Source: Arenimonas sp.
GTDB taxonomy: Bacteria > Pseudomonadota > Gammaproteobacteria > Xanthomonadales > Xanthomonadaceae
Direction: 5' to 3'
DNA length: 64,000 bases
Assembly: GCF_022842045.1 (NCBI RefSeq)
Contig: NZ_JALHQI010000001.1
Location: 9,774-73,773 of the forward strand
Shown here: one piece after another, positions 1 to 64,000 of the stretch
How positions within the stretch are numbered: the stretch's first letter is position 1
Layout of the letters: each line of letters starts with the position of its first letter
Position numbers and translations under genes: made by a program
The notes under the pieces: generated by a model
The model's input: the letters and a program-made list of their open reading frames with translations, nothing else
The model's database searches: none
Told to the model about the DNA's origin: nothing

Positions 1-2
1 AT

Positions 3-1010
3 ATTCCGGGTGAAACGGCACGGGCATGGCTGAAGCTGCACAACCCGAACGGCATGCCAAATAGCGACGTGGTCAAGCCTTGGGCAAACGGCATGGATGT
101 TACACGCCGATCTTCGGATACGTGGATTATCGATTTCGGTGTCCGCATGGAGGAGGCCGCAGCCGAGCTGTACGAGACACCTTTTGCGCACGTCAAGAAG
201 GCTGTGAGTGCCCAACGTGACGCGAGCACAAAAGACACCAAGTACAAACGGTTCTGGCAAATGGCGCGCCCAATTCCTGCAATGCGCGAAGCTCTGCGAG
301 GTCGGGGTCGATATCTCGTCACGCCTGTAGTTGCAAAGTACCGCCTGTTCGCATGGATGGATGCGGGCGTTCTTGCAGACCATCAACTTATCGCCATTGC
401 CCGCGAAGATGACACTACGTTTGGCGTTCTACACTCGCGCTTTCATGAAATCTGGGCGCTGCGACTCGGCACAGAGCTTGAAGACAGACCCCGCTACACA
501 CCAACGACCACATTCGAGACTTTTCCATTCCCGGACGGCTTAACCCCGAAAGACACCAAGGACGGCGCCCCAGACACGGAGGCCGGCAGAGCTATCTCAG
601 CAGCTGCCAAGCAGCTCAACAATCTGCGCAATACGTGGCTTAACCCGCCGACAATTGTGGATTGGGTTCGGACGCCGGAAGAAGAAGCTGCCGGCTTCCC
701 CAAGCGCCCCGTCGCCAAACCTGGCTATGAGGCCGAGTTAAAAAAGTACACGCTCACCAACCTCTACAACGCCAGAGCCAAGGGCGACGCCGCGTGGCTA
801 GACCGTGCGCACAAAGACTTGGACAAGGCTGTGGCTGCCGCTTACGGCTGGACCGACTACACCCCAGATATGCCTGATGAGGAGATTCTGGGTCGCCTGC
901 TGGCTCTGAACCAAGCGCGCGTTGATAGTGCCCTGTTGGGGGAAGATATCCGGCCTAATGCGAAGAAAGCCAAGGTTACGAGGTCCAAGGCTACGGAGGC
1001 CAAGTTTTAG
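3..1010 (+). CDS. 3' part of an MmeI-like type IIL restriction-modification enzyme / DNA methyltransferase (target-recognition region); 5' end lies outside the window
   Basis: Frame is open from base 3 (IPGETARAWLKLHNPNGMPNSDVVKPW...). It contains YRLFAW..., FGVLHSRFHEIWALRLG and RPRYTPTTTFETFPFP, then TLTNLYN...WLDRAHKDLDKAVAAAYGW, all typical of the MmeI-family C-terminus. Confidence 0.85.
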   Translation: MPGETARAWLKLHNPNGMPNSDVVKPWANGMDVTRRSSDTWIIDFGVRMEEAAAELYETPFAHVKKAVSAQRDASTKDTKYKRFWQMARPIPAMREALRGRGRYLVTPVVAKYRLFAWMDAGVLADHQLIAIAREDDTTFGVLHSRFHEIWALRLGTELEDRPRYTPTTTFETFPFPDGLTPKDTKDGAPDTEAGRAISAAAKQLNNLRNTWLNPPTIVDWVRTPEEEAAGFPKRPVAKPGYEAELKKYTLTNLYNARAKGDAAWLDRAHKDLDKAVAAAYGWTDYTPDMPDEEILGRLLALNQARVDSALLGEDIRPNAKKAKVTRSKATEAKF

Positions 1011-1273
1011 TCAGCTTGCCACCCGTTGGTCGGTCCACTGTAGGCGCCGGTAACTCTAACCTTTGCGCCGCGAGGTACTGACCAACGATTCTGGCGTTGA
1101 CTAAGCCAAGCGGCCTGGAGGGCGGCGACTGGAAGCTCGGGGGCGCGGCTGGCTGCTGCTACCGACCATTAGCCGACCCGATGCTTCAGTCCCAGGAGGC
1201 TTGCGTTCAACTGCGAGGGCTCCATTTCTTATCGACTCGGCCGTGGTGTGCGCGGCGGATGCTGGAGAAGCGG

Positions 1274-2911
1274 ATGGCCAAGGTCGGTCGCAATGCCCCC
1301 TGCCCGTGCGGCAACGGGAAGAAGTTCAAGAAGTGCCACGGCGCGCCGAAGGAGGCCCCGGTGAAGCGCCCGCCCGGACCGCCCCAAGAAGTGTTCGAGG
1401 CCTTGATGCGCCGAGCCCACGCAAAGCAGGTGCAGACCGTTCGTCAACAGGGTCACGGCCGCCCCATCGTCTCCAACGAGTTGAAGGGCACCCGGTTCGT
1501 CGTCGTAGGCCAGGAACTCGCCTACGGGCCCTGGAAGATTTTCCCCGACTTCCTCCTCCACTACGTGCGAGCGCGCCTGGGGTTTGAGTGGGGCGAAGCT
1601 GAGAAGGGTAAGCCCGAGGTGGAGCGCCACCCGTTCGTCCGCTGGTGGGAAGCGTTCGGCGCCCAGCGCGAGCGCCACACTACGTCGGCCGATGGGATCA
1701 ACACCATGCCAATGTATGGAGCGGCCAGCGCCGTGCTTGGGCTCGCTTACGACCTCTACACCATCGAACACAACGCCGAGGACGAGCAGGCCGCCGCCTC
1801 GTTTCAGCGGATGCTGGCCCGGCTGCGCATCGCCGACCAGTTCATGGGCGCCAGGCACGAAGCCCGGGCTGCTGGCATGCTGCTGCGCGCCGGGTTCAAG
1901 TTGGCCTGGGAAGACGAGCAGGTGCGCCAGGACGGTGGGCATGGGGAGTTCGTGGCTACGTTCCCCGAGACGGGCCGCTCGTTCTGGGTCGAGTGCAAGA
2001 TGCGCCAGCCCGAACGCGAAGACGCCCGCTTCCGCTATACGCACCTAGTCAGCGAAGCCCTACAGAAGGCCACCGACCTGGAACGTTTGGTCTTCGTAGA
2101 GCTGGCCTACACCGGCGCCCCGTTGAACGAGGAAACGGGCGGCTGGGCAGGCATCGCCGTGAACCAGTTGCGCACGCTCGAGCAACAGCTCACGTCTCTT
2201 CCCGCAGCCCTGGTGGTGCTCACCAACTTCCCTGAGCACTGGCAGCTTGATCAGCCCATGGAGGGCACGGGCGTTGTGATGGAAGGATTCGGGACGGATC
2301 GGTACCGCATGGGTCAAGAAGAAGAATTGCTGGCCGCCATCGAAGCCAAGGAGCGCAACCGCGAAATCGAGTTCCTGTGGACCTCGCTGCAGAAGCACTC
2401 ACGCGCTCCCATCACTTTCGACGGCTCGTTGCCCGGCGTCGATCCCGATAGACAGCTGGTGCTTGGGCGTTCCTACCCTCTGCCCGACGGCCAGCTGGGT
2501 GTGCTGGAAGAAGCCACGGTGGTCGAGCAGTGGAAGCAAGCCGCCTGCTTCATGCGCCGCGCTGACGGCACGCGCGTCATGGTCAACATCGATCTGAGCG
2601 AGGACGAACTGGACGCATGGAAGCGCCATCCCGATACGTTTTTCGGCGAGCTTCGACCCCACCACCCGCCGGCCAAGAACGCGATGGATCTCTACGAGTT
2701 CTTCCACTCCAGTTATGTGAATACCCCGAAGGAAAAGCTGCTGGAGTTTATGGCGTACCACCACAACATCGCTGAGCTGCGCGAACTTCCCCAGCCCGAG
2801 CTAGCCAAGCGCTACGCCTACGCACTGGCCGCCACCGTCGTTAAGGACGCGCCCGCGCCGGCTACGCCCACCTGGCAAAAGCGGCTGCGAAAACCTCCCA
2901 CAAGGAAATAG
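1274..2911 (+). CDS. SEC-C metal-binding domain protein with a putative PD-(D/E)xK-like nuclease region
   Basis: Starts MAKVGRNAPCPCGNGKKFKKCHG (SEC-C motif). Central GARHEARAAGMLLRAGF...GEFVAT...FWVECK resembles a restriction-endonuclease fold. ATG 1274 is preferred over the ORF-track start at 1097. Confidence 0.7.
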   Translation: MAKVGRNAPCPCGNGKKFKKCHGAPKEAPVKRPPGPPQEVFEALMRRAHAKQVQTVRQQGHGRPIVSNELKGTRFVVVGQELAYGPWKIFPDFLLHYVRARLGFEWGEAEKGKPEVERHPFVRWWEAFGAQRERHTTSADGINTMPMYGAASAVLGLAYDLYTIEHNAEDEQAAASFQRMLARLRIADQFMGARHEARAAGMLLRAGFKLAWEDEQVRQDGGHGEFVATFPETGRSFWVECKMRQPEREDARFRYTHLVSEALQKATDLERLVFVELAYTGAPLNEETGGWAGIAVNQLRTLEQQLTSLPAALVVLTNFPEHWQLDQPMEGTGVVMEGFGTDRYRMGQEEELLAAIEAKERNREIEFLWTSLQKHSRAPITFDGSLPGVDPDRQLVLGRSYPLPDGQLGVLEEATVVEQWKQAACFMRRADGTRVMVNIDLSEDELDAWKRHPDTFFGELRPHHPPAKNAMDLYEFFHSSYVNTPKEKLLEFMAYHHNIAELRELPQPELAKRYAYALAATVVKDAPAPATPTWQKRLRKPPTRK

Positions 2912-3043
2912 CCCAGCCGGTCCAAACACCGTTCCTTTCTATAGCCCGCGCGCGGTGCGCGCCCCTAAGCCATGCAAATTAGGGTCGCCGGATACCTGCT
3001 TTTGGGTCGGAAGTTGCCCTCACCTACCCCCGATAACGTGCCC

Positions 3044-3298
3044 TTATCTGCCCTGGACCAAGCTCGCCGACACGGGTATCAAGGCCTTGGCGCTCTTGAA
3101 ATAACGCCCATGGGTCCTTCTGAGCGCCACTTCGTCAGCTGCGTGCAGCAGCACGACTTCGCGCCGAGTGTTTTCGGCGCGCAGGCGGAGTTCAAGGGCA
3201 AGCCGCGCGTCGTCGGCCTGTTCGCGTTCGGTGTCGGCAAACGCGACTAAGTTGACGATTTCGCCGCGCTGGCGGTCGTATTCGATGAGAAAAAGCAT
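3044..3298 (-). CDS. Small hypothetical protein (84 aa) directly downstream of the RelA/SpoT remnant
   Basis: ATG lies 3 nt after the upstream stop; protein-like sequence MLFLIEYDRQRGEIV...EVVLLHAADEVALRRTHGRYF. Confidence 0.65.
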   Translation of the reverse strand: MLFLIEYDRQRGEIVNLVAFADTEREQADDARLALELRLRAENTRREVVLLHAADEVALRRTHGRYFKSAKALIPVSASLVQGR

Positions 3299-3301
3299 GT
3301 T

Positions 3302-3765
3302 CTACTCCCTGTGCGATTCGGCCAGTTTGCGAGCAATCTCCGCCACGGCGGCCGCGAACTTCTGGTGCTGTCCCTCGACCTCCTGCTCGATCTGCTCGAC
3401 GAAGCGGCCCACGTTCGAAACTGCTCCAAGAATCGAGCGCTCGCTTTCCGGTCCGCCCCCGTACTTCAGGGCGGGCTCTGCGGTATCGCCCAGCATCTCG
3501 GCGTATTCGGCCTAGGCATGCTGAGGTTCGATCCGGATCTGGATCGCGACGGCCCGGCCCTCGACCCGGGCGAACACATGCACCGCCTTGTGGCCATTGC
3601 TCGGGGCTCGCGTCTGTCCACGACCGTGCAGTCCGGAAACAGCGCTGTGAGCCGGGCCACCAGTTCATCCTGCTGGCGGGAATTTCCCACGACCAGGCGG
3701 CAGCCGGCTACGTCCTGCATCTGGCCCAGCCGCGTGGAAGAACTGACCAGTGCGCTGCAGCCCAA
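3302..3765 (-). pseudogene. Degraded RelA/SpoT-domain small alarmone synthetase (5' truncated, frameshifted, in-frame stop)
   Basis: One frame reads RLGQMQDVAGCRLVV...VVDRREP. After a frameshift near 3600 it reads SNGHKAVHV...VAIQIRIEPQHA*AEYAEM, with TAG at 3512-3514 where the family has W, and continues in frame to LKYGGGP and the stop at 3302. Confidence 0.7.
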
Positions 3766-3772
3766 TGTGGGC

Positions 3773-5086
3773 TCAGGTGCACGCCAGGGTTAGAACCGGT
3801 GCGAAACCGCCCCCGGGCGTGCGAAAGTTAGTGGTTTGCCCGTGATAGAGACGGGCCGCGAAGAACAGCACTTGCCCCTCATAGGCATAGCCGCGCAGAT
3901 CGACCTTCAGTGGAGTTGATTCGGGTCCTGTGTGTCGCACACTGGGTGGAATCAGGGCCTGCGCCACATAGTCCTGGTCGGCCATCTGCGCCCAAGTCTT
4001 GCGAGTGAGCTTGTCGCCCCGGTAGCTGGCGCGGCTGCCAAAGCCCCCGGCTGGCTTGAAGAACCATTCTTGTCGTGTAGCCCACAGTTGCTCGCGATTG
4101 TCCGCGCTCACCAGCACCGTTCGCGGGACCATCTCGGTGAGCAGCGTCTGCCGATCCGGCGACAGTCCTGCTTTGGCCAAGAATGTGCGGTCTCCCAACA
4201 AAGTCAGGTTGCGCTTGTCGGCCCACAGGGCGTGGGCGCGTGGATGGGGGCTCAGCGCCACCGCACCCGCGAGATACGCCAGGCGCAGGGCCTGCGAGGT
4301 GGGAGCCATCAACGCGAAGTCAGTGAGGCGGTTGTATACGCAGCCGATGCGCTCCTCGCCCAGGCGCAGCGCCCCGTCGACAAACCGCAGGTCGCCTGGG
4401 TCGCAGATCGCCGTCCGATAGCCCCGCGCTTCGAGCGCACGTTTGAACAGCATGAACTCAGCATAAAGATACTGCTGCTCTGGCGCGTGATCCACGATGG
4501 CCACCAGCGAGTTATCGGCGCGTCCGCCCTGCGCCTGCCATTCATCGAGCAGGACGTCGATGGCGGCCTGCTCGGCCTCGCTGGAAGCGGCCGGCGTGCT
4601 CAGCGACGGCAGGCAAAGACGCTGTGCCTTGGCCAAGAGGGCATTGAGCAGCAGGCCACCGGGATTGGTGTTGATCTCGATGAGCCGGGGTCCTGTGGGC
4701 CCCAGATGAAAGTCAAAGCCCAGCAGTCCGCCGGGCGAGCCAGGATCGTGCCGGGCGATGACGGGCGCCCAGGCCAACGCGGTTTCGACGAAGGCAGGGG
4801 TCGCGACGGCTGCGCTCAATGCCTGTACGGCCGCCTCCATCTGCCTAACAGTGTGCTCGGGCACGAAGATCGGCAGTGCGGCGAACAAGTGTGCGTGGGC
4901 GTCGGTCAAGCGACTGGGTGCGCCCTCTGACGCCAGCAGGCCGTTGACTTGCTCACGCACGGAATCCGGATCCACGGCGACGCAGAAACAATCGCGATGC
5001 AGGGCCTCGGCGGTCACGGTTTCCACGCAGGGCGCACCGCACCCCTCCAGGACGCGGCGAATGACGGGCTGGGTCACAACGGTCAC
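3773..5086 (-). CDS. Circularly permuted ATP-grasp (glutathionylspermidine-synthase-like) protein
   Basis: GFDFHL...RLIEINTN, VYNR, ADKRNL, FFKPAGGFGS, YVAQ and KVDLR...ARLY...TNFRTPGGG occur in the permuted ATP-grasp order. Confidence 0.65.
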   Translation of the reverse strand: MTVVTQPVIRRVLEGCGAPCVETVTAEALHRDCFCVAVDPDSVREQVNGLLASEGAPSRLTDAHAHLFAALPIFVPEHTVRQMEAAVQALSAAVATPAFVETALAWAPVIARHDPGSPGGLLGFDFHLGPTGPRLIEINTNPGGLLLNALLAKAQRLCLPSLSTPAASSEAEQAAIDVLLDEWQAQGGRADNSLVAIVDHAPEQQYLYAEFMLFKRALEARGYRTAICDPGDLRFVDGALRLGEERIGCVYNRLTDFALMAPTSQALRLAYLAGAVALSPHPRAHALWADKRNLTLLGDRTFLAKAGLSPDRQTLLTEMVPRTVLVSADNREQLWATRQEWFFKPAGGFGSRASYRGDKLTRKTWAQMADQDYVAQALIPPSVRHTGPESTPLKVDLRGYAYEGQVLFFAARLYHGQTTNFRTPGGGFAPVLTLACT

Positions 5087-5213
5087 GGGACTTGGATCCT
5101 CTCAGCAGGGAGTGCGTGTCGGACGGCGGACGGATCCGATGCTACGCTTGTCACGGGGCTGGGGCGCCGGAACTTTCCGGACCGAAGCCTGTCCGATGCC
5201 CGGAGCCGGTGGG

Positions 5214-5255
5214 TTGACGCAGGTCAAGCCGCCAAGACACCAGAACAGGTACCGT
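5214..5255 (+). promoter_or_regulatory. FNR/CRP-family-like palindrome TTGAC-N4-GTCAA with a -10 element (class II geometry)
   Basis: TTGACGCAGGTCAA at 5214-5227 and TACCGT at 5250-5255; the same layout recurs at 11904-11944. Confidence 0.6.
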
Positions 5256-5265
5256 GCCGCCCAGG

Positions 5266-5676
5266 ATGAAGACATTTCGCCGCCACCGCTTGCGTACCCG
5301 CCTTTCGCTTCTGGCGATGGTGGCGCTGCTGTGGTCGCAATTGGTCCTGGCTGCCCACCCGGCCTGTACCTTGGCCAGTATGGCAATGGACAATGCCCAC
5401 GACGTGTCGACAGGGCACGTCGACCCCGAGCCGGCCCCCTGCCATCCGTCGCCGTCCCCGGAGAGTTCTCCTGTTTGCGATACCCACTGCAGTCGCAGTG
5501 ACCTGAGTCCGGACGTGGCTCGCGTGCTGGCCGTTCCTGCCTTGGGCGCCTGCTCTGTCGTTCCGGTCATGAGCGTGCAGCGCCTGCCTCATGAGCCTGA
5601 TGCCGCCCAAACCCCGGGGCCCTTGCGCTCCTGGCATCGACCGACCGCCCACCCCGCCAGTCTCTTGTTGATTTGA
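5266..5676 (+). CDS. His/Cys-rich leader protein with N-terminal hydrophobic segment, ending HRPTAHPASLLLI
   Basis: Clear paralog at 11955-12377 shares HPAC, PCH, CxxHC and the C-terminal motif; lies directly upstream of the tolC-like gene. The start could be 5254 instead. Confidence 0.75.
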   Translation: MKTFRRHRLRTRLSLLAMVALLWSQLVLAAHPACTLASMAMDNAHDVSTGHVDPEPAPCHPSPSPESSPVCDTHCSRSDLSPDVARVLAVPALGACSVVPVMSVQRLPHEPDAAQTPGPLRSWHRPTAHPASLLLI

Positions 5677-5808
5677 TCCCGCACCGATGACCGGCCGGCG
5701 CCGCTGTGCGCCGTCGCCGGAGACATCGGTTCGGCCGCGTCCTGCGGCCGGTGCCGTCCGACCCACCCCTGCGGCCCCCGTGGCCAGCAGCCGTGCAAGG
5801 CGAACATC

Positions 5809-7116
5809 ATGGGATCCACGCTCACCTTTACCCCCCCGGGGCCCCGCCCTAACCACCCGCGCCGTGGCGCGCTCCGCGCTTTGGCCTTGGCGACACTGCT
5901 CGCGTTCGCGCCAGCGTCCTTCGCTGACACGCCGCTACCCGGAGCCGATGTCGAGTCCGTGCGGACCTGGTTGTTGGGCAACAATCCGGACCTGCAGGCG
6001 ATGCAGGCCGAGGCAGAAGCAGCGCAGGCACGCATTTACCCAGCTGGCGCCCTGCCCGACCCGATGGTCGGCATCTCATTGCAGGGGATCAACCCTGATC
6101 GCCCGAACTTACTGCCCGGTAACGTCGGGTCGGCGACCTACAGCGTGAAACAGCCTATCCCGCTATGGGGCAAGCGCGGGTTGGCCCGCGACGTGGCGCG
6201 ACAGCAGGCTGACGCCATCCAGCTGGAGCGGGAAGCCGCGGCGCTGAGGTTGCTGGCGCAGGCGGAGCAGGCCTATGTGCGCTACTGGCATGCCCGCGAG
6301 GGTGTGGCCGTGGTTGACCGGCTGATCGAACTGTTGGCGCAGATGGAAGAGGTTGCCCGGGTACGGTACGCCTTGGGCGTCGCGGCCCAGCAGGATTCCA
6401 TCCGCGCGCAGGTGGCCCGCACCGCGATGCAGCGCGAACGTATCGAGCGCCTGGCTATCCGTGAAGAGGCCGTGGCCATGTTGAACGCCACCCTCGGCCG
6501 GCCGGCCGACGCCCCCTTGGCCGAGCCGACCGGCGAGCCCGTGCTGGCCGTGCCGGCCGCTTCGCTCGGCGAAGCGCTCGGCCTGCTGGCGGAGGCCCGG
6601 CATCCTGCCTTGCGGGCCAGTACGGCACTGGCTGGGGCGGCCGATACGGCGGCGCAGCTCCAGCGCCGCCGCCGTTTGCCTGATCTCACGCTCGGCGTGG
6701 GCGTCATGCAGCGCGATGATCGCGTCGACGCCTACGAGGTGATGCTCGAAGTGGAGATCCCGCTACAGCGGCGTGCGCTGCGTGAGCGAGAGCGTGAGGC
6801 CCTGCTCATGAGGGACGCCGCAACGGCGCGTGCCGAGGCGATCGGCACCGAACTGCAGGGCCAACTGGGCCAGGCGTGGGCCCAGACGCGGAGTGCACGC
6901 GAGCAGCGCCGCCTGATCGAGCAGACATTGTTGCCGCAGGCGCAGGCCAACTTCGAATCCGCCCTCGCCAGCTACCGGGTCGGCGACGTCGACTTCGGCA
7001 CCTTGTTGGAGGCCTTGGAGGCCTGGCAAGGCGCTGATCTGTCGCGCGTGGATGTCCGTCGTAATGAACTCGTTGGCGCCGCTACGGTGCGCGCCCTGAT
7101 TGGGAGTGTCGAATGA
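5809..7116 (+). CDS. TolC/CusC-family outer membrane efflux protein
   Basis: Signal peptide, ALPDPMV, QPIPLWGKRGL, and ASYRVGDVDFGTLLEA repeats; first gene of an RND triplet. Confidence 0.85.
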   Translation: MGSTLTFTPPGPRPNHPRRGALRALALATLLAFAPASFADTPLPGADVESVRTWLLGNNPDLQAMQAEAEAAQARIYPAGALPDPMVGISLQGINPDRPNLLPGNVGSATYSVKQPIPLWGKRGLARDVARQQADAIQLEREAAALRLLAQAEQAYVRYWHAREGVAVVDRLIELLAQMEEVARVRYALGVAAQQDSIRAQVARTAMQRERIERLAIREEAVAMLNATLGRPADAPLAEPTGEPVLAVPAASLGEALGLLAEARHPALRASTALAGAADTAAQLQRRRRLPDLTLGVGVMQRDDRVDAYEVMLEVEIPLQRRALREREREALLMRDAATARAEAIGTELQGQLGQAWAQTRSAREQRRLIEQTLLPQAQANFESALASYRVGDVDFGTLLEALEAWQGADLSRVDVRRNELVGAATVRALIGSVE

Positions 7117-8456
7117 ATCGGTTCAATTGGAGTGTCCTGGCCCTCGCTGTTGGAGCGGCGCTGGCCCTGGGGTGGTGGTCGGGACGCGCCTCGGCGCCGG
7201 ACGCCGGGTCGCTGAACGTCCAGGAGACCTCGGCCGAATCGGGCGAGCGCAAAATCTTGTACTACCGCAACCCCATGGGTCTGCCCGACACCTCGCCCGT
7301 GCCCAAGAAGGACGCCATGGGCATGGACTACATCCCGGTATTTGAGGGCGGAGAGCCCGCGGCGGAGCCCGGAACGGTCGTGTTGCCGCCCGACAAGGTC
7401 CAGAAATTGGGCGTGCGCACCGAGGTGGCCGTTCGAGAGGCCTTGGTCGCCAACGTCCGTGCGAGCGCCTCGGTGCAGGTGGACGAGACCCGGCAATTTG
7501 TAGTCGCCCCGCGCTTCGAGGGCTGGATAGAGACCCTGTACGCGAACGAGACCGGCATGACGGTGCGGCGCGGCGAGCCGCTGATGGCGATCTACAGCCC
7601 GGAGCTGATCGCGGCCCAAGGCGAGTACGCGGTGGCCGACGCGGCGGCGAAACGTCTGGCCGACAGTGATCCGGCCAGCGCCGCCACCATGCGCCAGTTG
7701 CGCGACGCGGCGCAAACACGCCTGCGCAACTGGGAGGTGGCAGGGGCACATGTCGCTCGCCAGGGCCGCGAGGCGCGCCTGGTGCTGTCGGCACCCGCCG
7801 ATGCCGTTGTGGTCGACAAGCCTGTCGTCCAGGGTGACCGATTCACCCCGGGCCAGACCATCCTGCGGCTCGCCGACCTCTCCACGGTCTGGGTGATCGC
7901 CGAGGTGCCGACATCGGCGTCGGCCGATCTGGCGATCGGCAGCCAGGCCAGCTTCGAGACGCCCAGCCTGCCCGGACAGCGCTTCGAAGGCGAGGTGAGC
8001 TTCCTCCAGCCGGTCGTCAACCTGACCAGCCGCACGGTCGGCGTGCGAATCGAACTCCCGAACCCCGACGGGGTCCTGCGTCCCGGGCTCTTTGGTGATG
8101 TGGAACTGCAGGGCCGCGGCGGGGACCCGACCGTCGTGGTGCCGCGATCGTCCGTCATCGACTCCGGGACGCGCCAATTGGTCCTGGTGGAGACGGCCCC
8201 GGGCCGATTCGCGCCACGCGAGGTTCGCTTGGGTGCTCGGGCCGGTGATCGGGTCGCCGTGCTGTCGGGCGTCGAGGCCGGGGAGAAGGTCGTGGTCTCG
8301 GCGAACTTCCTGATCGATGCGGAGAGCAACCTGCGATCGGCCATGCAGGGCATGGAACATGGATCGCCTCCCCCGGCCGAGGATCACAGCGCCCATGAGG
8401 CGACGGCAGCACCACCGGCCGAAGACCCGCACGCCGCCCACACGGGAGGGCAGTGA
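7113..8456 (+). CDS. cusB: CusB-like periplasmic adaptor (MFP) of a heavy-metal RND pump
   Basis: KILYYRNPMGLPDTSPVPKKDAMGMDYIPV, lipoyl-like halves, C-terminal ANFLIDAESNL; ATGA overlap with the upstream gene. Confidence 0.88.
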   Translation: MNRFNWSVLALAVGAALALGWWSGRASAPDAGSLNVQETSAESGERKILYYRNPMGLPDTSPVPKKDAMGMDYIPVFEGGEPAAEPGTVVLPPDKVQKLGVRTEVAVREALVANVRASASVQVDETRQFVVAPRFEGWIETLYANETGMTVRRGEPLMAIYSPELIAAQGEYAVADAAAKRLADSDPASAATMRQLRDAAQTRLRNWEVAGAHVARQGREARLVLSAPADAVVVDKPVVQGDRFTPGQTILRLADLSTVWVIAEVPTSASADLAIGSQASFETPSLPGQRFEGEVSFLQPVVNLTSRTVGVRIELPNPDGVLRPGLFGDVELQGRGGDPTVVVPRSSVIDSGTRQLVLVETAPGRFAPREVRLGARAGDRVAVLSGVEAGEKVVVSANFLIDAESNLRSAMQGMEHGSPPPAEDHSAHEATAAPPAEDPHAAHTGGQ

Positions 8457-8457
8457 C

Positions 8458-11400
8458 ATGCTCGCCCGCCTGATCGAATGGTCGGTCCGCAATGTCTTCC
8501 TGGTCCTGGTGATGGCAATCGCCATCACCGCGGCGGGCATTTATGCCGTCGCCCGAACCCCGCTCGATGCCCTGCCCGATCTCTCCGATGTGCAGGTGAT
8601 CGTCTTCACTGAAGTGCCCGGCCAGGCGCCGCAGGTGGTCGAGGACCAGGTCACCTACCCGCTGACCACGGCCATGCTCGCGGTGCCCAAGTCCAAAGTC
8701 GTGCGCGGCTTCTCGTTCTTCGGGGCCTCGTTCGTCTACGTGATCTTTGAGGACGGCACCGACATCTACTGGGCACGCTCGCGCGTGCTTGAGTACCTGA
8801 ACTTTGCGTCCAAGAAGCTGCCCGAAGGCGTGACCCCGACGCTGGGTCCGGACGCCACGGGCGTGGGCTGGGTCTACCAATACGTGCTCGAGGGCGAACA
8901 ATGGTCACTCGACCAGCTACGCGCCATCCAGGACTGGTATGTGCGCTACCAGCTGACCAAGGCCCCGGGCGTCGCCGAAGTGGCCAGCGTCGGCGGCTTT
9001 GTTCGCCAGTACTCGGTCACGGTCGATCCCGGCCGGTTGCGCCAGTACGGCATTCCTTTGTCGAGAATCTCGGAGGTGATCGCCAGCAGCAATCGGGACG
9101 TCGGCGGGCGCGTGCTTGAAATGGCGGAAACGGAGTACATGATCCGCGGCCGCGGTTACCTGCGCGGCATTGAAGACATTGAGCAACTGGTCGTCAAGGC
9201 CGAGGACGGCACCCCGGTCCTCGTGGGCGACCTGGCCCGGGTCGAGCTGGTGCCCGATGAACGCCGTGGCGTCACCGAGCTCAACGGAGAGGGGGAGGTG
9301 GTCGGCGGTATCGCGGTGGCGCGCTATGGCGAGAACGCCCTGACGGTCATCGATGGGATCAAACAGAAAATCGCGGAGATCGGTCCTGGCCTGCCTGAAG
9401 GTGTCTCAATCCGCGCCGTCTACGATCGCTCCGACCTGATTCACCGGGCTATTGCGACCCTGCGCTGGACCCTGCTCGAAGAGAGCGTGATCGTGGCGCT
9501 TGTGTGCATCGTGTTCCTGTTCCATGTCCGCAGCGCGCTGGTCGCAATCATCATGCTGCCCGTGGGCGTGCTGATCGCCTTCCTGGCGATGCGCCTGCTG
9601 GGCATGAACTCGAACATCATGAGTCTGGGCGGCATTGCGATCGCCATAGGCGCGATGGTGGACGCCGCGATCGTGATGATCGAGAACGCGCACAAGCACA
9701 TCGAGCGCGACGATGGAACCAAACCGCGTATCCAGCTGATCATCGATGCCTGCCGCGAGGTCGGCCCCGCCCTGTTCTTCAGCCTGCTGATCATCACGGT
9801 GTCGTTCCTGCCGGTGTTTGCCCTGGAAGCGCAGGAAGGCCGGCTGTTCCATCCGCTGGCGTTCACAAAGACCTTTGCTATGGCGGGCGGCGCGCTGTTG
9901 TCGGTGACCCTGGTCCCGGTCCTGATGCTGCTGTTCGTGCGCGGCAAGATCCTGCCGGAAGCGAAGAATCCGGTGAACCGGTTCCTGATCGCGATCTACC
10001 GGCCGGTGATTGCCGTCGTTCTCAAGCACAAGGCGGCCACGCTGGTGCTGGCCCTGGTTGCCCTGCTCGGAACGGCCTGGCCTGCCTCGCGCCTGGGCAG
10101 CGAGTTCATGCCCACGCTCAACGAGGGCACCCTGCTGTACATGCCCGCGTCACTCCCGGGCATGTCGGTCACCAAGGCGGCGGAATTGCTCCAGCAGCAG
10201 GACCGGATCATCAAGACCTTCCCGGAAGTCGAGTCGGTCTTTGGCAAGGCCGGGCGCGCCCTGACGGCCACGGACCCGGCACCGCTGGAGATGTTCGAGA
10301 CCGTCATCAACCTTAAACCCGAAGACCAATGGCGCGAGGGCATGACCATCGACGCCCTTATCGCCGAGATGGACACGGCGCTGCAGTTCCCCGGCGTGGC
10401 CAATTCCTGGACCATGCCGATCAAGGCCCGCACGGACATGCTGGCCACCGGTATCCGCACGCCGATCGGCATCAAGGTGTTCGGAACGGACCTGGGGGAG
10501 ATGGAGCGACTGGCCAAGGAGATCGAGGCCGCAGTGCGGACCGTGCCGGGCACCACCAGCGCCTACGCCGAGCGTCTCACCGGCGGGTTCTACCTCGATA
10601 TCGAACCCGACCGTCGCCAGTTGGCGCGTTACAACTTGCCGGTCGGCGAGCTGCAAGACGTCATCGCGGCCGCGCTGGGTGGCGAGATGGTCACCACGAC
10701 GGTGGAAGGGCGTGAGCGCTTTGGCGTGATCGTGCGCTATCCCAGGGAATTGCGCGACAGTCCGGAAACCATTGCGCAGCAAGTGTTGGTCCCCACCATG
10801 GACGGCGCCCAGATTCCCTTGGGCGAGTTGGCGCACGTGACGGTTCGCAAGGGCGCGCCGTCGATCCGTACCGAGAACGCCCTGCTATCGGCCTACATCT
10901 ACGTCGACACCCGCGATCCGGACATGGGGGCCTACGTTCGCTCCGCACAGGAGGCCGTAGCCCAGTCGGTCACCTTCCCGCCGGGCTACTACGCCACCTG
11001 GAGCGGCCAGTACGAGTACATGCAGCGGGCGATCGCCAAGATGAAAATCGTGGTGCCGGTGACGCTGTCGCTGATCTTCCTGCTCTTGTACCTGAACTTC
11101 CGCCGGGTCACCGAGTCGCTGATCGTGATGCTGTCCGTGCCCTTTGCCTTGGTCGGCGGCGTGTGGCTGATGTGGGCGCTGGACTACAACCTCAGTGTCG
11201 CGGTTGCCGTTGGCTTCATTGCGCTGGCCGGTGTCGCGGCCGAAACCGGCGTGGTGATGCTGATCTACCTTGACCATGCCTTGGAAGCCCGCGCCAAAGA
11301 CCGGGAGGCGAAAGGCGAGGCGCTGACCTTGGCGGACATCACGGACGCCATCGTCGAGGGCGCCGTCGAACGCGTCCGACCCAAGATGATGACCGTGGTC

Positions 11401-11619
11401 GCCATTATGGCTGGCCTGCTGCCGATCATGTGGAGCACCGGCACCGGTTCGGAAGTCATGCGGCGCATTGCCGCGCCGATGGTCGGCGGGATGGTGTCGT
11501 CCACGATCCTGACGCTGGTCGTGATCCCGGTGATCTACGCGCTGGTCAAGCGCCGGGAGCTGCTGGGCCCCCGGGCGCAGGCCGTCCCGGTCGCCGGATT
11601 GTCGGAGGCGGCGCGATGA
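8458..11619 (+). CDS. cusA: CusA/CzcA-family heavy-metal efflux RND transporter (Cu/Ag type)
   Basis: LDALPDLSDVQVIV, GPDATGVGWVYQY, GAMVDAAIVMIEN, ERVRPKMMT; Met positions in EFMPTLNEG...APLEMFET...TDMLATG. Confidence 0.92.
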   Translation: MLARLIEWSVRNVFLVLVMAIAITAAGIYAVARTPLDALPDLSDVQVIVFTEVPGQAPQVVEDQVTYPLTTAMLAVPKSKVVRGFSFFGASFVYVIFEDGTDIYWARSRVLEYLNFASKKLPEGVTPTLGPDATGVGWVYQYVLEGEQWSLDQLRAIQDWYVRYQLTKAPGVAEVASVGGFVRQYSVTVDPGRLRQYGIPLSRISEVIASSNRDVGGRVLEMAETEYMIRGRGYLRGIEDIEQLVVKAEDGTPVLVGDLARVELVPDERRGVTELNGEGEVVGGIAVARYGENALTVIDGIKQKIAEIGPGLPEGVSIRAVYDRSDLIHRAIATLRWTLLEESVIVALVCIVFLFHVRSALVAIIMLPVGVLIAFLAMRLLGMNSNIMSLGGIAIAIGAMVDAAIVMIENAHKHIERDDGTKPRIQLIIDACREVGPALFFSLLIITVSFLPVFALEAQEGRLFHPLAFTKTFAMAGGALLSVTLVPVLMLLFVRGKILPEAKNPVNRFLIAIYRPVIAVVLKHKAATLVLALVALLGTAWPASRLGSEFMPTLNEGTLLYMPASLPGMSVTKAAELLQQQDRIIKTFPEVESVFGKAGRALTATDPAPLEMFETVINLKPEDQWREGMTIDALIAEMDTALQFPGVANSWTMPIKARTDMLATGIRTPIGIKVFGTDLGEMERLAKEIEAAVRTVPGTTSAYAERLTGGFYLDIEPDRRQLARYNLPVGELQDVIAAALGGEMVTTTVEGRERFGVIVRYPRELRDSPETIAQQVLVPTMDGAQIPLGELAHVTVRKGAPSIRTENALLSAYIYVDTRDPDMGAYVRSAQEAVAQSVTFPPGYYATWSGQYEYMQRAIAKMKIVVPVTLSLIFLLLYLNFRRVTESLIVMLSVPFALVGGVWLMWALDYNLSVAVAVGFIALAGVAAETGVVMLIYLDHALEARAKDREAKGEALTLADITDAIVEGAVERVRPKMMTVVAIMAGLLPIMWSTGTGSEVMRRIAAPMVGGMVSSTILTLVVIPVIYALVKRRELLGPRAQAVPVAGLSEAAR

Positions 11620-11637
11620 TCGGCCCCCTCCCGTCCA

Positions 11638-11668
11638 TTGACCTGCGTGCGGCACCCAGCTTTAGGGT
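11638..11668 (+). promoter_or_regulatory. MerR-type promoter (19-bp spacer), paralog of the 12565 site
   Basis: TTGACC-TGCGTGCGGCACCCAGCTT-TAGGGT; 25 of 31 positions identical to 12565-12595. Confidence 0.6.
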
Positions 11669-11903
11669 CGACAGACCGCGCTCGTGCCGCGCGGTGAACC
11701 GACGCCGAGTCCGCGCCGAGGCTAGGGGGCGGCCGTACGGCCCGGGCCTGTCGCCCGGGCCGACGCGCCGCTCCCGGAGCCTGCGGTCCGCTTGCCTCCC
11801 GGTCCTACCTCAGGAGTTCGCCTTGACCCATCACGACTCACATCCACTTCCGCCGTCGCGGACACTCGAGCCAAGGCATGCGCGGACCTTGCGGGCTCGT
11901 CAA

Positions 11904-11944
11904 TTGACGTAGGTCAAAGCCGGTCCCTAGGAGAGGTGTAACGT
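11904..11944 (+). promoter_or_regulatory. FNR/CRP-family-like palindrome with a -10 element
   Basis: TTGACGTAGGTCAA at 11904-11917 and TAACGT at 11939-11944. Confidence 0.6.
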
Positions 11945-11954
11945 GCTGAGTAGG

Positions 11955-12377
11955 ATGAACCGCTTCCGCCGCCACCGCTGGCGTACTCCCATTTCGCTGC
12001 TGGCGATGCTGGCGCTGGTATGGGCACAACTGGTTCTGGCGGGCCATCCGGCGTGCATGGGCTCGGCGATGGCTTCGATGCCCGCCCATGCCGAACATGC
12101 CGATCATGGCCAGTCCGCGGGAGCCGATCCGGCCCCACCGTGCCATGGCACTCCGCTCAATGGGGACACGCCCCTGTGCGCGTCGCACTGCAGTCAAGGC
12201 GACCTGAGCAAGGAGGCGCCGCGACTGGAGTCGGTACCGACCCTGGGTCCTGTGCCAATCATGTCGGTCGTGGCCGTGCAGCGACTGCCTGATGCGGCGG
12301 GCCGGGCGGTGGCAGCGCGTCCTCGTGTCGCCTGGCACCGACCTACCCCCCATCCAGCCAGCCTCCTGCTGATCTGA
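11955..12377 (+). CDS. Second His/Cys-rich leader protein ending HRPTPHPASLLLI
   Basis: Paralog of 5266-5676 (MNRFRRHR vs MKTFRRHR; GHPAC, PCHG, CASHC). The start could be 11943 instead. Confidence 0.75.
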   Translation: MNRFRRHRWRTPISLLAMLALVWAQLVLAGHPACMGSAMASMPAHAEHADHGQSAGADPAPPCHGTPLNGDTPLCASHCSQGDLSKEAPRLESVPTLGPVPIMSVVAVQRLPDAAGRAVAARPRVAWHRPTPHPASLLLI

Positions 12378-12392
12378 TCCCGCGCCGATGCT

Positions 12393-12420
12393 CGACCGGC
12401 GCCCGTAAGGGCGCCGGTCG
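12393..12420 (+). promoter_or_regulatory. Perfect 12-bp GC hairpin just after the leader ORF stop (possible attenuator or pause element)
   Basis: CGACCGGCGCCC-GTAA-GGGCGCCGGTCG with no U-tract; a weaker equivalent lies at 5696-5713. Confidence 0.5.
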
Positions 12421-12564
12421 CCTCGGTGCAGCCGCCGTGTGCGCGGCCTGCCCCGCCGACTCCTACCGCAACGCCGTCAGGCGGCGGTACGCGCGAGGCC
12501 AAGACCATGAGATTTCCCCTTCCACGAAGAGCTGTCGCCATCAGCGTTAGCGCTCCGGCGCGCC

Positions 12565-12595
12565 TTGACCTGTGTCCGACACTCAGGTTTACGGT
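12565..12595 (+). promoter_or_regulatory. MerR-type promoter/operator upstream of the merR-family gene
   Basis: TTGACC, 19-bp spacer with dyad (CCTGTGTC...GACACTCAGG), then TACGGT. Confidence 0.75.
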
Positions 12596-12622
12596 CTCCG
12601 GCAAGTTCTGCGGGAGCACGCG

Positions 12623-13138
12623 ATGACAGCCCATCTGCACAAGACCGAGCCGCCGATGACGGTGCGCCGCCTGGCGAAATCGGGTGGCGTGACGGTGCAC
12701 GTCGTGCGCAACTACCTGCGCCGCGGCCTGCTGCGGGCGGCCAGGCACACGGAGGCCGGCTACCAACTGTTCTCGACGGCGGAGCTGCATCGCCTGCACT
12801 TCATTCGCACGGCGCAGCGCTTGGGCTTCACTCTGACCGAAATCGAGGAAATCCTGCGGCGCAGTCGCCAGCGCCGGAGTCCGTGTCCGCTCGTGCGCGA
12901 CATCATCAGCCGTCGGCTGGCGGAAACCCGTGACCAGCTCGAGCAGCTCCTGGCGCTGCAAACGCGAATGGCGCAGGCCGTGGCCCAGTGGTCCCGCCTG
13001 CCCGACGCCGTGCCGACGGGTAATGACGTCTGCGCACTGATCGAAGCCGTCGCGGCCAGCGAGGCCGCGGTCGTCCCCAAATCCACCCCGCGGCGCCTTC
13101 TGGGGGGTCGCAACGCTTCAGAGGAGACGGCCTCATGA
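12623..13138 (+). CDS. MerR-family metal-responsive regulator
   Basis: N-terminal HTH MTVRRLAKSGGVTVHVVRNY, FIRTAQRLGFTLTEI, and Cys in SPCP and VCALIE. Confidence 0.88.
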   Translation: MTAHLHKTEPPMTVRRLAKSGGVTVHVVRNYLRRGLLRAARHTEAGYQLFSTAELHRLHFIRTAQRLGFTLTEIEEILRRSRQRRSPCPLVRDIISRRLAETRDQLEQLLALQTRMAQAVAQWSRLPDAVPTGNDVCALIEAVAASEAAVVPKSTPRRLLGGRNASEETAS

Positions 13139-13419
13139 GCCGCCCTCGTCCATCGCCATTGTCTTGCGGCCTGTCTCTGGCTGTAACGGCGGTCGCGCTT
13201 TACCTGGCATGCGCGCTGGTCGTGGCGTGGTCCCCCTGCACCCTGGCCGCCGGCCTGGGCCTGATCGTGCACGGCCTGAGCCCGTCGAGCCTCTCACCGG
13301 CGGTCGGCGAACTGCGCTGGAGCGCGGTGCTGATCGGTTCGCTCGCGATCGCGGGCCACGCCTTTGTGGCCGGCGCCCTCTTCGCCACTGTCAATCGCTT
13401 GATTGGAGGTCACCGATGA
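13135..13419 (+). CDS. Small two-helix membrane protein (DUF5676-like)
   Basis: Hydrophobic, ALYLAC...VHGL...W pattern; ATGA overlaps at both ends. Confidence 0.6.
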   Translation: MSRPRPSPLSCGLSLAVTAVALYLACALVVAWSPCTLAAGLGLIVHGLSPSSLSPAVGELRWSAVLIGSLAIAGHAFVAGALFATVNRLIGGHR

Positions 13420-13643
13420 AACGCACTCACGTACCCCTGCTGCTCGCCAGCCTGTTCGCGGCTCCGCTGGCCGTCGCCGCACTGCCGGAAGCCGACGGCC
13501 CGACCGATGACACGCCCGTCGTCTTCCACTTCGCCGCGTCGGCATTGCCCACGGCGATACCGGCCAAGGGCGGCAATGCCGCCCTGACGGCCGCGGACGC
13601 GGCGGCGCTGGTCACTTACCTGCGCACGCTCGACAAGTCCTGA
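13416..13643 (+). CDS. Small secreted protein, possibly an internally deleted cytochrome c remnant
   Basis: Signal peptide; C-terminus LTAADAAALVTYLRTL resembles the last helix of class I cytochrome c, but there is no CxxCH. Confidence 0.45.
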   Translation: MKRTHVPLLLASLFAAPLAVAALPEADGPTDDTPVVFHFAASALPTAIPAKGGNAALTAADAAALVTYLRTLDKS

Positions 13644-13674
13644 TCCCGCCCCCTACCCGCCAGGAGTCCTTTCC

Positions 13675-14007
13675 ATGACGACGCCTACAACCCATCCCCA
13701 CGCGCCTGCCCCGCGACGGGCTCGAATGATTTTCTGGATCTTGATGGGATTCGCGGCTATTTACCTGCTCGCAGAGCACCGCCTGCACTTGTCCGGACTC
13801 TGGCGGTGGCTGCCGATCCTGATCCTGCTGGCCTGCCCGTTGCTCCACTTCTTTGGCCACGGGAGCCATGGCGGTCATGGAGGACACGGCGATCCTGACG
13901 CAGACGGCGCGGCCACCAACGGCGCGCCGCCGCCCGATGCGTCCACCCCGCCGGACGCGAGCCCACGGACGCCGCGCCCGCACACGCATCGCGGAGACCT
14001 GCCATGA
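13675..14007 (+). CDS. DUF2933-like His-rich membrane protein
   Basis: EHRLHL...LILLACPLLHFFGHGSHGGHGGHG. Confidence 0.75.
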   Translation: MTTPTTHPHAPAPRRARMIFWILMGFAAIYLLAEHRLHLSGLWRWLPILILLACPLLHFFGHGSHGGHGGHGDPDADGAATNGAPPPDASTPPDASPRTPRPHTHRGDLP

Positions 14008-14657
14008 ACCCCATTGATTCCGGCTACGGGCTGTGGGCGCTGGCCGTGCTCAACGCTGCGTTTTTCATCTTCTTCGCCTGGAGCTTCTACACCCCGCTCA
14101 CGACCCGGGACTGGCGCAGCTTCGGCTTGTATTCCGCGTTCGTCGTCGCGCTGTTCGCGGAGATGTACGGCTTCCCGCTGGGCCTGTTTCTGCTGTCGGG
14201 CTGGCTCTCGTCGCGCTTCCCGGAGGTCAACTGGCTCAGCCACGACGCCGGTCACGTGTTTGAGATGATGTTTGGTTGGCGGAGCAATCCGCACTTCGGT
14301 CCCTTCCACATCCTGAGCTTCGCTTTGATCGGCGGCGGCTTCTGGTTGCTCGCCCGCGCCTGGCCGGTGCTCTATCACGCGCAGCGTCGCGGTGAGCTGG
14401 CGCAGACCGGTCCCTACGCCCGCCTTCGGCATCCGCAGTACGCCGGGTTTGCGCTAATCATGACCGGCTTCCTGGTACAGTGGCCGACACTAATCACCCT
14501 AATGCTGTACCCGGTGATGCTCATCAGCTATGTGCGATTGGCGATCAATGAGGAGCGTGAGACGCGGGCACGTTTTGGTGCCGTCTACGAGCGCTACATG
14601 GCGGCGGTGCCGAGGTTCCTTCCGCGCCGTCGCCGGACGCAGGCGGTGGCCTCATGA
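14004..14657 (+). CDS. Isoprenylcysteine carboxyl methyltransferase-family membrane protein
   Basis: [46 protein letters not shown]. Confidence 0.8.
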
Positions 14658-17062
14658 AGGCCGATCCGAACACGACGGCAGTGAGAACCTGGCCGATCGG
14701 CGACATGCTGACCGAAGGCTGCGCCCGGACCCTGGCCGCCACGATCCGCGAACTGCCGGGCGTTGAGGCCGCGGATGCCAACTTCGCGACGGGCATGTTG
14801 CAGGTGCGCTACCTGCGCAGCGCGACCGAGCCCACCCGCATAGCGTCGGCTATACGCGCCTGTGGCTTCGCGTGTCGTGCCCCGTCGGCCGAGGCCAGCG
14901 CCCCGGCAGTTCCCCCCGCTGCCGGTCCCGCGCCCGACGACCATGCCGGGCACGGCAGCGGCCACGGGCACACAAAGCCCGCGGTCGCCGCGCCCCAGGC
15001 CAAGGTCGATCACGCGGGCCATGGTCCAGAGGCCTCCGCCAAGACCGGCTCAGACCCGCACGAGGGCATGCACCACGGAGGCGATCTGCACGCAGCAGCG
15101 GCGGACATGCGGCGGCGTTTCGTGATCGCCCTGGTGTTCTCGATCCCACTGTTCATCTGGTCACCGATGGGATTGATGAGCGCGCCCCCGACGCCGTTCG
15201 GCCTGACCGAGAACGTCTGGTTGTGGCTGTTGGCCAGCGGCGCGGTGATCTACCCGGGCTGGCCGTTCTTCACGGCGGCGATCCGCTCGCTGCGCCGCGG
15301 TGTGCTGGACATGGCGGTGCTGGTGCTGCTCAGCGTCGGCACCGGCTACGGCTTCAGCCTCGGGGCGACGTTCCTGTTCGACGGGCCCAATTTCTACGAG
15401 GCCTCCTCGGTCCTCATGACCTTCATCCTGCTGGGCCACTGGCTGGAAATGCGGGCCCGCGCCGGCGCCTCGGACGCGATGAAGGCCTTGCTAAAGCTCT
15501 CGCCGCCGCGGGCGATCGTGCGCCGGGACAACGTCGATGTCGAAATCGCCACCGACGACGTGCAGGTGGGTGACGTGGTCGTCGTGCGGCCGGGTGCCAA
15601 GGTGCCGGTCGACGGCGAGGTCCTCGAGGGCCAGTCCCAGGTGGACGAATCCATGCTCACCGGCGAATCGATGCCGGTGAAGAAGGTGCCGGGCTCGCTC
15701 GTGGTCGGCGGCACGATCAATCGCAGCGGCGCCTTCACCTACCGCGCCACCAAGGTCGGCGCCGACACCGCGCTGGCCCAGATCATCCAACTCGTCCAGG
15801 AGGCGCAGAACTCCAAGGCCCCGGCCCAGTTGCTGGCCGACCGCGCCTCGCAGTGGCTGGTGCTGGCGGCGATCGTGATCGGCGTGCTGACCTTCGCCGT
15901 TTGGTTCTGGTGGCTCGGCCAGCCCCTGCTCTTCGCGCTCACCCTGACCATCACCGTCTTCGTGATCGCCTGCCCCGACGCGCTCGGCCTGGCGACACCC
16001 ATGGCGATCATGATCGGCACCGGCATGGGCGCCCGGCACGGCATTCTGTTCAAGCACGCCGAGGCCGTCGAACAATGCGCGCGGCTGGACGTGGTGATCT
16101 TCGACAAGACCGGCACGTTGACGGTGGGCCAGCCCGACGTCGTGCAGGTGGTATCGGCCCCGGGGTGGGACGAGGTAACCCTCATCGATGTGGCGGCCGC
16201 CGTGGAAACCCACTCCGAACACCCGCTGGCCCAGGCGATCCTCAAGCACGCGGGCCCGGTCCAGGAGAGGGCGACGGACTACACCAACATCGACGGCCAG
16301 GGCGCCATGGGGCGCGTGACGGGTCGCTGGGTGCACTTGGGCAACCGGCTGCTGATGACCGCGCAAGGGGTGGCGCTGGACGCCCTGGACGCACAGGCCG
16401 AGGCGCTCAAGGGCGGCGGGCGCACCGTGATCTACGTCGCCGTGGATCGCAAGCTCGCCGGCGTGATCGCCATTGCCGATGCCATCCGCCCCACATCCCG
16501 GGCCACGATCCAGGAGCTTCACCGGCGCAAGGTAAGGGTGGCGATGATAACCGGCGACAACCGGCCCACGGCCGAGCGCGTGGCCGCGGACCTGGGCATC
16601 GACATCGTGCTGGCGGACGTACTGCCCGGCGAAAAGGCCGCCGAGGTCAAGAAGCTGCAGGCCCAGGGCCTGAAAGTCGGCATGGTGGGCGATGGCGTCA
16701 ACGATGCCCCGGCGCTCACGCAGGCCGAGGTCGGCTTTGCGATCGGTGCCGGCACCGACGTCGCGATCGACAGCGCCGACATAGTGCTGATGCGCAGCGA
16801 CCCCTATGACGTCGTGCGGGCGATCACGATCGCCCGCGGGACGCTGCGGAAAATGCACCAGAACCTGGCCTGGGCCGTGGGCTACAACGTCCTGGCCTTT
16901 CCGCTGGCCGCTGGCGTCCTCTTCCCGTTCGTTCTCTCGCCCGAAGTCGCCGCGCTGTCGATGTCCGGCAGTTCGGTGATCGTGGCTGTCAATGCGCTGT
17001 TGCTCAAGCGCCTACCCTTGGCGACGGTTTCGAGCGCCGCCGAGGATTCCCCCGCTGTTTAA
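14654..17062 (+). CDS. Copper-type P1B ATPase with a CPD intramembrane motif
   Basis: [36 protein letters not shown] and MSGSS; His-rich linker; degenerate N-terminal HMA domain. Confidence 0.9.
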
Positions 17063-17076
17063 CAGGAGCTCCACTC

Positions 17077-17487
17077 ATGAATATGAATCGTCTTATCCAC
17101 ACGCCCCCTCCGGCTAACCCGACCCTGCGCCAACGTGCTCGCCGCACCCTTGTCGGTGTGACCTTGCTGCTGGCCCTGGCTACCTCCGCCTACGCCCAGG
17201 AGAGTACGTACCGCCATGAAGTCGTCATGCGCGGCCAGGTCCTCGAAGCCGACGCTGGCGCGTTGGTCGTCTGCGTGGGCGAAGCCGATGGCGCCCAGGT
17301 TGGGCAGGTGCTCGAGGTCGTACGCCACAAGCGGGTCTCGCGCAGTCCCAAGGCGGCCGGTTCCCGCTTCCGGCGTGAGCCGATTGGGCAGGTCCGGATC
17401 ACGGAGCTGTTCGATACGCACTACGCGCAGGCCGAGGTTGTCACCGGCAAGCCCAAGGTCAACGACACCGTCGAGTTGATCCGCTGA
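17077..17487 (+). CDS. Hypothetical secreted beta-rich protein
   Basis: RBS AGGAG, signal-like segment ending AYA, then RHEVVMRGQVLE...VVCVG. Confidence 0.6.
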   Translation: MNMNRLIHTPPPANPTLRQRARRTLVGVTLLLALATSAYAQESTYRHEVVMRGQVLEADAGALVVCVGEADGAQVGQVLEVVRHKRVSRSPKAAGSRFRREPIGQVRITELFDTHYAQAEVVTGKPKVNDTVELIR

Positions 17488-17612
17488 TGTTCGATCGGTG
17501 CTCGCGGCACGGTCACCCTGCCCTGACCCTCAGGATCGGGCTCGCCACCGCGGGCGCCCTTCCCCGGCCGCTGTCAGTGCGGTCCCCTCGATTCTCTTAA
17601 AGGACCATCCCC

Positions 17613-19004
17613 ATGGCTTCCGCGTCAATGCGTTCCGTGCACTTCCTCGGCGCCGCCGGCACCGTCACCGGCTCGCGCTACCTGGTCCAGGCCGCGGGTC
17701 AGCGCATCCTGGTCGACTGCGGCCTGTTCCAGGGCTACAAGCAGCTGCGCGAGCGCAACTGGGCGGAGTTTCCGGTGGCGCCAGCATCCATCGATACCGT
17801 GCTGCTGACCCACGCCCACCTCGACCACGCCGGGTATCTGCCGGCCCTGGTCAAGCAGGGCTTCACCGGCAAGATCCTGTGCACCGACGCTACCCGCGAC
17901 CTGAGTCAGCTCCTGCTGCCCGACAGCGGCCACCTGCTGGAAGAGGAGGCGCGGTTTGCCAAGAAGAAGGGTTACTCCAAGCACGCCAATCCCCTGCCCC
18001 TGTACACGCAGCAGGATGCGATGACGTGTCTGACTCGCTTCGAGGGCCGCCCCTTCCTGGAGCCGCAATCCTTGGCCCCGGGCGTCAGCGCCCGCTTCAT
18101 CCCGGCCGGCCATATCCTCGGTGCCGCCCAGATCGCGCTCACCATCGACGGCCGCCGCCTGCATTTCACCGGCGACCTCGGCCGGGCCAGCGACGCGCTG
18201 ATGAAGGGCCCCGCGCCCTTCGAGGGTGCCGACGTACTGGTCTGCGAGTCCACCTACGGCAACCGCCGCCATCCCAGCGCCGACGCCGAAGCGGAACTCG
18301 CGCCGGTGATCAAGCGGGTCGCGGCCCGCGGCGGCGTGATCGTCATCCCGGCGTTCGCGGTCGGCCGTGCCCAGGCCCTGATGCTGCATATCGCGCGCCT
18401 GCGCCAGCGTGGCGAGATTCCGCGCGTGCCGGTCTACCTCAACAGCCCGATGGCGATCAACGCTACTGACCTGTATCACCGTCACCACGGCGAACACCAC
18501 GTGACCGACGCCGAGTGTCGGGACATGTATGAGCTCGCGACCATGGTGCGTACCGTGGAGGAGTCCAAGGCGCTCAACATGCAGCGCGGGCCGATGATCA
18601 TCATTTCCGCCAGCGGCATGCTCACCGGCGGGCGGGTCTTGCACCACCTCGTGGCCTTTGGCCAGGATTCGCGCAACGCGATCCTGCTGGCCGGCTACCA
18701 GGCTGGCGGCACCCGCGGCGCCGCGCTGGTGCGCGGCGAGAAGTCGCTGCGCATCTTCGGGCAGGAGGTGCCGATCCAGGCCGAGGTCGTCGCCATGGAG
18801 AGTTTCTCCGGCCACGCCGACAGCGAGGAACTGCTCGCCTGGCTGCGCCCGGCCCCGGTCACGCCCACGATGACCTACATCACGCATGGCGAGCCCGACG
18901 CGGCCGACGCCTTGCGCGGCCGGATCGAGCGTGAGCTCGGCTGGCGCTGCCGGGTCCCCGAGCACCTGGAAAGGGTGTCGCTCGGCGGCGAGGCCACGGC
19001 GTGA
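17613..19004 (+). CDS. Metallo-beta-lactamase / beta-CASP RNA-metabolising hydrolase
   Basis: FLGAAGTVTGS, DCGLFQG, THAHLDHAG, AGHILG, ESTYG, IPAFAVGRAQ, SASGMLTGGR, FSGHAD. Confidence 0.9.
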   Translation: MASASMRSVHFLGAAGTVTGSRYLVQAAGQRILVDCGLFQGYKQLRERNWAEFPVAPASIDTVLLTHAHLDHAGYLPALVKQGFTGKILCTDATRDLSQLLLPDSGHLLEEEARFAKKKGYSKHANPLPLYTQQDAMTCLTRFEGRPFLEPQSLAPGVSARFIPAGHILGAAQIALTIDGRRLHFTGDLGRASDALMKGPAPFEGADVLVCESTYGNRRHPSADAEAELAPVIKRVAARGGVIVIPAFAVGRAQALMLHIARLRQRGEIPRVPVYLNSPMAINATDLYHRHHGEHHVTDAECRDMYELATMVRTVEESKALNMQRGPMIIISASGMLTGGRVLHHLVAFGQDSRNAILLAGYQAGGTRGAALVRGEKSLRIFGQEVPIQAEVVAMESFSGHADSEELLAWLRPAPVTPTMTYITHGEPDAADALRGRIERELGWRCRVPEHLERVSLGGEATA

Positions 19005-20512
19005 GCGAGCACGCCCACACCCGCCTGCGCGTCGTGCGCGCCGGCATCGATACCTACCAGCAGCCGGTGGTCTACATGCACCGTGACTGCCCGGTCTGTC
19101 GCTCGGAGGGCTTCGCGGCGCTGACCCGGGTCCAGATGCACGTCGGCACGCGGCAGGTGATCGCGACGCTCAATGTCGTCACGGGCGATCACCTGGCGGT
19201 CGACGAGGTCGCGCTGTCGGACGCGGCTTGGTCGGCCGTCGGCCCCGACGCCGGGGCGTTCGCCACGTTCCAGCATCCCGAGCCGGCCGCCTCGGCCGGC
19301 GCCCTGCGCGCCAAGGTGTTCGGGGCGCGTCTGGACGACGCCGACTGCCTGGCCCTGATGCGCGATACCGCCGCCAATCGGCTGTCGGACATCGAGCTGG
19401 CAGCTTTCGTGACCGCGTGCGCGGGCGAGCGCCTGGATCACGGCGAAACCATCGCCCTGACGCGGGCCATGGTGGCCGTGGGCCAGACCCTGGACTGGGG
19501 CGGCGGCCCGGTGCTGGATAAGCACTGCGTGGGCGGCCTGCCGGGCAATCGCACCACGCCGATCGTGGTCGCGATCATCGCCGCGCTGGGGCATCGCATC
19601 CCCAAGACCTCCTCGCGGGCGATCACCTCGCCGGCCGGCACCGCCGACACGATGGAAGTCATGGCGCCGGTGGCGCTGGATCTGGCCGGGATGCGACGCG
19701 TGGTCGAACGCGAAGGCGGCTGCATCGTCTGGGGCGGCAACGTGCGCCTGAGTCCGGCCGACGACGTCCTGATCCGGGTCGAACGGCCGCTGGACTTCGA
19801 CAGCGACGGGCAGTTGGTCGCCAGCGTGCTGTCCAAGAAGGTCGCGGCCGGCGCGAGCCACGTGCTGATCGATATGCCCGTCGGGCCCACCGCCAAGGTG
19901 CGGTCCGACGCCGCGGCGCAGGCCCTGTCCGACAGGCTGACCGATACGGCGTCCGCCATGGGGCTGACGCTCGCCGTGCTGCGTACCGACGGCCGCCAGC
20001 CGGTGGGCATGGGCATCGGCCCCGCCCTGGAGGCCCGCGATGTGTTGGCGGTGCTGCGGGGCGCACCCGACGCACCGACCGACCTGCGCACGCGCGCCCT
20101 GGCCGTCGCCGGCGCGCTGCTGGACCTGGCGCCGGGCAGGCCGCCGGGCCTGGGGCTCGCTCTGGCCACGCAGACCCTGGACTCGGGCCGGGCCTGGGCC
20201 AGGTTCCTGGCCATCTGTGAGGCACAAGGCGGCTTCACCGAGCCGGGAGAGGCGCCCTTCCGGGCGCCGGTGGTGGCCACCCGCGCCGGGCGCGTGAGCG
20301 CGATCGACAACCGGCGTTTGGCCAAAGTGGCCAAGCTCGCCGGCGCACCAGGCGCGGCCTTGGCTGGCCTCGTCTGCACCGTGCGCATCGGTGATCCCGT
20401 CGCGGCCGGGCAGCCGCTGTACACCGTGCACGCCCAGTCCCCGGGCGAGCGCGACTACGCCTTGACCTACGCCCAGGCTCATCCCGACATCCTGACCCTG
20501 GAGGACCCATGA
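19001..20512 (+). CDS. AMP-phosphorylase-like member of the thymidine phosphorylase family
   Basis: N-terminal extension plus DKHCVGGLPGNRTT and KTSSRAITSPAGTADTMEV, closer to the archaeal AMP phosphorylase type than to E. coli DeoA. Confidence 0.85.
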   Translation: MSEHAHTRLRVVRAGIDTYQQPVVYMHRDCPVCRSEGFAALTRVQMHVGTRQVIATLNVVTGDHLAVDEVALSDAAWSAVGPDAGAFATFQHPEPAASAGALRAKVFGARLDDADCLALMRDTAANRLSDIELAAFVTACAGERLDHGETIALTRAMVAVGQTLDWGGGPVLDKHCVGGLPGNRTTPIVVAIIAALGHRIPKTSSRAITSPAGTADTMEVMAPVALDLAGMRRVVEREGGCIVWGGNVRLSPADDVLIRVERPLDFDSDGQLVASVLSKKVAAGASHVLIDMPVGPTAKVRSDAAAQALSDRLTDTASAMGLTLAVLRTDGRQPVGMGIGPALEARDVLAVLRGAPDAPTDLRTRALAVAGALLDLAPGRPPGLGLALATQTLDSGRAWARFLAICEAQGGFTEPGEAPFRAPVVATRAGRVSAIDNRRLAKVAKLAGAPGAALAGLVCTVRIGDPVAAGQPLYTVHAQSPGERDYALTYAQAHPDILTLEDP

Positions 20513-21426
20513 GCCGCGTCCTGATCCCCTTTCCCGATTTGCAGCCCCTGGCGTTGGAGGTCGGTTCGCGCCTGCAGGCTCGCGTGGCCCCCGTGGGCTG
20601 GCGCCGGTTCCCCGACGGGGAATCGCTGCTGACACTCGACGCCCGACTCAACGCAGTCGACGTGGTGCTGGTGGCCGGGCTGAGGAACGTGGACTCGGTT
20701 GCGCTGGCGCTGCGCTTTGTCGCCGAGACGGCCCGTGATCTGGGTGCCCGCTCGGTTGGCCTGGTCGCGCCTTACCTGCCCTACATGCGCCAGGACACGC
20801 GCTTCCATCCCGGCGAAGCGATCAGCGCGCCGATCTTTGCCCGGTTCCTGGAGCAAAGCGTCGACTGGCTGGTGACGGTGGATCCGCACCTGCACCGCAA
20901 TCCGCGCCTGGACGGGTTGTTCTCGATCCCGACCCGCCATGTCGCCGCGGCGGCGGCGATGGCGGCCTGGGTGCAGGCCAACGTCCCCGACGCGATCCTG
21001 ATCGGTCCCGACAGCGAATCGGCGCAATGGGTTGGCGATATCGCCGCGCGGGCGCAAGTGCCGTTCCAGGTGCTGGCCAAGATCCGGGAGGGCGATCGCT
21101 CCGTCCGGGTGAGCCTGCCCGATCCCGTCGCCGCCCGCGGCCGCACGCCCGTGGTGGTCGATGACATCGTCTCCTCGGGCCATACGATGATCGAAACCCT
21201 CAAGCATCTGGCCACGCTGGGATTGCCCCCGGCGACCTGCCTGGTCACCCACGCGGTCTTTTCCGAAGACGCCTACGAGCGCCTGCTCGCCGCCGGCGCC
21301 CGGCGCGTCGTCAGCACCGACACCATTCCCCACCCGGCCTGCAATGCCATCGCGATGGCGCCGGCGCTGGCGGTGGCCTGCGAAGCCCTGCTCGCCGGGC
21401 GCACCCCGTCCCTGGCCGCCCCGTGA
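20509..21426 (+). CDS. prs: Ribose-phosphate pyrophosphokinase-family protein
   Basis: RRFPDGES, PYLPYMRQD, VDPHLH, GPDSES, VVDDIVSSGHT. Confidence 0.88.
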   Translation: MSRVLIPFPDLQPLALEVGSRLQARVAPVGWRRFPDGESLLTLDARLNAVDVVLVAGLRNVDSVALALRFVAETARDLGARSVGLVAPYLPYMRQDTRFHPGEAISAPIFARFLEQSVDWLVTVDPHLHRNPRLDGLFSIPTRHVAAAAAMAAWVQANVPDAILIGPDSESAQWVGDIAARAQVPFQVLAKIREGDRSVRVSLPDPVAARGRTPVVVDDIVSSGHTMIETLKHLATLGLPPATCLVTHAVFSEDAYERLLAAGARRVVSTDTIPHPACNAIAMAPALAVACEALLAGRTPSLAAP

Positions 21427-21466
21427 GCCGCGCCGTCCACCGCCCCATCTGTGCCCTGGAGTTTCG

Positions 21467-23929
21467 ATGAACGACCTGACCTGCCCCGCCAGCGCCATCA
21501 GCGCCATTGACCAGCACCGGATTGACCAGTTGGCCCGGCGCTACGCCCAGGCCGAGCCGGCCTTCGCCGCGTGGGCCGCCGGCTATGGCGTCATCGAGCA
21601 CACGCCGCTCACGCAACTGCGAGTACGCGCCATGCTCGAGGAATTGGTCGCCACCGGCGCACTGCCTGACGCGGAAACTGGCTACCGGCGCCTGAGCGCG
21701 GCCGATCGCATTGCCAGCGCGGGCATGTGGCTGGTGGCGCATATGACCTACGCCCGGCGTGTCCGACTCGATGGCAGCCCCCTGGTCGCCGAGGATTTCA
21801 AGCCACAGCCCGAGGGGCACACCGGGGGCGCGTTGAACATGGTGCCCGCCTATGCCGGCTACCTGGCGATGAATGCGCTCGACGGCCGGACCCGCGCCTG
21901 GATGATGGGCCAGGGCCACTGCGTGGCGGCGATCGATGCGCTCAACGTGATCGTGGACAACATGAGCCCAGCGCATGCGGCCCGCTACGGCCTCGACGAG
22001 CCGCGGCTGGCGCGATTCGTGGGCGACTTCTACTCGTATGCGCTGACGCCCGAAGGGCGGCCGGCCTCGCCGCTGGGCTCGCACGTCAACGCCCACACCG
22101 CCGGCGGCCTGCAGGAAGGCGGATACCTGGGCTTTGCCGAGCTGCACTACGTGCATGCGCCGCTGCCCGGCGAGCGGCTGGTTGCGTTCGTCAGCGATGG
22201 CGCCTTCGAGGAACAGCGCGGCGGCGACTGGGCGCCGCGCTGGTGGCGCCCGGACGATTCGGGCCTGGTCGCGCCGATTATGATCCTCAACGGCCGGCGA
22301 ATCGAACAGCGCAGCCAGATCGAGCAGCAGGGCGGCGAGGACTGGCTGTACCGCCACCTGCGGCTCAATGGCTTCGAGCCCATTGGCCTGGACGGCCGTG
22401 ATCCCGCCAGCATCGCCTGGGGCATCCACGTCATCGAGTCGCGGCTGCAGGCCTGCACCGAAGCGGCCGCGCTGCATCCCGAGGGAGATTTCCGGATCCC
22501 GCTGCGCTATGGCGTCGCCGAAGCGCCCAAGGGCTTCGGTTTCCCCGGCGCCGGCACCAACGCGGCCCACAACCTGCCGCTGTCCGGCAATCCCCACCGC
22601 GATGCCACTGCCCGCGAGCAGTTCAATGCCGGCTGTGCGCCGCTCTACGTGCCGCCCGCCGACCTGCAGGCGGCGATCGTTTCCCTCAATACGCATGACG
22701 CCCAGAGCCGGCCGCGCGAGCGCGACCACGCGCTCGCGACCCGCCAGGTGAGGCTGCCGAACGTGCCTGAGCCGGCCTGGGCGGAGCCCGGCACCGTCGG
22801 CTCGCCGATGGCGGCGCTTGACGCCCAGTTCGTGCGTTTGGTGCAGGCCAATCCGCAGTTGCGCCCGCGCGTGGGCAATCCCGATGAGTTGAGAAGCAAC
22901 AAGCTCGACGCGACCCTGGACCTGCTCAAGCATAGGGTGCAGGTGCCGGAGGCCGGTGTCGCGGAATCCCGCACCGGCGCCGTGATCACCGCGCTCAACG
23001 AGGAGGCAGTGGTCTGCGCCGCCTTGGCGAACAAGGGCGGTCTCAATCTGGTCGTGACCTACGAAGCCTTCGCCCCGAAGATGCTCGGCGCCTTGCGCCA
23101 GGAGCTGATTTTTACCAGGCATCTGCGCGAGGCCGGACGGCCGCCGGGCTGGCTGGGCGTGCCGGTCGTACTGACCTCGCACACCTGGGAGAACGCCAAG
23201 AACGAGCAGTCCCACCAAGACCCGACCCTGGCTGAAGCCCTGCTCGGCGAAATGGCGGACGGCGCCCGCGTGTGTTTCCCGCCGGACGGCAACAGCGCCA
23301 TGGTGGCCCTGACGCACAGCCTTCGGGCCACGGGCACCATCACGGCGCTGGTGGTGCCCAAGCGCGAGGTGCCCAACCGGCTGACGCCGGCGCAGGCGCG
23401 CCTGTTGGCCGACGAGGGGCTGCTGTTGCTGCATGGCGATCCCGACACCGCGGCGGTGCTGCTGGCTGCCACCGGCAGCTACCAGCTGGGGGAGGTGTTG
23501 CGGGCCCATCAGCGTCTTCGCGCCTCGGGAATTGCCGCGGCGGTCATCTACATCGGCGAGCCGGGAAGGTTGCGGGCGGGACGCGATGCCCGGGAAGCCG
23601 CCTACGTGCTGGCTGATGCCGTGGTGCTGCGTCACTTTCCGGTGGGCACCCCGCGCGTATTCGTCACCCACACCCGGCCTGAGCCTTACCTGGGCGCGTT
23701 GCGCCGGATCGACACCGGCCCGGCCACGACGCGGGCGCTGGGTTTCGTCAACCAGGGCGGCACCTTGGATGTCCCCGGACTTCTGTTTGCGAACGGCTGC
23801 ACGTGGGCACACACGGTGGCGGCGGCGCTGGCGGTCCTGGATCGGCCGCTCGATGACGCCTTGCGCGCTGACGAGCAGGCGGCGCTGGCCGGCCACGGCG
23901 ATCCGACTTTGATCACCCGCCCCGCATGA
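21467..23929 (+). CDS. Divergent phosphoketolase (XFP-family, ThDP-dependent) protein
   Basis: EGHTGG, GQGH, EGGYLG, SDGAFEEQ, LNG..I, NPDELRSN, LNEEA, YEAF, HTWENAKNEQSHQDP. Confidence 0.8.
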   Translation: MNDLTCPASAISAIDQHRIDQLARRYAQAEPAFAAWAAGYGVIEHTPLTQLRVRAMLEELVATGALPDAETGYRRLSAADRIASAGMWLVAHMTYARRVRLDGSPLVAEDFKPQPEGHTGGALNMVPAYAGYLAMNALDGRTRAWMMGQGHCVAAIDALNVIVDNMSPAHAARYGLDEPRLARFVGDFYSYALTPEGRPASPLGSHVNAHTAGGLQEGGYLGFAELHYVHAPLPGERLVAFVSDGAFEEQRGGDWAPRWWRPDDSGLVAPIMILNGRRIEQRSQIEQQGGEDWLYRHLRLNGFEPIGLDGRDPASIAWGIHVIESRLQACTEAAALHPEGDFRIPLRYGVAEAPKGFGFPGAGTNAAHNLPLSGNPHRDATAREQFNAGCAPLYVPPADLQAAIVSLNTHDAQSRPRERDHALATRQVRLPNVPEPAWAEPGTVGSPMAALDAQFVRLVQANPQLRPRVGNPDELRSNKLDATLDLLKHRVQVPEAGVAESRTGAVITALNEEAVVCAALANKGGLNLVVTYEAFAPKMLGALRQELIFTRHLREAGRPPGWLGVPVVLTSHTWENAKNEQSHQDPTLAEALLGEMADGARVCFPPDGNSAMVALTHSLRATGTITALVVPKREVPNRLTPAQARLLADEGLLLLHGDPDTAAVLLAATGSYQLGEVLRAHQRLRASGIAAAVIYIGEPGRLRAGRDAREAAYVLADAVVLRHFPVGTPRVFVTHTRPEPYLGALRRIDTGPATTRALGFVNQGGTLDVPGLLFANGCTWAHTVAAALAVLDRPLDDALRADEQAALAGHGDPTLITRPA

Positions 23930-25533
23930 GCGCACCCCGACCCCTGCCCGCCGCGCGCCTGCCGCGAAGTCTGCAGATCGCTTTCGCCCTGGCTGGCTTC
24001 GGCTGGGTCTGGTGGCGGCGGCATCGCCGTGCTCCCGACACCCTGCCGGCCCGTCTGCGCCAGACCCTGGAAGGTCTGGGCACGACCTTCGTCAAGCTCG
24101 GCCAAGGCCTGAGCCTGCGCCGGGACCTCCTCCCTGCCCCGTATCTGGTCGAGCTGGAGGCCCTGCACGCCCATGTGCCGCCGTTCGAGTCGGCGCTGGC
24201 GGTGGCGGCGATCGAATCCGCGTTTGGCCAGCCGGTGGACGCGCTGTTCGCGGAGTTCGAGCCGGTGCCGTTCGCGGCCGCATCGGTGGCCCAGGTGCAC
24301 CGGGCGCAACTGCCCGATGGGCGCACGGTCGCGGTCAAGGTGCGTCGGCCCGGCATCGTGGCCCAGGTGCATGCCGATCTGCGATTGCTGCGGCGCTGTG
24401 TGCGTGTCAGCCAGTGGCTGGTGCCGGGCTTGCGGCGCTACCAGCCGCTGGATCTGATCGACGAGCTGGGTCAGTTCCTGCATCAGGAAGTCGACATGGT
24501 CCAGGAAGCGCGCAACATGCGGCGTCTGGCCAGCACCTTCGATCCCCTGCCCTACCTGACCCTGCCCCATGTGGTGGAGCCCTGGGTCGCGCCGGCCGTG
24601 ATCGTGCAGGAGTTCAGCCACGGCGCGGCGCTCGCGACCCGTAATCGCACGCCGCGTGGGCGCGAGCTGGCCGGCCTGCTGCTCGATGCCTACGTGCACC
24701 AACTCATGGGCGCCGGGGTCTTCCACGCCGATCCCCATCCGGGCAACCTGTTCGAACTGCCCGACGGTCGCCTGTGCTTCCACGACTTTGGTTCCATCGG
24801 TTTCCTGGACCCGGCATCGCGTACGGCCTTTGCGCAACTGATCGAAGGGCTGGTGGTGGATGACGCCTCGGCCGTGCTCGATGCCGTGGTGGCGATGGGC
24901 TTTGTCACCGGTCCGATTGACCGGCGGGCCTACGTGCGTGCCATCAGCGAAATCCTCAGCAGCCTGGCCACGCTGCCGCTGAACGAGTGGTCGATGGCGG
25001 ACGCGATCTGGCGCGTGGCGCGGATCGGCGCGGGCGAAAACTTTCGCCTGCCGCGCCACCTGTTGGTCCTGATGCGCACCCTGTTCCTAGCCGAGAACAC
25101 GCTGCGGGCCCTGGACCCGGACCTGGACCTGATGCAAGCCTTGGGGGCCCGCGCCCAGCACATGGTCCAGACCCTGCGACAACAGGCGGGGGGCCGGCCG
25201 ATGCACGAGCAACTGCTCAAAAGCGCCGAGCAGCTGCCGGTCGTGGCGATGCAGATCTTGCGACAGCTGCAACTGGACGAGGGACGGCCTGCGCTGTCGC
25301 TGCACCATCGGGGCCTGGAACCGCTGGAATCGACGCTGGCGCGCACCGGCAATCGCCTGGCCCTGGCCTTGGTGACGTTGGGACTGTATCTGGCGGGGTC
25401 AGTGATGATGCTGCACGGCGCCGGGCCGCGCCTGTGGGGCCATCTGCCGGTGCTCTCGGCGCTGGCGTTCGCAGCCGCGCTGGTCCTGTCCTGGCGGCTG
25501 GTGCGCGCCATCTCGCGCTCGGGGCACCTATGA
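23926..25533 (+). CDS. UbiB/ABC1 (AarF) atypical kinase-family protein
   Basis: LGTTFVKLGQ, AAASVAQVH, VAVKVRRPG, FHADPHPGN, DFGSIG; C-terminal TM helices. Confidence 0.88.
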   Translation: MSAPRPLPAARLPRSLQIAFALAGFGWVWWRRHRRAPDTLPARLRQTLEGLGTTFVKLGQGLSLRRDLLPAPYLVELEALHAHVPPFESALAVAAIESAFGQPVDALFAEFEPVPFAAASVAQVHRAQLPDGRTVAVKVRRPGIVAQVHADLRLLRRCVRVSQWLVPGLRRYQPLDLIDELGQFLHQEVDMVQEARNMRRLASTFDPLPYLTLPHVVEPWVAPAVIVQEFSHGAALATRNRTPRGRELAGLLLDAYVHQLMGAGVFHADPHPGNLFELPDGRLCFHDFGSIGFLDPASRTAFAQLIEGLVVDDASAVLDAVVAMGFVTGPIDRRAYVRAISEILSSLATLPLNEWSMADAIWRVARIGAGENFRLPRHLLVLMRTLFLAENTLRALDPDLDLMQALGARAQHMVQTLRQQAGGRPMHEQLLKSAEQLPVVAMQILRQLQLDEGRPALSLHHRGLEPLESTLARTGNRLALALVTLGLYLAGSVMMLHGAGPRLWGHLPVLSALAFAAALVLSWRLVRAISRSGHL

Positions 25534-26657
25534 GCGCGCCGCGCGACGTCCTGACGATTAATGTCGGTTCCGCGACCGTCAAGGCGGCGTACTACACCAT
25601 AGACGCGCAGGGCTTCCTGATCGCGCCGGTGATCCGCGCCAAGATCGCCGTCCTGCCCGAGGATGCCCACGCTGCCCGCAGCGCAGACCGCTGGTTGTCG
25701 CAGTTGCTGGTGCAGTTGCCGGCCGGGGCCGGGCAGCCCACGCGGGTGGCGCACCGGGTCGTGCACGGGGCGACCCGGCCGGGTCCAGCCCTCGTCACCG
25801 AGGCACTGATGACCGAGCTGACGGCGCTGACACCGTTGGCGCCCCTGCATCAAGCTCCGGCCCTGCGCTTGATCGAGGCTGCCGGGCATCGCTGGCCAGG
25901 GGTACCGCAGGTGGCTGCCTTCGACACCAGCTGGCATGCGAACTTGGCCCCGTGGGCCCGGCGCCTGCCGCTGCCGGCGTCCCTGCATGCCGCCGGCGTC
26001 CAACGCTACGGCTTCCACGGGCTGGCGTTTGCGTCGGTGATGCGTCAACTCATCGCCTTCGACCCCGCGCTGGCGACGGCCCGGCTGGTGCTGGTGCACC
26101 TGGGCGGCGGCTCGAGCCTGTGCGCGGTGGCCGACGGTCGCAGCGTCGACACCACCATGGGCCTGACCCCGCTCGATGGCGTCCCGATGGCCACGCGGTC
26201 GGGCACGCTCGATCCAGGCGTGGTGCTGTATCTGGCCCAGACCCTGGCCATGCCGCTGCCCGAGATCGAGCACTTGCTGTGGCGTGACTCCGGCTTGCGC
26301 GGCCTCTCTGGCGGCAGTGGCGACATGCGTGAGCTGTTGGCCGACACCGGCGAGCCCGCAGCCCTGGCCCGAGAGCACTACGCGATGCGGGTCGCCCAGG
26401 GGATCGCCGCAATGGCCACCAGCTTGGGCGGACTCGACGGGGTCGTGTTCTCGGGGGGCGTTGGGGCGGGCGCGGCAAGCGTGCGTGCCCGGATCGCCGC
26501 GCAACTGGGCTGGATGGGCCTACTGCTCGACTCCGACGCAAACCTTCACGGCGGCCCGGCGGTGCATGCCGGTGCCGCCACGATCAGCGCATGGGTCATC
26601 CAGGTCGATGAGGAATACGAACTGTTGCAGGCCGCCTTGGCCCTGGGGGATGAGTGA
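25530..26657 (+). CDS. ackA: Acetate/propionate kinase
   Basis: INVGSATVK, HRVVHG, FDTSWH, RYGFHG, HLGGGSS, DTTMGLTPLDG, TRSG.LDPG, FSGGVG. Confidence 0.88.
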   Translation: MSAPRDVLTINVGSATVKAAYYTIDAQGFLIAPVIRAKIAVLPEDAHAARSADRWLSQLLVQLPAGAGQPTRVAHRVVHGATRPGPALVTEALMTELTALTPLAPLHQAPALRLIEAAGHRWPGVPQVAAFDTSWHANLAPWARRLPLPASLHAAGVQRYGFHGLAFASVMRQLIAFDPALATARLVLVHLGGGSSLCAVADGRSVDTTMGLTPLDGVPMATRSGTLDPGVVLYLAQTLAMPLPEIEHLLWRDSGLRGLSGGSGDMRELLADTGEPAALAREHYAMRVAQGIAAMATSLGGLDGVVFSGGVGAGAASVRARIAAQLGWMGLLLDSDANLHGGPAVHAGAATISAWVIQVDEEYELLQAALALGDE

Positions 26658-27148
26658 GCAACGAGATGACAATGGCCCGCTCCCGCCCTGGCGAGGCGAC
26701 GGTCGCCCGATTGTTGGCTTTGGCGGACGTGCAGCTCGATGGCCCTCGGCCCTGGGATCTGCAGGTGCGCGATCCGGCGATGTTCACGCGCGTGTTGGCC
26801 CAAGGATCGCTTGGATTTGGCGAAGCCTACATCGACGGCGACTGGGTTGCGGCCGACCTTGATGATCGGGATTGGAACACCTCGGCGACGCTGCGCCTGC
26901 GGCCGCATCAGGCGCTCACGGCCGCGCAAAGCCAGATGATTCGCTTGGAGTACTTCGAAGGAACGGTGGGGTTGGCGCTGACGCGCCGAGCCCCCCTGGT
27001 CCCCTATCTCATTCAGGCGTATCGCGCGGCGCTGGTTCCGGACCGCGAGTTGCCGCCGGCGTTTTTGCTGCAGGTTCACGAGCCTGAGCAGTTGCCGCCC
27101 TGCGCTTGCTGGTCGGAGACACCAGAGGACGGGATGGGAAGGGTCTGA
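26654..27148 (+). pseudogene. Chimeric remnant: cyclopropane-fatty-acyl synthase N-terminus fused in frame to a WYL-regulator C-terminus
   Basis: RPWDLQVRD...QGSLGFGEAYIDGDW (cfa-like, ends near 26845), then DDRDWNT..LRLRPHQALTAAQSQMIRLEY...RRAPLVPYLIQ, resembling the BrxR/CapW-type C-terminal domain. Confidence 0.6.
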
Positions 27149-27347
27149 AGGCCGTGCGCGGACGCCCCGTGAGTGGCCGGGCATCTACCTCGAAGGCAAC
27201 TCGGAAAACGGCGACGGAATCTGGTCCGGGTTTCCGGGCTTCACAACGCTGAAGCATTCGATAGCCGTGATCAATCAGTCGATTTTACTTGGGCGTATGC
27301 CCCAGTCGATCAAGCCGAAGGATTGGCCTTGAACGCTCAGCAAGTCC

Positions 27348-29331
<1,984 letters not shown>

Positions 29332-29344
29332 TGCGATCTCCTAA

Positions 29345-29695
29345 TCAGTAGAACAGGGGCATGAGGTAGGGAAATACGAGGGCGATCAGCACCAGGCAGG
29401 CGACCACCCAGAAGCTCGCCTTGTAGGCCATACGCACTCGGGGCACGGCACACACTTCGTCGGGCGCGCAGGCACGGGCCGGACGGAAGATGCGACGCCA
29501 TGCCAAGAGCAGCGCCGCGAGTGCCATGCCAATGAAGATCGGACGGTAGGGTTCCAGCCCGCTGAGGTTGCCAATCCAGGCCCCGGAGAAGCCCAACGTG
29601 ATCAGCACTAGCGGACCGAGGCAGCAGGTCGAGGCGAGGATGGCGGCGAATCCGCCAACGGCCAGGGCGCCGCGGCCATTGCCCAAGTCTGCCAT
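29345..29695 (-). CDS. merT: Mercuric ion transporter
   Basis: 116 aa; ASTCCLGPL, WIGNL..LEPYRP, CAPDEVC. Confidence 0.93.
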   Translation of the reverse strand: MADLGNGRGALAVGGFAAILASTCCLGPLVLITLGFSGAWIGNLSGLEPYRPIFIGMALAALLLAWRRIFRPARACAPDEVCAVPRVRMAYKASFWVVACLVLIALVFPYLMPLFY

Positions 29696-29729
29696 GGGAT
29701 TTTCTTCCGAAATTGTGCGTGATGCGCTA

Positions 29730-29760
29730 ACGTTACTTCCGTAGTCAAGTACGGAGTCAA
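29730..29760 (-). promoter_or_regulatory. mer operator/promoter (PmerT)
   Basis: Minus strand TTGACT-CCGTACTTGACTACGGAAG-TAACGT, near-canonical Tn501/Tn21 layout. Confidence 0.92.
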
Positions 29761-29765
29761 GCGGC

Positions 29766-30185
29766 ATGACGATCACGCGGGAAACCCTGACCATTGGGGC
29801 CTTCGCCAAGGCCGCCGGGGTCAACGTGGAGACCATCCGGTTTTATCAACGCAAGGGTCTTCTGCCCGAGCCGGACCGTCCCATCGGCGGCATCCGCCGC
29901 TATGGGCCGACCGACGTGGACCGGGTGAAGTTCGTGAAGTCCGCCCAACGCCTGGGTTTCAATTTGGACGAGGTCGCACAACTGCTCCAGTTGGAGGACG
30001 GAACCCACTGCCACGAAGCCGCCGACCTTGCAACAGCGCGGCTGGCAGACGTGCGCTTGCGGCTGACGGACCTCCAGCGCATGGAGTCGACGCTCGCCCA
30101 ACTGGTGAAGGCGTGCAGTTCGAGCCGAGGCAAGGTGACTTGCCCCCTGATTGCCTGCTTGCACCAGCATGCGCCAGCAGACTAA
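29766..30185 (+). CDS. merR: Hg(II)-responsive regulator
   Basis: [32 protein letters not shown]...GKVTCPLI; divergent from merT. Confidence 0.93.
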
Positions 30186-30303
30186 TCCGCCAGTGATGGC
30201 GAAATGCAGGCAAGCAAACGAGACCGGGAACCTACAACCGAAAGCGTTCAGCTGAAAAGGCTTCGGGCGGGCTTCCCATGCTTGCCTCCAGACCGCGTGG
30301 CCG

Positions 30304-31374
30304 CTACAGCCAGCGCCTCGCCCACCAGCCGATCAGCTCCAGTCCCGGCGCGTACCACGGTCGCTGCGTCCAGGCCTCGGCTAGTACCTCCCGAGACTCG
30401 GCCAAATCTTGAACAAAATGATCTGCCAGCGTCGCATTGAGAGCGGGCGCCTGCCCGAGCAGGTTGATTTCGTCGTTCAGGAAGAAGCTGCGGTAGTCGA
30501 AGTTGGCGGTGCCGACTGTCGCCCAACCCCGATCGACCAGGGCTGTTTTTGCGTGCAGCACCCGGGGCTGGTACTCCCAGATGCGGACGCCGGCCTCGAG
30601 CATGTGTGCATACGCCGCCCGCGCGGCCCATTGCGCCAGCGGAACATCGCTCTTTCCCGGTACCAGCAGGCGGACATCCACGCCTCGGCGGGCGGCGCCG
30701 CAAAGGGCCCGCTGGCTGCGCCGGTCCGGCGCGAAGTACGGCGTGGTCAGCCAGAGCCGCTCTCGGGCCTGGTCGAAGGCGTCGGTGAACGCGCAGCGCA
30801 GGCGATGCCGGCAACGACGCGAACGGTTCGACAGCAACGCCAGGGGAGAACGCGCCGTGGGCACGGGACCACGGGGCGCCCGCGGGTACTCATCGAACAG
30901 GGTGATCGCCTCGGCCACCCGCGGGCCGGTCAGGCGGACATGGGTGTCGCGCCAGCGAGCCGCCCCCACGGCCCGCTGGGAATTGCGCCGGTCGAGGTTG
31001 AACCCGCCCAAGTACGCGACGGCGTCGTCGATGATCAGGAGTTTGCGGTGATTGCGGACGTGAAATCGCAAAGGCTTGTGCCAGGACCACGGACGACTCC
31101 AGTGCCATCCCACGCCAGCGTCCTTCATGGACCGAACCCGGCCCGGCGGAATCAGGCGCCACGAGCCCACGGCATCGATGCGGACCTGCACCCGCTTTCC
31201 AGAAAGGGCAGCGTCGGCCAGTGCGGTGAGCATCGGACCGCCGACCTCGTCATCGGCCACGATGTAACACTCCAGGCGTACCTGCGCAGCCGCCCCGGCG
31301 ATGTCCGTGCGCATCGCATCGTAGAGGGTGTCACCCTCCACGAAGACCGTGGTTGTTTCCGGTGCGGATGGCAT
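30304..31374 (-). CDS. Phospholipase D-family / cardiolipin synthase (ClsB-like)
   Basis: Two HKD motifs: RNHRKLLIID and LHAKTALVD...GTANFD.RS. Confidence 0.85.
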   Translation of the reverse strand: MPSAPETTTVFVEGDTLYDAMRTDIAGAAAQVRLECYIVADDEVGGPMLTALADAALSGKRVQVRIDAVGSWRLIPPGRVRSMKDAGVGWHWSRPWSWHKPLRFHVRNHRKLLIIDDAVAYLGGFNLDRRNSQRAVGAARWRDTHVRLTGPRVAEAITLFDEYPRAPRGPVPTARSPLALLSNRSRRCRHRLRCAFTDAFDQARERLWLTTPYFAPDRRSQRALCGAARRGVDVRLLVPGKSDVPLAQWAARAAYAHMLEAGVRIWEYQPRVLHAKTALVDRGWATVGTANFDYRSFFLNDEINLLGQAPALNATLADHFVQDLAESREVLAEAWTQRPWYAPGLELIGWWARRWL

Positions 31375-31570
31375 GGGGCGGCGGTTCGGCAAAGATTTGG
31401 CGCCCAGCCTAGCAGTGCGCCTCGGATTCTGGATCATTGGCCACGGAAGTTGGCGCGCACCTCGGCATCCCGGCCGGCGGTCAGCGGCTTGAGTATGCCG
31501 TCGTAGCGGAAAGCTTCGCGGTCGCAACCTTCAGCGCCCTAGGCACCATTCAAGTGCCTTGGGGACGGGA

Positions 31571-31978
31571 TCACACTGACTCCGCCGGCATTTGCAATCC
31601 GCCCAAGATTGCGCAGGTACCCCGGCGGCCGCCGCAGCAATCAGCAATGGTGCGCTCCAACTCTTGCGCAATTTGTTGCAGTTCGGCCTGTCGCTCCCGG
31701 ATCTCGGCGAGGTGATGGCGCGCGAGCCGGTCCACGTCGTCGCAGGACAGGTCCGGATCCTCCGCCAATCGCAGCAGGTCGCGAATCTCGCTCAGGCTAA
31801 AGCCCAGTTCCCGGCCGCGGGTGATAAAGCGCAGCCGGGCCACATCGTGCTGGCCATAGACCCTATAGCCATTGCCTGTCCGAACCGGCCCAGGAAGCAG
31901 GCCGATGCGCTCGTAGTAGCGGATGGTCTCCAAGTGACAGCCACTGGCGGTCGCGGCCTCACTGATTTTCATTCGCAT
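31571..31978 (-). CDS. CadR/PbrR-like MerR-family regulator
   Basis: MKISEAA...LETIRYYERIGLL, RELGFSLSEIR, SCDDVD, CAIL. Confidence 0.88.
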   Translation of the reverse strand: MRMKISEAATASGCHLETIRYYERIGLLPGPVRTGNGYRVYGQHDVARLRFITRGRELGFSLSEIRDLLRLAEDPDLSCDDVDRLARHHLAEIRERQAELQQIAQELERTIADCCGGRRGTCAILGGLQMPAESV

Positions 31979-31983
31979 CCCGC

Positions 31984-32014
31984 TTGACTCTGTAGTGGCT
32001 ACGGACTTTACGAT
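31984..32014 (+). promoter_or_regulatory. CadR/PbrR-type promoter/operator
   Basis: TTGACT-CTGTAGTGGCTACGGACTT-TACGAT with a 19-bp spacer and GTAG/CTAC dyad. Confidence 0.85.
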
Positions 32015-32049
32015 ACTTCTGTCCCCGCCGCCAACGAAGTGCCCTTGCC

Positions 32050-34020
32050 GTGCCCCAGCCCATCCCTCTGTCTCACTTTCGAACGTGGTCCGGGCTTGCA
32101 GCGTTCCTGATTGGGCTGGCCTGGCTGCTGCCGGTACACGCCGAAACCCCCACGGTTGAGCCGCGACAAACGTGGCAAATGCTCGACTACATGGCGGTGG
32201 ATTATGCCGCGGCCGTCCAGGGTGGCCGCGTCCTGTCGCTGGGCGAATATGCCGAGATGCAGGAATTTGCCAGGGCCGCCCGCCTCCAACTCCAGACCCT
32301 GCCGGCGAGTCCGAACCAGCCGCGGTTGCTGGCCCGAGCCGACCAGTTGGTCGCCGCGGTAGACCTCAGGGCCGACCCCACACAGGTGGCCGTGCTGGCC
32401 CGAGGGATGGCCGACGATCTGTTGGCCGACTATCCGATCGGGGCGGTGCCGGCGTCGCCACCGGAGCCGGCCCGCGTCACGGCGCTCTATGCTCAGCAAT
32501 GTGCGGCCTGCCACGGTCCGTCCGGGCGCGGCGACGGTGTGGCCGGGATCGCCTTGGATCCACCGCCGATCGCCTTTACCGACGCTGGCCGCGCGGCCCA
32601 GCGGACGCCCCTGGCGCTTTATCAAGTCATCTCCCAGGGCGTGCCAGGCACCGGCATGCCCAGCTTTGCAGCGCTGTCGGAAGCAGATCGCTGGGCGTTG
32701 GCGTTCTACACCGGAGGTCTGGCCTACTCCCCTCGCGCTCGCGCGGAAGGGGAGACCTTGTGGCGGGAGCGGGCCGACTTGCGCGGTCGCATCCCCACCC
32801 TCGAAGCCCTCACCCGGGTTCGCGAAGCGGACCTGCTGGCCCCGTTCTCCCCGGCAGAGGCCCACGCCGTCGTCGCCTACCTTCGATCACGCCCCAAGGC
32901 AGTAAACCTGTCGCGTGAGGGTTCCCATCCGTTCGCGCTCGCGCGTGAACGATTGGCCGTCAGCGAGCAAGCGTATGCCGCTGGCGACACGGCGCAGGCC
33001 ACCACATCGGCGTTGTCGGCTTACCTGGACGGTGTAGAGCCGCTCGAGGCAGCCCTGGGGGCCCGCGATCCCTCACTGATGCGAGAGATCGAGACGGCCA
33101 TGGCCCGCTACCGCAGCCAACTCGCCCGCCCCGCCGCCCTGGCGGATGTGAGCGCACAGGCAGCGGAGGTCAACGCACTGTTTGATCGCGCCGAGATGGT
33201 ACTAGCGGACACCCGGATGGACACAACCACGGCCTTTCTGGGCAGCTTCACCATCTTGGTGCGGGAGGGTCTGGAAGCGCTCCTGATCGTGATGGGCATG
33301 ATCGTGTTCCTGCGCAAGGCCGAACGAGCCGACGTCTTGCCGTACGTCCACGCGGGATGGACCAGCGCCTTGCTGGCCGGCGTGGCAACCTGGGCGGCAG
33401 CGACCTATCTGATTGACATCAGCGGTGCCAATCGGGAGTTGACTGAAGGATTATCGGCGCTATTCGCCGCGGCCGTGCTGCTGGGCGTTGGTATCTGGAT
33501 GCACCAAAAGAGTTTGGCCGGACGCTGGCAGCAGTACCTTCAGGCCAGGCTGTCGAAGGCGTTGGCGCGACGATCGGCTCTCTTCTTGTTCGTGCTTGCG
33601 TTCATCGTGGTATATCGCGAAGTGTTTGAAACGATCCTGTTCTTCATCGCGATGTGGAGCGAGGCAGTCTCCGGCGCCATCCTTGCTGGCTTGGCGGCCG
33701 GAAGTTTGGTGCTGGCCGCTGTGGCCTATTGGATGTTTCGGGTCAGCGCACGTCTTCCTGTCGGTCGGTTCTTCTCGATCAGTTCGCTCCTGATCGCCGT
33801 ACTGGCGGTCGTCCTGGCGGGCAAGGGCGTGGCCGCCTTGCAGGAGGCCGGCTGGATCACCCAAGCAGGAGTGCCGGGGCCACGCATTGAGTGGCTGGGC
33901 GTGTACCCGTCCTGGGAGTCCTTGTTGGCGCAGTTGGGCGTGGCGACGCTGGCGACCATTGGCTTCTTAACCAACACCCGGTCGCTGAAAGCGTCGGCGG
34001 CGTCTTCCTCGCGCTCATGA
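32050..34020 (+). CDS. Cytochrome c / FTR1-family permease (PbrT-like)
   Basis: CAACHG heme motif; REGLE and YREVFET FTR1 motifs. Confidence 0.88.
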   Translation: MPQPIPLSHFRTWSGLAAFLIGLAWLLPVHAETPTVEPRQTWQMLDYMAVDYAAAVQGGRVLSLGEYAEMQEFARAARLQLQTLPASPNQPRLLARADQLVAAVDLRADPTQVAVLARGMADDLLADYPIGAVPASPPEPARVTALYAQQCAACHGPSGRGDGVAGIALDPPPIAFTDAGRAAQRTPLALYQVISQGVPGTGMPSFAALSEADRWALAFYTGGLAYSPRARAEGETLWRERADLRGRIPTLEALTRVREADLLAPFSPAEAHAVVAYLRSRPKAVNLSREGSHPFALARERLAVSEQAYAAGDTAQATTSALSAYLDGVEPLEAALGARDPSLMREIETAMARYRSQLARPAALADVSAQAAEVNALFDRAEMVLADTRMDTTTAFLGSFTILVREGLEALLIVMGMIVFLRKAERADVLPYVHAGWTSALLAGVATWAAATYLIDISGANRELTEGLSALFAAAVLLGVGIWMHQKSLAGRWQQYLQARLSKALARRSALFLFVLAFIVVYREVFETILFFIAMWSEAVSGAILAGLAAGSLVLAAVAYWMFRVSARLPVGRFFSISSLLIAVLAVVLAGKGVAALQEAGWITQAGVPGPRIEWLGVYPSWESLLAQLGVATLATIGFLTNTRSLKASAASSSRS

Positions 34021-34209
34021 GCTACCCAAGGGACTTGAGACATTGCCGCCGCGCCGCGACCTCCGCGTGCGCCGCACTCCTCCTGAACAGCGTGCCGTGG
34101 CCAACGCATGGACTGCGTGCCGAATTCGCCTCGGGCTGGAACCTTGCCGCGAGGTGGCCCACGTTGGCTGCTCTCTGCGGTTCATTCTCGCCCTCCACCG
34201 GAGAAGCTC

Positions 34210-34818
34210 ATGAGTGACTGCGGTTGTGACCACGAAGCAAAGAACGCACAAGAGCGCCGCATCCTGAAGATTGCGTTGGCTCTCAATGCGGCGATGGCGG
34301 TGATCGGCGGCATCGCCGGTTGGATCGCCCAGTCGACCGGACTGCTGGCCGATGCACTCGATATGTTGTCGGATGCCCTCGCCTACACGATCGGGTTGGT
34401 CGCCATTGGACGCGCTGCGCGTTTCAAAGCCAATGCGGCGTTGCTAAGCGGCAGTGTCTTGCTGGCACTGGGCCTGGGCGTGCTGGCCGAGGTCGGGCGC
34501 CGGGTGGTTCACGGCGCCGAACCGGCCAGCAGTTGGATGATTGGGACGGCACTGCTGTCTTTGGGGGTCAACGTCACTGTATTGCGCTTGCTCGCGCCGC
34601 TGAAGACGGGAGGGGTGCACCTGCGCGCCACGTGGCTGTTCACCCGCGCCGATGTCGTGGCTAATCTGGGGGTGATTCTTGCGGGCGGTTTGGTCCTGTG
34701 GTTCCACTCGCCCTATCCCGACTTTATGATTGGCACGTTGATCGGACTGTATGTCATCAAGGAATCGTTCGAGATTCTGCGCGATGCCCGCCGTGCCCGG
34801 AAGGGGGCTGGCACATGA
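34210..34818 (+). CDS. Cation diffusion facilitator-type (Cd/Zn/Co/Pb) transporter lacking the C-terminal domain
   Basis: MSDCGC, GLLADALDMLSDA, WLFTRADVVAN. Confidence 0.85.
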   Translation: MSDCGCDHEAKNAQERRILKIALALNAAMAVIGGIAGWIAQSTGLLADALDMLSDALAYTIGLVAIGRAARFKANAALLSGSVLLALGLGVLAEVGRRVVHGAEPASSWMIGTALLSLGVNVTVLRLLAPLKTGGVHLRATWLFTRADVVANLGVILAGGLVLWFHSPYPDFMIGTLIGLYVIKESFEILRDARRARKGAGT

Positions 34819-35399
34819 GGCAGCCTGACCGGTCAAGACGAGACGGTGATGCCCTCCGCGCTGGCGACGTTTGTGCGCGTCAGGGAGCGCCCGGAGTGGA
34901 GGGAATCCGCACGAGCGCCTTCGCATGGCTGCTGCTCTCGCTGGCGGTGCTGTTGTTGGACCAAGCCACCAAGCTGTGGGCGGTGACGGTGCTGCCACAT
35001 AACGTGGACGTGGCTGTCGTTGAGGGGTGGTGGAACTGGAGTCGTTCCTACAATTCCGGTGCGGCGTTTGGCTTGCTGGGCGGCGCGGGGGGCTGGCAGC
35101 GGCCTGCGCTTACGGCATTGGCACTAGGCGTTTGTGCTTTCCTTGTTTACTCGCTTCGCCGCCTGCCCCGACGGTCATGGCGACTGGCGGTCCCGTACGC
35201 ATTGGTGATTGGAGGTGCGTTGGGCAATGCGGCCGATCGGCTCATTCGGGGGCAGGTCGTCGACTTCATTCAGTGGTACTGGAGGGACTTCTTCTGGCCC
35301 ACATTTAATGTGGCCGACATGGCCATCGTCATCGGGGCGGTGGCGATCGCGGCAAACGGCCTGATGCGACCGAAGTCCTCGCAAGGACAGTCGTTTTGA
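34815..35399 (+). CDS. lspA: Lipoprotein signal peptidase II
   Basis: DQATK, NSGAAFG, GGALGNAADR, VVDFI, FNVAD. Confidence 0.88.
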   Translation: MRQPDRSRRDGDALRAGDVCARQGAPGVEGIRTSAFAWLLLSLAVLLLDQATKLWAVTVLPHNVDVAVVEGWWNWSRSYNSGAAFGLLGGAGGWQRPALTALALGVCAFLVYSLRRLPRRSWRLAVPYALVIGGALGNAADRLIRGQVVDFIQWYWRDFFWPTFNVADMAIVIGAVAIAANGLMRPKSSQGQSF

Positions 35400-35604
35400 G
35401 GGGTTTCTCGGCACGCCGGATGCGGCGGCGGCCTGGCATCGGCTGCGCTGTCGGCTCCGGGCGACCGTGGAGCCCCCTGAGAGCCCTCACGCCCGCGATG
35501 TCTTTGAAGCTATCCGGACTCTCATGTCCTCCTGAACGCGACGCGGCGAGGAGAGGGGAATGAAATTGTGTAACCCCAGGACCGTCAGGTACGCTGCCAC
35601 GGCA

Positions 35605-35994
35605 ATGCGTACTTCCCCTCCCCTGCTGATGGCCCGACTTCGCGCATCCGTGCGCGTGGCCGCGTGGGTGCTGTTGGTGTTCCTGCTCAAGGTGGGCATG
35701 GTCGCGGCCTGCACCGTGGATGAGATGCAGGACAGCACTTGGGGAGTGACCAGCACCCAGGTGCCGGCGACGGATGCCGCGCTTCCGGCCGAGGCATCGG
35801 AGGCGGATGAACCATCGTCGCTCCTCGCGCATGCGGCGGGCGGCTGCTTGGATTGCCATTGTCACCATGCGGCGGCCTTGCCGCCCATGACCGTCACCCT
35901 GGCCGGACCGCCGGCCATGCCCCGCGTCCTACCCCCGCCCGTCGCCATGCCGATCGGCGCCGCACGCAACGAGCTTCGCCCGCCCATTCTCTGA
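35605..35994 (+). CDS. CopL/CzcI-like His/Cys leader protein ending RPPIL
   Basis: Hydrophobic N-terminus, CLDCHCHH, C-terminal ELRPPIL; start uncertain (35560, 35605 or 35629). Confidence 0.7.
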   Translation: MRTSPPLLMARLRASVRVAAWVLLVFLLKVGMVAACTVDEMQDSTWGVTSTQVPATDAALPAEASEADEPSSLLAHAAGGCLDCHCHHAAALPPMTVTLAGPPAMPRVLPPPVAMPIGAARNELRPPIL

Positions 35995-36059
35995 GCCCCC
36001 TCGTTTTCGCTCCCTGACGCCCATGCGTCGGGGTCGACGTGTGCTCAGAGGATGTTCCC

Positions 36060-37352
36060 ATGCGTTTGATTACCCCCCCGCGACGCCTTCGCGTCGCGTT
36101 GCTGCCTGCGATTGTCCTGCTCTTGGCAGGCGCGTTGGCCGCGCCCACCCATGCCGCCGCTCCCGCTGCGTCTCCTATCGCACTGCGCGATGCCGTGACC
36201 GCAGCCTGGCGCGCCCATCCCAGCGCTCGGGCAACCGAGGCCACCTTGGCCGCCGCTCGCGCCCGTGCCGATGCCGCCGGCCGCCCGCTGTACAACCCCG
36301 AGCTCCAATTCTCGGCCGATGACGAAGGGGCAGACCGCACCACCACCGCCGGCGTCAGCCTGGCCCTGGACCTGAGCGGCAAGCGTCGCGCCCGGCGCGA
36401 CGCGGCCGCGTCGCAGTTGGACATCGCCGTGGCCCAGGCCCGGCTGAGCCGACGTGATTTCGTGGCCGCCTGGCTGGTGGGTTGGGCGGATTGGCAAAGC
36501 GCGTCACGGCGGGTGCAGCAAGGCGAGCAACGCCTGGCGCTGATCTCCCGATTTGCCGATCTGGCCGACAAGCAGTTCGGCGTGGGCGACATCTCGTCGC
36601 TTGAACGGGATCTGGCCCGGCTGGCCCGCGATGAAGCCGAAGCGGAACAGGCGGCGCTGCTGGCCGAAGCCGCCGAGGCCGAGGAAGCCTTCCGCAACGT
36701 CGGCGGACAGCCCGACGCCGTGGCCTCGGACTCGGCGTGGTCGCAGGCGCTGCCGGATGTGGCGCCCGCTCCCACGACCTGGGAGGCCTTGCCGGAATGG
36801 CAGATCGCGCAGGCCCAGTCCGAAGGGGCGGCCCGTCAGGTCACCGTCGCACAACGCGACCGAGTTCCGGACCCGACGCTCGCGCTCACCGGCGGCCGAA
36901 TCGACTACGGTCCCGTCTCGGACAACGTGGTGGGCGTGTCGCTCAGCGTGCCGCTGTTCGTGCGCAACCCCTACCGGGCCGAGGTCGTGGCCGCGCTTGC
37001 CGATGCCGATGCCGCAGCAGCCCAGGCCGACATCACCGGGGCGCAGTTGGCCTCGCGGGCCCAGCGCACGGCGGCCAGTTATGCCGCGGTCCGTCGTGCC
37101 TTTGCCCGCTGGAGCCAAAGTACCGGTACCGATGTCGAAAAACGGGCCGAGCTGCTGGAACGCCTCTGGCGCGCCGGCGAGCTCTCGACCGCTGACTACC
37201 TGCTCCAGCTCAAGCAGACCCTGGATACCGCCCTTGCCGGCGCCGCGCTGGAAGGTCAGCTCTGGCGCCGCGCCACCGATTACCTCGCCGCCACCGGCCA
37301 GCTCGAAGCCTGGCTCGGAATGAATGACGCGACTGGAGAAACTTCGCGATGA
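36060..37352 (+). CDS. czcC: CzcC-like TolC-family outer membrane protein
   Basis: Signal peptide, YNPEL, PDPTL, LSVPLFVRN; first gene of an RND triplet. Confidence 0.85.
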   Translation: MRLITPPRRLRVALLPAIVLLLAGALAAPTHAAAPAASPIALRDAVTAAWRAHPSARATEATLAAARARADAAGRPLYNPELQFSADDEGADRTTTAGVSLALDLSGKRRARRDAAASQLDIAVAQARLSRRDFVAAWLVGWADWQSASRRVQQGEQRLALISRFADLADKQFGVGDISSLERDLARLARDEAEAEQAALLAEAAEAEEAFRNVGGQPDAVASDSAWSQALPDVAPAPTTWEALPEWQIAQAQSEGAARQVTVAQRDRVPDPTLALTGGRIDYGPVSDNVVGVSLSVPLFVRNPYRAEVVAALADADAAAAQADITGAQLASRAQRTAASYAAVRRAFARWSQSTGTDVEKRAELLERLWRAGELSTADYLLQLKQTLDTALAGAALEGQLWRRATDYLAATGQLEAWLGMNDATGETSR

Positions 37353-38575
37353 ACCCGAAAAGCTACCTGTTGATTCCCGCCGGTGCGGTCCTGGTCCTGT
37401 CTTTGGCAGGCTGTGGCGCCGAGCCTGCGGCGACGCCTTCACCCCAGGCCGTGGCCACCGACACGAGCACGCCACGCGGCGAAGACGCTGAACATGCCGA
37501 CGAGGCAGGCCAGGAAAAGGCGGGCCACGACGATGAGGCCGGGCATGACGAAGAGGCCGGCCACGATGAGGCGGAAGAAGGCGCGGAACCGGTTCGCATG
37601 GACGCGGCCGCGCTGGAAGCCGCCGGCATCAAGCTGGCGACCCTGGATGCGCGTTCACTGAGCGAACCGCTGCAGGCCCCGGGTGAAGTCCTGGACAACG
37701 CCTACGGCACCACTCTGATCACGCCGCGGGTCGAGGCCCTGGTGGTCCGCCGCCATGCCAAGCTGGGAGATGAAGTGGCCGCCGGCGCGCCACTGGTGAC
37801 GCTGTCGTCCGTGGAGGTGGCGCAAGCCCAAGGGGCGCTGGCCATCGCCGAGCAGGATTGGAAGCGCGTTCAATCCCTGGGACGCGAAGCTGTGTCGGGC
37901 CGCCGCTACCAGGAAGCCCAGGTCACCGTCGAGCAGGCACGGGCGACGGCGCGGGCCTACGGCTTGCCGGGCACGGCCACGGGCCGGTCCAATGGCGAGT
38001 TCACGCTGACCGCGCCACACGCCGGCCGCCTGACCGAGGACGCCTTTGTGGTCGGCGAGCGGATCGAGCCCGGCCGGACCCTGTTCCGATTGGTGGATGA
38101 AGCCGTCGTCTGGGTCGATGCCACGCTCCCGGCCGAGCAGGCCCGGCGCATCGCCATCGACAGCACCGCGCAGGTGGTGCTGGGCCAGGTGCGACTGCCC
38201 GGCAAGGTGGTGCAGCGCGCGCACCGCACTTCCGAGAACACCCGGACGGCGCTGGTGCGAATCGAAGTAGCCAACGAGGGCGATCGCCTGCACGGCGGCG
38301 ATTACGTCGAGGTCTATCTCGATGCCGGCGGTGGCAGCGACCCGCAGCTGGCGGTGCCGACGGCGGCGCTGGTGCAGTTAGAGGGCGAGAACGTGGTCTT
38401 CAAGGAGACCGATGGCGCCCTGGCGCCCGTGGCGGTTCGCCCCGGTCCGGTGGTCGGCGACCACACCGTCATCGCCGACGGCCTGGTCATCGGCGACCGG
38501 GTGGTCGTCGAGGGCGCCTACGTGCTCAAGGCCCAGATGCTCAAGGCGCAACTGGGAGAAGGTCATGGTCATTGA
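37349..38575 (+). CDS. czcB: CzcB-like MFP adaptor (lipoprotein signal LAGC)
   Basis: His/Asp/Glu N-terminal repeats, MFP halves, C-terminal GEGHGH. Confidence 0.87.
   Translation: MNPKSYLLIPAGAVLVLSLAGCGAEPAATPSPQAVATDTSTPRGEDAEHADEAGQEKAGHDDEAGHDEEAGHDEAEEGAEPVRMDAAALEAAGIKLATLDARSLSEPLQAPGEVLDNAYGTTLITPRVEALVVRRHAKLGDEVAAGAPLVTLSSVEVAQAQGALAIAEQDWKRVQSLGREAVSGRRYQEAQVTVEQARATARAYGLPGTATGRSNGEFTLTAPHAGRLTEDAFVVGERIEPGRTLFRLVDEAVVWVDATLPAEQARRIAIDSTAQVVLGQVRLPGKVVQRAHRTSENTRTALVRIEVANEGDRLHGGDYVEVYLDAGGGSDPQLAVPTAALVQLEGENVVFKETDGALAPVAVRPGPVVGDHTVIADGLVIGDRVVVEGAYVLKAQMLKAQLGEGHGH
37520..37570 (+). repeat. Intragenic imperfect 18-bp tandem repeat encoding AGHD(D/E)E x3
   Basis: GCGGGCCACGACGATGAG / GCCGGGCATGACGAAGAG / GCCGGCCACGATGAG. 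Confidence 0.8.
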
Positions 38576-38605
38576 CGCCCGCGTCGCCGCGCGCGGAGGT
38601 GCGCC

Positions 38606-41600
38606 ATGCTAAATCGCCTGGTCGAACTTTCGCTGCGCTACAAGTTCCTGGTCCTGATCATCTTCGCCGTCGTGGCCTTCCTGGGCCTGCGAGCGGTTCG
38701 CGACGTCCCCATCGATGCCTTCCCGGACGTCACCCCGGCACAGGTGAACATCTATACCGAGTCCCCGGGCCTGGCGGCCGAAGACGTCGAGCTGCTGTTG
38801 ACCACCCCGGTCGAGTCCGCGCTGGCGGGCTTGCCCAAGGTGCAGGAAATCCGCTCGGTGAGCCTGTTTGGTCTTTCCTATGTGTCCGTGTATTTCGAGG
38901 ACGACATGGAGATCTACTTCGCCCGCCAGCTGGTCAATGAACGCCTGCAGGAAATCGGCGACCGCCTGCCTGAGGGTTACGGCAAGCCCAGCATGGGTCC
39001 CAACAGCTCGGGCCTAGGCCAGGTGTTCTGGTACACGGTCGAGCGCGCTCCGGGCGTGAGCAAGGACCAGGTCACCGACATGGACCTGCGTACCTGGCAG
39101 GAGTGGACGGTGCGCTTGATCCTGCGCACAGCACCGGGCGTGGACGACGTCAGCTCCTGGGGCGGCGGCGAGCGCGAATACCAGGTCCGGATTGATCCGC
39201 AGCGGCTATATGCCCGGGGTCTGGGCTTTGGCGACGTGATTGCGGCCCTGCCGGCCAATAATGGCCAGGTCGGCGGCAACGTGATGGACGTGGGTCGCGA
39301 ACAGTACCTGGTGCGCGGCCTGGGCTTGCTGTCCTCGACCGAGGACATCGGCGCGATCGTGCTCAAGGCCGAGGATGGCGTGCCGGTTTACCTGCGCGAC
39401 GTCGCCCGGATCATCGAGTCGCCGGCGCCGCGCTTTGGCGCGGTGACCCGCGATGGCGAAGAGGTGGTGCTCGGCATGGCGTTGGCCCGCATCGGCGAGA
39501 ACGCCAAGGATGTGGTGGAGGCGGTCAAGGCCAAGCTGGCCACGGTCCAGGACGCCCTGCCCGAGGGCATGGTCGTGCGCCCGATCTACGAGCGTACCGA
39601 CCTGGTCAACAAGGCAGTGGGGACCGCGACCCGTGCCCTGATCGAGGGCTCGATCCTGGTGGCGATCGTGCTGTTCCTGTTCCTGGGCGAGCTGCGCTCG
39701 GCCTTGGTGGTGATCGTGACCCTGCCGCTGGCGATGCTGATGGCCTTCATTGGCATGGGTCAGTTCGGCTTGTCGGCCAACCTGATGTCCCTGGCCGGCC
39801 TGGCCATAGGCATCGGCATGATGGTGGACGGCGCCGTGGTGATGGTGGAGAACGCCTACCGCATCATGGCCGAGCGACATACCCACGGCGAAAAGGTCGA
39901 CCGGACCTCGGCGGTGCTGGCGGCGGCCAAGGAAGTGGCCAATCCCATCTCGTTTGCGATCCTGATCATCATCGTGGTGTTCCTGCCGCTGTTCAGCCTC
40001 GAGGGCCTGGAGGGCAAGCTGTTCAAGCCCATGGCCTTCACCATCGCGTTCGCGATGGCGGGCTCGATGCTGCTGAGCCTGACGCTGATCCCGGTCCTGG
40101 CGGCCATGATCCTCAAGCCCAAGGAAGAGAAGGACACCCGCCTGGTGGCCTTCCTCAAGCGTCGCTACCGCCCGCTGCTGGAACGGGCCCTGTCCGCCAA
40201 ACGCGCCGTGGTGATCACGGCTTCCGTGGCGCTGGTGCTGGCCTTGGGCCTGTTCCCGTTCCTGGGCAAGGAGTTCATGCCCCAGTTGCAGGAGGGTTCG
40301 ATCATGTGGCGGGTGACGGGCATCCCGTCGACGTCCCTGGATGAGTCGATCCGCACCAGCAATGTCATTGCCGAGGCCTTCAAGAAGTTCCCGGAAGTGG
40401 AGACGACGCTCGCCATGATCGGCCGCGCCGAAAAGGGCGAGACCGCCGACGTCAACTACATGGAGATCTACACGGCGCTGACCCCCGAGGAGGACTGGAC
40501 CACCGGCCGCTCGATCAAGGAACTCGAGGAAGCCATGCAGGAGACGCTGGAGGAGGTCGTGCCCAACGTGGTGCCAGGCTACACCCAGCCGATCCAGATG
40601 CGCGTCGAAGAGCTGATCTCCGGCGTGCGCGCGACCCTCGCGCTCAAGCTCTACGGCGAGGATCTGGGCGAACTTGATCGCATCAGTAGTCAGCTAAAGC
40701 CGGTTCTTGCCGGTATCGACGGCGTGGCGGACCTGTCGCTGGAAGCGAATGTCGGCAAACCGCAGATCCGCATCGAGGTGGATCGGGCCGAGCTGGCCCG
40801 GCACGGCATGAACGCCGAGGAGGTCCTGACCATCGTGCGCAATGGCCTGGGCGGTGAGCCGGTCAGCGTCCTGCTGGACGGGGTGCGGCGGTTCGACATC
40901 TCCGTGCGCCTTGATGACGGAACGCGCAGCTCGGTCGAAGCGCTGCGACGGATCCCGCTCAAGGCCGCGTCGGGAGCGCTGGTGCCGCTTTCCGAGGTTG
41001 CGACGGTATCCGTCGCCGAGGGCTATTCGTTCATCCGTCGCGAGCAGCTGCAGCGCTATGCCGTGATCCAGATGGATGTACGGGGCCGGGACGTCGATGG
41101 CTTCGTGGCCGATGCGACGGCCGCGATCAAGTCGCAGGTGGACCTGCCGCCCGGCTACTGGATCGAGTGGGGCGGTGCGTTCGAGAACCAGCAGCGGGCC
41201 TTGGCCAAGCTGAGCCTGATCGTGCCGATCACGATCTTCTTCATCTTCGTGCTGCTGTACACCGCGTTCAACTCGATCAAGTTCGCGGCCCTGATCCTGG
41301 CCAACGTGCCCTTCGCGACCATCGGCGGCCTGCTGGCCTTGTTCCTGACCGGCCAGTACCTGTCGGTGCCCTCGGCCATCGGGTTCATCGCGGTGTTCGG
41401 CGTAGCCATGCTCAACGGCATCGTGCTCGTGAGTTTCCTGAACGAGCAGCGCGAACGTGGGCTCTCGGTGCGTGAGGCGGTGCTGCAAGGCACGGCCCTG
41501 CGGCTGCGCCCGGTGCTGATGACCGCAAGCGTAGCGATCCTGGGCCTGGTGCCGATGCTGATCTCCAGTGGCGTCGGCGCCGAGACGCAGCGCCCGTTGG

Positions 41601-41719
41601 CCACCGTCGTGGTGGGCGGCCTGCTCAGCGCCACCCTGCTGACCCTGTTCCTGCTGCCCGTGCTCTACGAGTGGCTGGAAACCCGCGCCGAACGCAAGAA
41701 CCCGGAGGCCACGCCATGA
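38606..41719 (+). CDS. czcA: CzcA-family heavy-metal RND transporter (divalent type)
   Basis: IDAFPDVTPAQV, GMMVDGAVVMVEN, LRLRPVLMTA. Confidence 0.92.
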   Translation: MLNRLVELSLRYKFLVLIIFAVVAFLGLRAVRDVPIDAFPDVTPAQVNIYTESPGLAAEDVELLLTTPVESALAGLPKVQEIRSVSLFGLSYVSVYFEDDMEIYFARQLVNERLQEIGDRLPEGYGKPSMGPNSSGLGQVFWYTVERAPGVSKDQVTDMDLRTWQEWTVRLILRTAPGVDDVSSWGGGEREYQVRIDPQRLYARGLGFGDVIAALPANNGQVGGNVMDVGREQYLVRGLGLLSSTEDIGAIVLKAEDGVPVYLRDVARIIESPAPRFGAVTRDGEEVVLGMALARIGENAKDVVEAVKAKLATVQDALPEGMVVRPIYERTDLVNKAVGTATRALIEGSILVAIVLFLFLGELRSALVVIVTLPLAMLMAFIGMGQFGLSANLMSLAGLAIGIGMMVDGAVVMVENAYRIMAERHTHGEKVDRTSAVLAAAKEVANPISFAILIIIVVFLPLFSLEGLEGKLFKPMAFTIAFAMAGSMLLSLTLIPVLAAMILKPKEEKDTRLVAFLKRRYRPLLERALSAKRAVVITASVALVLALGLFPFLGKEFMPQLQEGSIMWRVTGIPSTSLDESIRTSNVIAEAFKKFPEVETTLAMIGRAEKGETADVNYMEIYTALTPEEDWTTGRSIKELEEAMQETLEEVVPNVVPGYTQPIQMRVEELISGVRATLALKLYGEDLGELDRISSQLKPVLAGIDGVADLSLEANVGKPQIRIEVDRAELARHGMNAEEVLTIVRNGLGGEPVSVLLDGVRRFDISVRLDDGTRSSVEALRRIPLKAASGALVPLSEVATVSVAEGYSFIRREQLQRYAVIQMDVRGRDVDGFVADATAAIKSQVDLPPGYWIEWGGAFENQQRALAKLSLIVPITIFFIFVLLYTAFNSIKFAALILANVPFATIGGLLALFLTGQYLSVPSAIGFIAVFGVAMLNGIVLVSFLNEQRERGLSVREAVLQGTALRLRPVLMTASVAILGLVPMLISSGVGAETQRPLATVVVGGLLSATLLTLFLLPVLYEWLETRAERKNPEATP

Positions 41720-42045
41720 AGCGCATCACTGCCCTGCTGCACGCCCATCGGATGAGCGACATCGTGCACGCCCTGGAAGCCGCCGGTGAGCGGCGGCTGA
41801 GCGTGGTCCAGGCCCGGGGCCTGCTGCGGGCGTCGAGCGCCCGCGAGCAGGACTATTCGGTGGAGCTGGGCGAACGGGTCACCCAGGAGATCCAACTTGA
41901 CGTGTTTTGTGAGGACGAGCGGGTCGACGCCATCATCGCGTTGATTCGGCAACACGGCCGGACCGGACAGGTCAATGCGGGGTGGATCTTCACCAGTCCC
42001 ATCGAGGATGTGCTGCTGATCGACCGGGCGGATGTGCCGGGCTAG
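41716..42045 (+). CDS. P-II-like protein linked to metal efflux
   Basis: MKRITALL...DIVHAL, LDVFC.DE.VDAIIALI...GRTG...GWIF; ATGA overlap with czcA. Confidence 0.75.
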   Translation: MKRITALLHAHRMSDIVHALEAAGERRLSVVQARGLLRASSAREQDYSVELGERVTQEIQLDVFCEDERVDAIIALIRQHGRTGQVNAGWIFTSPIEDVLLIDRADVPG

Positions 42046-42121
42046 AACAGCGCACTGAAGGCAACGTGGCAGGCGCGCTCCGACGGAGCGCGCCTGCAGA
42101 CTCCCCATTGAGGAATGCCCC

Positions 42122-44119
42122 ATGAGTGACACGACGTCGTCCCCGGCCGCTGGCGCCGGGCACAGCCACGACCACGGCGGCGGGGGCCTTTGGGCCGGCC
42201 GCGCCGAGATCCTTTTCTCTCTGGCCTCCGGCGCCTTCCTGCTGGCCGGCTGGGCTTGGGGTCGGACACAGGGCGATGGCGCCACCGGCCCGTGGCTACT
42301 GCTCCTGCTGGCCTATGCCGCAGGCGGATTCTTCACGGTGCGCGAAGCGATTGAGAACCTGCGGCACCGCGAGCTGAAGATCGATTCCCTGATGATCGTG
42401 GCGGCCGCCGGCGCGGCGGTCTTGGGCCAATGGGCCGAGGGCGCGCTGCTGTTGTTCCTCTTCAGCCTCGGCCATGCGCTTGAGAACTACGCCATGGGCC
42501 GGGCCCGGCGCGCCATCGAGGCCTTGGCCGAGCTGCGGCCGGAAACGGCGCTCGTGCGCCGCGGCGAGGAACTGGTCTCGGTGTCCGTAGACAGCCTGGT
42601 CATCGGCGACGTCGTCGTGGTCAAACCCGATGAGCGGGTCGCTGCGGACGGGTTCGTAGTGCTCGGCGAGAGCAGCATCGACCAGGCCGCCATCACCGGC
42701 GAAAGCGTGCCGGTGGACAAGCGGCCGGTGGTGGACGTGGCCGAGGCACGGCAACGTCCCGACGCGGTCGGCGCCGAGCATCGCGTCTTCGCCGGCACGA
42801 TCAACCAAGGCAAGGTCCTCGAGATCGAAGTGACCCGCCTTGCCAGCCAGAGCACCCTGGCGCGGGTCGTCGAACTGGTGCGGTCGGCGGAGAACCAGAA
42901 ATCACCGACGCAGCTGTTCACGGATCGGTTCCAAAAGATCTTTGTTCCGGCGGCACTGGGGCTGGTGGGACTGCTGCTGTTCGCAGGGCTGGTAGTGGAT
43001 GAACCGTTCAGCGCCACCTTCTACCGCGCCATGGCGGTGCTGGTGGCGGCCAGTCCTTGTGCCCTGGCGATTTCCACACCCAGCGCGGTCCTGAGCGGCG
43101 TGGCCCGTGCGGCGCGGGGCGGCGTGTTGATCAAGGGCGGCGGCCCGCTGGAGCGGCTGGGGGTCCTGCACGCGCTGGCGTTCGACAAGACCGGCACGCT
43201 GACCGAGGGCCGACCGCAGGTTACGGACGTTGTTCCGGCCGAGGGTGTGACGACGCCCGAGCTGTTGAGCGTCGCCATTGCCGTGGAGCGCCTGAGTGAC
43301 CATCCCTTGGCCGCCGCGGTGGTGCGCGATGGCCTGGTCCGCCTGGGCGCGCACGCTGTCCCGGTGGCGACGGATCTCGAGAGCCTTACGGGTCGCGGCC
43401 TGAAGGCGACCGTGGCCGGCGAGACCGTATACCTGGGCAAGAAGAGCCTGTTTGATGAGGTCGGCGGTGCAGCGGTACCCGCCACCCTCAAGACCCGGGT
43501 GCTGGACATGGAGCATCAAGGCCGGACCGTGTTCGTCGTACGCCAAGGAGACTGTTACCTGGGCGCCGTTGGCTTGATGGACACGCCGCGGGAAGCCGCC
43601 AAGGCGGTAATGGGCCGACTGCGCGAACTCGGCATGACCCGGCTGGTGATGCTCTCTGGCGACAATCAACGCGTCGCCGATGCCGTGGCTGCCAGCGTCG
43701 GCATCGACCGCGCCTATGGCGACCTGATGCCCGAAGACAAGGTCAAGGCCATCAAGGCGCTGCGTGCCGAAGGTGAGGTCGCCATGGTGGGGGATGGCGT
43801 CAATGACGCACCCGCCCTGGCCAGCGCCTCGGTCGGTATTGCCATGGGGGCCGCGGGCTCGGACGTCGCGCTCGAGACGGCGGACGTCGCCCTGATGGGC
43901 GACAAGCTCGAGCACTTGCCGTTCGTCGTGGGGCTGAGCCGGCAGACCCGGCGCATCATCCGCCAGAACTTGTGGGCAAGCCTCGGCATGGTGGCGATCC
44001 TGATTCCGGCGACGATACTGGGCATGCGCATGGGCGTGGCAGTACTGTTCCATGAGGGCTCGACCCTGCTGGTGGTGGCCAACGCCTTGCGCCTGCTCGC
44101 GTACCGGGACCGGACCTGA
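42122..44119 (+). CDS. P1B-4-type heavy-metal ATPase (Co/Zn/Cd/Fe class)
   Basis: SPC motif (AASPCALAIS), DKTGT, HEGST in the last helix; no N-terminal CxxC domain. Confidence 0.9.
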   Translation: MSDTTSSPAAGAGHSHDHGGGGLWAGRAEILFSLASGAFLLAGWAWGRTQGDGATGPWLLLLLAYAAGGFFTVREAIENLRHRELKIDSLMIVAAAGAAVLGQWAEGALLLFLFSLGHALENYAMGRARRAIEALAELRPETALVRRGEELVSVSVDSLVIGDVVVVKPDERVAADGFVVLGESSIDQAAITGESVPVDKRPVVDVAEARQRPDAVGAEHRVFAGTINQGKVLEIEVTRLASQSTLARVVELVRSAENQKSPTQLFTDRFQKIFVPAALGLVGLLLFAGLVVDEPFSATFYRAMAVLVAASPCALAISTPSAVLSGVARAARGGVLIKGGGPLERLGVLHALAFDKTGTLTEGRPQVTDVVPAEGVTTPELLSVAIAVERLSDHPLAAAVVRDGLVRLGAHAVPVATDLESLTGRGLKATVAGETVYLGKKSLFDEVGGAAVPATLKTRVLDMEHQGRTVFVVRQGDCYLGAVGLMDTPREAAKAVMGRLRELGMTRLVMLSGDNQRVADAVAASVGIDRAYGDLMPEDKVKAIKALRAEGEVAMVGDGVNDAPALASASVGIAMGAAGSDVALETADVALMGDKLEHLPFVVGLSRQTRRIIRQNLWASLGMVAILIPATILGMRMGVAVLFHEGSTLLVVANALRLLAYRDRT

Positions 44120-44170
44120 CGTCGGACCATGGGGCTTGGTGCGACCTGGACCCACGGCCATACTCTCGCG

Positions 44171-45139
44171 ATGCTTTTTCCTGTCCGTCGCGTTCTGGAA
44201 CACCGCCAGGTCCCGATCTATCTGGGAGCGGTCTTGCTGGCCGTGACAGTGGCGGTCAGCATTTCCGGAACGCAACGGTTCCAGGGGGCGATCACGCCGG
44301 CGCTGGCGCTGATGCTCTACGTCACGTTCCTGCAGGTGCCGCTTGCGAAGATCGGCCAGCCCTTGAGGGACGGTCGCTTCCTGGGGGCGCTGCTGACCGC
44401 CAACTTCGTGGCCGTACCGCTGCTGGTCGCCGGCCTGATGCTCCTGGCTCCGGCCGACCCGCTGGTGCGATTGGGCCTGCTGCTCGTGCTGTTGACGCCG
44501 TGTATCGACTACGTGGTCACCTTCTCGCATATGGGGCGCGCCAACGCGCAGGGATTGCTGGCCGCGACGCCGCTCTTGCTGGTCCTGCAGATGTTGCTGC
44601 TGCCCGTTTACCTGCGCTTGTTGATGGGTGAGGCGGCTGCGAATTTGGTGGCGCCCGGGCCATTCCTGCATGCGTTCCTGTGGCTCATCGCCGTGCCGCT
44701 GCTGTTGGCCAGCCTCACTCAGTGGTGGGCCGCGTCCACGCCCAGCATCGCTCGGGTCGCTTGCTGGTTGGCGGTGTTGCCGGTACCCGCCACGGCCATC
44801 GTTCTGTTCGTGGTGGTGGCCGCTGTTGTTCCTCAACTGGGGGAGGCGGGCGCGGCCGTTTGGCACATCGCGCCCCTGTACGTCGCGTTCGCGGTGGCGG
44901 CGCCCATGCTGGGGTGGGCCATTGCCACGCTGTTTCGTCTCCAGGCAGCCTCGGGCCGGGCGGTGGCATTCAGTGCCGGCACGCGCAACTCCCTGGTCGT
45001 CTTGCCGCTCGGGTTGGCGATCCCGCACGCCATGCCGATGTTGCCCGCCGTGATCGTTCTGCAGACGCTGATCGAGCTGTTGGCGGAGTTGGTTTATGTG
45101 CGCTGGATCGCCCGTTGGGGCGACCGTGAAGCGGGGTAA
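44171..45139 (+). CDS. Acr3/BASS-family membrane transporter
   Basis: About 10 TM segments, LLTPCIDY, GTRNSLVVLPL, QTLIEL. Confidence 0.75.
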   Translation: MLFPVRRVLEHRQVPIYLGAVLLAVTVAVSISGTQRFQGAITPALALMLYVTFLQVPLAKIGQPLRDGRFLGALLTANFVAVPLLVAGLMLLAPADPLVRLGLLLVLLTPCIDYVVTFSHMGRANAQGLLAATPLLLVLQMLLLPVYLRLLMGEAAANLVAPGPFLHAFLWLIAVPLLLASLTQWWAASTPSIARVACWLAVLPVPATAIVLFVVVAAVVPQLGEAGAAVWHIAPLYVAFAVAAPMLGWAIATLFRLQAASGRAVAFSAGTRNSLVVLPLGLAIPHAMPMLPAVIVLQTLIELLAELVYVRWIARWGDREAG

Positions 45140-45521
45140 TGGGTCTGCCGCGCGGTTCCGTCGCGGTACCGGACTGGCGAACTTAACGTCAAGGTGTTTG
45201 AATCGCCCCGCCCTTTCGGCGGCCCAGATGTCTGCGATTAGGGTGCTAGCCCAGGCATTGCCCAGCCCTGGCGGGAGTCAGGGTTGCGCAGCGGCGCCTG
45301 GCGGCGTGCGACGCGGCGTCCGGTAGACCGACCCTGTCGCCATCTGCCGGGCGAGCGGTCGTCTCCGGGATCAGGGGGTAGCTGCCCCGGTCGTATCCGG
45401 GTTCCGGCCCGTCGATCCTCGTCGCGTGGGGAACTTTTCGGCTCGGACGGGAGTCTAGGGAGCATCCTCCCCCATCCGCGGGGTGTATCCCGTCACTTTT
45501 TTCTGGGTGTAGACTCTGGCC

Positions 45522-45920
45522 ATGTCCCTGCTTCGCACCGTCGGCCACCTGCTGCTCGCCTTGGCGTTGATCGCCAACGCCGGGCTGCCGTCGGTCGCGT
45601 CTGCGGCGGATCATGCCGCGCACCAGAGTGCGGGTATAGACCAGGACATGGCATCGGCGGGGCATGCGATGGTGGATGGCGACATGGCGTCGTGCCATGA
45701 CGGGGCCACCGCCGCGCCCGTCGTTCCCAGCCCGGACGTGCCGCTGGACTGCTGTGACGGCGGCACCTGCGCCTGCAGCTGCCTGCATCACGCCCCGGTC
45801 GTCGTGATCAGCGCCGCCCCGTGGGCAGTTTCACCCTATCGCTGGGTGGCCCAACTCGGCCGCCTGGTGTCCGTCCCGGCCGCGCCCTCGGCGCCGGCCA
45901 TTCGACCTCCGATCGCCTAA
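45522..45920 (+). CDS. copL: CopL-like metal-binding leader protein ending RPPIA
   Basis: HLLLALALIAN...CHDG...CCDGGTCACSCLHH...RPPIA, upstream of the cop cluster. Confidence 0.75.
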   Translation: MSLLRTVGHLLLALALIANAGLPSVASAADHAAHQSAGIDQDMASAGHAMVDGDMASCHDGATAAPVVPSPDVPLDCCDGGTCACSCLHHAPVVVISAAPWAVSPYRWVAQLGRLVSVPAAPSAPAIRPPIA

Positions 45921-46018
45921 GCCCTCTCGGCGGACCTTGATCCGCCCCATTCGCTCGACCCGCGTTCCGGGTCGTGTTGCCCGTGGCCTGTCGCCGCGGG
46001 TGCTTTGGAGGGTTTCCC

Positions 46019-47860
46019 ATGACTGTACGTTTCCGCCCGGCCGCCCTGGCCGTGGCCCTGAGCGTGGCCCTGAGTGGCTGTGCATCCCTGGCCCCGCGCC
46101 CCGGTGACACCGACATCAATGCCCTGCTGGCCGAGCGACGCGGCCCGCAGGTCAAGTGGTCCGCCGTAGGTCAACCGCCCCCAGAACGGCAGGCCATCGA
46201 CCAGTGGCTCGGCGCCCCGATGACCGCCGAGGCGGCGGTGCGCGTGGCCATGCTGCGTAGTCCCCGCCTGCAGCAGGAATATGCCCGGCTGGGCCTGGCC
46301 CGGGCCGACGTGCTCGAGGCCGTGCAGGTGGCCAACCCCACCCTGTCGCTTTCACGGTCCTATCTGGACCCGGGTAGCGGCTACAACCGCCTGGCCGGTC
46401 TGACCCTACCCTTGGCCGACCTGCTGGTGTTGCCGGTGCGCACGCGCCTGGCTCATGCCGAGTACGAACGCGCCAAGCTCGAGATCGCCGGGGCCGTGCT
46501 CAATGTGGCCGCCGACGTGGAAGCCGCCTGGTACACCTATGTGGGTGCCCAGCAAGTCGCGGACATGCGCACGGCGGTGGCCGGCGGCGCAGATGCCGCG
46601 GCCGAACTCGCCCAACGATTCTTTGATGCCGGCAACATCAGCGAGTTGCAGCTCAAGCAGGAGCAGGCGGCCGCCAGTGAGGCGCGCATCATCGCCGCCC
46701 GGGCCCGCGCGGACGCCGGCCGCGCCCGCCTGACCCTCAACACCCTGCTGGGCCTCAGTGGCGAGGACGCGGCCTGGGCGACCAGCGATCGCCTGCCTAT
46801 GCCGGTCGGAGCCGAAGACGATCCCCAGCAGTTGGCGGAGCTGGCGCGCACGTCCAGCCTGGAATTGCTCGCGGCCCGCCAGCAGGCCGACATCCTGATG
46901 GATGCGCTCGGCATCACGCGCAAGCTGCGTTGGCTGGGCGGCAGCGAAATCGGCTACGAGCGCGAACGTGACGCCGATGGCACGCGCCTTCGCGGCCCGA
47001 CGCTGGATCTGGAACTACCCATCTTCAACCAGGGCCAAGCCAAACTGGCGCGTGCGGAGGCGTTGCTGGCCGAAGCCCGGGCGCGTGTGGCCCAGGCGGA
47101 ATTGGGCGTCGATAACGCCGTGCGCCTGGGGGCCGAACAAGTCCGCGAACTGAGCCAGGTCGTGGCAATCCACCGCGAGGCCCTGATCCCGCAACGCGAA
47201 AAGGTGGTCGAGCGCAGCCAGCAAGAGCAGAACTTCATGCTCATCGGAGTGTTCGAGCTGATCCAGGCCAAGGTGCAGGAATACAACGCGTATGAGAGCT
47301 ACCTCGAGGCAGTGCGCGACTACTGGCTGGCCCGCGTGGAGCTGATGCGGGCCGTTGGCCAGCGCTTGCCCAGCGACGCCGCCATCGGTGACCGCACCCC
47401 CAGCGTTCAGGACATCCTGACGCCGTCCGCCGAGGAGGCGATGCCGGGCATGGACCACAGCGGCCACGACATGTCGTCGATGCCCGCCACGCCTGCCGGT
47501 GCGATGGAGGACATGGACCACAGCGGTATGGACATGCCAGCGAAACCGGATGCGTCGGCGGCCCCCGCGGCGGCGCCGGCCAGCGCGATGGAGGGTATGG
47601 ACCATAGCGGCATGGACATGCCGGCGAAGCCGGATGCGCCGGCGCCCCCCACGGCTGCGCCCGTCGACGCGATGGAGGGGATGGACCACAGCGGCATGGA
47701 CATGCCACCGACACCGCCGGCGTCTACGCCGGCACCGGTGGATCACTCCAAGCACGGCACGCCGCCCGCGTCCCCCGCACCGCCGACCGAGGACGAGAAA
47801 GAAACCGAGGACGACACCCGCACCCCGCCCGACCACAGCGCCCACGGAGGCACCCCATGA
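46019..47860 (+). CDS. TolC-family lipoprotein with a Met/His-rich repetitive C-terminal tail
   Basis: Lipobox LSGC, ANPTL, LELPIFNQGQ, MLIGVFELI; tail of MDHSG(H/M)DM repeats. Confidence 0.85.
   Translation: MTVRFRPAALAVALSVALSGCASLAPRPGDTDINALLAERRGPQVKWSAVGQPPPERQAIDQWLGAPMTAEAAVRVAMLRSPRLQQEYARLGLARADVLEAVQVANPTLSLSRSYLDPGSGYNRLAGLTLPLADLLVLPVRTRLAHAEYERAKLEIAGAVLNVAADVEAAWYTYVGAQQVADMRTAVAGGADAAAELAQRFFDAGNISELQLKQEQAAASEARIIAARARADAGRARLTLNTLLGLSGEDAAWATSDRLPMPVGAEDDPQQLAELARTSSLELLAARQQADILMDALGITRKLRWLGGSEIGYERERDADGTRLRGPTLDLELPIFNQGQAKLARAEALLAEARARVAQAELGVDNAVRLGAEQVRELSQVVAIHREALIPQREKVVERSQQEQNFMLIGVFELIQAKVQEYNAYESYLEAVRDYWLARVELMRAVGQRLPSDAAIGDRTPSVQDILTPSAEEAMPGMDHSGHDMSSMPATPAGAMEDMDHSGMDMPAKPDASAAPAAAPASAMEGMDHSGMDMPAKPDAPAPPTAAPVDAMEGMDHSGMDMPPTPPASTPAPVDHSKHGTPPASPAPPTEDEKETEDDTRTPPDHSAHGGTP
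47441..47757 (+). repeat. Intragenic repeats encoding M(P/E)(G/D)MDHSG(H/M)DM x4 plus a degenerate VDHSKH
   Basis: Four ATGGACCA(C/T)AGCGG units with Pro/Ala-rich spacers. Confidence 0.85.
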
Positions 47861-49188
47861 AGATCACACGACGCGACATCCTGCTGGGCGCAGGGGCCGG
47901 TCTGGTCACGACGGCCGCAACGGGTATGGCCAGTGCCCAGAGTCAGGGCCACGACATGAGCCAGATGAAAGAGCCCGCTGCGCCGCCGGAGGCGCCGCCG
48001 GTCTCCCGCCCGCGGGCGGGCAAGGTGCGCACGCTCAATGGCTGGACCCTGCCGTACCGCATGAACGGCGGCGTTAAGGAATTCCATCTGGTCGCCGAGG
48101 AGTTCGAACACGAATTCGCACCCGGCTCCAAGGCGATCTGCTGGGGCTACAACGGTTCCACACCGGGACCGACCATCGAGGCGACTGAAGGCGACCGCAT
48201 CCGCATCTTCGTGACCAACCGCCTGCGCGAAGCCACCACCATCCACTGGCATGGCCTGATCCTGCCCAGCGGCATGGACGGCGTCGGTGGCCTGAACCAG
48301 CCCCAGATCAAGCCCGGCGAGACCTTCGCCTACGAGTTCACGCTCAAGCAGCACGGTACCCACATGTACCACCCGCACGCCGACGAGATGGTGCAGATGG
48401 CCATGGGCATGATGGGCCTGCTGATCATCCACCCCAAGCGCGGCGAGGCGGTGCCGATCGATCGCGACTACGCGTTCCTGCTGCATAACTTCGCGCTGCA
48501 CCCCGGCACGCGCCGGCCGGATCCGGCGGTGATGCAGGACTTCGACCTGTGGACCTTCAACTCCAAGGTCTTCCCGGCGATCGAGCCGATCGTGGCGCGG
48601 ACCGGTGAGCGCGTCCGCATCCGCGTGGGCAACCTGAGCATGTGGAACCACCCGATCCACCTGCACGGCGTGCAGTTCCACGTCACCGGCGGCGACGGCG
48701 GTCGGCTCCCGCGCTCCCAGTGGCGCACCGAGGTGACCGAGATCGTCGGCGTCGGCCAGATGCGCGACATCGAGTTCACGGCGGTACCCGGCGACTGGGC
48801 ATTCCACTGCCACATGTCGCACCACACCATGGGCCCGATGGGCCACGACGTGCCCAACACCATCGGCGTCGATCAGCGTGGCGTGGAAGCCAAGATTCGC
48901 CAGATGCTGCCGGGCTACATGGCCATGGGCAAGGACGGCATGGGCGAGCACCAGGACCACACCGATGGCGGCATGGCCGGCCCCCCGAACACGCTGGCGA
49001 TGATGGCCGGCAAGGGTCCGTTCGGGAACATCGAGATGGGCGGCATGTTCACCGTCGTCAAAGTCCGTGACGACCTGGCGCCGGGCGATTTCTCCGACCC
49101 GGGCTGGTACCGCAACCCCACTGGCACCGTCGCCCAGCGCGTCAGTGACGATCCCGCGTTCGGCAATCCGCCGCGACGTCCGCGTTAA
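47857..49188 (+). CDS. Tat-exported two-domain multicopper oxidase (T1 site in domain 2)
   Basis: RRDILL twin-arginine signal; domain 1 HWHG and YHPH (no T1 Cys); domain 2 HPIHLHG and HCHMSHH; Met-rich tail. Confidence 0.88.
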   Translation: MKITRRDILLGAGAGLVTTAATGMASAQSQGHDMSQMKEPAAPPEAPPVSRPRAGKVRTLNGWTLPYRMNGGVKEFHLVAEEFEHEFAPGSKAICWGYNGSTPGPTIEATEGDRIRIFVTNRLREATTIHWHGLILPSGMDGVGGLNQPQIKPGETFAYEFTLKQHGTHMYHPHADEMVQMAMGMMGLLIIHPKRGEAVPIDRDYAFLLHNFALHPGTRRPDPAVMQDFDLWTFNSKVFPAIEPIVARTGERVRIRVGNLSMWNHPIHLHGVQFHVTGGDGGRLPRSQWRTEVTEIVGVGQMRDIEFTAVPGDWAFHCHMSHHTMGPMGHDVPNTIGVDQRGVEAKIRQMLPGYMAMGKDGMGEHQDHTDGGMAGPPNTLAMMAGKGPFGNIEMGGMFTVVKVRDDLAPGDFSDPGWYRNPTGTVAQRVSDDPAFGNPPRRPR

Positions 49189-49202
49189 CAGGAGCCCTAG
49201 TC

Positions 49203-50006
49203 ATGTCTCTGATCAAAAGTGGTTTGATTCTCGTGGGTCTGGGTGCCGCGGCCGTCGGCGGCGGCATCTACTTTGGTGCCATCCACCCGGGTGCTGACGA
49301 GCCGCATTCGGCCGTGGTCTTCAAGCTCATCGAAACGGCGCGCGACCGCGCCATCGCGGTCCGTGCCCACGACATGGTCGTCCCGACCTTGGGTAGCGAA
49401 GCCCAGATTCGCAGCGGCGCCGGCAACTACGCGGCCATGTGCACTACCTGCCACCTTGCCCCCGGCATGGCAGCGACCGAGCTGAGCCAAGGGCTGTATC
49501 CGGCGCCACCGGAGCTCTCCACGCTCGGCGCGCCCGATCCGGCCCGCGCCTTCTGGGTCATCAAGCACGGCATCAAGGCCTCGGGTATGCCGGCCTGGGG
49601 CAAGAGCATGTCCGATGAGTACATCTGGAACATGGTCGCGTTCTTGCAAGAAATGCCGAAGATGAGCCCGGATCAATATCAGGCATTGGTGGCGACCAGC
49701 GGCGGCCACTCGCACGGTGGCGGCGAGAGCATGCCGCACGACGACGCCATGCCAGGGATGGCCGGCATGGGCAGTGGTAACCATCACGATGGCGCCGCCG
49801 CCATGGACCACGACGATGCCGGTACGGCGCCCCATGCCCATGACACGCCGATGTCCGCCGACCACGATGACGCCGGGTCGGCGCCGCACGCTCACGACGC
49901 CCCGGCGCCCGCGGCACATGACGATGCCGGTGCCCCGCCCCACGACCACGACGCGCCCGTGCCACCGGCGCACGACGATGCCGGCGCGCCGCCGCACGAT
50001 CACTGA
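49203..50006 (+). CDS. Membrane-anchored cytochrome c with His/Asp-rich tail
   Basis: CTTCH heme motif, GIKASGMPAW, repeated HDDAG.(A)PH units. Confidence 0.85.
   Translation: MSLIKSGLILVGLGAAAVGGGIYFGAIHPGADEPHSAVVFKLIETARDRAIAVRAHDMVVPTLGSEAQIRSGAGNYAAMCTTCHLAPGMAATELSQGLYPAPPELSTLGAPDPARAFWVIKHGIKASGMPAWGKSMSDEYIWNMVAFLQEMPKMSPDQYQALVATSGGHSHGGGESMPHDDAMPGMAGMGSGNHHDGAAAMDHDDAGTAPHAHDTPMSADHDDAGSAPHAHDAPAPAAHDDAGAPPHDHDAPVPPAHDDAGAPPHDH
49797..50003 (+). repeat. Intragenic repeats encoding HDDAGxxPHxHD x4
   Basis: Four CACGA(C/T)GA(C/T)GCCGG units. Confidence 0.8.
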
Positions 50007-50029
50007 TCCCTCTCTGACAGGACCCTCCC

Positions 50030-50563
50030 ATGAAACGTATCGCCACCCTTGCTGTGTTCTCCCTCGCCGCCGTGGGTAGCCCGGCGTTTGCCGATGGCCC
50101 GACCACGCCGCCCCACACCCACGACGCCACCACGCACGCGCCCGCCGGACCGGAACTGGGCATTCCGGCGCAGGCAATGCCTGCGGTGGCGGTCGTTGAG
50201 CGGTTTTCCGCCGCGCTGGCTGCCGGCCAGCTTGACGCCGCCGGCGCCGAGCTCGATCCCAACGTACTGATCCTGGAAAGCGGCGGCGCTGAACGCTCCG
50301 CCGCCGAGTACCTGGGCGGTCACGCCAAGGGCGACGCGGCCTTCCTCCAGACCGCCCACATCCAGTTGCTTCGTCGCACCGCCCAGGTCAGCGGCGATCT
50401 GGCCTGGGTGGCCAGCGAGAGCGAGTTGCACCTGAGCAAGGACGGCAAGCCAGTCACGGTGCTCAGCACCGAAACCATGCTGGTCCAGCGCTCGGACGCG
50501 GGCTGGAAGATTGTCCACATCCACTGGTCCTCGCGCACGAAGGCACCGGGCGACCATCACTAG
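50030..50563 (+). CDS. Secreted NTF2-like (DUF4440/SnoaL) protein
   Basis: Signal peptide, LILESGG, DLAWVASE, WKIVHIHWSSR. Confidence 0.75.
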   Translation: MKRIATLAVFSLAAVGSPAFADGPTTPPHTHDATTHAPAGPELGIPAQAMPAVAVVERFSAALAAGQLDAAGAELDPNVLILESGGAERSAAEYLGGHAKGDAAFLQTAHIQLLRRTAQVSGDLAWVASESELHLSKDGKPVTVLSTETMLVQRSDAGWKIVHIHWSSRTKAPGDHH

Positions 50564-50572
50564 GAGACCGCC

Positions 50573-51130
50573 ATGCGCCGGTTTACGTCGGTACTGACCA
50601 CCGTGATGCTGCCGCTGGCCCTCGCCTCCTGCGAAGGCCGGAAGGATGCCCCGCCGGAGGCCTTTGGCCCCCATGAGGTCGCGAGCCCGGCGACAAAGGT
50701 GACGCCCCCTCAGGCGGATGACACGTCCGCGCCCCATGTCGCCGAGCATCCGGCCACGCTGCCGCGGATCACCATGCATAAGGACCCCAACTGCGAGTGC
50801 TGCAGCCTCTGGGCACGCCATGTCGAGGGCGCCGGCTTCCCGGTGAGCGTGGTGGCCGACACCCACATGGACGCCTTCAAGCGCAGCGTCGGCGTGCCGG
50901 CCGGCAAGGGCTCCTGCCACACCGCCCAGGTCGAGGGCTACTTCATTGAGGGCCATGTGCCGGTGGAAGACATACAGCGGCTACTGGCCGAGCGCCCCGA
51001 TGCCCGCGGCCTGGCGGCACCGGGCATGCCGATTGGCTCGCCTGGCATGCCCGGTCCGGCGCGCCCCTACACCGTTTACCTGATTGGCAAGGATGGCAGC
51101 AGCACGCCGTACAGCCAGCACGGTCACTGA
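50573..51130 (+). CDS. DUF411 (CopG-like) metal-binding lipoprotein
   Basis: KDPNCECC..W, SCHTA.VEGY.IEGHVP, GLAAPGMPIGSPGM. Confidence 0.85.
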   Translation: MRRFTSVLTTVMLPLALASCEGRKDAPPEAFGPHEVASPATKVTPPQADDTSAPHVAEHPATLPRITMHKDPNCECCSLWARHVEGAGFPVSVVADTHMDAFKRSVGVPAGKGSCHTAQVEGYFIEGHVPVEDIQRLLAERPDARGLAAPGMPIGSPGMPGPARPYTVYLIGKDGSSTPYSQHGH

Positions 51131-51145
51131 CCCGGAGTCATCGCA

Positions 51146-53485
51146 ATGAGCCAACACGACAGCCACGCGCCGACCTCCTCGGCGACACCCACCGAACAAC
51201 CCCGCGATCCGGTCTGTGGCATGTTCGTGGACGGTCCCCTGTTCGCGCTTCATGGCGATGTTCGGTACCACTTTTGCTCGGAGCGCTGTCGCCAGAAGTT
51301 TCTGGATGAGCCGGAGCGCTACCTCCAGTCCGAGGGGTCGGCAGGTGGCCATCCTCCCGCTTCGACGGCCGCGCCGGGCGTGCCCCGCGTTCAGTACACC
51401 TGCCCCATGCACCCGGAAATCGTCCGGGACGGACCGGGGACCTGCCCGATCTGCGGCATGGCGCTCGAACCCCTGCAGCCATCGCTGGAGGATGACGAGA
51501 ACCCCGAGTTGGCCGACTTTACGCGTCGGTTCTGGGTCACCCTGCCCCTGACCGTCATCGTGCTGGCCCTGGCGATGTTCGGCCATCTTTGGGACGGTAT
51601 GCAGGCAACCACCCGGACCTGGGTCGAACTGGTCCTGACGGCGCCGGTGGTGCTGTGGGCGGGCTGGCCCTTCTTCGTGCGCGGCGTGGCCTCGCTGCGC
51701 ACCGGCAACCTCAACATGTGGACGCTGATCGGGACCGGTGTTGGCGCCGCCTTCGGCTACAGCGTGGCGGCGACCGTGGCCCCGGGATGGTTCCCGGCTT
51801 CGTTCCAGGAACACGGCCGCGTGGGCGTGTATTTCGAGGCAGCGGCGGTGATCGTCTCGCTCACCCTGCTGGGCCAGTTGCTCGAGCTCAAGGCCCGGTC
51901 GCAGACCTCGGCCGCCATCAAGGCGCTGTTGCGCCTGGCGCCCAAGACCGCCCGCCGCATCAACGCCGACGGCAGCGAAGAGGATATTGCCCTCACCCAC
52001 GTGCACGTCGGCGATCGCCTTCGCGTGCGGCCGGGTGAAAGCGTACCGACCGATGGCGAGGTCGTTCAGGGCGCGTCCAGCGTAGACGAGTCGATGCTCA
52101 CCGGTGAGCCGATGCCGGTCAGCAAGAGCGTTGGGGACCGGGTCATCGGCGCCACCCAGAACGCCTCGGGCAGTCTGGTGATCGTGGCTGACAAGGTCGG
52201 CGCCGATACGGTGCTGAGCCAGATCGTGCAGCTGGTGGCCAACGCCCAGCGGTCGCGGGCGCCCATGCAGCGCATGGCCGATACCGTATCGTTCTGGTTC
52301 GTGCTGGCGGTGCTCGGCATCTCCCTGAGCACCCTTCTGGTCTGGGGCTTCTTCGGGCCGGAGCCGTCCTGGGTATTCGGCGTTCTCAACGCCGTGGCCG
52401 TGCTCATCATCGCCTGCCCCTGCGCCCTGGGCCTGGCAACGCCGATGTCCATCATGGTCGCCACCGGTCGAGCGGCCAGCGTGGGCGTCCTGTTCCGCGA
52501 CGCCGAGGCCATCGAGAACCTGCGTAAGATCGACACGCTGATCGTCGACAAGACCGGCACCTTGACTGAAGGTCGGCCCCGCTACCGCGATACGGCAGCC
52601 TTGACGGGCTTCGCGCCCAGGGAGGTGCTGCGATTGGCCGCAAGCCTGGATCAGGGCAGCGAGCATCCGCTGGCGGCAGCGATCGTCGCCGAAGCCCGGG
52701 AGCGCGGCATGGCCTTGTCGACCCCCGAGTCCTTTGAGTCGGCCAGTGGCATCGGGGTCCGGGGACGGGTCGAGGGTAAGGCGCTGGCCCTGGGCAATGG
52801 CGCCCTCATGGTCGAGGAAGGCGTCGATGTGAGCTCGCTCAAGACAGCCGCCGAACGGCTGCGGGCCGAAGGCGCGAGTGTGATGTTCCTGGCCGTCGAC
52901 GCCGAGCCCGCCGGCCTGATCGCTGTCGCGGACATGATCAAGGAGTCCACGCCCGAAGCGATTGAGCAGCTCCGGGCCGACGGTCTGCGCCTGATCATGG
53001 CGACGGGCGATGGCGAAACCACGGCCGAGGCCGTCGCCAAGGCCTTGGGCATCACCGAGGTGCACGGCGAAGTGCGCCCTCAGGACAAGGTGGAGCTGGT
53101 GGCCGCGCTCAAAGCGCAGGGACGCCGCGTGGCGATGGCGGGCGATGGCATCAACGATGCGCCGGCGCTGGCCCTGGCGGATGTCGGCATCGCCATGGGG
53201 ACCGGCACGGACGTGGCGATGTCCAGCGGCCAGGTGACCCTGGTCAAGGGCGACCTGCGCGGCATTGTCCGGGCCCGGCAGATCTCCGAGGCCACGGTGG
53301 CCAATATGAAGCAGAACCTCGGCTTCGCCTTCCTCTACAACGCCTTGGGCGTGCCGATCGCGGCGGGCGTGCTGTATCCGGTGTTCGGCCTGCTGCTCAG
53401 CCCGATGATCGCGGCCCTGGCCATGAGCTTGAGTTCGGTGTCGGTGGTGGTCAACGCCTTGAGGCTGCGAAACGAAAGCGCCTGA
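51146..53485 (+). CDS. Cu(I)/Ag(I) P1B-1 ATPase with YHS and heavy-metal-binding N-terminus
   Basis: DPVCGM (YHS), YTCPMHPEI...[33 protein letters not shown]. Confidence 0.93.
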
Positions 53486-53594
53486 TGCCCTGCTGAGGCG
53501 CCGTGTGCCGCAGAGGTCGACAGGACCACTGGGCGACGACCGTTTTCGTAACGAAACCATTTTTCACCCGCGGCACCCAAAGGAGAACAGATCC

Positions 53595-54050
53595 ATGAAG
53601 TACTCCCGATTCGGGCTGATGATCCTGGTATCCACTGTTGTGATGTTTGGTTTGATGTACCTCAACAATTACGCGCTTGACCACGTCTATTTCAGCGAAA
53701 CACGCTTCTACATGGCGTTGGTCATGGGCGCGAGCATGGCGGCGGTGATGCTGCTCTTCATGCTCAAGATGTACACCCGCAAAGGCGCCAACTGGACCAT
53801 CCTGGCATCGGCGGTATTGGTGTTCTCCGGCTCGCTGTGGCTGGTCCGCAGCCAGTCCACCATTGAAGACGTTGCCTGGATGAAGGCGATGATCCCGCAT
53901 CACTCGATCGCCATTCTTACCAGCTCGCGCGCCGAAATCAGCGACCCCCGGGTCCGAGACCTGGCCGACCGCATCATCAAGGCGCAGGAGAGCGAGATTG
54001 CCGAGATGAAGCAGTTGATCCAGGAGCTGGAGGCACAGCCCGAGCGGTGA
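53595..54050 (+). CDS. DUF305-family protein
   Basis: WMKAMIPHHSIAILTS, IIKAQESEIAEM; N-terminal TM helices. Confidence 0.8.
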   Translation: MKYSRFGLMILVSTVVMFGLMYLNNYALDHVYFSETRFYMALVMGASMAAVMLLFMLKMYTRKGANWTILASAVLVFSGSLWLVRSQSTIEDVAWMKAMIPHHSIAILTSSRAEISDPRVRDLADRIIKAQESEIAEMKQLIQELEAQPER

Positions 54051-54163
54051 TCCGAACCCGACACCTTTTGTTTGCCGCAACGAGAGACGTTGTCGGCAGC
54101 CGGGCCGGCGAGAAGTTGGGACACTCGCCGGACCGTTCTTTCCGTCCCCTAGGAGAGTTCCCC

Positions 54164-54454
54164 ATGACACGTTTGCTTCCGTTCGCCATCGCCCTGCTGA
54201 TCGCCGCCCCCGTTGCCTGGGCCGACGATAAGGGCCACGACCACATGGCCGCCAAGAATGGCCAGACCCAGCCGCACGACATGGCCGCCATGTCCGCCGA
54301 GGAGTTCGCCAAGCTCGACGCCGACAAGAATGGTCAGCTGTCCCGCAGCGAGCTCCCCAAGGAGCACAAGTTCGCGGCGCATTTCGACATGCTCGATACC
54401 GACAAGAACGGCACCCTCTCGGCGGCCGAGTTCGCCAAGGGCCACGGCATGTGA
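54164..54454 (+). CDS. Secreted two-EF-hand protein
   Basis: Signal peptide; loops DADKNGQLSRSE and DTDKNGTLSAAE. Confidence 0.8.
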   Translation: MTRLLPFAIALLIAAPVAWADDKGHDHMAAKNGQTQPHDMAAMSAEEFAKLDADKNGQLSRSELPKEHKFAAHFDMLDTDKNGTLSAAEFAKGHGM

Positions 54455-54508
54455 CGCTTCCCCCGGGGCGGCGCATGCCGCCCCGGCACCTGATATCGGG
54501 AGAGAGCA

Positions 54509-54991
54509 ATGACACGACTATGGACGGGCCTGGTGGCCCTGCTGTTGGCCGGCGCAGCGATGGCAACCCCCACGCCCATGCCCTCAGATGACACCGCCGC
54601 AATAAAGGCCGTGCTCGCAGCCTACAAGACGGCGCTCGAGCGCCGGGATCTGACGGGTGTGGAGGCGTTGTTTGCCCAGCGCAATGAGGTGATCGAATCG
54701 GGCAAGGTGGAAGGCTCATATGCCGACTACGTGACCCACCACATCGGTCCGGAACTGCGCCACATCCAACGATTTGCATTCGAGGACTATGCGGTGACCG
54801 TCGAGCAGGAGGGCGACATCGCCTGGGCTACGGAGACTTATCGCTACACGATCGTTTTGCCTGACCGTGCCGATCCGATCGTGCGTCAGGGTGCGGCCAC
54901 CAGCGTCCTGCAGCGTAAGGACGGCGTGTGGAGAATCCGCGCCCTGCACAGCTCGTCTAGGGCACCAAAGCCCGCGGCAACGACCCCGTAA
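54509..54991 (+). CDS. Second secreted NTF2-like (DUF4440) protein
   Basis: Signal peptide, VIESG, DIAWATE, WRIRALHSSSR. Confidence 0.75.
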   Translation: MTRLWTGLVALLLAGAAMATPTPMPSDDTAAIKAVLAAYKTALERRDLTGVEALFAQRNEVIESGKVEGSYADYVTHHIGPELRHIQRFAFEDYAVTVEQEGDIAWATETYRYTIVLPDRADPIVRQGAATSVLQRKDGVWRIRALHSSSRAPKPAATTP

Positions 54992-55164
54992 GGCGCGCCG
55001 ATGAGGGCCGAGCCTGTGCCAGCACCCACGCAGATCGACTTGGCGCCCCTGCTCAAGCACTGGCGCCAGAGCCGGGACAATTCAAAGGCCGCTTTCCCCT
55101 AACCCCGATAAGCTGCCCAAATCGGCGAATCCCCCGCCACGCACCCTCCGCCGCATCCCTGTTC

Positions 55165-56019
55165 TCAGATATTTAGGAGCCCGGGCATGTCAACCCAGCC
55201 AGGCGAGAGGGTCTGGTCGAGGCCAGGAATCGAGTGCCAGGCGACGATCCACAACGCCGCCCGGCGCTCGCAGGGATCCACCAGCTGTCGAAACCCCTCC
55301 CAGCCGTCTGCCTCCCGCAGCTCCCAATAGTGGCGGGGCCCGTGGACGAAGCCTGCCAGAGTCGGGGTCGGCGATAGGTTTGCGATCAGCGGTGGGCCGC
55401 GCGACGCACCGAGGCTAAAGCTCACTTCGCAGAGCCGCTCGCGCACTGAATGAGGGTTGCTGCGCCACGCAGCAGGCCAAGGGGCGCCGCGGAACAAGCT
55501 GGCTTCGAGCGCGGTGCCGAAGTTCTCGATCATGTTCAGAATTTCGCGATCGCAATCAGTGAGCGCCTGTTGCGCGGCGAGGGCCACGGCCAAGTCCGGC
55601 TTGAATCGATCCCGTGGGATGATCAGGGGCGCATTGTGAATCGGACACGTCGTGCGCAAAACATGGGTCCAACTACGCCGGTAACCTCGAGGCCGCTTGG
55701 CTGCGTCATCATCCAGCCAGCACGCCGGACAGATTGCCATCCGTGCGTGCGGGGCCAGCTGCGACGGTGAATCAGGCAGGCGATGGGGTCGCAGCGACGC
55801 TCCTGGAACGCCCAAGGCTTCTCCCACGCGAAGTAGCGCAGCGCAGGAAGGATCATCGATGGTCCCAATCGGTAGCGGATCGTCAGTATTCAGCTGGACC
55901 CACAATTCGCCGGGGTCGGCTTCGTAAAGATCAGCCGCCCGAGCCAGACACGAGCGCAGGGACTCGTCGGGCCCGGGCGGTGAGACCCACCAGCGGGGCG
56001 TGACTTGTTCCATGCTCAC
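55165..56019 (-). CDS. tniQ: TniQ-family target-selector protein (short, 284 aa)
   Basis: PGPDESLRSCLAR, CPACW, WTHVLRTTCPIH; GTGA overlap with tniB. Confidence 0.85.
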   Translation of the reverse strand: MSMEQVTPRWWVSPPGPDESLRSCLARAADLYEADPGELWVQLNTDDPLPIGTIDDPSCAALLRVGEALGVPGASLRPHRLPDSPSQLAPHARMAICPACWLDDDAAKRPRGYRRSWTHVLRTTCPIHNAPLIIPRDRFKPDLAVALAAQQALTDCDREILNMIENFGTALEASLFRGAPWPAAWRSNPHSVRERLCEVSFSLGASRGPPLIANLSPTPTLAGFVHGPRHYWELREADGWEGFRQLVDPCERRAALWIVAWHSIPGLDQTLSPGWVDMPGLLNI

Positions 56020-56933
56020 GCGGCCTTGGCCGGTTCGTTCGCGCGCTCCCGTGCCAGCCTGACAGCGGCTGTGGGCATTTCCACCCTCGCCCGCTCCAGG
56101 AGCTGGGGCGTGATCTTCTCCGTGCCAGACTCGACCGCATGAGCCGCCGCATAGGTGATCAGGCGCATCATGGGATCGAGCACGCCGTCAGAAAGCCGAA
56201 GCAGCGCGGTCGTGATCGGCAACGACGAGAGCTGCGAGGGCTGCTTGAGGGGCAAGACCCGCTCCAGCGCGTCCAGGAAGTTCACCAGGTAATCGTCCTG
56301 CTTCCAGACGGGCAGGCTGCGGTAGGTGAAGCGGGCATTGAGATGCTCGTCGACCTGCATCGCGTCCGGTGCCTGGGCGGTTCCCAGCGCCAACACCGGC
56401 ATCGACAGCTGGTTCATCAGGAATTTGATCGTATCCAGGGCAATGCGCTGCTGCCGCGCCGTCGAGGTCAGGATGTCCTGGATCTCGTCGACCACGAGCA
56501 GGCGCAGATTGGCCGCCCGGCACAGCTTGAGCACCATGCGTTCGCGGTCGCTGCCCACGTAGCGTTTCGGATCGGGCACCCCCAGTTCGGTCAGGATCCG
56601 GTCGTAGAGCGCCCGTGCCTCACGGGCACCCGTCATTTCGATCGTCAGGACCGGCAGGCTGGCCGCTTTGCTTCCTTCGGCGGCAATCGGCGGATACCTG
56701 CGTTCGATGGCACGGGCGATCATGGTCTTGCCCGAGCCGGGCAGTCCCGAGACCACCAGCCCGCTGGCCCGGGACTTGGGCGGACTGAAGCGAAGGAAGT
56801 CGATGTGATCCATGATCGGCTGCAGCCGCTCATGGGTGATGAAGCGGTCAATCAGCATCCGGTTGGCACGCTCCAGGTCCGGCAGTTCAAGCCAGGCCTG
56901 GGTCTTGGGGTCGAGGTGGGAATAGTCGGTCAT
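56016..56933 (-). CDS. tniB: TniB/TnsC AAA+ ATPase
   Basis: Walker A GLPGSGKT, Walker B LLVVDEIQD, ALGT. Confidence 0.9.
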   Translation of the reverse strand: MTDYSHLDPKTQAWLELPDLERANRMLIDRFITHERLQPIMDHIDFLRFSPPKSRASGLVVSGLPGSGKTMIARAIERRYPPIAAEGSKAASLPVLTIEMTGAREARALYDRILTELGVPDPKRYVGSDRERMVLKLCRAANLRLLVVDEIQDILTSTARQQRIALDTIKFLMNQLSMPVLALGTAQAPDAMQVDEHLNARFTYRSLPVWKQDDYLVNFLDALERVLPLKQPSQLSSLPITTALLRLSDGVLDPMMRLITYAAAHAVESGTEKITPQLLERARVEMPTAAVRLARERANEPAKAA

Positions 56934-56943
56934 GACAAGCTCC

Positions 56944-58737
56944 TTAGGTCCATTCTTCAACAGGGATGGGCGCACGGGCCGACGGCGTTTTCGGCGGCAG
57001 GGCGCTGAGATCGGTGGGGTTCACGGCAGCCGCACTGGCAGCCGCGGATCGCGGCGAGGGGCGTTTGGTCCGCGGACGACGCGACGGATGGCGGGCCTGG
57101 CGGGTCTGCGCCTGGGCGGTCGCTTCGATCTGGTCGGTCTTCTCGAAGCCTTCGTCCGTCATCGCGTCCATCCGGGCCTGGGCCTCGGCATCGAGGGCGC
57201 GGCGGCTGCCCGGCTCACCCACGGCCCGCCCGGCGATCGCCGGCGCCGTCACCAGCATGCCGTCCGGACGACGGACCCAGACGGCACCGGGGCTGCGGGG
57301 GTCGTACCGAACCATGACCTCGTCCTGGCGGATGAGGGGGCTGAGGTCCGGGTGCCAGTAGCGGCTGGCGCCGAAGGTGATGCCGGTGCGCCGAACCGGC
57401 CGCATCACGTATGGCAGGAAATCCATCCGGAACTTCAGCGGGGCCGCCGGCAGCGCCGGCGGGACCAACTGGCCCTGTTCGTCCTGCAGGCCCCGCTCCC
57501 AGGCCACCAGTGGCGGGACTCCGAGGCTGGAATGCCTGCGCGTGTGGTAGGTCCGGCACACCTTCTGCGTCATCCACTGGCGGAACTCATCCAGGGTGAG
57601 GCGAGCCTTTCCGGCGCTGTCGTAGTCGCCCTTGTCACGGATGTTGCTGAAGGTGGTGCCCGGCAGCAGGTGGGCGATCTGCATCAGCGTGCCGATCAGG
57701 CGCTCGATGTGGGCCCCGTAGTGCGGCGTCCGCACCGGCCGCCAGGCCAGATCGATCCCATGGTCCTGGCAGCCACGCTGCAGCGCCATGCTGCGGAAGT
57801 CCTTGCCGTTGTCGACCAGGATCTTCTTGGGCTTGCCGTACATGGGCCAGATGCCGGGATCGCCCTCGTTCTCGGGCTTGGGCAGCACCGTGTGCTCCAC
57901 GCACAAGGAGACAGAAACCGCCGAGGGGGGATCCATGGAGATGTACATGCCCATGACGCAGCGGGTCGCCACATCGATGGCCACGGTGACCCAGGGACGT
58001 CCGATCACGGTCAGGCGGTCATCGCTCAGGACGAGGACGTCGGCCGGGGTGTGGTCAATCTCCAGCAGATCCAGCGGCCGTTCCGCCTCCAACTTGCCGG
58101 TGCGGGCCTCCCAACGTTGCTTGGCCGCCTTGCAGCCCAACCGGGCGCGGTCCGCCTGGTAGCCGTTTTCACGGGCGATTCGGGTCAGCACCGCGGATCG
58201 GGACGGCGGCTTGAGCTTGAGTCGCCGAGCCAGGGAGCGGGCACGGGCAACCACGTACTCCTTGGACGGTCGTTCCCGGCGCAGGTAGTGCTTGGCAATG
58301 ACGTGCTTGATCAGCGTATCGACCTCCGGATCCAGCTGATTCAGGCCGAGCGGCCGACCTCCCGGGCTTCGGGCCAAGGCGCTGGCCCGCGGGTCCTTCC
58401 TGAAGGTCGCACGGGCCCTCTGAAGCTGCCTGACGCTGATGCCGTGCCGCTTGGCGAGCTTTTCTAGCTCGCTGCGGGCGACGGTGCTCCGGCTGTTCAG
58501 GGGCATCAGGTCCTTGGCGAGGTCACAGCAGCGCTTCCATTCCGCAGCAGGGATTCCCTCAAAGGACGAGACTGCCGCAGTCTTGGGCAGCGCCTCGATC
58601 CGGGCGATCGCGACGGAACTGACCGCCCCCGTGGCCACATCACGCACGCGCATGTGGGTGAGCGAGTCGGCCCCGTCGATCTGGATGACCCGGCCATTGG
58701 CGACGCAGGTCGTGCCAGGGGTGAGTTCGAGCGTCAT
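56944..58737 (-). CDS. tniA: TniA/TnsB DDE transposase
   Basis: LEIDHT (D), LVDNGKDF (D), HIERLIGT (E), YHTRRHSSL. Confidence 0.92.
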   Translation of the reverse strand: MTLELTPGTTCVANGRVIQIDGADSLTHMRVRDVATGAVSSVAIARIEALPKTAAVSSFEGIPAAEWKRCCDLAKDLMPLNSRSTVARSELEKLAKRHGISVRQLQRARATFRKDPRASALARSPGGRPLGLNQLDPEVDTLIKHVIAKHYLRRERPSKEYVVARARSLARRLKLKPPSRSAVLTRIARENGYQADRARLGCKAAKQRWEARTGKLEAERPLDLLEIDHTPADVLVLSDDRLTVIGRPWVTVAIDVATRCVMGMYISMDPPSAVSVSLCVEHTVLPKPENEGDPGIWPMYGKPKKILVDNGKDFRSMALQRGCQDHGIDLAWRPVRTPHYGAHIERLIGTLMQIAHLLPGTTFSNIRDKGDYDSAGKARLTLDEFRQWMTQKVCRTYHTRRHSSLGVPPLVAWERGLQDEQGQLVPPALPAAPLKFRMDFLPYVMRPVRRTGITFGASRYWHPDLSPLIRQDEVMVRYDPRSPGAVWVRRPDGMLVTAPAIAGRAVGEPGSRRALDAEAQARMDAMTDEGFEKTDQIEATAQAQTRQARHPSRRPRTKRPSPRSAAASAAAVNPTDLSALPPKTPSARAPIPVEEWT

Positions 58738-59204
58738 GGCCGCGCCCTCCCCGTCCGAAGCTGACATTCGGTAAGCACGACCGTGGCGAAGCCGAGCAAC
58801 CGGCGAACAGCCGCCAGGCGGCGGCTCACCGCGTCGGGATCACGGTCCAACAAGGACTTCGACTTGATTTCGACGACCGTCCACCGTCGAAATCCCAACC
58901 GGAAAATGGCGCGGGTGACCCGGTCGTAAACCACCAGGAAGTCAGGGGTGTAGCGGTGGACGCCATCGACATCCGCGTAGCGGAGCGTGAACGGCTGGGC
59001 ATGGATGGCCACCAGGCCGGCGTGTCGCGAGAAGAACGCAATGGCATGCGCCTCGAGGTCGCTCTCTACGGGCACGGATTGGGTGGGTGGCGTCCAGGCA
59101 ACGCGACCGCAGACGTGCCTCCCATGGGAGAGCGGAATTTCTCGAGCGGACCATCGAATGGCACCGTCCACTTTGGACGGCGGGGGTTGATGCATGGCTT
59201 TCAT
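58734..59204 (-). CDS. tnsA: TnsA-like endonuclease
   Basis: ESDLE, QP, YTPDFLV, VEIK; stop overlaps the tniA start (ATGA). Confidence 0.8.
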   Translation of the reverse strand: MKAMHQPPPSKVDGAIRWSAREIPLSHGRHVCGRVAWTPPTQSVPVESDLEAHAIAFFSRHAGLVAIHAQPFTLRYADVDGVHRYTPDFLVVYDRVTRAIFRLGFRRWTVVEIKSKSLLDRDPDAVSRRLAAVRRLLGFATVVLTECQLRTGRARP

Positions 59205-59815
59205 TGGAATTTCTCCAAGGCACAGAGCGGCCCCGACGTGGGTCGGGGCGACGATTTGGCTTGTGGTCAACAGCTGCCCATGGGGTGTCCTCCCTTGAAT
59301 GAGAGGCTTCCCTGCCGGGGGGCTTGGAGACTGTGGATGTCCCACAAGGACGCTCTGCCTTGAGCTGCCCACGCTCCATCGGGGATGGCGACGCATCGTC
59401 CGTGCAGGCGGCACGAGACGCGCCGGCGGAGGTGAGTGAGGGGGACGCTAGCGGCGTTTCTCGCCGGCGAAAGTTAGACGAGGTTTTGCCGAAATGCGTT
59501 CACCCCTCGTCACGAAGGGGTTTCGCGCTCGTTGGCGGACCCGGGCGTCGCCGCGTGGGGGTCGTTGGCGCAACCAGGTGCGCGCTGGCCGGTATCCGCT
59601 TTACCGTGACGTTAGATGACAGAATGCTCCTTAATCCTGTCGCACGCCATCCGAAAACCCCTGTGCCCGGAGGATAAGGTTAGAAGAAATGTCCATAACT
59701 TTCCGCAACTTGCCCAGGGCCTGTCACGGTGCGCCGCGGTTTGGCGGACTGTGACAGATGGCCCGTGTGCCAAGCTTGGCGCGTTGCCCACTTCAACGTT
59801 CCCAGGCCCCCTCCC

Positions 59816-61546
59816 ATGCCCCAGGTCGACGATGCCCTTCTGACGCTGGTGGTTGGCGTGACGGGCCACCGTGACATCCCGTCCGACGAGTTCCCCGCCT
59901 TGGCCGCCCGGGTGACGGAACTGCTCAAGACCCTGCGCCGGGAATTCCCCGGGCTGCCGCTGCTGATGCTCAATCCGTTGGCCGATGGTGGCGACCGGAT
60001 CGCCGCGCGGGCCGCCGTCGCCATGGGTGTGCCGCTGTTCGTGCCGATGCCGTTCGCGCGCGACGAATACGAGCGCGACTTCGAGACGCCCGAGTCGCTG
60101 GCCGAATTCCGCGAGTTGATCGCCGATGCACGCGTCCGCGAGCTGCCCCTGGCGCCCGGCGTCAGCGCCGACGAGATCGCCATCCGCGGCCCGGCCCGCA
60201 ACCGCCAGTACGCCCAGCTCGGCATGTTCATCTCGTCCCATTGCCAGGTGCTGCTGGCGCTGTGGGATGGCCAGCCCAGCGATGCCCTCGGCGGCACGGC
60301 GCAGGTCGTGGACTACCACATCACCAACGCCATGCCCTGGATCGAAAAGCGCGACATCGCCCCGAACCTGTTGGCCGACGACGAAAGCGACCTAGTCTAC
60401 CACGTCACCTGTTCGCGCCAGCTGGCCCCCGGCAGCACGCCCGGCGCCGTGGCTGCCGGCGAAGCGCGCTGGCTCACGGCCGACGGTGGCTTGCCTGTGA
60501 AGGCCGGGGTGCCGGCGGCGTATCGCGCCGTGTTCCGGCAGATGGAGGCATTTAATGTCGACACCCGGAAATACTGGCCGGGCATCCGCCATGACTACCC
60601 TCGCCTGCTGCCCGAGCCTCCGCCGGCGCCGGTGCCGCCGGGCGTGCTGCGGATCGAGCGCCTGTTCGGCGCCGCCGACTGGCTGGCGCTGCATTTCCGC
60701 CAGCGCGTGCGCCGCAACCTGCAGGCCAGCCACCTCGCGGCGGCGCTGATGGGCCTGGCCTTCATTCTTTACTCCGACATGGCATCCCGGCGGGAATTCG
60801 TGGGTGCGTTCCTGCTGCTGTTCGCGGCGGGAGCCCTGCTGGCGTGGGTGGCACGGCGGCGGCAGTGGCAGCGCAAGTACCTCGACTACCGCGGCCTGTC
60901 CGAAGGCCTGCGCGTGCAGCTTTACTGGCGGCTCGCGGGCGTACCGGTGCCGGCCGACGGCAGCCTGGGCTACGACAGCTTCCTGCAAAAGCAGGACGTG
61001 GAGCTGAGCTGGATCCGCCATGCCATGCGTGGCACCAGCCTGGTGCAGGACAGCGGGTTTGCGTCGGATCCGCGCTGGCTGGACTGGACCATCCGGCACT
61101 GGGTCGGCGACGACGCCGGCCAGGGCGGCCAGCTGGCCTACTTCAGGCAAGGCAGCCAGGATCGCGCCAAGGCCTACCTGCTGACCGAGCGGCTGGGCCG
61201 GCTTTCACTCTACGCCGGCCTGGCCGGGGCGGTGCTGCTTTGGCTGCTGGGCCACCGCATCGACGGGTCGCACCAGTCGCTGCTGCTGCTGTTCATGGGC
61301 CTGTTGCCGCTGATCGCCGGCATCCGCGAGGCGTATTCGTTCAAGAAGGCGGACAAGGAGCTGATCAAGCAGTTCCAGTTCATGGCGCGCCTGTTTGCCA
61401 GCTGCAGCGAACGGCTGGCGCGCGCCACGTCGGTCGGGCAAAAGCGCGAGCTGCTGCTGGCGCTGGGTCGCGCGTGCCTGGAAGAGCACGCCGAATGGAT
61501 CCTGCTGCATCGCGACCGGCCACTGGACGCGCAGGCGCCGCAGTAA
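59816..61546 (+). CDS. SLOG-domain protein with C-terminal SLATT-like 2TM effector modules
   Basis: VGVTGHRD, PLADGGDRIAA, LLALWDG...GGTAQVV (SLOG/YpsA-like); two TM pairs followed by W..KYLDYRGLSEGLR and F..M..LF...LG.ACLEEHAEW..HR. Confidence 0.7.
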   Translation: MPQVDDALLTLVVGVTGHRDIPSDEFPALAARVTELLKTLRREFPGLPLLMLNPLADGGDRIAARAAVAMGVPLFVPMPFARDEYERDFETPESLAEFRELIADARVRELPLAPGVSADEIAIRGPARNRQYAQLGMFISSHCQVLLALWDGQPSDALGGTAQVVDYHITNAMPWIEKRDIAPNLLADDESDLVYHVTCSRQLAPGSTPGAVAAGEARWLTADGGLPVKAGVPAAYRAVFRQMEAFNVDTRKYWPGIRHDYPRLLPEPPPAPVPPGVLRIERLFGAADWLALHFRQRVRRNLQASHLAAALMGLAFILYSDMASRREFVGAFLLLFAAGALLAWVARRRQWQRKYLDYRGLSEGLRVQLYWRLAGVPVPADGSLGYDSFLQKQDVELSWIRHAMRGTSLVQDSGFASDPRWLDWTIRHWVGDDAGQGGQLAYFRQGSQDRAKAYLLTERLGRLSLYAGLAGAVLLWLLGHRIDGSHQSLLLLFMGLLPLIAGIREAYSFKKADKELIKQFQFMARLFASCSERLARATSVGQKRELLLALGRACLEEHAEWILLHRDRPLDAQAPQ

Positions 61547-61555
61547 GCCCCTGAT

Positions 61556-61927
61556 TCAGGCCGCGGCTTCCCGCCGGCGCCCCAACAGCAGCGCCAGCAC
61601 GCCTTCGAAGCGGTCGAGCTCGCCGGCGTCGGCGGCGCTGCGCGTATACATGTCCGGGTCGTCGCAGACCCGGAGGATGCGGCACTGCCCCGCCCCGCTC
61701 TCGTCCACGCTGATCTCGGCCTCGTAGATGCACTCGCCGGTGGCGCCGCGCCAGGCGCGGAGCTGGCCCTCGTCCAGCCAGACCACCCAGCGGTCCTCGA
61801 GGCTGGTGGGCCACAGCCCCTCGGCCAGCTTCGCCATCTCCTCCGGCGTGAAGCTGCGCGCGCAGCGCACGGGCCAGGCCAGCCGCATCCGGCGCAGGCG
61901 GGTCAACCACTCGTCTCGTTCGTCCAT
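61556..61927 (-). CDS. Hypothetical protein
   Basis: RSFTPEEM..L..G..P..LEDRW..WL....L..WR..TG.CIY pattern. Confidence 0.55.
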   Translation of the reverse strand: MDERDEWLTRLRRMRLAWPVRCARSFTPEEMAKLAEGLWPTSLEDRWVVWLDEGQLRAWRGATGECIYEAEISVDESGAGQCRILRVCDDPDMYTRSAADAGELDRFEGVLALLLGRRREAAA

Positions 61928-62244
61928 GGGCTTCCGTGTCGGGTGGTCCGCGGGCAGTTTGCCCGGCGGTTGGCTCATACATTGAGACGGACATCCCGTC
62001 CCGGCGAGGCCAACCCGCCCCGCCCCGCCGGCGCCATGGCCTCAGCCGGCGCCGCCCGCGTTCGCGCGCGCGGCTTGCGACGGGCTCACTCGCTGCCGGC
62101 TTGTTCGACGACCAGGAATCGCGCCTCGCCCACGGGATGCGCGATGTGCGCCAGGCCCTCGCGGGCATGGAAGATATCGCCCGGACCGAGCAAGGCACGG
62201 CGCCGGACTCGGGGAGAGTGAGGTCCGGCGCAAGGGGGAAGCAG

Positions 62245-62505
62245 TCAGGCATGGCAGGTGCCGCAGCAGCCTGCGCCGGCCGGGCTATCGGTGTTCGTCG
62301 GCTCGGACGAGACGGCCGGCGCGGCCTCGTAGCCGTTGGCCGCGAGGGTGGCGACCACCGTGCCGACGTCAAAGAAGCCTTCGGCCTCGACCGTCCCGGC
62401 GGCGAGGTCGACGTCGACCCGGGCGGCGGAATCGATGGCCTGAAGGGCCCCGGTGATGCGGCGGACGCAGCGGCCGCAGGTGAGTGGGCTGACGTTGTAC
62501 TTCAA
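62245..62505 (-). CDS. CopZ-like HMA copper chaperone with C-terminal CCGTCH
   Basis: LTCGRC HMA motif; TTG start at 62505 preceded by GGAGG. Confidence 0.8.
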   Translation of the reverse strand: MKYNVSPLTCGRCVRRITGALQAIDSAARVDVDLAAGTVEAEGFFDVGTVVATLAANGYEAAPAVSSEPTNTDSPAGAGCCGTCHA

Positions 62506-62552
62506 GGGAGCAACCTCCGGGGGTGCGCCGGCGGGCTTGCCGGCCTGCCGCC

Positions 62553-62583
62553 AGACTCCGTCCTCCCCCCGTGGCAAGGTCAA
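62553..62583 (-). promoter_or_regulatory. CueR-type promoter for copZ
   Basis: Minus strand TTGACC-TTGCCACGGGGGGAGGACG-GAGTCT, 19-bp spacer. Confidence 0.7.
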
Positions 62584-62620
62584 CATCGACGGTCCGCGGC
62601 ACCGGCACTGGACAGGGGCG

Positions 62621-62651
62621 TTGACCTTGACATCATGGGAAGCCGCAGCCT
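62621..62651 (+). promoter_or_regulatory. CueR-type promoter for copA
   Basis: TTGACC-TTGACATCATGGGAAGCCG-CAGCCT, 19-bp spacer. Confidence 0.7.
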
Positions 62652-62678
62652 GCGTCCACCCTCCCGCAGGATCCCGCC

Positions 62679-64000
62679 ATGAACCCTCCCCTTTCCGATT
62701 CCACCCGCGACACCGAAATCCGCTTCGGCGTGACCGGCATGACCTGCGCGTCCTGCGTGGGCCGCGTCGAGAAGGCGCTGTCCCAGGTCCCCGGCGTGCG
62801 CTCGGCCAGCGTCAACCTGGCCACCGAGACGGCGGCGGTCACGACCGACGGCAGCGCCTCGGCCGCGACTCTCGCCGCCGCCGTCGAAAAGGCCGGCTAC
62901 GGTGTGGCCGTCCAGGAGATCTCGATGGCCATCCTCGGCATGACCTGCGCGTCCTGCGCCGGTCGCGTCGAAAAGGCCCTGGCGAACGTGCCCGGCGTGC
63001 AGTCCGCCAGCGTGAACCTGGCGACCGAGACCGCGCGCGTGCAGGTGCTGGCCGGCACCTCGCAGGAGGCGCTGGTCGCGGCCATCTCGGGCGCCGGCTA
63101 TGAAGTCGCGCCGGTCGCCGCCGAGGCCCCGGCGGCGCAGCATGGCCACGCCGCGGACAAAGTATCCGGCGGCCGCGGCGCGGCCGAGGCGGCGCCTGTT
63201 TCGCCGCAAGCGCTCGCGGCCGCCCGCGAGCGCCGCCACCTCATCCTCGCCGCCCTGCTCTCGCTGCCGCTGGCCGTGCCTATGGTGGGCATGTTGTTCG
63301 ATGCACACTGGGCGCTACCGGGCTGGTGGCAGTTCGCCCTGGCCACGCCGGTGCAGTTCTGGCTCGGCGCCCGCTTCTACAAGGCGGCCTGGAAAGCCGT
63401 GCGAGCCCGCACCGGCAACATGGACCTGCTGGTCGCGCTGGGCACGACGGCCGGCTATGGCCTGAGCGTCTACCACCTGCTGTTCACCAAGCCGCACCAC
63501 GGTGCGCCGCCGCTGTACTTCGAGGCGTCGGCGGTGATCATCACGCTGATCCTGATGGGCAAGTGGCTCGAGGCGCGCGCCAAGCGCCAGACCACCGAAG
63601 CCATCCGCGCGCTGCAAGCGCTGCGCCCGGCCACGGCACGCGTGCGCCATGGCAACGGCCACGAAGCCGAAATCCCCGTGGCCAGCGTGCGCGTCGGTGA
63701 CCATGTGGTGGTGCTGCCGGGCGAACGCTATCCGGTCGACGGTGAGGTCCTCGAAGGACGGAGCCATGCCGACGAGTCCCTGATCAGCGGCGAGTCGCTG
63801 CCGGTGGCGAAGGAGCCGGGCGAACGCGTCACCGGCGGTGCGGTCAACGGCGAGGGCCGCCTGGTCGTCCGCACTGTTGCGGTCGGCGCGGAATCGGCGC
63901 TTGCGCGCATCATCCGCCTGGTTGAGGACGCGCAGGCGAAGAAGGCGCCCATCCAGCGCATCGTCGATCGCGTCAGCGCGGTGTTCGTGCCGGTGGTGAT
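62679..64000 (+). CDS. copA: Cu(I) P1B-1 ATPase, runs off the window (absent from the ORF track because no stop is reached)
   Basis: [32 protein letters not shown], second [26 protein letters not shown]. Confidence 0.9.

Follow-up and report, generated by a model that had tools for sequence, protein, structure and literature searches.

Bacterial copper export pumps are usually described under the control of copper sensors, such as CusRS, CueR, and CopRS. In the E. coli cusCFBA system, the effect of oxygen is indirect and passes from periplasmic Cu(I) to CusS/CusR. Low-oxygen regulators of the FixK/FNR family control a copper P1B-ATPase, CcoI/FixI, within the ccoNOQP-ccoGHIS and fixGHIS gene sets, and activators of the FNR/CRP family occupy position -41.5 in class II promoters. 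A literature search found no report of direct FNR control of cus or of copper RND pumps. In enterics, Cus-type efflux is important mainly without oxygen, a condition in which the multicopper oxidase does not work (PMC8966772). Other copper operons begin with a small exported protein, as is the case for CutF of Rhodobacter capsulatus and CruR of Bordetella pertussis, both copper-sensing leaders of the DUF2946 type. CruR relies on Rho-dependent termination, and CutF on a stem-loop masking the RBS (PMC9426467; bioRxiv 10.1101/2025.02.05.636593); the text passages searched mention no FNR-type promoter for cutF or cruR. The locus analyzed here would combine a known class of promoter with unusual wiring.

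The 64-kb window, which is the whole stretch of DNA analyzed, contains two TTGAC-N4-GTCAA palindromes, both located at predicted promoters of small leader genes (Table 1), and none of 100 dinucleotide-preserving shuffles of the window returns a match. Allowing one mismatch adds three further sites, among which the one at 53652 falls inside a DUF305 coding sequence and was discarded as a chance match. The sequence-only reading had described both palindromes as perfect, with a TAnnnT hexamer 22 and 21 nt later and an ATG another 10 nt downstream, and all of this is read directly from the sequence (ATG at 5266-5268 and 11955-11957, respectively). Transcription is predicted to start at ~5262-5263 for copy 1, which would place the centre of box 1 at about -41.5 to -42.5, and at ~11951-11952 for copy 2. 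When the upstream regions of the two copies are aligned with each other, conservation covers the palindrome, the -10 region, and AGGATGAA, and no alignment between the copies is found 5' of the box. No usable -35 element lies 17 nt 5' of either -10 hexamer, where AGCCGC and AAAGCC are found instead; both promoters would therefore need an activator. This architecture is that of class II FNR/ANR promoters, such as the E. coli FNR -41.5 sites and the Pseudomonas ANR boxes, in which a 14-bp TTGA-N6-TCAA element also lies 21-22 nt 5' of TAnnnT, without a -35. Both boxes possess the perfect core, but position 5 is C/G, yielding TTGAC/GTCAA half-sites instead of the TTGAT/ATCAA of E. coli FNR, a variant that this genome also uses at hemN and ccoN. 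Two other assignments of the palindrome were rejected. As a MerR-type operator, with TTGACG as the -35, it would need a 30-nt spacer, and its dyad is only 14 bp long. The CusR/CopR dyad consensus has the spacing TGAC-N6-GTCA, compared with N4 here.

Table 1. Features of the two predicted FNR-type promoters and of the genes downstream (positions in the window)
Feature	Position	Strand	Basis
FNR-type box 1 (predicted), TTGACGCAGGTCAA, perfect palindrome	5214..5227	.	Sequence and conservation at homologous loci
-10 hexamer TACCGT	5250..5255	+	22 nt past box 1
Leader paralog 1, 136-aa Cys/His protein, exported or membrane-anchored, with the C-terminus WHRPTAHPASLLLI	5266..5676	+	ATG conserved in family
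Outer-membrane factor, CusC-like	5809..7116	+	Pfam OEP
Membrane-fusion protein, CusB-like	7113..8456	+	Pfam HlyD_D23 (CusB barrel-sandwich domain)
CusA-type heavy-metal RND pump	8458..11619	+	TIGR00914 CusA/CzcA, 1211 bits
FNR-type box 2 (predicted), TTGACGTAGGTCAA, perfect palindrome	11904..11917	.	Sequence
-10 hexamer TAACGT	11939..11944	+	21 nt past box 2
Leader paralog 2, 140 aa from ATG	11955..12377	+	Family comparison
Separate MerR-type promoter (predicted): TTGACC, 19-nt spacer with imperfect dyad, TACGGT	12565..12595	+	Read from sequence, ahead of merR
MerR-family metal regulator, likely start ATG 12623	12623..13138	+	Pfam MerR_1, MerR-DNA-bind
Copper-translocating P1B-type ATPase	14654..17062	+	TIGR01511, 605 bits; Pfam E1-E2_ATPase, HMA

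The same motif recurs elsewhere in the genome. TTGAY-N4-RTCAA is present at 12 sites in 3.08 Mb, where composition predicts ~1.1. Apart from the two leader promoters, seven sites lie ahead of hemN, ccoN, moaA (two sites), and genes for a Usp protein, a class II aldolase, and a ThiF-family protein. No typical FNR target was recognised downstream of the remaining sites (C93:171, C93:1528, and C119). At hemN, ccoN, usp, and moaA, a -10-like hexamer also follows the box by 21-23 nt (GATAAT at ccoN), and at hemN only 7 nt separate the -10 hexamer from the ATG. The box is found at both hemN and ccoN in Thermomonas, Lysobacter daejeonensis, and Pseudoxanthomonas, and at hemN only in Tahibacter; FNR orthologs with 67-72% identity are encoded in these four genomes. 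In Thermomonas, L. daejeonensis, and Pseudoxanthomonas, the hemN promoter also displays TAnnnT at 22-23 nt and a gap of 6-7 nt to the ATG. As in the well-described FNR/ANR systems, the host possesses candidate readers of such a box: two FNR paralogs, each with the cysteine ligands for a [4Fe-4S] cluster (C-X2-C-X5-C plus one central Cys) and a recognition helix of the E--SR type, ETVSR. One of the two paralogs adjoins hemN. The NCBIfam Fnr model returns 195 bits, under its subfamily cut-off of 228. Four other CRP-family proteins lack the E--SR signature, one being Clp/CRP-like and three of the REGVTE/RSAVTI types. No CRP/FNR-family regulator is encoded on the island, both FNR paralogs being located elsewhere.

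Conservation of the promoter was followed across leader homologs from Lysobacterales, which supplied 62 distinct upstream regions, allowing at most one mismatch in the box. The box lies 33-39 nt before the ATG in 53 of them, and TAnnnT follows 21-23 nt past the box in 49 of these 53 (exactly 22 nt in 38). In 15 sequences the ATG follows the -10 hexamer after 6 nt, and in 32 after 9-11 nt. In the information profile of these promoters, conservation is confined to the box with its AA flank and to T-A-n-n-n-T. On the leader tree, the box is present in every deep clade (56/64 distinct proteins) and is perfect in all members of the MerR-linked clade. It accompanies the leader gene irrespective of whether ATPase, RND, or ATP-grasp genes lie upstream. 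Counting against an FNR reading, ~10% of the leader family is devoid of the box, though the genomes concerned still encode FNR. An FNR-like box is also absent from a third leader-like gene (35560/35605), ahead of a second RND operon, and a search of the leader protein against plasmids gave no match. We also considered whether box 1 drives the ATP-grasp gene transcribed divergently on the minus strand (3773-5086), and rejected this assignment, as that strand offers no TAnnnT at the distance required for class II activation; elsewhere, the box goes with the leader in genomes with and without the ATP-grasp gene. Action of box 1 on that gene from a distance, in a class I manner, is possible. The proposal of the sequence-only reading that the palindromes are FNR-type sites thus holds in silico, on the grounds of the consensus core, the same-motif regulon, the two host FNR proteins, and the conserved layout.

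Copy 1 appears to be the head of a CusA-type cusCBA operon encoding a putative Cu/Ag RND efflux system. The listed ORF of the CusA-type pump begins at 8317, with ATG 8458 (MLARLIEW...) as its likely start. The TM4 motif of the pump, AIGAMVDAAIVMIEN, is as in CusA (signature A-IG-MVDAAIVMIEN), which we take to denote the Cu/Ag class of RND pumps. The 132-nt gap between leader 1 and cusC contains no detectable T-run intrinsic terminator or sigma-70-like promoter, so that the copy 1 transcript would run into cusCBA. The order and spacing of leader and cusCBA are kept in most loci, which favours a single operon. As in E. coli, the CusA-type pump comes with CusB and CusC partners; in contrast, cusF is absent, the first gene encodes a 136-aa Cys/His leader, and an O2-sensor-type box stands at the promoter. 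No cusRS pair is found among the ORFs scanned between 3 and 23929. Downstream of copy 2, the NCBIfam matches of the MerR-family regulator remain under equivalog cut-offs. The predicted FNR promoter 2 would certainly serve its leader gene and possibly also the copper ATPase operon, the latter being only possible because merR-copA has its own MerR-type promoter. The targets set these promoters apart from known class II FNR/ANR promoters, with a Cus-type copper RND operon on one side and a leader ahead of a copper ATPase operon on the other. FNR-family low-oxygen control of a copper P1B-ATPase would be shared with the FixK/FNR-ccoNOQP-ccoGHIS systems; however, CcoI/FixI feeds the assembly of the cbb3 oxidase, whereas here a CusCBA pump and a CopA-type exporter with MerR lie on a resistance island.

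Leader paralog 1 returns no Pfam or NCBIfam match, and none of 20 family members matches Pfam DUF2946 (PF11162) at E <= 1. The family motifs are C-x3-C (CDTHC) and HRPTxHP, with the tail WHRPTxHPAxLLLI. As in CutF and CruR, a Cys motif lies ~50 residues ahead of a conserved Pro-containing C-terminal tail, and a structured intergenic region precedes the effector gene. In contrast, the Cys motif is not CXXC and the tail is neither RAPP nor poly-Pro, and the family is best described as resembling the DUF2946 leaders in layout only. Stable stem-loops start directly 3' of both leader stop codons, after a common TGATCCCGCRCCGATG stretch, the fold behind copy 2 having z = -3.5, and might halt transcripts ahead of cusC or merR. 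The copper response is not encoded at the two promoters; it probably lies in the leader peptide and in the RNA after the leader.

The short gaps between the -10 hexamer and the ATG would imply leaderless or near-leaderless mRNAs, which is another difference from known class II FNR/ANR promoters. For copies 1 and 2, the 10-nt gap would give a predicted mRNA leader of 3-4 nt, not strictly leaderless. ATG is the start codon in every homolog where the start codon is readable; this fits leaderless translation, which requires ATG. Leaderless mRNAs account for 14% of mRNAs in Xanthomonas (PMC3300014), and czcI2, a small gene in a czc cluster of C. metallidurans, has a leaderless transcript (PMC7563307).

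We consider it likely that both palindromes are class II sites, ~41.5 bp upstream of the start, for a host [4Fe-4S] oxygen sensor of the FNR/ANR type encoded elsewhere in the chromosome. When oxygen is scarce, holo-FNR dimers would occupy the box and bring RNA polymerase to the TAnnnT promoters devoid of a -35, and mRNAs would start 0-4 nt ahead of the AUG of the leader, a small exported Cys/His protein. From copy 1, transcription would extend through the leader into cusCBA; at copy 2, the second leader would be made, with possible read-through to merR-copA. Copper would most likely act after initiation, via the leader peptide and the stem-loops past its stop codon, as in CutF/CruR. Could FNR activate and the transcript nevertheless be essentially leader-only, the stem-loops or Rho-dependent termination deciding on cusCBA and merR-copA? 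Oxygen control would then be merely permissive, and the MerR-type promoter dominant for the ATPase operon. The folds right behind both leader stops, the separate promoter ahead of merR, and the CruR and CutF precedents speak for this version, but the empty gap between leader 1 and cusC and the conserved leader-cusCBA arrangement make it rather unlikely, and it is more a refinement of FNR activation with read-through than a competitor.

The palindrome might otherwise be read by a regulator that does not sense oxygen, either another CRP/FNR member or an unrelated dimer responding to copper, nitric oxide, or redox. Four further CRP-family proteins are available in the genome, and DNR/NNR-type NO sensors of other bacteria prefer TTGAC-N4-GTCAA. 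However, among the CRP-family proteins, the TTGA-reading E--SR helix is found only in the two Fe-S FNR paralogs, the same motif precedes hemN and ccoN here and in relatives, and the island contributes no candidate of this family, which leaves such a regulator improbable. It is more improbable still that the box is a repressor or roadblock site, or that the true promoter lies elsewhere and the -41.5 geometry is coincidental. Copy 2 does contain a Shine-Dalgarno-like GGAGAGG 6 nt ahead of a GTG (11943) in the leader frame, an arrangement compatible with a start further upstream and a leadered mRNA, but neither element is kept in relatives, and the ATG is taken as the conserved start because a close relative has an in-frame stop upstream, at the GTG region. 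Moreover, the box-TAnnnT spacing persists among diverged promoters in which TAnnnT is the sole other conserved element, and the missing -35 calls for an activator. Returning to FNR activation, a two-input gate can tentatively be proposed for Lysobacterales, in which the FNR-activated leaderless promoter would license transcription only in hypoxia, and the exported Cys/His leader peptides, a family not classified before and recognisable by the tail WHRPTxHPAxLLLI, would co-translationally sense periplasmic copper and gate cusCBA. If true, the CusRS/CueR paradigm would be replaced for the RND pump in these bacteria.

Since the box layout is kept at an activating distance in most related genomes, the bacteria carrying it probably turn on copper export as oxygen falls. 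Apart from the -10 hexamer, a predicted oxygen-sensor site is here the only conserved promoter element, kept across a whole order. The chemistry fits, as without oxygen Cu(I) predominates and multicopper oxidases stop, and as the FNR regulon (HemN, MoaA, and FNR itself) relies on copper-sensitive Fe-S clusters. Such control would mean that copper efflux is readied within the low-oxygen programme, and the locus offers a testable promoter on which to study how an efflux operon is coupled to an exported leader peptide and a leaderless mRNA.

The two leader genes, paralogs of about 136-140 codons, are opened by the two ATGs for which the sequence-only reading had proposed FNR-type class II promoters. 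Both TTGAC-N4-GTCAA palindromes (hereafter boxes), their TAnnnT hexamers and the intervals down to the ATG are confirmed (see table). The palindrome occurs only twice in the 64-kb window, each time at a leader promoter, and in none of 100 shuffles. The two upstream regions, when aligned, share the palindrome, the -10 region and AGGATGAA. Further 5', beyond the box, they cannot be aligned, despite ~70% identity of the coding regions. At the place expected for a -35 hexamer, 17 nt upstream of the -10, both promoters carry sequences unfit for that role (AGCCGC and AAAGCC). Judged by sequence, the leader promoters would qualify in every respect as class II FNR promoters. Of note, a third half-site adjoins box 2 as well as the boxes of three compared loci (L021, L025, L031), forming a second, overlapping 10-bp palindrome; it may perhaps be a mere A/T-rich flank that FNR prefers.

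Coordinates of the features discussed (window positions, unless a contig of the host draft genome is named)
Feature	Position	Sequence or content	Spacing
Box 1	5214-5227	TTGACGCAGGTCAA	
-10 hexamer, leader 1	5250-5255	TACCGT	22 nt past box 1
ATG, leader 1	5266		10 nt past hexamer
3' side of leader 1	5677-5760	TGATCCCGCRCCGATG, then strong G+C-rich stem-loop without T-run	
Genes after leader 1, in order	5809-7116, 7113-8456, 8458-11619	outer-membrane factor (cusC), CusB-type adaptor, CusA/CzcA-family RND pump	
Box 2 with third half-site	11900-11917	TCAA-TTGAC-N4-GTCAA; second palindrome GTCAATTGAC	
Box 2	11904-11917	TTGACGTAGGTCAA	
-10 hexamer, leader 2	11939-11944	TAACGT	21 nt past box 2
ATG, leader 2	11955		10 nt past hexamer
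3' side of leader 2	12378-12430	TGATCCCGCRCCGATG again, then strong G+C-rich stem-loop without T-run	
Stem-loop after leader 2 (example)	12398-12415	GGCGCCC-GTAA-GGGCGCC	
Predicted MerR-type promoter	12565-12595	TTGACC, 19-nt spacer with imperfect dyad ACCTGTGTC..CACTCAGGT, TACGGT	ATG of merR 27 nt on
Genes after leader 2, in order		MerR-family regulator, DUF5676, DUF2933, ICMT-like methyltransferase, copper P1B-ATPase	
Third leader-like gene	35560-35994	CLDCHCHH motif, tail RPPIL	
FNR paralog (locus L008)	C2:90454-92700	Fe-S cysteine ligands, ETVSR helix	
FNR paralog	C95:2412-2633	Fe-S cysteine ligands, ETVSR helix	
moaA boxes (locus L013)	C87:7896, C87:7933		37 bp apart

The leader family is found in Lysobacterales only, including Arenimonas, Lysobacter, Luteimonas, Thermomonas, Stenotrophomonas, Pseudoxanthomonas and Tahibacter. 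Cultured strains that carry both copies include Arenimonas metalli CF5-1, A. caeni z29 and Tahibacter aquaticus DSM 21667. A set of 81 loci (the two window copies and 79 of 80 retrieved loci) yields 62 distinct upstream sequences. In 53 of them, a box with no more than one mismatch ends 33-39 nt ahead of the ATG. A TAnnnT hexamer lies 21-23 nt past the box in 49 of these 53, at exactly 22 nt in 38. The gap from the -10 to the ATG is 9-11 nt in 32 sequences and 6 nt in 15; the mRNA of the latter is predicted to be fully leaderless, the box being centred at -41.5 relative to the first base of the ATG. The box-anchored information profile reports signal solely at the box with its AA flank and at the T-A-n-n-n-T, the latter being unaffected by sequence selection. 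The start codon is ATG in every homolog with a readable start, as leaderless translation demands. The box accompanies the leader irrespective of the upstream gene (ATPase, RND or ATP-grasp), and the gene that follows belongs to cusCBA in most loci and to merR-DUF5676(-ATPase) in one clade. In a maximum-likelihood tree of the leaders, the box is present in all deep clades (56 of 64 distinct proteins). Since the two window copies sit in different well-supported clades, the box is older than their split.

The host genome (a 3.08-Mb draft of 70% G+C, with Arenimonas as closest relatives) contains only 12 TTGAY-N4-RTCAA sites, where its base composition would predict 1.1. Beside the two leader promoters, seven are located upstream of other genes, with two boxes at moaA and one each at hemN, ccoN (cbb3 oxidase subunit I), a tandem-Usp gene, a ThiF/MoeB-like gene and a class II aldolase gene. 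The remaining three, on contigs C93 (two) and C119 (one), stand before genes not recognised as typical FNR targets. The moaA pair may form a tandem or divergent control region. A -10-like hexamer lies 21-23 nt past the box at hemN, ccoN (GATAAT), usp and moaA, and the -10-to-ATG gap is only 7 nt at hemN and the aldolase gene. From these spacings, class II, leaderless FNR promoters appear to be normal in this genome. Six CRP/FNR-family proteins score above the Pfam cut-off, none encoded on the island. Two exhibit the FNR signature (C-X2-C-X5-C in the N-terminal part, a central Cys, ETVSR as recognition helix); the other four, one of them Clp/CRP-like, have different recognition helices. One FNR paralog gene is immediately downstream of hemN, an arrangement resembling Pseudomonas hemN-anr.

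FNR orthologs (67-72% identity) and a perfect box at hemN are present in Thermomonas sp. S9, Lysobacter daejeonensis, Pseudoxanthomonas koreensis and Tahibacter aquaticus. The first three also have a box at ccoN, and their hemN promoters keep the box-TAnnnT spacing seen in the host (22-23 nt), followed by 6-7 nt before the ATG. Genomes with a box-less leader still encode FNR. Seven Stenotrophomonas entries of different species (loci L072-L078) share an identical sequence upstream of the leader-cusCBA module. Stenotrophomonas sp. PUT21, the only one of them checked, has no FNR box at hemN, and ccoN was not found there; it lacks the FNR ortholog and encodes an FnrL-like protein containing C-X2-C-X7-C and METVSR. 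This suggests a recent horizontal spread of the module to hosts with a different FNR set.

The leader proteins begin with a basic, hydrophobic segment and end in an invariant WHRPTxHPAxLLLI tail, with H-x2-C, C-H and C-x2-H-C as conserved motifs. They return no match with Pfam or NCBIfam models, and the family does not belong to Pfam DUF2946. Stable stem-loops directly follow both stop codons, and could be attenuators or arrest-controlled elements. The leader layout combines an export signal with a Cys motif that precedes the conserved, Pro-containing tail by ~50 residues, and with structured RNA past the stop codon; in this it parallels the copper-sensing leaders CutF/CruR (bioRxiv 10.1101/2025.02.05.636593; PMC9426467). 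The RND pump following leader 1 carries a CusA-type TM4 motif, AIGAMVDAAIVMIEN. Neither the interval from leader 1 to cusC nor the surroundings of leader 2 contain a detectable sigma-70-like promoter or T-run terminator. The predicted MerR-type promoter stands directly before merR, and the ATPase operon therefore probably has its own metal-responsive promoter. The MerR-family regulator has a Cys at the SPCP position and a single Cys in its C-terminal loop, and hence is not a canonical CueR. A third leader-like gene, a distant relative devoid of an FNR-type box, precedes a second RND operon whose pump has the TM4 motif GIGMMVDGAVVMVEN.

In the proposed mechanism, scarce O2 would yield holo-FNR, which, bound at about -41.5, would activate the leader promoter without a -35 element. 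The resulting leader-encoding mRNA would be leaderless or carry a leader of 3-4 nt. Transcription would continue into cusCBA at copy 1, with possible read-through into merR-copA at copy 2. Because the leader promoters contain no second conserved element, copper sensing would have to be elsewhere.

FNR/FixK is known to control a copper ATPase, CcoI/FixI, but that enzyme acts in cbb3 assembly, a function other than those of the leader promoters' targets. The Cus system of enterics is under CusRS control, and its importance under anaerobiosis arises indirectly (PMC8966772), whereas leader-cusCBA has a predicted FNR box at its promoter. Leaderless transcripts are frequent in Xanthomonas, the model genus of the family, where they represent 14% of mRNAs (PMC3300014), and czcI2, a small gene of a Cupriavidus metallidurans czc cluster, has a leaderless mRNA (PMC7563307). 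Literature searches returned no publication that describes a direct FNR box for cus or other copper-RND operons. Overall, the initial observation stands and its FNR interpretation gains support. The leader promoters would belong to a known promoter class, in a regulatory wiring that is conserved and apparently unreported, and their unusual feature is their target.

Follow-up and report, generated by a model that had tools for sequence, protein, structure and literature searches.

Exported Cys/His leader ORFs without a proline pair head copper-efflux operons in Xanthomonas-related bacteria and are probably metal sensors

Introduction

Given that two similar small ORFs head two copper-efflux operons within the 64,000-nt stretch of Arenimonas sp. 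DNA analyzed here (the window), this locus raises the question of whether their products are ordinary periplasmic proteins or peptides that act on their own mRNA. Our analysis indicates that the products probably sense copper during their synthesis and control the genes behind them, and we think it likely that each ORF is a cis-acting metal-sensing leader of the CutF/CruR kind.

Results

Two paralogous leader ORFs arose by duplication of one module

The paralogy of the two ORFs, asserted in the preliminary description of the locus, was confirmed by BLASTP over their full length (50% identity, E 3e-42; Table 1). Both copies begin with a basic segment that leads into a hydrophobic stretch (RRHRLRTR-LSLLAMVALLWSQLVLA), residues 1-30 forming the export signal of copy 1, and both carry the same Cys/His set (H31-P-A-C34, C59 and C71-x-x-H74-C75; pattern HxxC...C...CxxHC) and the shared end WHRPT(A/P)HPASLLLI; the export signal, ligands and near-invariant last 14 residues described earlier were thus seen in each. 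Neither copy matched Pfam or NCBIfam. AlphaFold2 was confident only in the N-terminal helix of copy 1 (pLDDT 64.7, pTM 0.29), and the mature part is predicted to be disordered. Orthologs of copy 2 in three congeneric genomes shared 81-88% identity. DNA alignment of the copies delimited a duplicated unit running from the upstream palindrome through the ORF and intergenic region to an ATG (5809 or 12507); the whole module, from promoter box to start codon with the ORF and spacer between, was copied as one piece, and the ATG at 12507 therefore corresponds to the cusC start.

Table 1. Features of the two leader loci in the window
Feature	Position	Strand	Remarks
FNR/CRP-type palindrome, copy 1	5214-5227	+	TTGACGCAGGTCAA; 52 nt before ATG
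Leader ORF, copy 1	5266-5676	+	136 aa; ATG start, TGA stop
Codons of W123-I136 and TGA, copy 1	5632-5676	+	WHRPTAHPASLLLI; putative arrest module
HP1, copy 1	5684-5729	+	Compound, GC-rich hairpin; begins 8-10 nt past stop
HP2, copy 1	5732-5750	+	Hairpin CGGCCGC-N5-GCGGCCG; GCCGTG-loop-CACGGC in most relatives
HP3, copy 1	5769-5790	+	Hairpin
Shine-Dalgarno (SD) of cusC	5797-5800	+	AAGG; start codon 5809-5811
cusC	5809-7116	+	Cu(I)/Ag(I) RND efflux pump
cusB	7113-8456	+	Same pump
cusA	8458-11619	+	Same pump
FNR/CRP-type palindrome, copy 2	11904-11917	+	TTGACGTAGGTCAA; 51 nt before ATG
Leader ORF, copy 2	11955-12377	+	140 aa; ATG start, TGA stop
Codons of copy 2 end	12333-12377	+	WHRPTPHPASLLLI-TGA
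HP1, copy 2	12382-12429	+	Compound, GC-rich hairpin
HP2, copy 2	12431-12447	+	Hairpin
39-codon ORF	12507-12626	+	Starts at ATG equivalent to cusC start; TGA overlaps MerR-family ATG 12623 (ATGA)
MerR-type promoter	12565-12595	+	TTGACC, 19-nt spacer with dyad, TACGGT
Operon behind copy 2	12623-17062	+	MerR-family regulator, DUF5676, DUF2933, PEMT-like gene, copper P1B-type ATPase
MerR-family regulator	12623-13138	+	
Copper P1B-type ATPase	14654-17062	+	
RPPI-type leader	35605-35994		
RPPI-type leader	45522-45920		

The leader ORFs are the first genes of copper-efflux operons

Behind copy 1, the cusC region matched Pfam OEP, and cusA and cusB matched the NCBIfam CusA/CzcA and CusB models; window CusA scored 1223 bits against E. 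coli CusA and 538 bits against ZneA. Listing the downstream genes of the family, as had been suggested for the locus, gave cusC in 63/80 named loci and a MerR-family gene in 8/80, and one or the other lay directly downstream on the same strand in 28/30 loci, in most further loci and in 71 of the 76 evaluable named loci. The MerR-type promoter element behind copy 2 was also present in loci L056 and L058. The frame of the 39-codon ORF is also open in three relatives; at this G+C content such a frame is unsurprising, so this is weak evidence.

An unannotated family is conserved at its very C-terminus

A family emerged when relatives were collected through their C-terminal motif: at least 237 distinct sequences, every one of them from Lysobacterales. 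One homology search found 109 homologous clusters. Another found 475 representatives at a threshold of E<=1e-3, with 95 remaining at E<=1e-10 and 28 still present at E<=1e-30, and 106 family loci lie in named genomes; by these scores, the resemblance of the two ORFs and of the family is far beyond chance. No member matched Pfam or NCBIfam, marking this on sequence grounds as an unannotated family of Xanthomonas-related bacteria. The motif sits exactly at the C-terminus in 237/237 of the sequences so collected, where P-11, T-10, H-8 (235/237), P-7 (236/237), L-3 and L-2 show little or no variation even though every synonymous codon is used at each, so selection, as judged from this pattern, acts at the peptide level. 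The rare codon CGA encodes Arg -12 in 55% of loci, compared with 6-9% elsewhere (about 7-fold enrichment). The strongest C-rich, G-poor stretch is the last 45 nt of the ORF, a composition dictated by its Pro, His, Thr and Ala codons. Four Cys and two His are conserved, together with invariant W23 and Q25 within the hydrophobic N-terminal segment, and conservation outside the motifs is poor. CxxHC and the C-terminus are separated by 60-66 residues, most often 61 (82/149 sequences), whereas N-terminal spacing varies from 29 to 47.

Upstream, 43 of the 51 unique regions collected from the family carry the box TTGAY-N4-RTCAA, centered 40.5-46.5 nt before the ATG. No Shine-Dalgarno sequence was found before the leader ORFs in these regions, and the sequence suggests that the leader start is probably leaderless.

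These features bear on a trans-acting alternative, namely an ordinary Cu(I)/Ag(I)-binding accessory of the pump, periplasmic or attached to the membrane, whose C-terminus would serve in docking or turnover, with hairpins setting only mRNA stability and stoichiometry. The conserved Cys and His of an exported protein would suit it, and W23 and Q25 could mark a membrane anchor that is not cleaved and has a function itself. L-L-I-COOH (F-x-I-COOH in the sister family described below) is also of the hydrophobic kind that periplasmic PDZ proteases recognize at C-termini. Moreover, this role was proposed for CusD/SilD of Cupriavidus metallidurans (cusDCBAF, silDCBA), a similarly small Cys/His protein with CMxHC encoded directly before cusCBA and treated as a chaperone (PMC10304878). 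Compared by description alone, CusD differs in being described as a Tat-exported lipoprotein with Met-rich motifs; it has been labelled CutF-like (PMC9973294), and in C. metallidurans without added metal, cusD is expressed and cusCBAF is not (PMC10304878). Against a trans-acting product stand the lack of a confident fold, the poor conservation beyond the motifs, the fixed ligand-to-stop spacing amid otherwise variable spacing, the probably leaderless start without a Shine-Dalgarno sequence, the gene's constant place directly upstream of its target, its duplication together with the spacer before a regulator gene rather than a pump, and the failure of the related CutF to complement in trans (PMC8456105). 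We consider this alternative unlikely.

The family is a branch of PP-type leaders

The preliminary description had suggested a candidate new, perhaps separate class of metal-sensing leader. The leader anatomy (export signal, CxxHC, spacing and cis-linkage) holds; the separateness is not supported, as hhalign related the family to a larger unannotated sister family of PP-type proteins (99.6%, E 1.6e-24) that also head RND operons and precede OEP genes. The sisters end in ...RPTxPPAS..., H129-P130 aligns on their Pro-Pro, and they share the spacing feature (58-64 residues to the C-terminus); PP occurs within the last 15 residues in just 2/237 sequences of the window family. Because of this homology, the HP placed on PP and the CxxHC in common with CutF, we read the family from its sequence as a diverged branch of PP-type leaders that has lost the diprolyl, a CutF/CruR-type variant and not an independent invention. 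The distinction drawn earlier from RAPP and RPPI endings was upheld. The PF11162 model did not match the window ORFs (best E about 1), hhalign to CopL gave a probability of 5%, and NCBIfam yielded no CopL-family match for either ORF or for the PP-type sisters.

HP in place of PP could also mean decay, in which arrest was lost with the diprolyl and the ORF is now a spacer, with the conserved FNR-type box, which could regulate alone, as sole control. However, the replaced motif itself is under extreme purifying selection at H-8 and P-7 with synonymous change free, and the Cys/His ligands and their spacing are kept across the entire bacterial order. Decay is highly improbable.

The spacer RNA is structured and conserved

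As noted previously, conservation continues past the stop codon: TGATCCCGC(A/G)CCGATG follows it in both copies, then GC-rich HP1. HP1 covaries, with compensatory changes among relatives at 9/21 and 14/21 pairs in two analyses and 94-97% of its cells paired, compared with 27-46% with partners slid; the copy 2 hairpin region matched the covariance model weakly (E 0.05). HP2 is kept in sequence across clades; the absence of a U-run behind it sets it apart from canonical terminators, and the spacer yielded no intrinsic terminator. The next ATG, earlier placed about 130 nt downstream, lies 132 nt (copy 1) and 129 nt (copy 2) from the stop (family median spacer, 129 nt), an agreement that reflects the homologous duplicated unit rather than coincidence.

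Single-sequence folding z-scores were modest (-1.8 for copy 1, -2.5 for copy 2). Single minimum-free-energy folds predicted occlusion of the cusC SD (AAGG). Anti-SD complementarity was no better than in shuffled controls (mean z -0.3), leaving an SD-hiding stem unsupported, and masking a stalled ribosome in equilibrium folding left SD accessibility unchanged (0.41 versus 0.41-0.45), leaving ribosome-position-dependent refolding unsupported as well.

These results bear on whether the same cis sensor might have a translational output, as CutF does, with transcription unregulated. The paused or terminating ribosome would remodel the spacer RNA by opening HP1 or a long-range helix that joins the stop region to cusC codons 2-3, or would re-initiate, thereby freeing the cusC start. 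HP1 begins at the point where unwinding would set in once a ribosome sits at the stop codon; the segment after HP2 pairs with the SD or AUG in minimum-free-energy folds of several clades; and the stop region pairs with cusC codons 2-3 as GATCCC:GGGATC in the window clade and GATGCC:GGCATC in another (one compensatory change). In copy 2, the 39-codon ORF from the cognate ATG, overlapping the merR start, would relay a translational signal. However, about 110 nt separate the SD from the stop, and the CutF authors hold stem-loop melting to be limited to short spacers; modelled SD accessibility does not change, neither anti-SD nor stop-start duplexes outperform controls, and stop-start pairing is absent from several clades. 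A translational output is a minority reading that we judge rather improbable.

Discussion

A cis-acting leader could work through the following chain, which we favor over the alternatives but hold only tentatively: Cu(I)/Ag(I) sensing during translation, stop-proximal arrest and a Rho-type output. The N-terminal signal would target the nascent chain to the Sec translocon; with the ribosome at the last codons, CxxHC would stand 60-66 residues behind the peptidyl-transferase center, just through the membrane, and the final 14 residues, WHRPTxHPAxLLLI, would occupy the upper exit tunnel. Metal on the Cys/His ligands may alter the folding of the exported part or the force with which it pulls, and lengthen a pause at or adjoining the stop codon. 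The waiting ribosome would cover the C-rich ORF end and abut HP1, keeping Rho or a polarity mechanism off the ~129-nt structured spacer, so that cusCBA is expressed or, in copy 2, the MerR/CopA-type operon is read through. Without metal, the peptide would be released and probably degraded, and expression would stop between leader and cusC.

That metal binds, that the ribosome arrests and where, and that the output is of Rho type, we infer from the export signal, CxxHC and terminal motif in combination, the peptide-level selection, the spacing, the homology to PP-type leaders, the cis-linkage, the module duplication and the HP1 covariation; predicted disorder, CGA at Arg -12, the C-rich ORF end and the missing intrinsic terminator are further points in favor, as are the cusD-only expression of C. 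metallidurans without metal and the precedents of CruR, CutF, TnaC and PepNL. Against the chain, the CutF diprolyl and CruR RAPP are absent, so that arrest by R-P-T-x-H-P-A is putative; SD accessibility, anti-SD pairing and folding z-scores lend no more than described above; a heavily structured spacer is poor for Rho loading; the C-rich ORF end follows from the amino acids encoded; and the hydrophobic end (phi-x-phi-COOH) could be a degradation or PDZ-type tag on a released protein. The context TGAT, which favors termination, also counts against the chain.

Among known systems, CutF of Rhodobacter capsulatus (cutFOG; PMC8456105, PMC9973294, bioRxiv 10.1101/2025.02.05.636593) is similarly short (<150 aa) and exported, with several Cys, a CxxHC-form metal motif (C69xxH72C73, PMC8456105), a conserved motif at the extreme C-terminus, structured spacer RNA and first place in a copper-detoxification operon. 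The commonest neighbors of CutF-like genes are outer-membrane efflux protein genes (Ozturk et al.), and the PP-type homologs of the window family fall within the CutF-like definition. In contrast to CutF, where Cu-induced stalling is driven by the diprolyl, the window family has H-P at the aligned place and a motif conserved to the last residue; its second Cys lies 61 rather than 45 residues from the C-terminus, and its spacer carries three hairpins, where CutF has a single short stem-loop that shields the SD; such shielding is unsupported here.

CruR (Bp2923) of Bordetella pertussis (DUF2946/PF11162; PMC9426467) is likewise an exported, poorly structured uORF heading a copper operon, with a Cys motif at fixed spacing from an Arg- and Pro-containing arrest motif at the C-terminus. 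Its protein is disordered, Rho is involved, and its 162-nt spacer (PMC9426467), like the ~129-nt one here, is long and without an intrinsic terminator, a setting for Rho-dependent attenuation. CruR carries CXXC and RAPP, whereas the window family has CxxHC and no RAPP; the CruR motif ends three residues short of the C-terminus, which the window motif reaches; and CruR shuts off an importer, whereas the exporter targeted here should be induced by metal. TnaC and PepNL of E. coli also have conserved residues extending to the last sense codon ahead of UGA, with the conserved Trp 12 residues from the C-terminal residue in TnaC and 13 in the window family, and in tna the arrested ribosome prevents Rho-dependent termination in a long spacer (PMC8450073, PMC11890864). 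They have no sequence relationship to the window peptide, being short (24 and 14 aa), cytoplasmic and sensors of tryptophan inside the ribosome, whereas the window peptide (~136 aa) is exported, would sense any ligand outside the cytoplasm and is a presumptive case of stop arrest. CopL of Xanthomonas and Stenotrophomonas, from the same order and also first in a copper operon, is reported not to act in trans, as cited secondhand in PMC9973294; it ends in IRPPIA or LRPPIL and has no detectable sequence relationship to the window family, although two leaders of its RPPI type lie in the same window.

The family is missing from the published CutF-like survey because that survey demanded PP within 15 residues of the C-terminus. 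It would represent a leader that lacks the proline pair used by CutF and CruR to stall the ribosome.

A putative leader cassette is duplicated ahead of a copper pump and a MerR/copper-ATPase operon

The two leader ORFs (copy 1 and copy 2) aligned over their full length with 50% identity (E 3e-42), and they are the only members of their family in the 3.08-Mb assembly. Both carry the ligands H31xxC34, C59 and C71xxH74C75 and end in WHRPT(A/P)HPASLLLI-TGA. Beyond the stop codon, they share TGATCCCGC(A/G)CCGATG and a compound GC-rich hairpin, and the next ATG follows 132 nt after the stop of copy 1 and 129 nt after that of copy 2. The paralogy, ligands, endings, post-stop conservation and ATG spacing reported for these ORFs in the preliminary description were all correct. 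DNA alignment of both regions delineated a duplicated unit that extends from an upstream palindrome, TTGACG(C/T)AGGTCAA, to just past the downstream ATG; the ATG at 12507 is thus the counterpart of the cusC start at 5809.

By inspection, the N-terminus of both copies, a very basic n-region followed by a 17-residue hydrophobic core that AlphaFold2 modeled as a confident helix, was judged to be an export signal. Tat export was rejected on the same basis, as the twin arginine is followed by R-L-R, six residues before a strongly hydrophobic core, and the N-terminus does not fit S/T-R-R-x-F-L-K. A lipoprotein was likewise rejected, C34 having no preceding lipobox.

Copy 1 is followed by cusC, cusB and cusA. 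The encoded CusA scored 1223 bits against E. coli CusA versus 538 bits against ZneA, indicating a Cu(I)/Ag(I) pump. Copy 2 precedes an operon that begins with a MerR-family regulator and contains a copper P1B-type ATPase. Here the cognate ATG opens a 39-codon ORF whose TGA overlaps the start of the regulator gene at 12623 (ATGA) and which encloses a MerR-type promoter; this ORF is open in three congeners, although open frames are expected at such G+C content anyway.

Features of the leader cassettes and neighboring genes (positions in the window)
Feature	Position	Strand	Details
Palindrome, copy 1	5214-5227		TTGACG(C/T)AGGTCAA
Leader ORF copy 1	5266-5676	+	136 aa
cusC	5809-7116		Pfam OEP; downstream of copy 1
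cusB	7113-8456		downstream of copy 1
cusA	8458-11619		downstream of copy 1
Palindrome, copy 2	11904-11917		TTGACG(C/T)AGGTCAA
Leader ORF copy 2	11955-12377	+	140 aa
39-codon ORF	12507-12626		opened by the cusC-start-equivalent ATG of copy 2
MerR-type promoter	12565-12595		between copy 2 and regulator; TTGACC at 12565, 19-nt spacer with dyad, TACGGT at 12590
MerR-family regulator	12623-13138		downstream of copy 2
DUF5676, DUF2933 and PEMT-like gene			copy 2 operon, between regulator and copper ATPase
Copper P1B-type ATPase	14654-17062		TIGR01511, 605 bits; copy 2 operon
Further leader-type ORF, other family	35605-35994		ends ...ELRPPIL
czcC-like gene	36039-37352		follows the preceding ORF
Further leader-type ORF	45522-45920		of the same other family; ends ...AIRPPIA
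TolC-like gene	45974-47860		follows the preceding ORF; Met/His-rich tail

Relatives of the two copies that end in WHRPTxHPAxLLLI (the HP-type family) are tightly linked to the same kinds of genes. cusC and then cusB lay directly 3′ on the same strand in 28 of the first 30 loci and in most of the next 30. Among 80 named loci, the downstream gene was cusC in 63, a MerR-family gene in eight and another gene in five, with four unjudgeable, so that cusCBA or merR-copA followed the leader in 71 of 76 evaluable loci. The leader-to-MerR arrangement recurred in a second, divergent lineage (loci L056 and L058), in which the leader stop is TAG and this MerR-type promoter is again present. The leader-to-cusC spacer measured 77-137 nt (median 129). 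At locus L030, and probably at L111 and L113, the leader and spacer are intact and the cusC frame is broken after ~60 codons; such loci may be decaying copies.

A word-indexed search returned 109 clusters, nearly all of 130-140 aa and nearly all unnamed. The full profile search of 1.84 billion representatives yielded 475 matches at E<=1e-3, 95 at E<=1e-10 and 28 at E<=1e-30, and a match was present in 90 of 301 genomes of the same taxonomic family. The pattern WHRPT[APR]HPA was encoded at 106 loci in named genomes; all of these that are classified below class level belong to Lysobacterales, except for one MAG labelled Chromatiaceae. Carrier genera comprise Arenimonas, Tahibacter, Silanimonas, Lysobacter, Luteimonas, Thermomonas, Pseudoxanthomonas, Stenotrophomonas and Vulcaniibacterium, and the window is 97% identical at the leader ORF to an Arenimonas MAG. 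A tblastn search of plasmids gave no match.

The HP-type family is, by homology, a branch of CutF-like leaders

No relative was detected in Pfam, NCBIfam or PDB sequences, whether the query was the two ORFs, their family or the sister families. Weaker profile hits (E 1e-12 to 1e-7) shared the N-terminal two-thirds and ended in ...RPTEPPASVRHCRFLI, ...RATAPPLSIRNCCFRI or ...DPPPRQRFCSLLI. When the family profile was compared by hhalign with an alignment of 30 of these hits, which carry a Pro-Pro ending (the PP-type sisters), the probability was 99.6% (E 1.6e-24). The match spanned 126 columns and took in the C-terminal motif, with WHRPTAHPASLL aligned on L-ERPTEPPASVR; H129-P130 thus occupies the Pro-Pro position of the sisters. 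Outer-membrane efflux genes lie downstream of the PP-type sisters as well. The distance from the CxxHC ligands to the C-terminus is alike in both groups (mode 61 residues in the HP-type, 58-64 in the PP-type); measured to HP or PP instead, it is not, the difference being ~4 residues.

A CutF-like leader has been defined operationally as a protein of <150 aa with a signal peptide, PP within the last 15 residues and a same-strand neighbor (PMC9973294), and the PP-type sisters fall within this definition. The HP-type family has the length (median 136 aa over 237 distinct sequences), the signal as judged by inspection, the downstream gene (cusC at 77-137 nt) and a central CxxxC; PP occurs in only 2 of the 237 sequences, and the family was consequently filtered out of that survey. 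CutF itself, a protein of 118 aa that contains C69xxH72C73 and ends in P109EPEGPPPRL118, fails to complement in trans (PMC8456105); its CxxHC has the same form as C71-x-x-H74-C75 of the HP-type family. In CruR, the CXXC and RAPP motifs lie 45 residues apart, the spacer is 162 nt and termination is Rho-dependent (PMC9426467). The HP-type family resembles CruR/DUF2946 in its export signal (by inspection) and in being the first gene of a putative copper-homeostasis operon, but differs in its C-x-x-H-C (CXXXC) and its WHRPTxHPAxLLLI ending. Neither window ORF matched PF11162 (DUF2946/CruR) at E<=1; two of 28 family members matched at E ~1.1 only, and the PP-type sisters did not match. The window ORFs also lacked any NCBIfam match at E<=1, including to the CopL family (NF033807), and do not have its RPPI-type ending.

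The ending does differ from RAPP and RPPI, but the earlier suggestion of a separate class was not supported, given the relationship to the PP-type sisters. That homology, together with the place of the sisters within the CutF-like definition, argues that the HP-type family is a diverged branch of CutF-like leaders rather than a member of Pfam DUF2946 or a class of its own.

Two further leader-type ORFs, of a different family with RPPI-type endings, lie in the window. The one preceding the czcC-like gene had no NCBIfam match, and its hhalign comparison with the PP-type sister profile gave a probability of 5%; the one preceding the TolC-like gene contains CCDGGTCACSCLHH. The HP-type family shows no relationship to these RPPI-type leaders. 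With copies 1 and 2, the island has four leader ORFs of at least two families without detectable sequence relationship.

Conservation of the leader peptide extends to its last residue

The final 14 residues of the 237 distinct sequences conform to [W]-[H]-[R/G]-P-T-x-H-P-A-x-[L/I/V]-L-L-I; the pattern used for collection fixed some of these positions, and nearly all complete full-length profile hits also show them. Counting back from the last residue (-1), P-11, T-10, H-8, P-7, L-3 and L-2 never changed in 53 unique loci, and every synonymous codon was used at these residues, indicating a constraint on the peptide rather than on the RNA. Such purifying selection speaks against a decayed leader without function, which is unlikely for that reason. 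The stop codon was TGA, the usual stop at such G+C content, in 47 of 53 loci. In reaching the last residue before a stop that is mostly TGA, the conservation resembles that of TnaC and PepNL.

Furthermore, Arg -12 (Arg125, window 5638-5640) was encoded by the rare CGA in 55% of unique loci, compared with a CGA share of 8.6% in the remaining leader and 6.1% in cusC, and CCT was three times commoner at Pro -11 than at other Pro codons; the loci are related, and these counts are not independent. The bias could reflect selection for slow decoding at this site.

Within CxxHC, C71 never varies, and conservation of H74 and C75 is 90% or higher. The second Cys of this motif is followed by 60-66 residues (mode 61) up to the C-terminus, with 50 residues intervening before the Pro of RPT; on the N-terminal side, CxxHC lies anywhere from 29 to 47 residues after the first Cys. 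W23 and Q25 (window 5332-5340), within the hydrophobic core, were invariant in the family alignment (LLWSQ), and the PP-type sisters have LLFxQ at this place. An invariant Trp and Gln within the core are unusual for a cleaved signal peptide. The AlphaFold2 model from 101 sequences (pLDDT 64.7, pTM 0.29) contained a confident N-terminal helix only, which runs on to residue 48, and the mature part was coil. An uncleaved anchor is one possible role for this N-terminus, and interaction with a specific partner another.

A trans-acting chaperone, as proposed for CusD, is a less probable reading of the ORFs. The hydrophobic end, L-L-I-COOH, or F-x-I-COOH in the PP-type sisters, could be a tail recognized by periplasmic proteases, which would account for conservation of the last residues in the absence of arrest at the stop codon.

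An FNR-type box precedes the leader and hairpins fill the spacer

Of 51 unique loci, 43 carry an FNR/CRP-type box, TTGAY-N4-RTCAA (8 or more of 10 positions matching TTGAT/ATCAA), whose center lies 40.5-46.5 nt before the leader ATG, and a -10-like TAAGCT/TACCGT lay 6-12 nt before this ATG. In the window, the palindromes at 5214-5227 and 11904-11917 are such boxes. No Shine-Dalgarno (SD) sequence precedes the leader ATG. If the geometry is that of class II (-41.5), transcription would begin 0-5 nt ahead of the ATG, which suggests a leaderless or nearly leaderless leader start. No CusR-type box, MerR-type promoter or other copper-responsive promoter element was seen upstream of cusCBA. With an FNR-type box in the place of a copper element, and with this near-leaderless geometry, metal control of the pump may be largely post-transcriptional.

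In most clades, three hairpins occupy the spacer between the leader stop and cusC: HP1 starts 8-10 nt 3′ of the stop, HP2 is the sequence-conserved GCCGTG-loop-CACGGC (GGCCGC/GCGGCC in the clade of the window), and HP3 lies upstream of the SD. The hairpins were misaligned when MAFFT was applied to all clades, and RNAalifold recovered no structure from that alignment; a subset alignment and a covariance model were used instead. In the 15-sequence alignment, HP1 showed compensatory changes in 9 of 21 pairs, with 97% of cells paired versus 27-46% for slid partners, a value matched by none of 500 shuffles. When 25 sequences from additional clades were aligned to the covariance model, which biases the alignment towards the model, compensatory changes appeared in 14 of 21 pairs and 94% of cells were paired. 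As judged from these alignments, HP1 is supported by covariation. The covariance model found copy 2 weakly (E 0.05) and its ortholog L033 at E 0.008.

Neither intrinsic terminators nor consensus sigma-70 promoters were found, and a classical terminator/antiterminator attenuator was therefore dropped. An Rfam search of 5000-13000 gave one sub-threshold chance hit, within cusC. Folding z-scores were modest (-1.8 and -2.5), and single minimum-free-energy folds paired the SD region. Masking by a ribosome at the stop, P-7 or P-11 left the predicted SD accessibility unchanged, that is, no stall-dependent switch emerged; complementarity of the segment after HP2 to the SD/AUG did not exceed that of its shuffles (mean z -0.3). 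A helix between the stop region and cusC codons 2-3 appeared in two clades, that of the window (5675-5680 complementary to 5811-5816) and that of L008 and relatives, as GATCCC:GGGATC versus GATGCC:GGCATC with one compensatory change. This pairing would close the entire spacer as one domain; it was absent in other clades and not above controls. A translational output, through re-initiation or opening of the start region, is a less probable alternative. A hint of it comes from copy 2, where the 39-codon ORF runs from the cognate ATG to an ATGA overlap with the merR start.

A possible nascent-chain sensor

A nascent-chain sensor is consistent with the 61-residue spacing, with the invariant residues among the last 14, with a mature part predicted to be disordered and with strict cis-linkage. 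When translation reached the last codons, CxxHC would just have passed through the translocon to the periplasmic side, and at that moment the upper tunnel would be filled by the conserved C-terminal tail. Conservation to the final residue, along with the equal ligand-to-C-terminus distance in HP-type and PP-type proteins, suggests a pause at or adjoining the stop codon, comparable to that of TnaC and PepNL. The C-over-G bias is strongest in the C-rich, G-poor last 45 nt of the ORF, which a ribosome paused there would cover; this bias is owed to the codons for Pro, His, Thr and Ala. Given the length of the spacer and the lack of both a terminator and a supported SD switch, the favored output would be through Rho or polarity, in the manner of CruR and tna. 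The sign would be as in CutF, with metal leading to a pause and the pause to expression. In C. metallidurans without added metal, cusD is expressed and cusCBAF is not (PMC10304878), which fits, by analogy, regulation between leader and pump in a comparable operon.

In its fullest form, this proposal is a doubtful one: a peptide free of proline pairs would block or delay termination, with its last 14 residues in the tunnel and the stop codon in the A site, and the signal would be Cu(I)/Ag(I), detected on the far side of the membrane by CxxHC 61 residues upstream. The unit as a whole, with an FNR-type class II promoter, leaderless mRNA and a three-hairpin spacer, would be a portable cassette that Lysobacterales had positioned before both an RND pump and a MerR/CopA operon so as to combine oxygen and metal signals.

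Metal-sensing arrest peptides are a recent discovery (CruR 2022, CutF 2021-2025) and have so far been defined by a proline pair. The order-wide HP-type family keeps the rest of the design, with Pro-Pro replaced by an invariant His-Pro and the peptide conserved up to the stop. It is distinguished by the lack of a proline pair, by this conservation, by a 129-nt three-hairpin spacer and by reuse of the cassette before a MerR/CopA operon under a conserved FNR-type box. Cultured carriers exist in Stenotrophomonas, Lysobacter, Thermomonas, Pseudoxanthomonas and Arenimonas metalli, among them Stenotrophomonas nitritireducens DSM 12575, Lysobacter daejeonensis and A. metalli CF5-1. If the product is a trans-acting chaperone, the family is simply a new CusD-like accessory protein. 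If the HP-type leader stalls, arrest would be coupled to extracytoplasmic sensing without the need for polyproline or EF-P, its action may be at termination, and published surveys would under-count such leaders.

Follow-up and report, generated by a model that had tools for sequence, protein, structure and literature searches.

Six consecutive genes in a metal-resistance island of Arenimonas sp. belong to a widespread, horizontally spread bacterial gene set, and we propose, at roughly even confidence, that they may form the core of a mobile stress operon through which the cell's own RNA and nucleotides would be converted to ATP by substrate-level phosphorylation, without respiration. All enzyme substrates in this route we infer from sequence; literature searches found no functional study of these enzyme subfamilies. 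The reading is plausible and partly supported because gene content, co-localisation across genomes, kept catalytic motifs, the host genome and regulatory sites agree with it; a gene for the ribose-1,5-bisphosphate link and a place in the pathway for the UbiB-like protein are missing from it.

The six-gene block and its operon

The window, a 64,000-nt stretch of one contig, is as a whole a metal-resistance island. Six co-directional open reading frames occupy positions 17613-26657, as in the first-pass annotation, and Pfam and NCBIfam verify their families (Table 1). Of the five junctions, four are 4-nt start/stop overlaps, among them the ATGA at which the ABC1/UbiB and acetate kinase genes meet, and a 40-nt gap precedes the phosphoketolase-like gene, whose ATG is preceded by GGAG; GC3 of the six frames is 0.85-0.91. 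A sequence scan of the block found no sigma-70-like promoter and no intrinsic terminator between the genes, the sole sigma-70-like match (21161-21188) lying inside the PRPP-synthase gene. The block is not self-contained: it makes up the promoter-distal portion of an operon of about 12 genes (12565-27148), which runs from a MerR-type promoter upstream to a truncated cyclopropane-fatty-acid synthase fragment downstream. The original frame of six enzymes stands, although it took in neither the MerR regulator nor the copper ATPase that the operon also encodes.

Table 1. Features of the operon and its surroundings, with positions in the window.
Feature	Position	Strand	Basis or context
FNR/FixK-type palindrome TTGACGTAGGTCAA (candidate)	11904..11917	.	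upstream of small secreted Cys/His-rich ORF (11955-12377)
MerR-type promoter	12565..12595	+	TTGACC, 19-nt spacer with imperfect inverted repeat, TACGGT
MerR-family regulator, two Cys	12623..13138	+	MerR_1 and MerR-DNA-bind domains
DUF5676 two-transmembrane protein	13135..13419	+	family match
DUF2933 small membrane protein	13675..14007	+	family match
ICMT/PEMT-like membrane methyltransferase	14004..14657	+	family match
P1B-type copper-translocating ATPase, N-terminal HMA domain	14654..17062	+	TIGR01511, 605 bits
136-aa protein, signal-peptide-like N-terminus, no known family	17077..17487	+	family search
Beta-CASP metallo-beta-lactamase-fold ribonuclease (TTHA0252 type)	17613..19004	+	Beta-Casp, RMMBL, Lactamase_B
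Long-form (archaeal-type) thymidine/AMP phosphorylase homologue	19001..20512	+	NF003338 636 bits, TIGR02645 549 bits
PRK07199-type (class-III-like) ribose-phosphate diphosphokinase	20509..21426	+	362 bits, cut-off 322
Divergent phosphoketolase-family ThDP enzyme	21467..23929	+	XFP_N and XFP, catalytic residues, predicted structure
ABC1/UbiB-family atypical kinase-like protein	23926..25533	+	ABC1 201 bits; UbiB equivalog 299, below 488
Acetate/propionate-family kinase, diverged from PRK07058 type	25530..26657	+	Acetate_kinase 250 bits; PRK07058 322, below 486
CFA synthase fragment	26654..27148	+	N-terminal part of cyclopropane-fatty-acyl-phospholipid synthase, truncated; only residues 9-71 match

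MerR-activated promoters typically have a 19-nt spacer. In many loci of Lysobacterales the promoter, conserved as CTTGACCTGTGTGCGGGACACAGGTCTAGCGT, precedes the MerR gene; the regulator itself reaches the cut-off of no metal-specific equivalog. Several upstream members recur among the 52 long loci described below: the MerR regulator in 28, the methyltransferase in 26, the P1B ATPase within or next to the module in 37, and the 136-aa protein immediately before the RNase gene in 19. The DUF2933 protein likewise recurs in related loci and on plasmids. At the other end, the truncated CFA synthase fragment is also present in Arenimonas caeni, and a CMAS gene recurs at full length in 14 related loci.

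Enzyme families and catalytic motifs

The catalytic motifs reported as intact were confirmed. The best solved relative of the ribonuclease is Thermus thermophilus RNase TTHA0252 (PDB 2DKF; 250 bits, full length), with which HAHLDH and all other metal-binding motifs align; the window enzyme, for its part, lies within a metabolic operon. The phosphorylase homologue scores above the cut-offs of NF003338 and TIGR02645, and its description as AMP phosphorylase-like holds in part. It matches the T. kodakarensis AMP phosphorylase (4GA5) at 308 bits, against at most 109 bits for nucleoside phosphorylases, and shares with it the long DeoA-type form with an N-terminal extension and the active-site loops GG(V/L)PGN(K/R)T and PKTSSRAITS(A/P)AGTAD, but it scores below the AMP_phos equivalog cut-off (TIGR03327; 419 bits against 535) and falls in the sister family TIGR02645. 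The PRPP synthase, whose closest solved relative is M. jannaschii 1U9Y, is a paralogue of the housekeeping Prs, and a canonical Prs is encoded elsewhere in the genome (contig C86). The first-pass annotation called this enzyme divergent and gave a new substrate for it as one option; instead it keeps ordinary catalytic motifs (RFPDGE, RQD, the K-x-R loop and DDxxxSGHT).

The phosphoketolase-like protein reaches 129 bits against NCBIfam phosphoketolase models with cut-offs of at least 777, and it is often labelled 'xylulose 5-phosphate 3-epimerase' in databases. We compared it with enzymes of the phosphoketolase/acetate kinase pathway (the heterolactic or bifid shunt; B. longum, L. lactis and cyanobacterial enzymes). 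Identity to characterised enzymes is about 20-26%, and every catalytic residue is kept, with the ThDP motif, five catalytic His, Glu479, Tyr501, Asn549 and Ser440 in alignment. A predicted model (pLDDT 76) matches phosphoketolases over its full length (TM 0.60-0.64, ~20% identity), and these rank ahead of transketolases. As in that pathway, the gene adjoins acetate kinase; unlike bifid-shunt genes, it is linked to nucleotide-degrading genes and not to sugar uptake, and its product has an extra N-terminal segment of ~80 residues and clade-specific pocket substitutions (Q321N, Q546N, H548K and R545E, B. longum numbering). Because identity is low and the pocket changes are invariant within the clade, the enzyme may use a different substrate.

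Co-occurrence, mobility and regulation

We used 80 loci seeded on the phosphoketolase gene (PK), 52 of them at least 20 kb long, to assess co-localisation. Among these 52, the phosphorylase (TP) is present in 40, the PRPP synthase (PRS) in 43, the RNase in 37, acetate kinase (AckA) in 38 and ABC1 in 32, with all five in 20, raw counts that overstate independence, since one island that spread recently accounts for many of the same-order loci as near-identical copies. Gene orders differ across at least a dozen deep clades: AckA-PK-RNase-TP-PRS (L064), TP-PRS-AckA-PK (L082), TP-PRS-PK-RNase (L071) and, on an Agrobacterium conjugative plasmid whose variant lacks AckA, ATPase-PRS-PK-MBL-TP. A Thermomonas variant has neither phosphorylase nor PRPP synthase, and its RNase stop and PK start overlap; some variant loci lack the RNase. 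A Sphingobium plasmid stress locus carries the same TP and PRS subfamilies beside a canonical phosphoketolase and AckA, a case of paralogue displacement. The spread across deep clades in shuffled orders and the presence on conjugative plasmids bear out the mobility that had been proposed.

An order-level sample of 301 genomes contained TP in 57, PK in 16 and both in 10, always at most 1.5 kb apart in the last group. AckA accompanies PK in 15 of 16 genomes, compared with 92 of the 285 without PK, and lies within 5 kb of it in 10 of the 16. The RNase, phosphorylase and PRPP synthase trio was found again in many genomes, in line with the first-pass annotation, and the phosphoketolase/acetate kinase half is strongly paired across genomes; the two halves, rather than being rare companions, co-occur far above chance.

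The FNR/FixK-type box has two matches in the window against 0.05 expected, and boxes of this type also immediately precede module genes in related loci. There, 61 occur across 1.43 Mb, several of them 67-112 nt upstream of TP, PK, RNase and ABC1 genes, and the ABC1 gene has a box of its own in two loci (L039 and L043). FNR-type boxes stand before these genes in Lysobacterales loci, and FixK2 boxes are associated with two operons of Bradyrhizobium diazoefficiens, bll3117-bll3116-bll3115 (TP-PRS-MBL) and bll2518-bll2517 (PK family-AckA), which match the families of the window genes by annotation. Expression of both operons falls in fixK2 mutants and rises in microoxia, at the RNA as well as the protein level (PMC9104804; PMC6515984); unlike the window genes, they occupy two separate loci off any metal island. 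The boxes in related loci, the Bradyrhizobium data and the MerR-type promoter make the suggested hypoxia or metal trigger plausible. The lxa locus of Burkholderia cenocepacia is likewise an accessory stress locus (anoxic persistence) with acetate kinase, and has universal stress proteins and ribose/nucleoside-related phenotypes; unlike the six-gene block, it encodes phosphotransacetylase, class II ribonucleotide reductase and ribokinase, and its paper makes no mention of phosphoketolase, long-form phosphorylase or PRK07199-type PRS (PMC3721108).

Proposed route and competing explanations

As its family suggests, the beta-CASP RNase would degrade RNA to 5'-NMPs, from which the long-form phosphorylase, judging by its 308-bit similarity to the archaeal AMP phosphorylase and its active-site loops, would produce free base and ribose-1,5-bisphosphate. 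A step with no gene present would convert this to a ketopentose phosphate. The divergent phosphoketolase, with its catalytic residues kept, would split pentose phosphate into acetyl-phosphate and glyceraldehyde-3-phosphate, and acetate kinase would turn acetyl-phosphate into ATP and acetate, the step with the best support in the scheme. Type II GAPDH, a member in 10 Burkholderiales loci, would use up the second phosphoketolase product. The class-III-like PRPP synthase would interconvert ribose-5-phosphate and PRPP and tie the ribose pool to base salvage; this step uses ATP and has no place in a simple catabolic line. The gap recognised by the first-pass annotation proved general, in that no ribose-1,5-bisphosphate isomerase, phosphatase or kinase occurs in any of the 80 phosphoketolase-seeded loci. 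The pathway offers no explanation for ABC1, the ICMT-like methyltransferase, CFA synthase or the embedded ATPase.

This genome has one acetate kinase match, that of the island; its sole PTA domain is part of a MaeB-type malic enzyme, and no stand-alone phosphotransacetylase was found; the phosphoketolase and acetate kinase are the only visible acetyl-phosphate source and sink. No phosphopentomutase (DeoB) was found in the genome, and an IF-2B/MtnA-like gene is present in single copy away from the block. In line with the first-pass annotation, no RuBisCO gene was found in the 95%-complete assembly. The archaeal AMP/NMP (pentose bisphosphate) pathway of T. kodakarensis comprises AMP phosphorylase, ribose-1,5-bisphosphate isomerase and form III RuBisCO and, like the proposed route, carries nucleotide ribose into central carbon metabolism; unlike it, the loci encode neither isomerase nor RuBisCO, and the partners are a beta-CASP RNase, PRPP synthase, phosphoketolase and acetate kinase. 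In the haloarchaeal non-carboxylating pentose bisphosphate pathway another carbon-carbon cleavage replaces the RuBisCO step after ribose-1,5-bisphosphate; that pathway differs from the proposed route in keeping the isomerase, followed by other enzymes, and in having no phosphoketolase or acetate kinase and no acetyl-phosphate (PMC9700705).

The missing connecting enzyme, encoded in no locus, would also be expected if two separate functions shared a regulon, a less likely reading. The trio would then rebalance or salvage nucleotides in growth arrest, where it would release bases and supply PRPP for NAD and nucleotide resynthesis, PK and AckA would be an independent fermentative sugar-phosphate bypass, and clustering would reflect usefulness under the same stress and not a flow from one half to the other. 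Consistent with this, 47 of the 57 phosphorylase genomes in the order-level sample have no PK-like gene, the trio is found by itself in housekeeping-like and USP-rich settings, Bradyrhizobium keeps its two operons at separate loci, and the PRPP synthase motifs are normal and anabolic. However, the PK gene is interleaved with nucleotide genes (Agrobacterium plasmids, PRS-PK-MBL-TP; L071; Thermomonas, RNase-PK), this interleaving holds across deep clades, and TP and PK keep within 1.5 kb whenever they share a sampled genome.

The almost invariable adjacency and translational coupling of TP and PRS could instead reflect a TrpD-fold phosphoribosyltransferase that works with the PRPP synthase and makes, or with PPi breaks, a nucleotide-like metabolite, so that the cluster would be biosynthetic or PPi-energy-conserving and not a means of phosphorolytic RNA burning. 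This would account for the presence of the PRPP synthase, and the thymidine phosphorylase fold is common to anthranilate phosphoribosyltransferase (trpD model match), but we consider it unlikely given active-site loops that barely differ from those of the AMP phosphorylase, which uses phosphate, a TrpD score of only 30 bits and acceptor-making genes that are not conserved in the loci. Both P-type ATPases and response regulators can receive phosphoryl groups from acetyl-phosphate in vitro, and the module might confer metal resistance directly, with acetyl-phosphate from the phosphoketolase as phosphoryl donor or signal for the P-type ATPase or metal-responsive regulators and a metallo-hydrolase target other than RNA. 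In 37 of 52 loci the operon indeed has a P1B ATPase within it or fused to it, frequently placed amid the enzyme genes, a MerR-type promoter heads the operon and the entire window is a metal-resistance island. Such a role is nonetheless highly improbable: USP/FNR-box loci that have no metal genes carry this enzyme set too, as does the microoxic FixK2 regulon, and acetate kinase, which consumes acetyl-phosphate, is a regular member.

Under the preferred reading, in which RNA and nucleotides would be turned into ATP, the MerR-type promoter of this island would drive the operon together with the copper-exporting P-type ATPase, while in other lineages these genes follow FNR/FixK boxes. What triggers both forms is probably a lost respiratory ATP supply, whether by low oxygen or by copper damage, and the ATP made may feed the co-encoded pump.

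Block layout and enzyme families

The six-gene block is not an independent unit; it makes up the distal portion of a run headed by a MerR-type promoter, and it encodes in order a ribonuclease (RNase), a thymidine-phosphorylase-family protein (TP), a PRPP synthase (PRS), a phosphoketolase-like protein (PK), an ABC1 protein and an acetate kinase (AckA). Upstream of the block the run contains, in order, a MerR-family gene, DUF5676, DUF2933, an ICMT-like methyltransferase, a P1B copper ATPase and a small secreted protein, and its 3' end is a truncated cyclopropane-fatty-acid (CFA) synthase fragment. The coordinates and the Pfam/NCBIfam assignments agree with the first-pass annotation, which had listed six consecutive genes of these families. 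Four of the five junctions within the block are 4-nt start/stop overlaps and the fifth is a 40-nt gap with GGAG ahead of the PK ATG. Between the genes of the run we found no sigma-70-like promoter or terminator-like site, all matches being intragenic (coding). GC content is high across the window (0.62-0.72), with a third-position GC of 0.85-0.91 in the six plus-strand ORFs of the block.

Positions of the block, its control elements and neighbouring features (in the window unless another locus is named)
Feature	Position	Strand	Description
FNR/FixK-type palindrome	5214-5227
FNR/FixK-type palindrome	11904-11917		nearest FNR-type box to the block
Hairpin	~12385-12420		strong; after the small secreted ORF
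MerR-type promoter	12565-12595		TTGACC, 19-nt spacer holding an inverted repeat, TACGGT
RNase gene	17613-19004	+	Beta-CASP metallo-hydrolase with RMMBL domain (Pfam/NCBIfam domains detected)
TP gene	19001-20512	+	long-form thymidine phosphorylase family
PRS gene	20509-21426	+	PRK07199-type ribose-phosphate diphosphokinase
PK gene	21467-23929	+	XFP/XFP_N protein
ABC1 gene	23926-25533	+	ABC1 protein, score under UbiB cut-off
AckA gene	25530-26657	+	acetate-kinase-family protein
mer operon	27348-30185		extra relative to Arenimonas caeni
merA	27348-29042	-	with small mer genes and merR
PLD-like lipid synthase gene	30304-31527		mer insertion lies between CFA-synthase fragment and this gene
Cytochrome c/FTR1 gene	32050-34020		cytochrome c domain and FTR1-type iron permease domain in one fusion protein
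CDF cation-efflux gene	34108-34818		after the cytochrome c/FTR1 fusion gene
TniB and Mu-type transposase	56016-58767	-	Tn5053/Tn402-like transposition module, far side of island
Arenimonas caeni locus (L006)	15188-16974		same flanks, without mer genes
Family f11 gene, Lysobacterales locus L014	17365-18777	-	470-aa protein, divergent next to AckA gene
Type II GAPDH gene, Burkholderiales locus L063	14630-15685	-	adjoins ABC1 gene

The RNase has the MBL motifs together with the Beta-Casp and RMMBL domains and fits the Beta-CASP CPSF73/TTHA0252 type; Thermus TTHA0252 is its best solved relative, with every metal motif aligned. TP passes two sister models (NF003338, 636 bits; TIGR02645, 549 bits) and scores 418.7 bits against the AMP phosphorylase model TIGR03327, under the equivalog cut-off of 535, its residues 10-495 aligning to model positions 3-488. 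It carries both marks by which we recognise AMP phosphorylases, an N-terminal extension that puts ~85-95 residues ahead of the TP core, and active-site loops of the AMPpase type. In TP the core begins at residue 98, compared with residue 87 in the Thermococcus kodakarensis AMP phosphorylase (4GA5), and the loops GGLPGNRT and PKTSSRAITSPAGTAD match those of 4GA5. TP scores 308 bits to the T. kodakarensis AMP phosphorylase versus at most 109 bits to nucleoside phosphorylases. Judged by sequence, TP nevertheless belongs to an uncharacterised sister family of the AMP phosphorylases, and cleavage of NMPs with phosphate to a base and ribose-1,5-bisphosphate is its predicted activity; our literature search turned up no usable residue-level data for AMP phosphorylases. 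PRS scores 361.6 bits against NF005537, above the cut-off of 322, and keeps the RFPDGE and RQD motifs, the flexible-loop Lys/Arg and the PRPP loop when aligned to M. jannaschii 1U9Y. The M. jannaschii class III enzyme is nearest to it, with ATP, catalytic-loop and ribose-phosphate motifs retained, and the motif comparison gave no sign of new chemistry. A housekeeping Prs is encoded separately in the window's genome.

PK lies far below the NCBIfam phosphoketolase models (best 128.9 bits against a cut-off of 962, all cut-offs being at least 777) and passes the Pfam cut-offs for XFP (137 bits) and XFP_N (49 bits), with XFP_C undetected by Pfam. When we took the phosphoketolase catalytic residues in B. 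longum numbering (PMC10547157) and aligned PK to the B. longum enzyme by profile, His64, His97, His142, His320, His553, Glu479, Tyr501, Asn549, Ser440 and the ThDP/Mg motif were conserved. The window equivalents (H118, H151, H206, H368, H583, E512, Y532, N579, S477, D244 and N275) are invariant in a 14-sequence alignment, and Gly155 and the Mg/ThDP Asp-Asn pair are likewise invariant in the PK clade. Four pocket positions are altered clade-wide (Q321N, Q546N, H548K and R545E, B. longum numbering). An AlphaFold model (pLDDT 75.7) has the three-domain phosphoketolase fold, and its top 20 PDB matches are all phosphoketolases (TM 0.54-0.64 over ~770-850 aligned columns), reaching TM 0.60-0.64 over the full length at ~20% identity, with transketolases ranking below them. 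Because the catalytic residues are conserved and the model matches phosphoketolases first, we regard PK as very probably a working ThDP enzyme whose chemistry is of the phosphoketolase type.

Public annotation calls the PK clade 'xylulose 5-phosphate 3-epimerase'. Fold and residues lend that name no support, and it is likely to lead pathway reconstructions astray.

AckA has the Pfam acetokinase domain (252 bits, cut-off 22), scores 321.6 and 245 bits against NCBIfam models with cut-offs of 486 and 293, and is divergent over its N-terminal 68 residues. The ABC1 gene product reaches 298.9 bits, under the UbiB equivalog cut-off of 487.55, and is an ABC1-domain paralogue.

Related loci and spread of the island

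With a profile of the PK-like protein we detected relatives in no fewer than 584 species genomes; the window proteins were mapped onto the best 80 loci, and partners were counted in the 52 of at least 20 kb. PRS was present in 43 of the 52, TP in 40, AckA in 38, RNase in 37, the P1B ATPase also in 37, and ABC1 in 32; all five enzyme partners occurred together in 20/52. These raw counts are inflated because ~25 Lysobacterales loci are, in the tree, near-identical copies of one recently spread island. The association of PK with its partners persists in at least a dozen deep clades with differing gene orders: AckA-PK-RNase-TP-PRS in Kordiimonas, TP-PRS-AckA-PK in Acidiferrobacteraceae, TP-PRS-PK-RNase in Metapseudomonas, RNase-TP-PRS-ATPase-PK in Nisaea and Roseovarius, ATPase-PRS-PK-MBL-TP on an Agrobacterium conjugative plasmid, and AckA-MerR-CFA synthase-PK in Burkholderiales, with MgtC-GAPDH-ABC1 and DUF6629-PRS-TP-RNase on the opposite strand. 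A type II (archaeal-type) phosphorylating GAPDH (NF003251, 446 bits), the enzyme that would naturally use the second product of a phosphoketolase, is added in ten Burkholderiales loci; its gene adjoins the ABC1 gene (L057, L060-L063, L074 and L077) in the company of MgtC/DUF4010 and DUF6629 proteins.

Other recurrent families of the related loci include a LolA-like periplasmic protein (f29) and a conserved 470-aa protein (f11), found in L014 and 15 other Lysobacterales loci, which has no Pfam or NCBIfam match and looks unrelated to sugar phosphates. A further family, f34, was rejected as an antisense artefact. Apparent PK-TP fusions, seen in some genomes as overlong open frames spanning the TP gene, were likewise discarded as out-of-frame high-GC artefacts, the frame arithmetic being mismatched. 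The ABC1 protein, the ICMT-like methyltransferase, the CFA synthase and the nearby PLD-like lipid synthase, together with MgtC and FtsH of related loci, point to a parallel membrane-maintenance theme rather than to pathway steps.

The window is a metal-resistance island with RND pumps, three P-type ATPases, a CDF transporter, a mer operon and TniB/Mu-type transposition genes. The closest relatives of the block, in Arenimonas caeni and one more Arenimonas genome, share 95-96% protein identity, and of five further genomes sampled from the genus only one has the block; the mer operon is extra in the window compared with A. caeni, where the same flanks lack it. PK-like proteins are identical across Luteimonas, Cognatiluteimonas and a Pseudomonadales MAG (L018, L019, L020 and L021), and again across Hydrogenophaga, Xylophilus and a Burkholderiales MAG (L060, L062, L063 and L074); in the tree, near-identical ones occur in Stenotrophomonas, Pseudoxanthomonas, Thermomonas and Thiobacillus. 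Identity across genera indicates that whole islands have spread horizontally very recently. Module genes are also carried on conjugative plasmids, and a whole-block DNA search of plasmids matched over the phosphorylase region only, at 72-78% identity.

Predicted control

The MerR-type promoter, CTTGACCTGTGTGCGGGACACAGGTCTAGCGT, is conserved in the metal-island versions including the window. Its perfect palindrome, ACCTGTGT-N5-ACACAGGT, is a candidate operator within the 19-nt spacer and recurs upstream of MerR genes in L018, L021, L023, L031 and L033. The cognate MerR-family regulator has two Cys only and passes none of the metal-specific equivalog models.

Searching for FNR/FixK-type boxes (TTGAY-N4-RTCAA) gave 61 in 1.43 Mb of related loci, a count inflated by duplicated loci, against ~1 expected when the rate in window shuffles (0.05 per 64 kb) is scaled up. 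In the Lysobacter, Pseudoxanthomonas and Vulcaniibacterium versions, boxes lie 67-68 nt ahead of the TP start, 74-112 nt ahead of PK and also ahead of the RNase and ABC1 genes, and these loci encode universal stress proteins as well. No such boxes stand beside module genes in the metal-island versions, window included. The window itself contains two palindromes, TTGACGNAGGTCAA, where 0.05 is expected by chance, each ~40 nt ahead of a small secreted Cys/His-rich ORF; because a strong hairpin follows the ORF of the one nearer the block, read-through into the MerR operon is uncertain.

In Bradyrhizobium, bll3117-bll3116-bll3115 (TP family, PRS and MBL hydrolase) and bll2518-bll2517 (phosphoketolase family and acetate kinase) are FixK2-box operons whose expression is 7- to 31-fold lower in a fixK2 deletion (PMC9104804). 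Under microoxia both are raised, in transcripts and proteins alike (PMC6515984), and neither paper gives them a functional interpretation. Control of the module thus appears, from its sites and regulators, to be of low-oxygen type in some lineages and in others to go through a regulator of MerR type, accompanied by copper pumps.

A candidate route from RNA to ATP

The best-supported reading, along the lines of the first-pass annotation, is that the module, induced by stress, turns RNA or nucleotides into acetyl-phosphate and ATP; we give this about an even chance. RNA would be degraded by the RNase and the resulting NMPs split by the phosphorylase into a base and ribose-1,5-bisphosphate; a pentose phosphate derived from the latter would be cleaved by PK to acetyl-phosphate for ATP formation by AckA. 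The predicted step from PK to acetate kinase is well supported, and those of the RNase and NMP phosphorylase are reasonable; placed less firmly are PRS and the passage from ribose-1,5-bisphosphate to a ketopentose phosphate. AckA of the island is the sole acetate kinase found in the window's genome (a 95%-complete assembly), in which no stand-alone Pta was found and the sole PTA domain forms the C-terminal portion of a MaeB-type malic enzyme, so that the PK-like enzyme is the one visible supplier of acetyl-phosphate to the kinase. That PK makes acetyl-phosphate from Xu5P or F6P is a prediction with indirect support, from its adjacency to AckA and from the missing stand-alone Pta. Phosphopentomutase was not found in the same assembly either, and ribose-1-phosphate from a nucleoside phosphorylase would therefore have no obvious outlet. 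On a Sphingobium plasmid, a stress locus has TP and PRS of the same subfamilies together with a canonical phosphoketolase (1328 bits; 26% identity to the window PK) and a PRK07058 acetate kinase, a paralogue displacement which argues that the divergent PK fills the phosphoketolase role.

The module is built from known families, and among known systems the archaeal nucleotide-ribose pathway comes nearest to it. The archaeal pentose bisphosphate pathway proceeds through ribose-1,5-bisphosphate isomerase and form III RuBisCO, neither of which we found here. The proposed absence of a RuBisCO branch holds, with no RuBisCO_large match in the 95%-complete genome, and the gap that had been pointed out at ribose-1,5-bisphosphate is real: none of the best 80 loci encodes an enzyme for this compound, a search of them for the isomerase with the genome's own MtnA-like protein as query found none, and the single IF-2B/MtnA-like gene of the genome is on another contig. 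The lxa locus, a low-oxygen-activated locus of Burkholderia cenocepacia, was ruled out as a carrier of the same genes by its content, since PMC3721108 lists AckA, Pta, class II RNR and ribokinase and leaves phosphoketolase, long-form phosphorylase and PRK07199-type PRS unmentioned. Our literature search found no paper assigning a function to this gene set.

Rare co-occurrence of the two halves had been named as evidence against a single route, and the halves do co-occur. Among 301 genomes evenly drawn from the window's order, TP is present in 57 and the PK clade in 16; both occur in 10, every time within 1.5 kb of each other. AckA is found in 15/16 PK-positive genomes compared with 92/285 PK-negative ones, within 5 kb of the PK gene in ten of the 16. 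The association is not obligatory: 47 TP-bearing genomes of the sample lack the PK clade and hold the trio in housekeeping-like or universal-stress-protein contexts, Thermomonas couples RNase directly to PK without TP and PRS, and the Agrobacterium plasmid has no acetate kinase. We consider it rather unlikely that the block houses two co-regulated yet separate functions. It is improbable that the phosphorylase homologue is a PRPP-using transferase. A P1B ATPase gene regularly lies in the midst of the enzyme genes, which fits the idea that a cell with impaired respiration would spend the ATP on exporting metal; that acetyl-phosphate itself has a direct role related to metals seems to us very improbable.

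We also considered that the PK clade might be a 'bisphosphoketolase' rather than a Xu5P/F6P enzyme, acting on a ketopentose phosphorylated at C1 (ribulose-1,5-bisphosphate, for example, formed from the TP product) and splitting it directly into glyceraldehyde-3-phosphate and acetyl-phosphate, with elimination of the C1 phosphate in place of the usual dehydration step. Such an activity would be compatible with the data because the catalytic residues are all kept yet the four pocket substitutions are clade-invariant, and because the PK gene stands between PRS and TP in several lineages. It would still require an isomerase, which is not in the cluster, and we judge it highly unlikely. If true, it would define a self-contained, non-carboxylating bacterial pentose bisphosphate pathway with a new carbon-carbon cleavage step.

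Were the route from RNA to acetyl-phosphate and ATP correct, many Pseudomonadota, given a PK clade in at least 584 species genomes, would possess a transferable emergency-power pathway, drawing substrate-level ATP from their own RNA under oxygen shortage or copper poisoning of respiration and possibly keeping the co-encoded metal pump running with it. Bacteria would then have their own version of the archaeal nucleotide-ribose pathway, in which another enzyme does the cleavage. The route would further give functions to several large misnamed families ('xylulose 5-phosphate 3-epimerase' and 'thymidine phosphorylase family protein') and account for FixK2 targets of a model rhizobium that have no assigned role.

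Follow-up and report, generated by a model that had tools for sequence, protein, structure and literature searches.

The four tns genes in the Arenimonas window analyzed here (the whole stretch of 64,000 nucleotides, which lies on the 168-kb contig C1 of genome G000) are the transposition engine of a metal-resistance transposon of about 70 kb, which very probably homes to the chromosomal dif, the site where chromosome dimers are resolved. The account that explains the data best, to which we give a probability of roughly 0.55, is that of a dif-homing transposon of the Tn7/Tn5053 type whose TniQ docks on XerC/XerD-dif. No published account of dif homing by such Tn7-like elements was found. With the target of one small-TniQ Tn7-like family pinned from sequence alone, the question of its partner becomes testable by assay. 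If dif homing is true, the family uses a safe site of near-universal distribution in bacterial chromosomes, and the buildup of 60- to 70-kb metal-resistance islands at the replication terminus of Arenimonas/Lysobacterales is explained.

Transposition genes of the element

All four genes are encoded on the minus strand. Three of them, which overlap and form one operon, were identified by Pfam: tnsB at 56944..58767 (a TniA-type DDE transposase of 607 aa; Mu-transpos_C, E 3e-13; rve, E 8e-5), tnsC at 56016..56975 (a TniB-type AAA+ regulator with a 319-aa ORF; TniB, E 1e-41; AAA_22), and tniQ at 55165..56019 (a predicted core-only target-selector adaptor of 284 aa; TniQ, E 7e-11). TnsC, the homologs of which are called as 305 aa in relatives, is 99% identical in A. 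caeni, A. malthae, and the SCN 70-307 genome. TnsB identity is 98% in three Arenimonas genomes and 42 to 68% in relatives without TnsA.

The fourth gene, tnsA (58734..59204), adjoins tnsB and encodes a compact protein of 156 aa, as defined by a conserved start at 59204 within the full ORF of 58734-59414. Its matches to Pfam (TnsA-like N domain, E 6e-5, below the cutoff) and NCBIfam (TnsA_like, weak) were both subthreshold, and a sequence search against solved structures gave no match. The AF2 model derived from a seven-sequence alignment had a pLDDT of 44, too low for a fold search. The assignment is firmer because the catalytic E/D/K residues (E47, D88 in YTPD88F, and E112-x-K114) are invariant in an alignment of seven orthologs, each of 156 aa. 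TnsA is here the catalytic domain alone, and the C-terminal domain of Tn7 TnsA is missing. A sequence-only reading of the window had described a Tn7-like module with a compact TnsA and genes resembling tniA, tniB, and tniQ of the Tn5053 family. Both descriptions hold, the former by the Pfam gene set and the invariant TnsA residues and the latter by the kinship of TnsB, TnsC, and TniQ to TnsA-less tniABQ elements. Comparison with seven relatives from which tnsA is missing (G392, G372, G048, G200, G351, G226, and G046) suggests that this gene was gained in the present lineage. In this clade, nature provides the same TnsB/TnsC/TniQ core in two versions that can be compared, one with TnsA and one lacking it.

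Extent and cargo of the transposon

The right end of the element lies exactly at 59756: in an alignment of seven elements, homology starts at that base and the flanks are unrelated. Upstream of tnsA, this end includes a noncoding leader of 552 bp (59205..59756, minus strand), whose terminus, read from 59756 on the minus strand, is TGTCACAG. The leader contains subterminal repeats and a conserved 4-codon mini-ORF at 59267-59281; a search of it for a guide RNA yielded no Rfam match. Positions 1..55164 are cargo of the same element, as judged by Pfam and by collinearity with the A. caeni element, which is 61.3 kb long. Window positions 3772-59756 (C1:13545-69529) are collinear with that element at 90 to 97% identity, and the match stops at the right end. 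According to Pfam, the cargo encodes two RND pumps of the Czc/Cus type, three P-type ATPases, and a CDF transporter for metal transport, together with MerA, a multicopper oxidase, the end of an MmeI-like restriction-modification gene, and metabolic genes.

Elements with resolved ends have TGT...ACA termini, and their left and right ends share 15 of 26 terminal bases. Target duplications of 5 bp join both ends in A. malthae (GCACC), G226 (ACCGT), and G351 (GTTTC), and the A. caeni element has a 9-bp repeat. The left end of the G000 copy lies outside the assembly; inverted repeats, short BLAST, and a repeat-motif scan yielded none in this genome. The sole repeat-cluster match, located outside the window, proved to be a coding repeat rich in His and was rejected as a left end. 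For the missing end of this copy, the TGTCCCCG type near dif would be expected, followed by the tnpT-like gene described below. Tandem-element junctions, considered as an explanation for copper genes beyond the right end, were rejected as well, since none of the right ends has an ACA terminus directly next to it.

Insertion beside dif

The insertion sites of nine related elements with resolved ends, which as relatives are not nine fully independent trials, all lie beside dif, with the element terminus 28 to 62 bp from the dif 20-mer. The targeting route, which the sequence-only reading had called unexplained, can thus be given a target. The distances between terminus and dif center are 39, 42, 42, 42, 43, 48, 54, 67, and 73 bp. 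Five of the nine elements show the modal spacing of 39 to 43 bp, for which both sides of dif are used, and the remaining four are found at 48 to 73 bp. Insertion is on the XerD side in seven cases and on the XerC side in two. The end that faces dif is tns-distal in all nine elements, and the spacers are unrelated. The 20-mer itself (GCATAATGTATATTATGTCA) is identical to the published dif of Xanthomonas campestris (PMC2731167). Of the 15 genomes searched besides G000, 14 have a single copy of it; G002 has two copies and G048 none.

In G000, the host-flank contig C74 stops 2 to 3 bp short of where dif would lie, and the assembly does not contain dif. The target-side flank of the window (59757..59815) is homologous to DNA located about 7 bp after the 20-mer in the element-free genome G016, where dif (motif at L024:15209) is followed by about 7 bp and then by sequence matching this flank (alignment with L024 and L025). 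The alignment is intergenic and about 60% identical, and it would place the insertion about 7 bp from the 20-mer, much nearer than that of any of the nine resolved elements. From the relatives and this flank match, we infer that the left end of the present copy abuts dif. A conserved 123-aa gene (61556-61978) was considered as a glmS-like attachment gene and rejected, with right ends 0, ~150, ~680, and ~1,800 bp away from it. It recurs beside the elements because its position adjoins dif.

TniQ and candidate selectors

The 284-aa TniQ can be regarded as complete because its homologs, nine among 5.8 billion proteins, are 282 to 293 aa long and because the CxxC...CxxH zinc finger is retained. 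Residues 8-284 of its AF2 model (pLDDT 92.9) align to residues 1-257 of the 268 residues of type I-F TniQ (Z 6 to 7.3), residues 3-173 align to TnsD (Z 8.6), and the N-terminal half matches ShTniQ. Since the model can be aligned to CAST TniQ along its full length, with no additional domain left over, TniQ is, by its predicted structure, the conserved core of about 280 aa, devoid of a DNA-reading extension. This agrees with the earlier judgment that the protein has little room for a TnsD-type DNA-binding domain. The TniQ family, which has roughly 45 representatives, gave no matches in 72,556 plasmid records or in 400 sampled genomes from elsewhere in the class.

Pfam scans of all large ORFs in the window detected no TnsD, TnsE, Cas protein, or resolvase. 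Across the whole of contig C1, there is a single TniQ domain, no CRISPR-like array, and no serine resolvase (PF00239); the last was also not found beside tniQ in seven relatives. Scans and array search thereby bear out the sequence-only reading, which had noted the lack of a TnsD extension, TnsE, Cas genes, and an array in the window and of a tniR after tniQ. Its claim that a resolvase is lacking stands for the window and fails for the element, which carries an intact tyrosine recombinase at its far end (C1:155-1243). No gene occurs consistently 3' of tniQ across the relatives compared. Here, a spurious ORF and a SnoaL gene on the opposite strand are found in that position. The 442-aa ORF at 53451-54779 was considered as a hidden selector and rejected as spurious, being Arg/Pro rich, out of frame, and overlapping with the real SnoaL gene.

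Tyrosine-recombinase pair at the far end

The tyrosine recombinase (PF00589, 64.7 bits) lies outside the window. A KfrA/TnpT-like gene is located divergently upstream of it, and between the two is a conserved palindromic site, CGATAAGTGATGATTATCG, whose core CGATAA-N7-TTATCG has the ATAA/TTAT arm design of dif. The translation retains the full set of catalytic residues (R, K, HxxR, H, and Y), and the protein reaches only about 35 bits against XerC/XerD models. The pair was found in every element examined, always at the dif-proximal end and 0.6 to 3.6 kb from dif; it lies 55 to 65 kb from tniQ and outside the tniQ operon. It is 68 to 80% identical among elements, compared with 32 to 43% for TniQ, and the same pair occurs on Xanthomonas plasmids without tns genes. 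Because a divergent helper gene and a palindrome are the layout of resolution cassettes, the pair most likely represents such a cassette. A second targeting gene in the element would have counted against the sequence-only reading; this applies by half, as a second recombinase gene does exist but is read here as part of this putative cassette and not as a selector.

Proposed mechanism and alternative explanations

In the mechanism that we propose, TnsB and the compact TnsA, which is predicted to be catalytically intact, would cut the element out, and TnsC would couple them to TniQ. TniQ would dock on the nucleoprotein complex of host XerC/XerD and dif, and insertion would take place about 40 bp from the dif center with the tns-distal end toward dif. 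The recombinase cassette would most likely resolve cointegrates or multimers, as needed by the TnsA-less relatives. G000 encodes both XerC and XerD, each above the NCBIfam cutoff. That these two are the host partner read by TniQ is, in our estimation, an even bet, and the earlier guess of a partner outside the window or encoded by the host fits both the far-end recombinase and the presumed role of XerC/XerD. Just short of even odds, we place the most detailed version of the proposal, in which a bare-core TniQ uses a host Xer beacon at dif, at about 42 bp and on a TniQ-dependent side, and in which, inside a single TnsB lineage, a compact tnsA was added to an otherwise replicative tniABQ element that kept its cassette. 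If the Xer-beacon reading is true, the transposon needs no DNA-reading protein of its own.

Thousands of Tn7-like loci have a single TniQ/TnsD, and a small TniQ by itself cannot tell direct binding of an attachment site from the need for a partner (Faure et al., PMC10293859). It is conceivable, if rather unlikely, that TniQ itself reads the dif sequence, as TnsD does at the end of glmS, without a protein partner. Most of the genomes searched share the dif sequence over all 20 bp, which would make it an ideal conserved attachment site for direct reading, the spacing of 39 to 43 bp in five of nine elements is ruler-like, the N-terminal part of the TniQ model aligns to TnsD with the Z score given above, and a helix-turn-helix and zinc finger in the core might recognize dif. 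However, TniQ lacks a region corresponding to the C-terminal DNA-binding part of TnsD, a small TniQ is taken by Faure et al. (2023, PMC10293859) as the mark of a separate selector, and XerC/XerD normally occupy dif. Moreover, different sublineages use both sides of dif at equal distance, which a pseudosymmetric protein complex would explain better than an asymmetric sequence would. Doubtful to a greater degree is a TnsF-like route with an active enzyme, in which the element's own tyrosine recombinase and its TnpT-like partner bind dif and recruit TniQ. Precedents exist in TniQ-TnsF of Tn6022 and in Tsy (PMC10293859), and the pair is universal in the elements examined, dif-proximal, better conserved than TniQ, and associated with a core site of dif-like arm design. 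Against it speak the retention of all catalytic residues, the resolution-cassette layout, the distance of the pair from tniQ and its operon, its presence on plasmids without tns genes, and the low score of the recombinase against XerC/XerD models.

Both of these routes, like docking on XerC/XerD-dif, presuppose transposition directed to dif. We regard it as highly improbable that the pattern instead reflects Xer-mediated integration of the IMEX kind, a bias toward the terminus region, or shared descent. In favor of this reading, Xer-exploiting elements are known to land next to dif (PMC2731167), the elements compared here are relatives of one another, and the dif spot coincides with breaks in some assemblies. 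In contrast to what is expected for IMEX, however, there is a single dif per genome (up to 3 mismatches allowed) instead of two flanking copies, and the elements have TGT...ACA transposon termini and 5-bp duplications. Genomes differ in positions, spacers, sides, and cargo, an empty site is available in G016, and insertion to within 62 bp in genomes of 3 to 5 Mb is much more precise than a regional bias would produce.

Comparison with known systems

Similar to Tn7, the element combines a TnsA+TnsB transposase with TnsC and a selector of the TniQ family, and it probably also uses, at a short and fixed distance, a single safe site conserved in the chromosome. The TGT termini and the 5-bp duplication of Tn7 are seen in relatives with resolved ends. 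In contrast to Tn7, its TniQ has no TnsD DNA-binding extension, its TnsA has no C-terminal domain, and TnsE is lacking. The right end of Tn7 faces the target site attTn7, whereas here it is the tns-distal end that faces the target, and dif is noncoding and bound by recombinases.

The resemblance to Tn5053/Tn402 extends to TniA/TnsB, a TniB-sized TnsC, and TniQ, and the nearest relatives of the element are without TnsA. Elements of that group are "res-site hunters," homing to a site-specific recombination site and inserting nearby in one orientation; Minakhina and colleagues are said to have found in 1999 that Tn5053 inserts near res sites in one orientation. The target here is dif, a XerC/XerD site and not a serine-resolvase res site, and the place of tniR is taken by a tyrosine recombinase and its TnpT-like helper. 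The TniQ protein is shorter by about 120 aa, the cargo amounts to 60 to 70 kb, and no plasmid-borne family member was found. Furthermore, the Arenimonas clade adds TnsA, whereas TniA of Tn5053 acts alone and replicatively. Dif homing, if true, would carry the res-site-hunter principle over from Tn5053 to a site of tyrosine recombinases and would connect targeting of the Tn7 type with the Xer machinery.

Transposons with Cas12k and ShTniQ are comparable in their core of TnsB, TnsC, and a small TniQ, which is without TnsA and in which TniQ serves only as an adaptor to a separate target binder. Their left end likewise faces the target. Cas12k, guide RNA, and array are lacking here, and the target binder proposed would be a complex of proteins bound to a fixed site. 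The recombinase pair resembles TnpS/TnpT cassettes of the Tn4651 type in layout, with an active-type recombinase, a divergent helper, and a palindromic core site.

The ISAjo2 group of the IS1202 family comprises insertion sequences that target dif/pdif (Harmer, Pong, and Hall 2023, cited in PMC11014353). They reportedly share the target class, Xer recombination sites, and insertion at a short distance from it, but they are single-transposase elements of an unrelated family without TnsC/TniQ or large cargo. For a short TniQ combined with a DNA reader of the tyrosine-recombinase type, Tn6022 is the published precedent (PMC10293859, PMC11014353). No TnsF gene lies beside tniQ here, the target is dif and not comM, and the proposed partner is the active XerC/XerD of the host instead of an inactivated TnsF. 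A separate Tn6022-type element is present beside comM on contig C29 of G000.

A TnsA-bearing transposition module with a short TniQ

ORF calling placed four genes on the minus strand, overlapping head to tail: a compact tnsA (58734-59204, 156 aa), tnsB (56944-58767, 607 aa; Pfam Mu-transposase C/rve), a TniB-type tnsC (56016-56975, 319 aa; Pfam TniB) and tniQ (55165-56019, 284 aa; Pfam TniQ). The sequence-only reading had described TnsA and a short TniQ without a TnsD extension, TnsE, resolvase or Cas genes, and for the window this was confirmed by the ORFs and by Pfam, which returned no TnsD, TnsE, Cas protein or resolvase. A large ORF beside tniQ turned out to be an out-of-frame artefact. 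Searches for tRNAs and Rfam families gave no match in the window.

The start assigned to tnsA is also used in relatives. Its product yields a sub-threshold Pfam match and a weak NCBIfam match, both TnsA-like, and in comparison with Tn7 TnsA it lacks the C-terminal domain. The compact TnsA that had been proposed held up: all seven orthologues are 156 aa long, with E47, the YTPD88F motif and E112-x-K114 invariant, and E47, D88 and E112-x-K114 correspond, as judged from sequence, to the catalytic signature of TnsA-type nucleases. Searching the genomes of five relatives with a profile built on this protein gave no match. In a TnsB tree, the TnsA-bearing clade was nested among TnsA-less lines (support 87/94), so a single gain of tnsA would be more parsimonious than three losses.

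TniQ keeps its zinc finger (CxxC...CxxH), and its short length is native, because the nine homologues recovered from 5.8 billion proteins all measure 282-293 aa. Its AlphaFold model (pLDDT 92.9) matched solely structures of TniQ and TnsD, residues 8-284 aligning with residues 1-257/268 of type I-F TniQ and residues 3-173 with TnsD. The model thus indicates a bare core without a DNA-reading extension, in line with the earlier remark that 284 aa leave little room for a TnsD-type domain. Faure et al. 2023 (PMC10293859) regard a small TniQ as the characteristic sign that a further selector takes part. At two related loci (L009 and L010), TnsA, TnsB and TnsC were 93-99% identical to the window proteins and TniQ only 71%; either the selector gene was exchanged there or it evolves much faster than its neighbors.

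Element ends and cargo

Relatives were taken from metagenome contigs and Arenimonas genomes. When seven elements were aligned upstream of tnsA, homology began at a single position, namely the T of TGTCACAG or TGTCGTCG, and the flanks past it were unrelated. This right end is window position 59756, and inward of it lies a conserved 552-bp noncoding leader. At two right ends (L009 and L013) the same four bases, CCCG, follow. The most conserved stretch of the leader contains a mini-ORF, MGSC plus stop (4 codons; 59267-59281, minus strand), behind a strong Shine-Dalgarno sequence; kept in both subfamilies, it may be a regulatory leader.

The window corresponds to C1:9774-73773 of the source genome (G000). 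The Arenimonas caeni element is collinear with C1:13545-69529, with 90-97% identity, and this collinearity breaks off precisely at the right end, so window 1-59756 belongs in full to the cargo. By Pfam, the cargo includes two RND pumps, three P-type ATPases, MerA, a CDF transporter, a multicopper oxidase and metabolic genes. The plus-strand ORF at 3-1010 is the end of an MmeI-type restriction-modification gene (C1:7775-10783), and the MerA mercuric reductase (27348-29042, minus strand) has an HMA domain.

Insertion next to dif

The sequence-only reading had left target selection unexplained. This no longer applies, as the termini of relatives adjoin dif, the chromosome dimer-resolution site, at short distance. 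In G016, a relative without the element, the gene next to the window's right end has the AT-rich 20-mer GCATAATGTATATTATGTCA immediately upstream, and homology to the right flank starts approximately 7 bp past this 20-mer. The sequence makes up the core of the dif site published for Xanthomonas campestris (Carnoy and Roten 2009, PMC2731167). Apart from the source genome, it occurred exactly once in 14 of 15 genomes searched; the remaining counts were two copies, at contig ends, in G002 and none in G048.

The second terminus (TGTCCCCG...) lies 62 bp from the dif 20-mer in A. caeni, 37 bp in A. malthae and 43 bp in the SCN 70-307 genome, with unrelated spacers. Termini of more distant relatives, whose TniQ is 32-43% identical and which have no tnsA, are likewise near dif: four on its XerD side, at 28, 31, 32 and 56 bp, and two on its XerC side, both at 33 bp. 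Measured to the dif center, the distances for the nine elements, which are kin and hence not fully independent trials, were 39, 42, 42, 42, 43, 48, 54, 67 and 73 bp. The dif-facing end was the tns-distal end in all nine. Target duplications of 5 bp link one element end to the other in A. malthae, G226 and G351, and in A. caeni a 9-bp direct repeat, CCCGGCTCC, flanks the element (G352:C2:86615-86623 and 147917-147925). These insertions are transposition events and not Xer integrations.

In the source genome, neither the left end nor dif was found in the assembly. Contig C74, which bears the host flank, ends 2-3 bp short of the dif position, and C1 begins inside a gene that in A. caeni is some 3.4 kb away from the left end. 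Together these point to an element of approximately 73 kb with its left end abutting dif. A weak intergenic alignment would tentatively put the insertion point about 7 bp from the 20-mer, nearer than in any of the resolved elements. In three draft assemblies, contigs end at dif or a few bases away from it (G000:C74; G424:C131; G002:C26 and C91), which suggests population heterogeneity or elements stacked at a dif hotspot.

Outside the right end by 60 bp starts a 576-aa ORF (59816-61546, plus strand) without a Pfam match over threshold; it is the first gene beside dif in G016 and G002. A conserved gene close by (61556-61978, minus strand), of 123-140 aa and beginning MDERDEWL in relatives, recurs beside dif in several Arenimonas genomes, and in metagenome contig L004 a transposon right end takes the place of its stop codon.

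Proposed route of target selection

Going beyond the observed gene set, exact right end, dif adjacency and target duplications, we infer that TniQ, having no reader domain, would dock on the XerC/XerD proteins occupying dif, after which TnsC would set insertion about 42 bp away. Insertions with this spacing occur on either side of dif, depending on the sublineage, and this fits a pseudosymmetric protein complex better than an asymmetric sequence. A less likely rival is that TniQ reads dif directly.

A second rival is recruitment by the element's own recombinase. A 362-aa tyrosine recombinase with all catalytic residues, as seen on inspection of the translation, is encoded at C1:155-1243, divergently from a KfrA/TnpT-like gene and with a conserved palindrome, CGATAAGTGATGATTATCG, between them. 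The lack of a resolvase noted earlier therefore stands for the window but not for the element, since this gene lies outside the one and within the other. Every element has the pair, located 0.6-3.6 kb from dif and conserved at 68-80% identity, compared with 32-43% for TniQ. Xanthomonas plasmids without tns genes carry the same pair, and the recombinase is not XerC or XerD, the host's own copies being on C9 and C65. Although a second targeting gene had been envisaged as a counterexample, we read the pair as a resolution cassette replacing TniR, a function that TnsA-less relatives would need; recruitment by the recombinase is less likely still than direct reading by TniQ, and docking on XerC/XerD is the reading we prefer. 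At the G046 element (loci L047 and L031, oriented 8329-8383), two copies of the TnpT-like gene occur, with 55% identity to each other.

Distribution and other Tn7-like elements

The TniQ family is rare. It comprised 45 representatives at E < 1e-30 among 1.84 billion proteins and was present in 9 of 401 genomes of the order; 400 genomes sampled from the class and 72,556 plasmids gave no match. Papers that treat Tn7-like elements together with dif report only a dif-like site in Tn6022 or cite IS1202-family ISs targeting dif, and we found no account of dif homing by an element of the Tn7 or Tn5053 type.

The source genome contains a second, unrelated Tn7-like element (G000:C29:22500-27400; L054:7507-12322) with full-length TnsA (287 aa), TnsB (645 aa), TnsC (301 aa) and TniQ (381 aa). 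Since it adjoins a truncated Mg-chelatase/ComM-type gene, it is probably a comM-inserting element of the Tn6022 type; TnsF has been described at comM (Faure et al. 2023, PMC10293859). Two further TniQ-domain ORFs are located on contigs C12 and C13.
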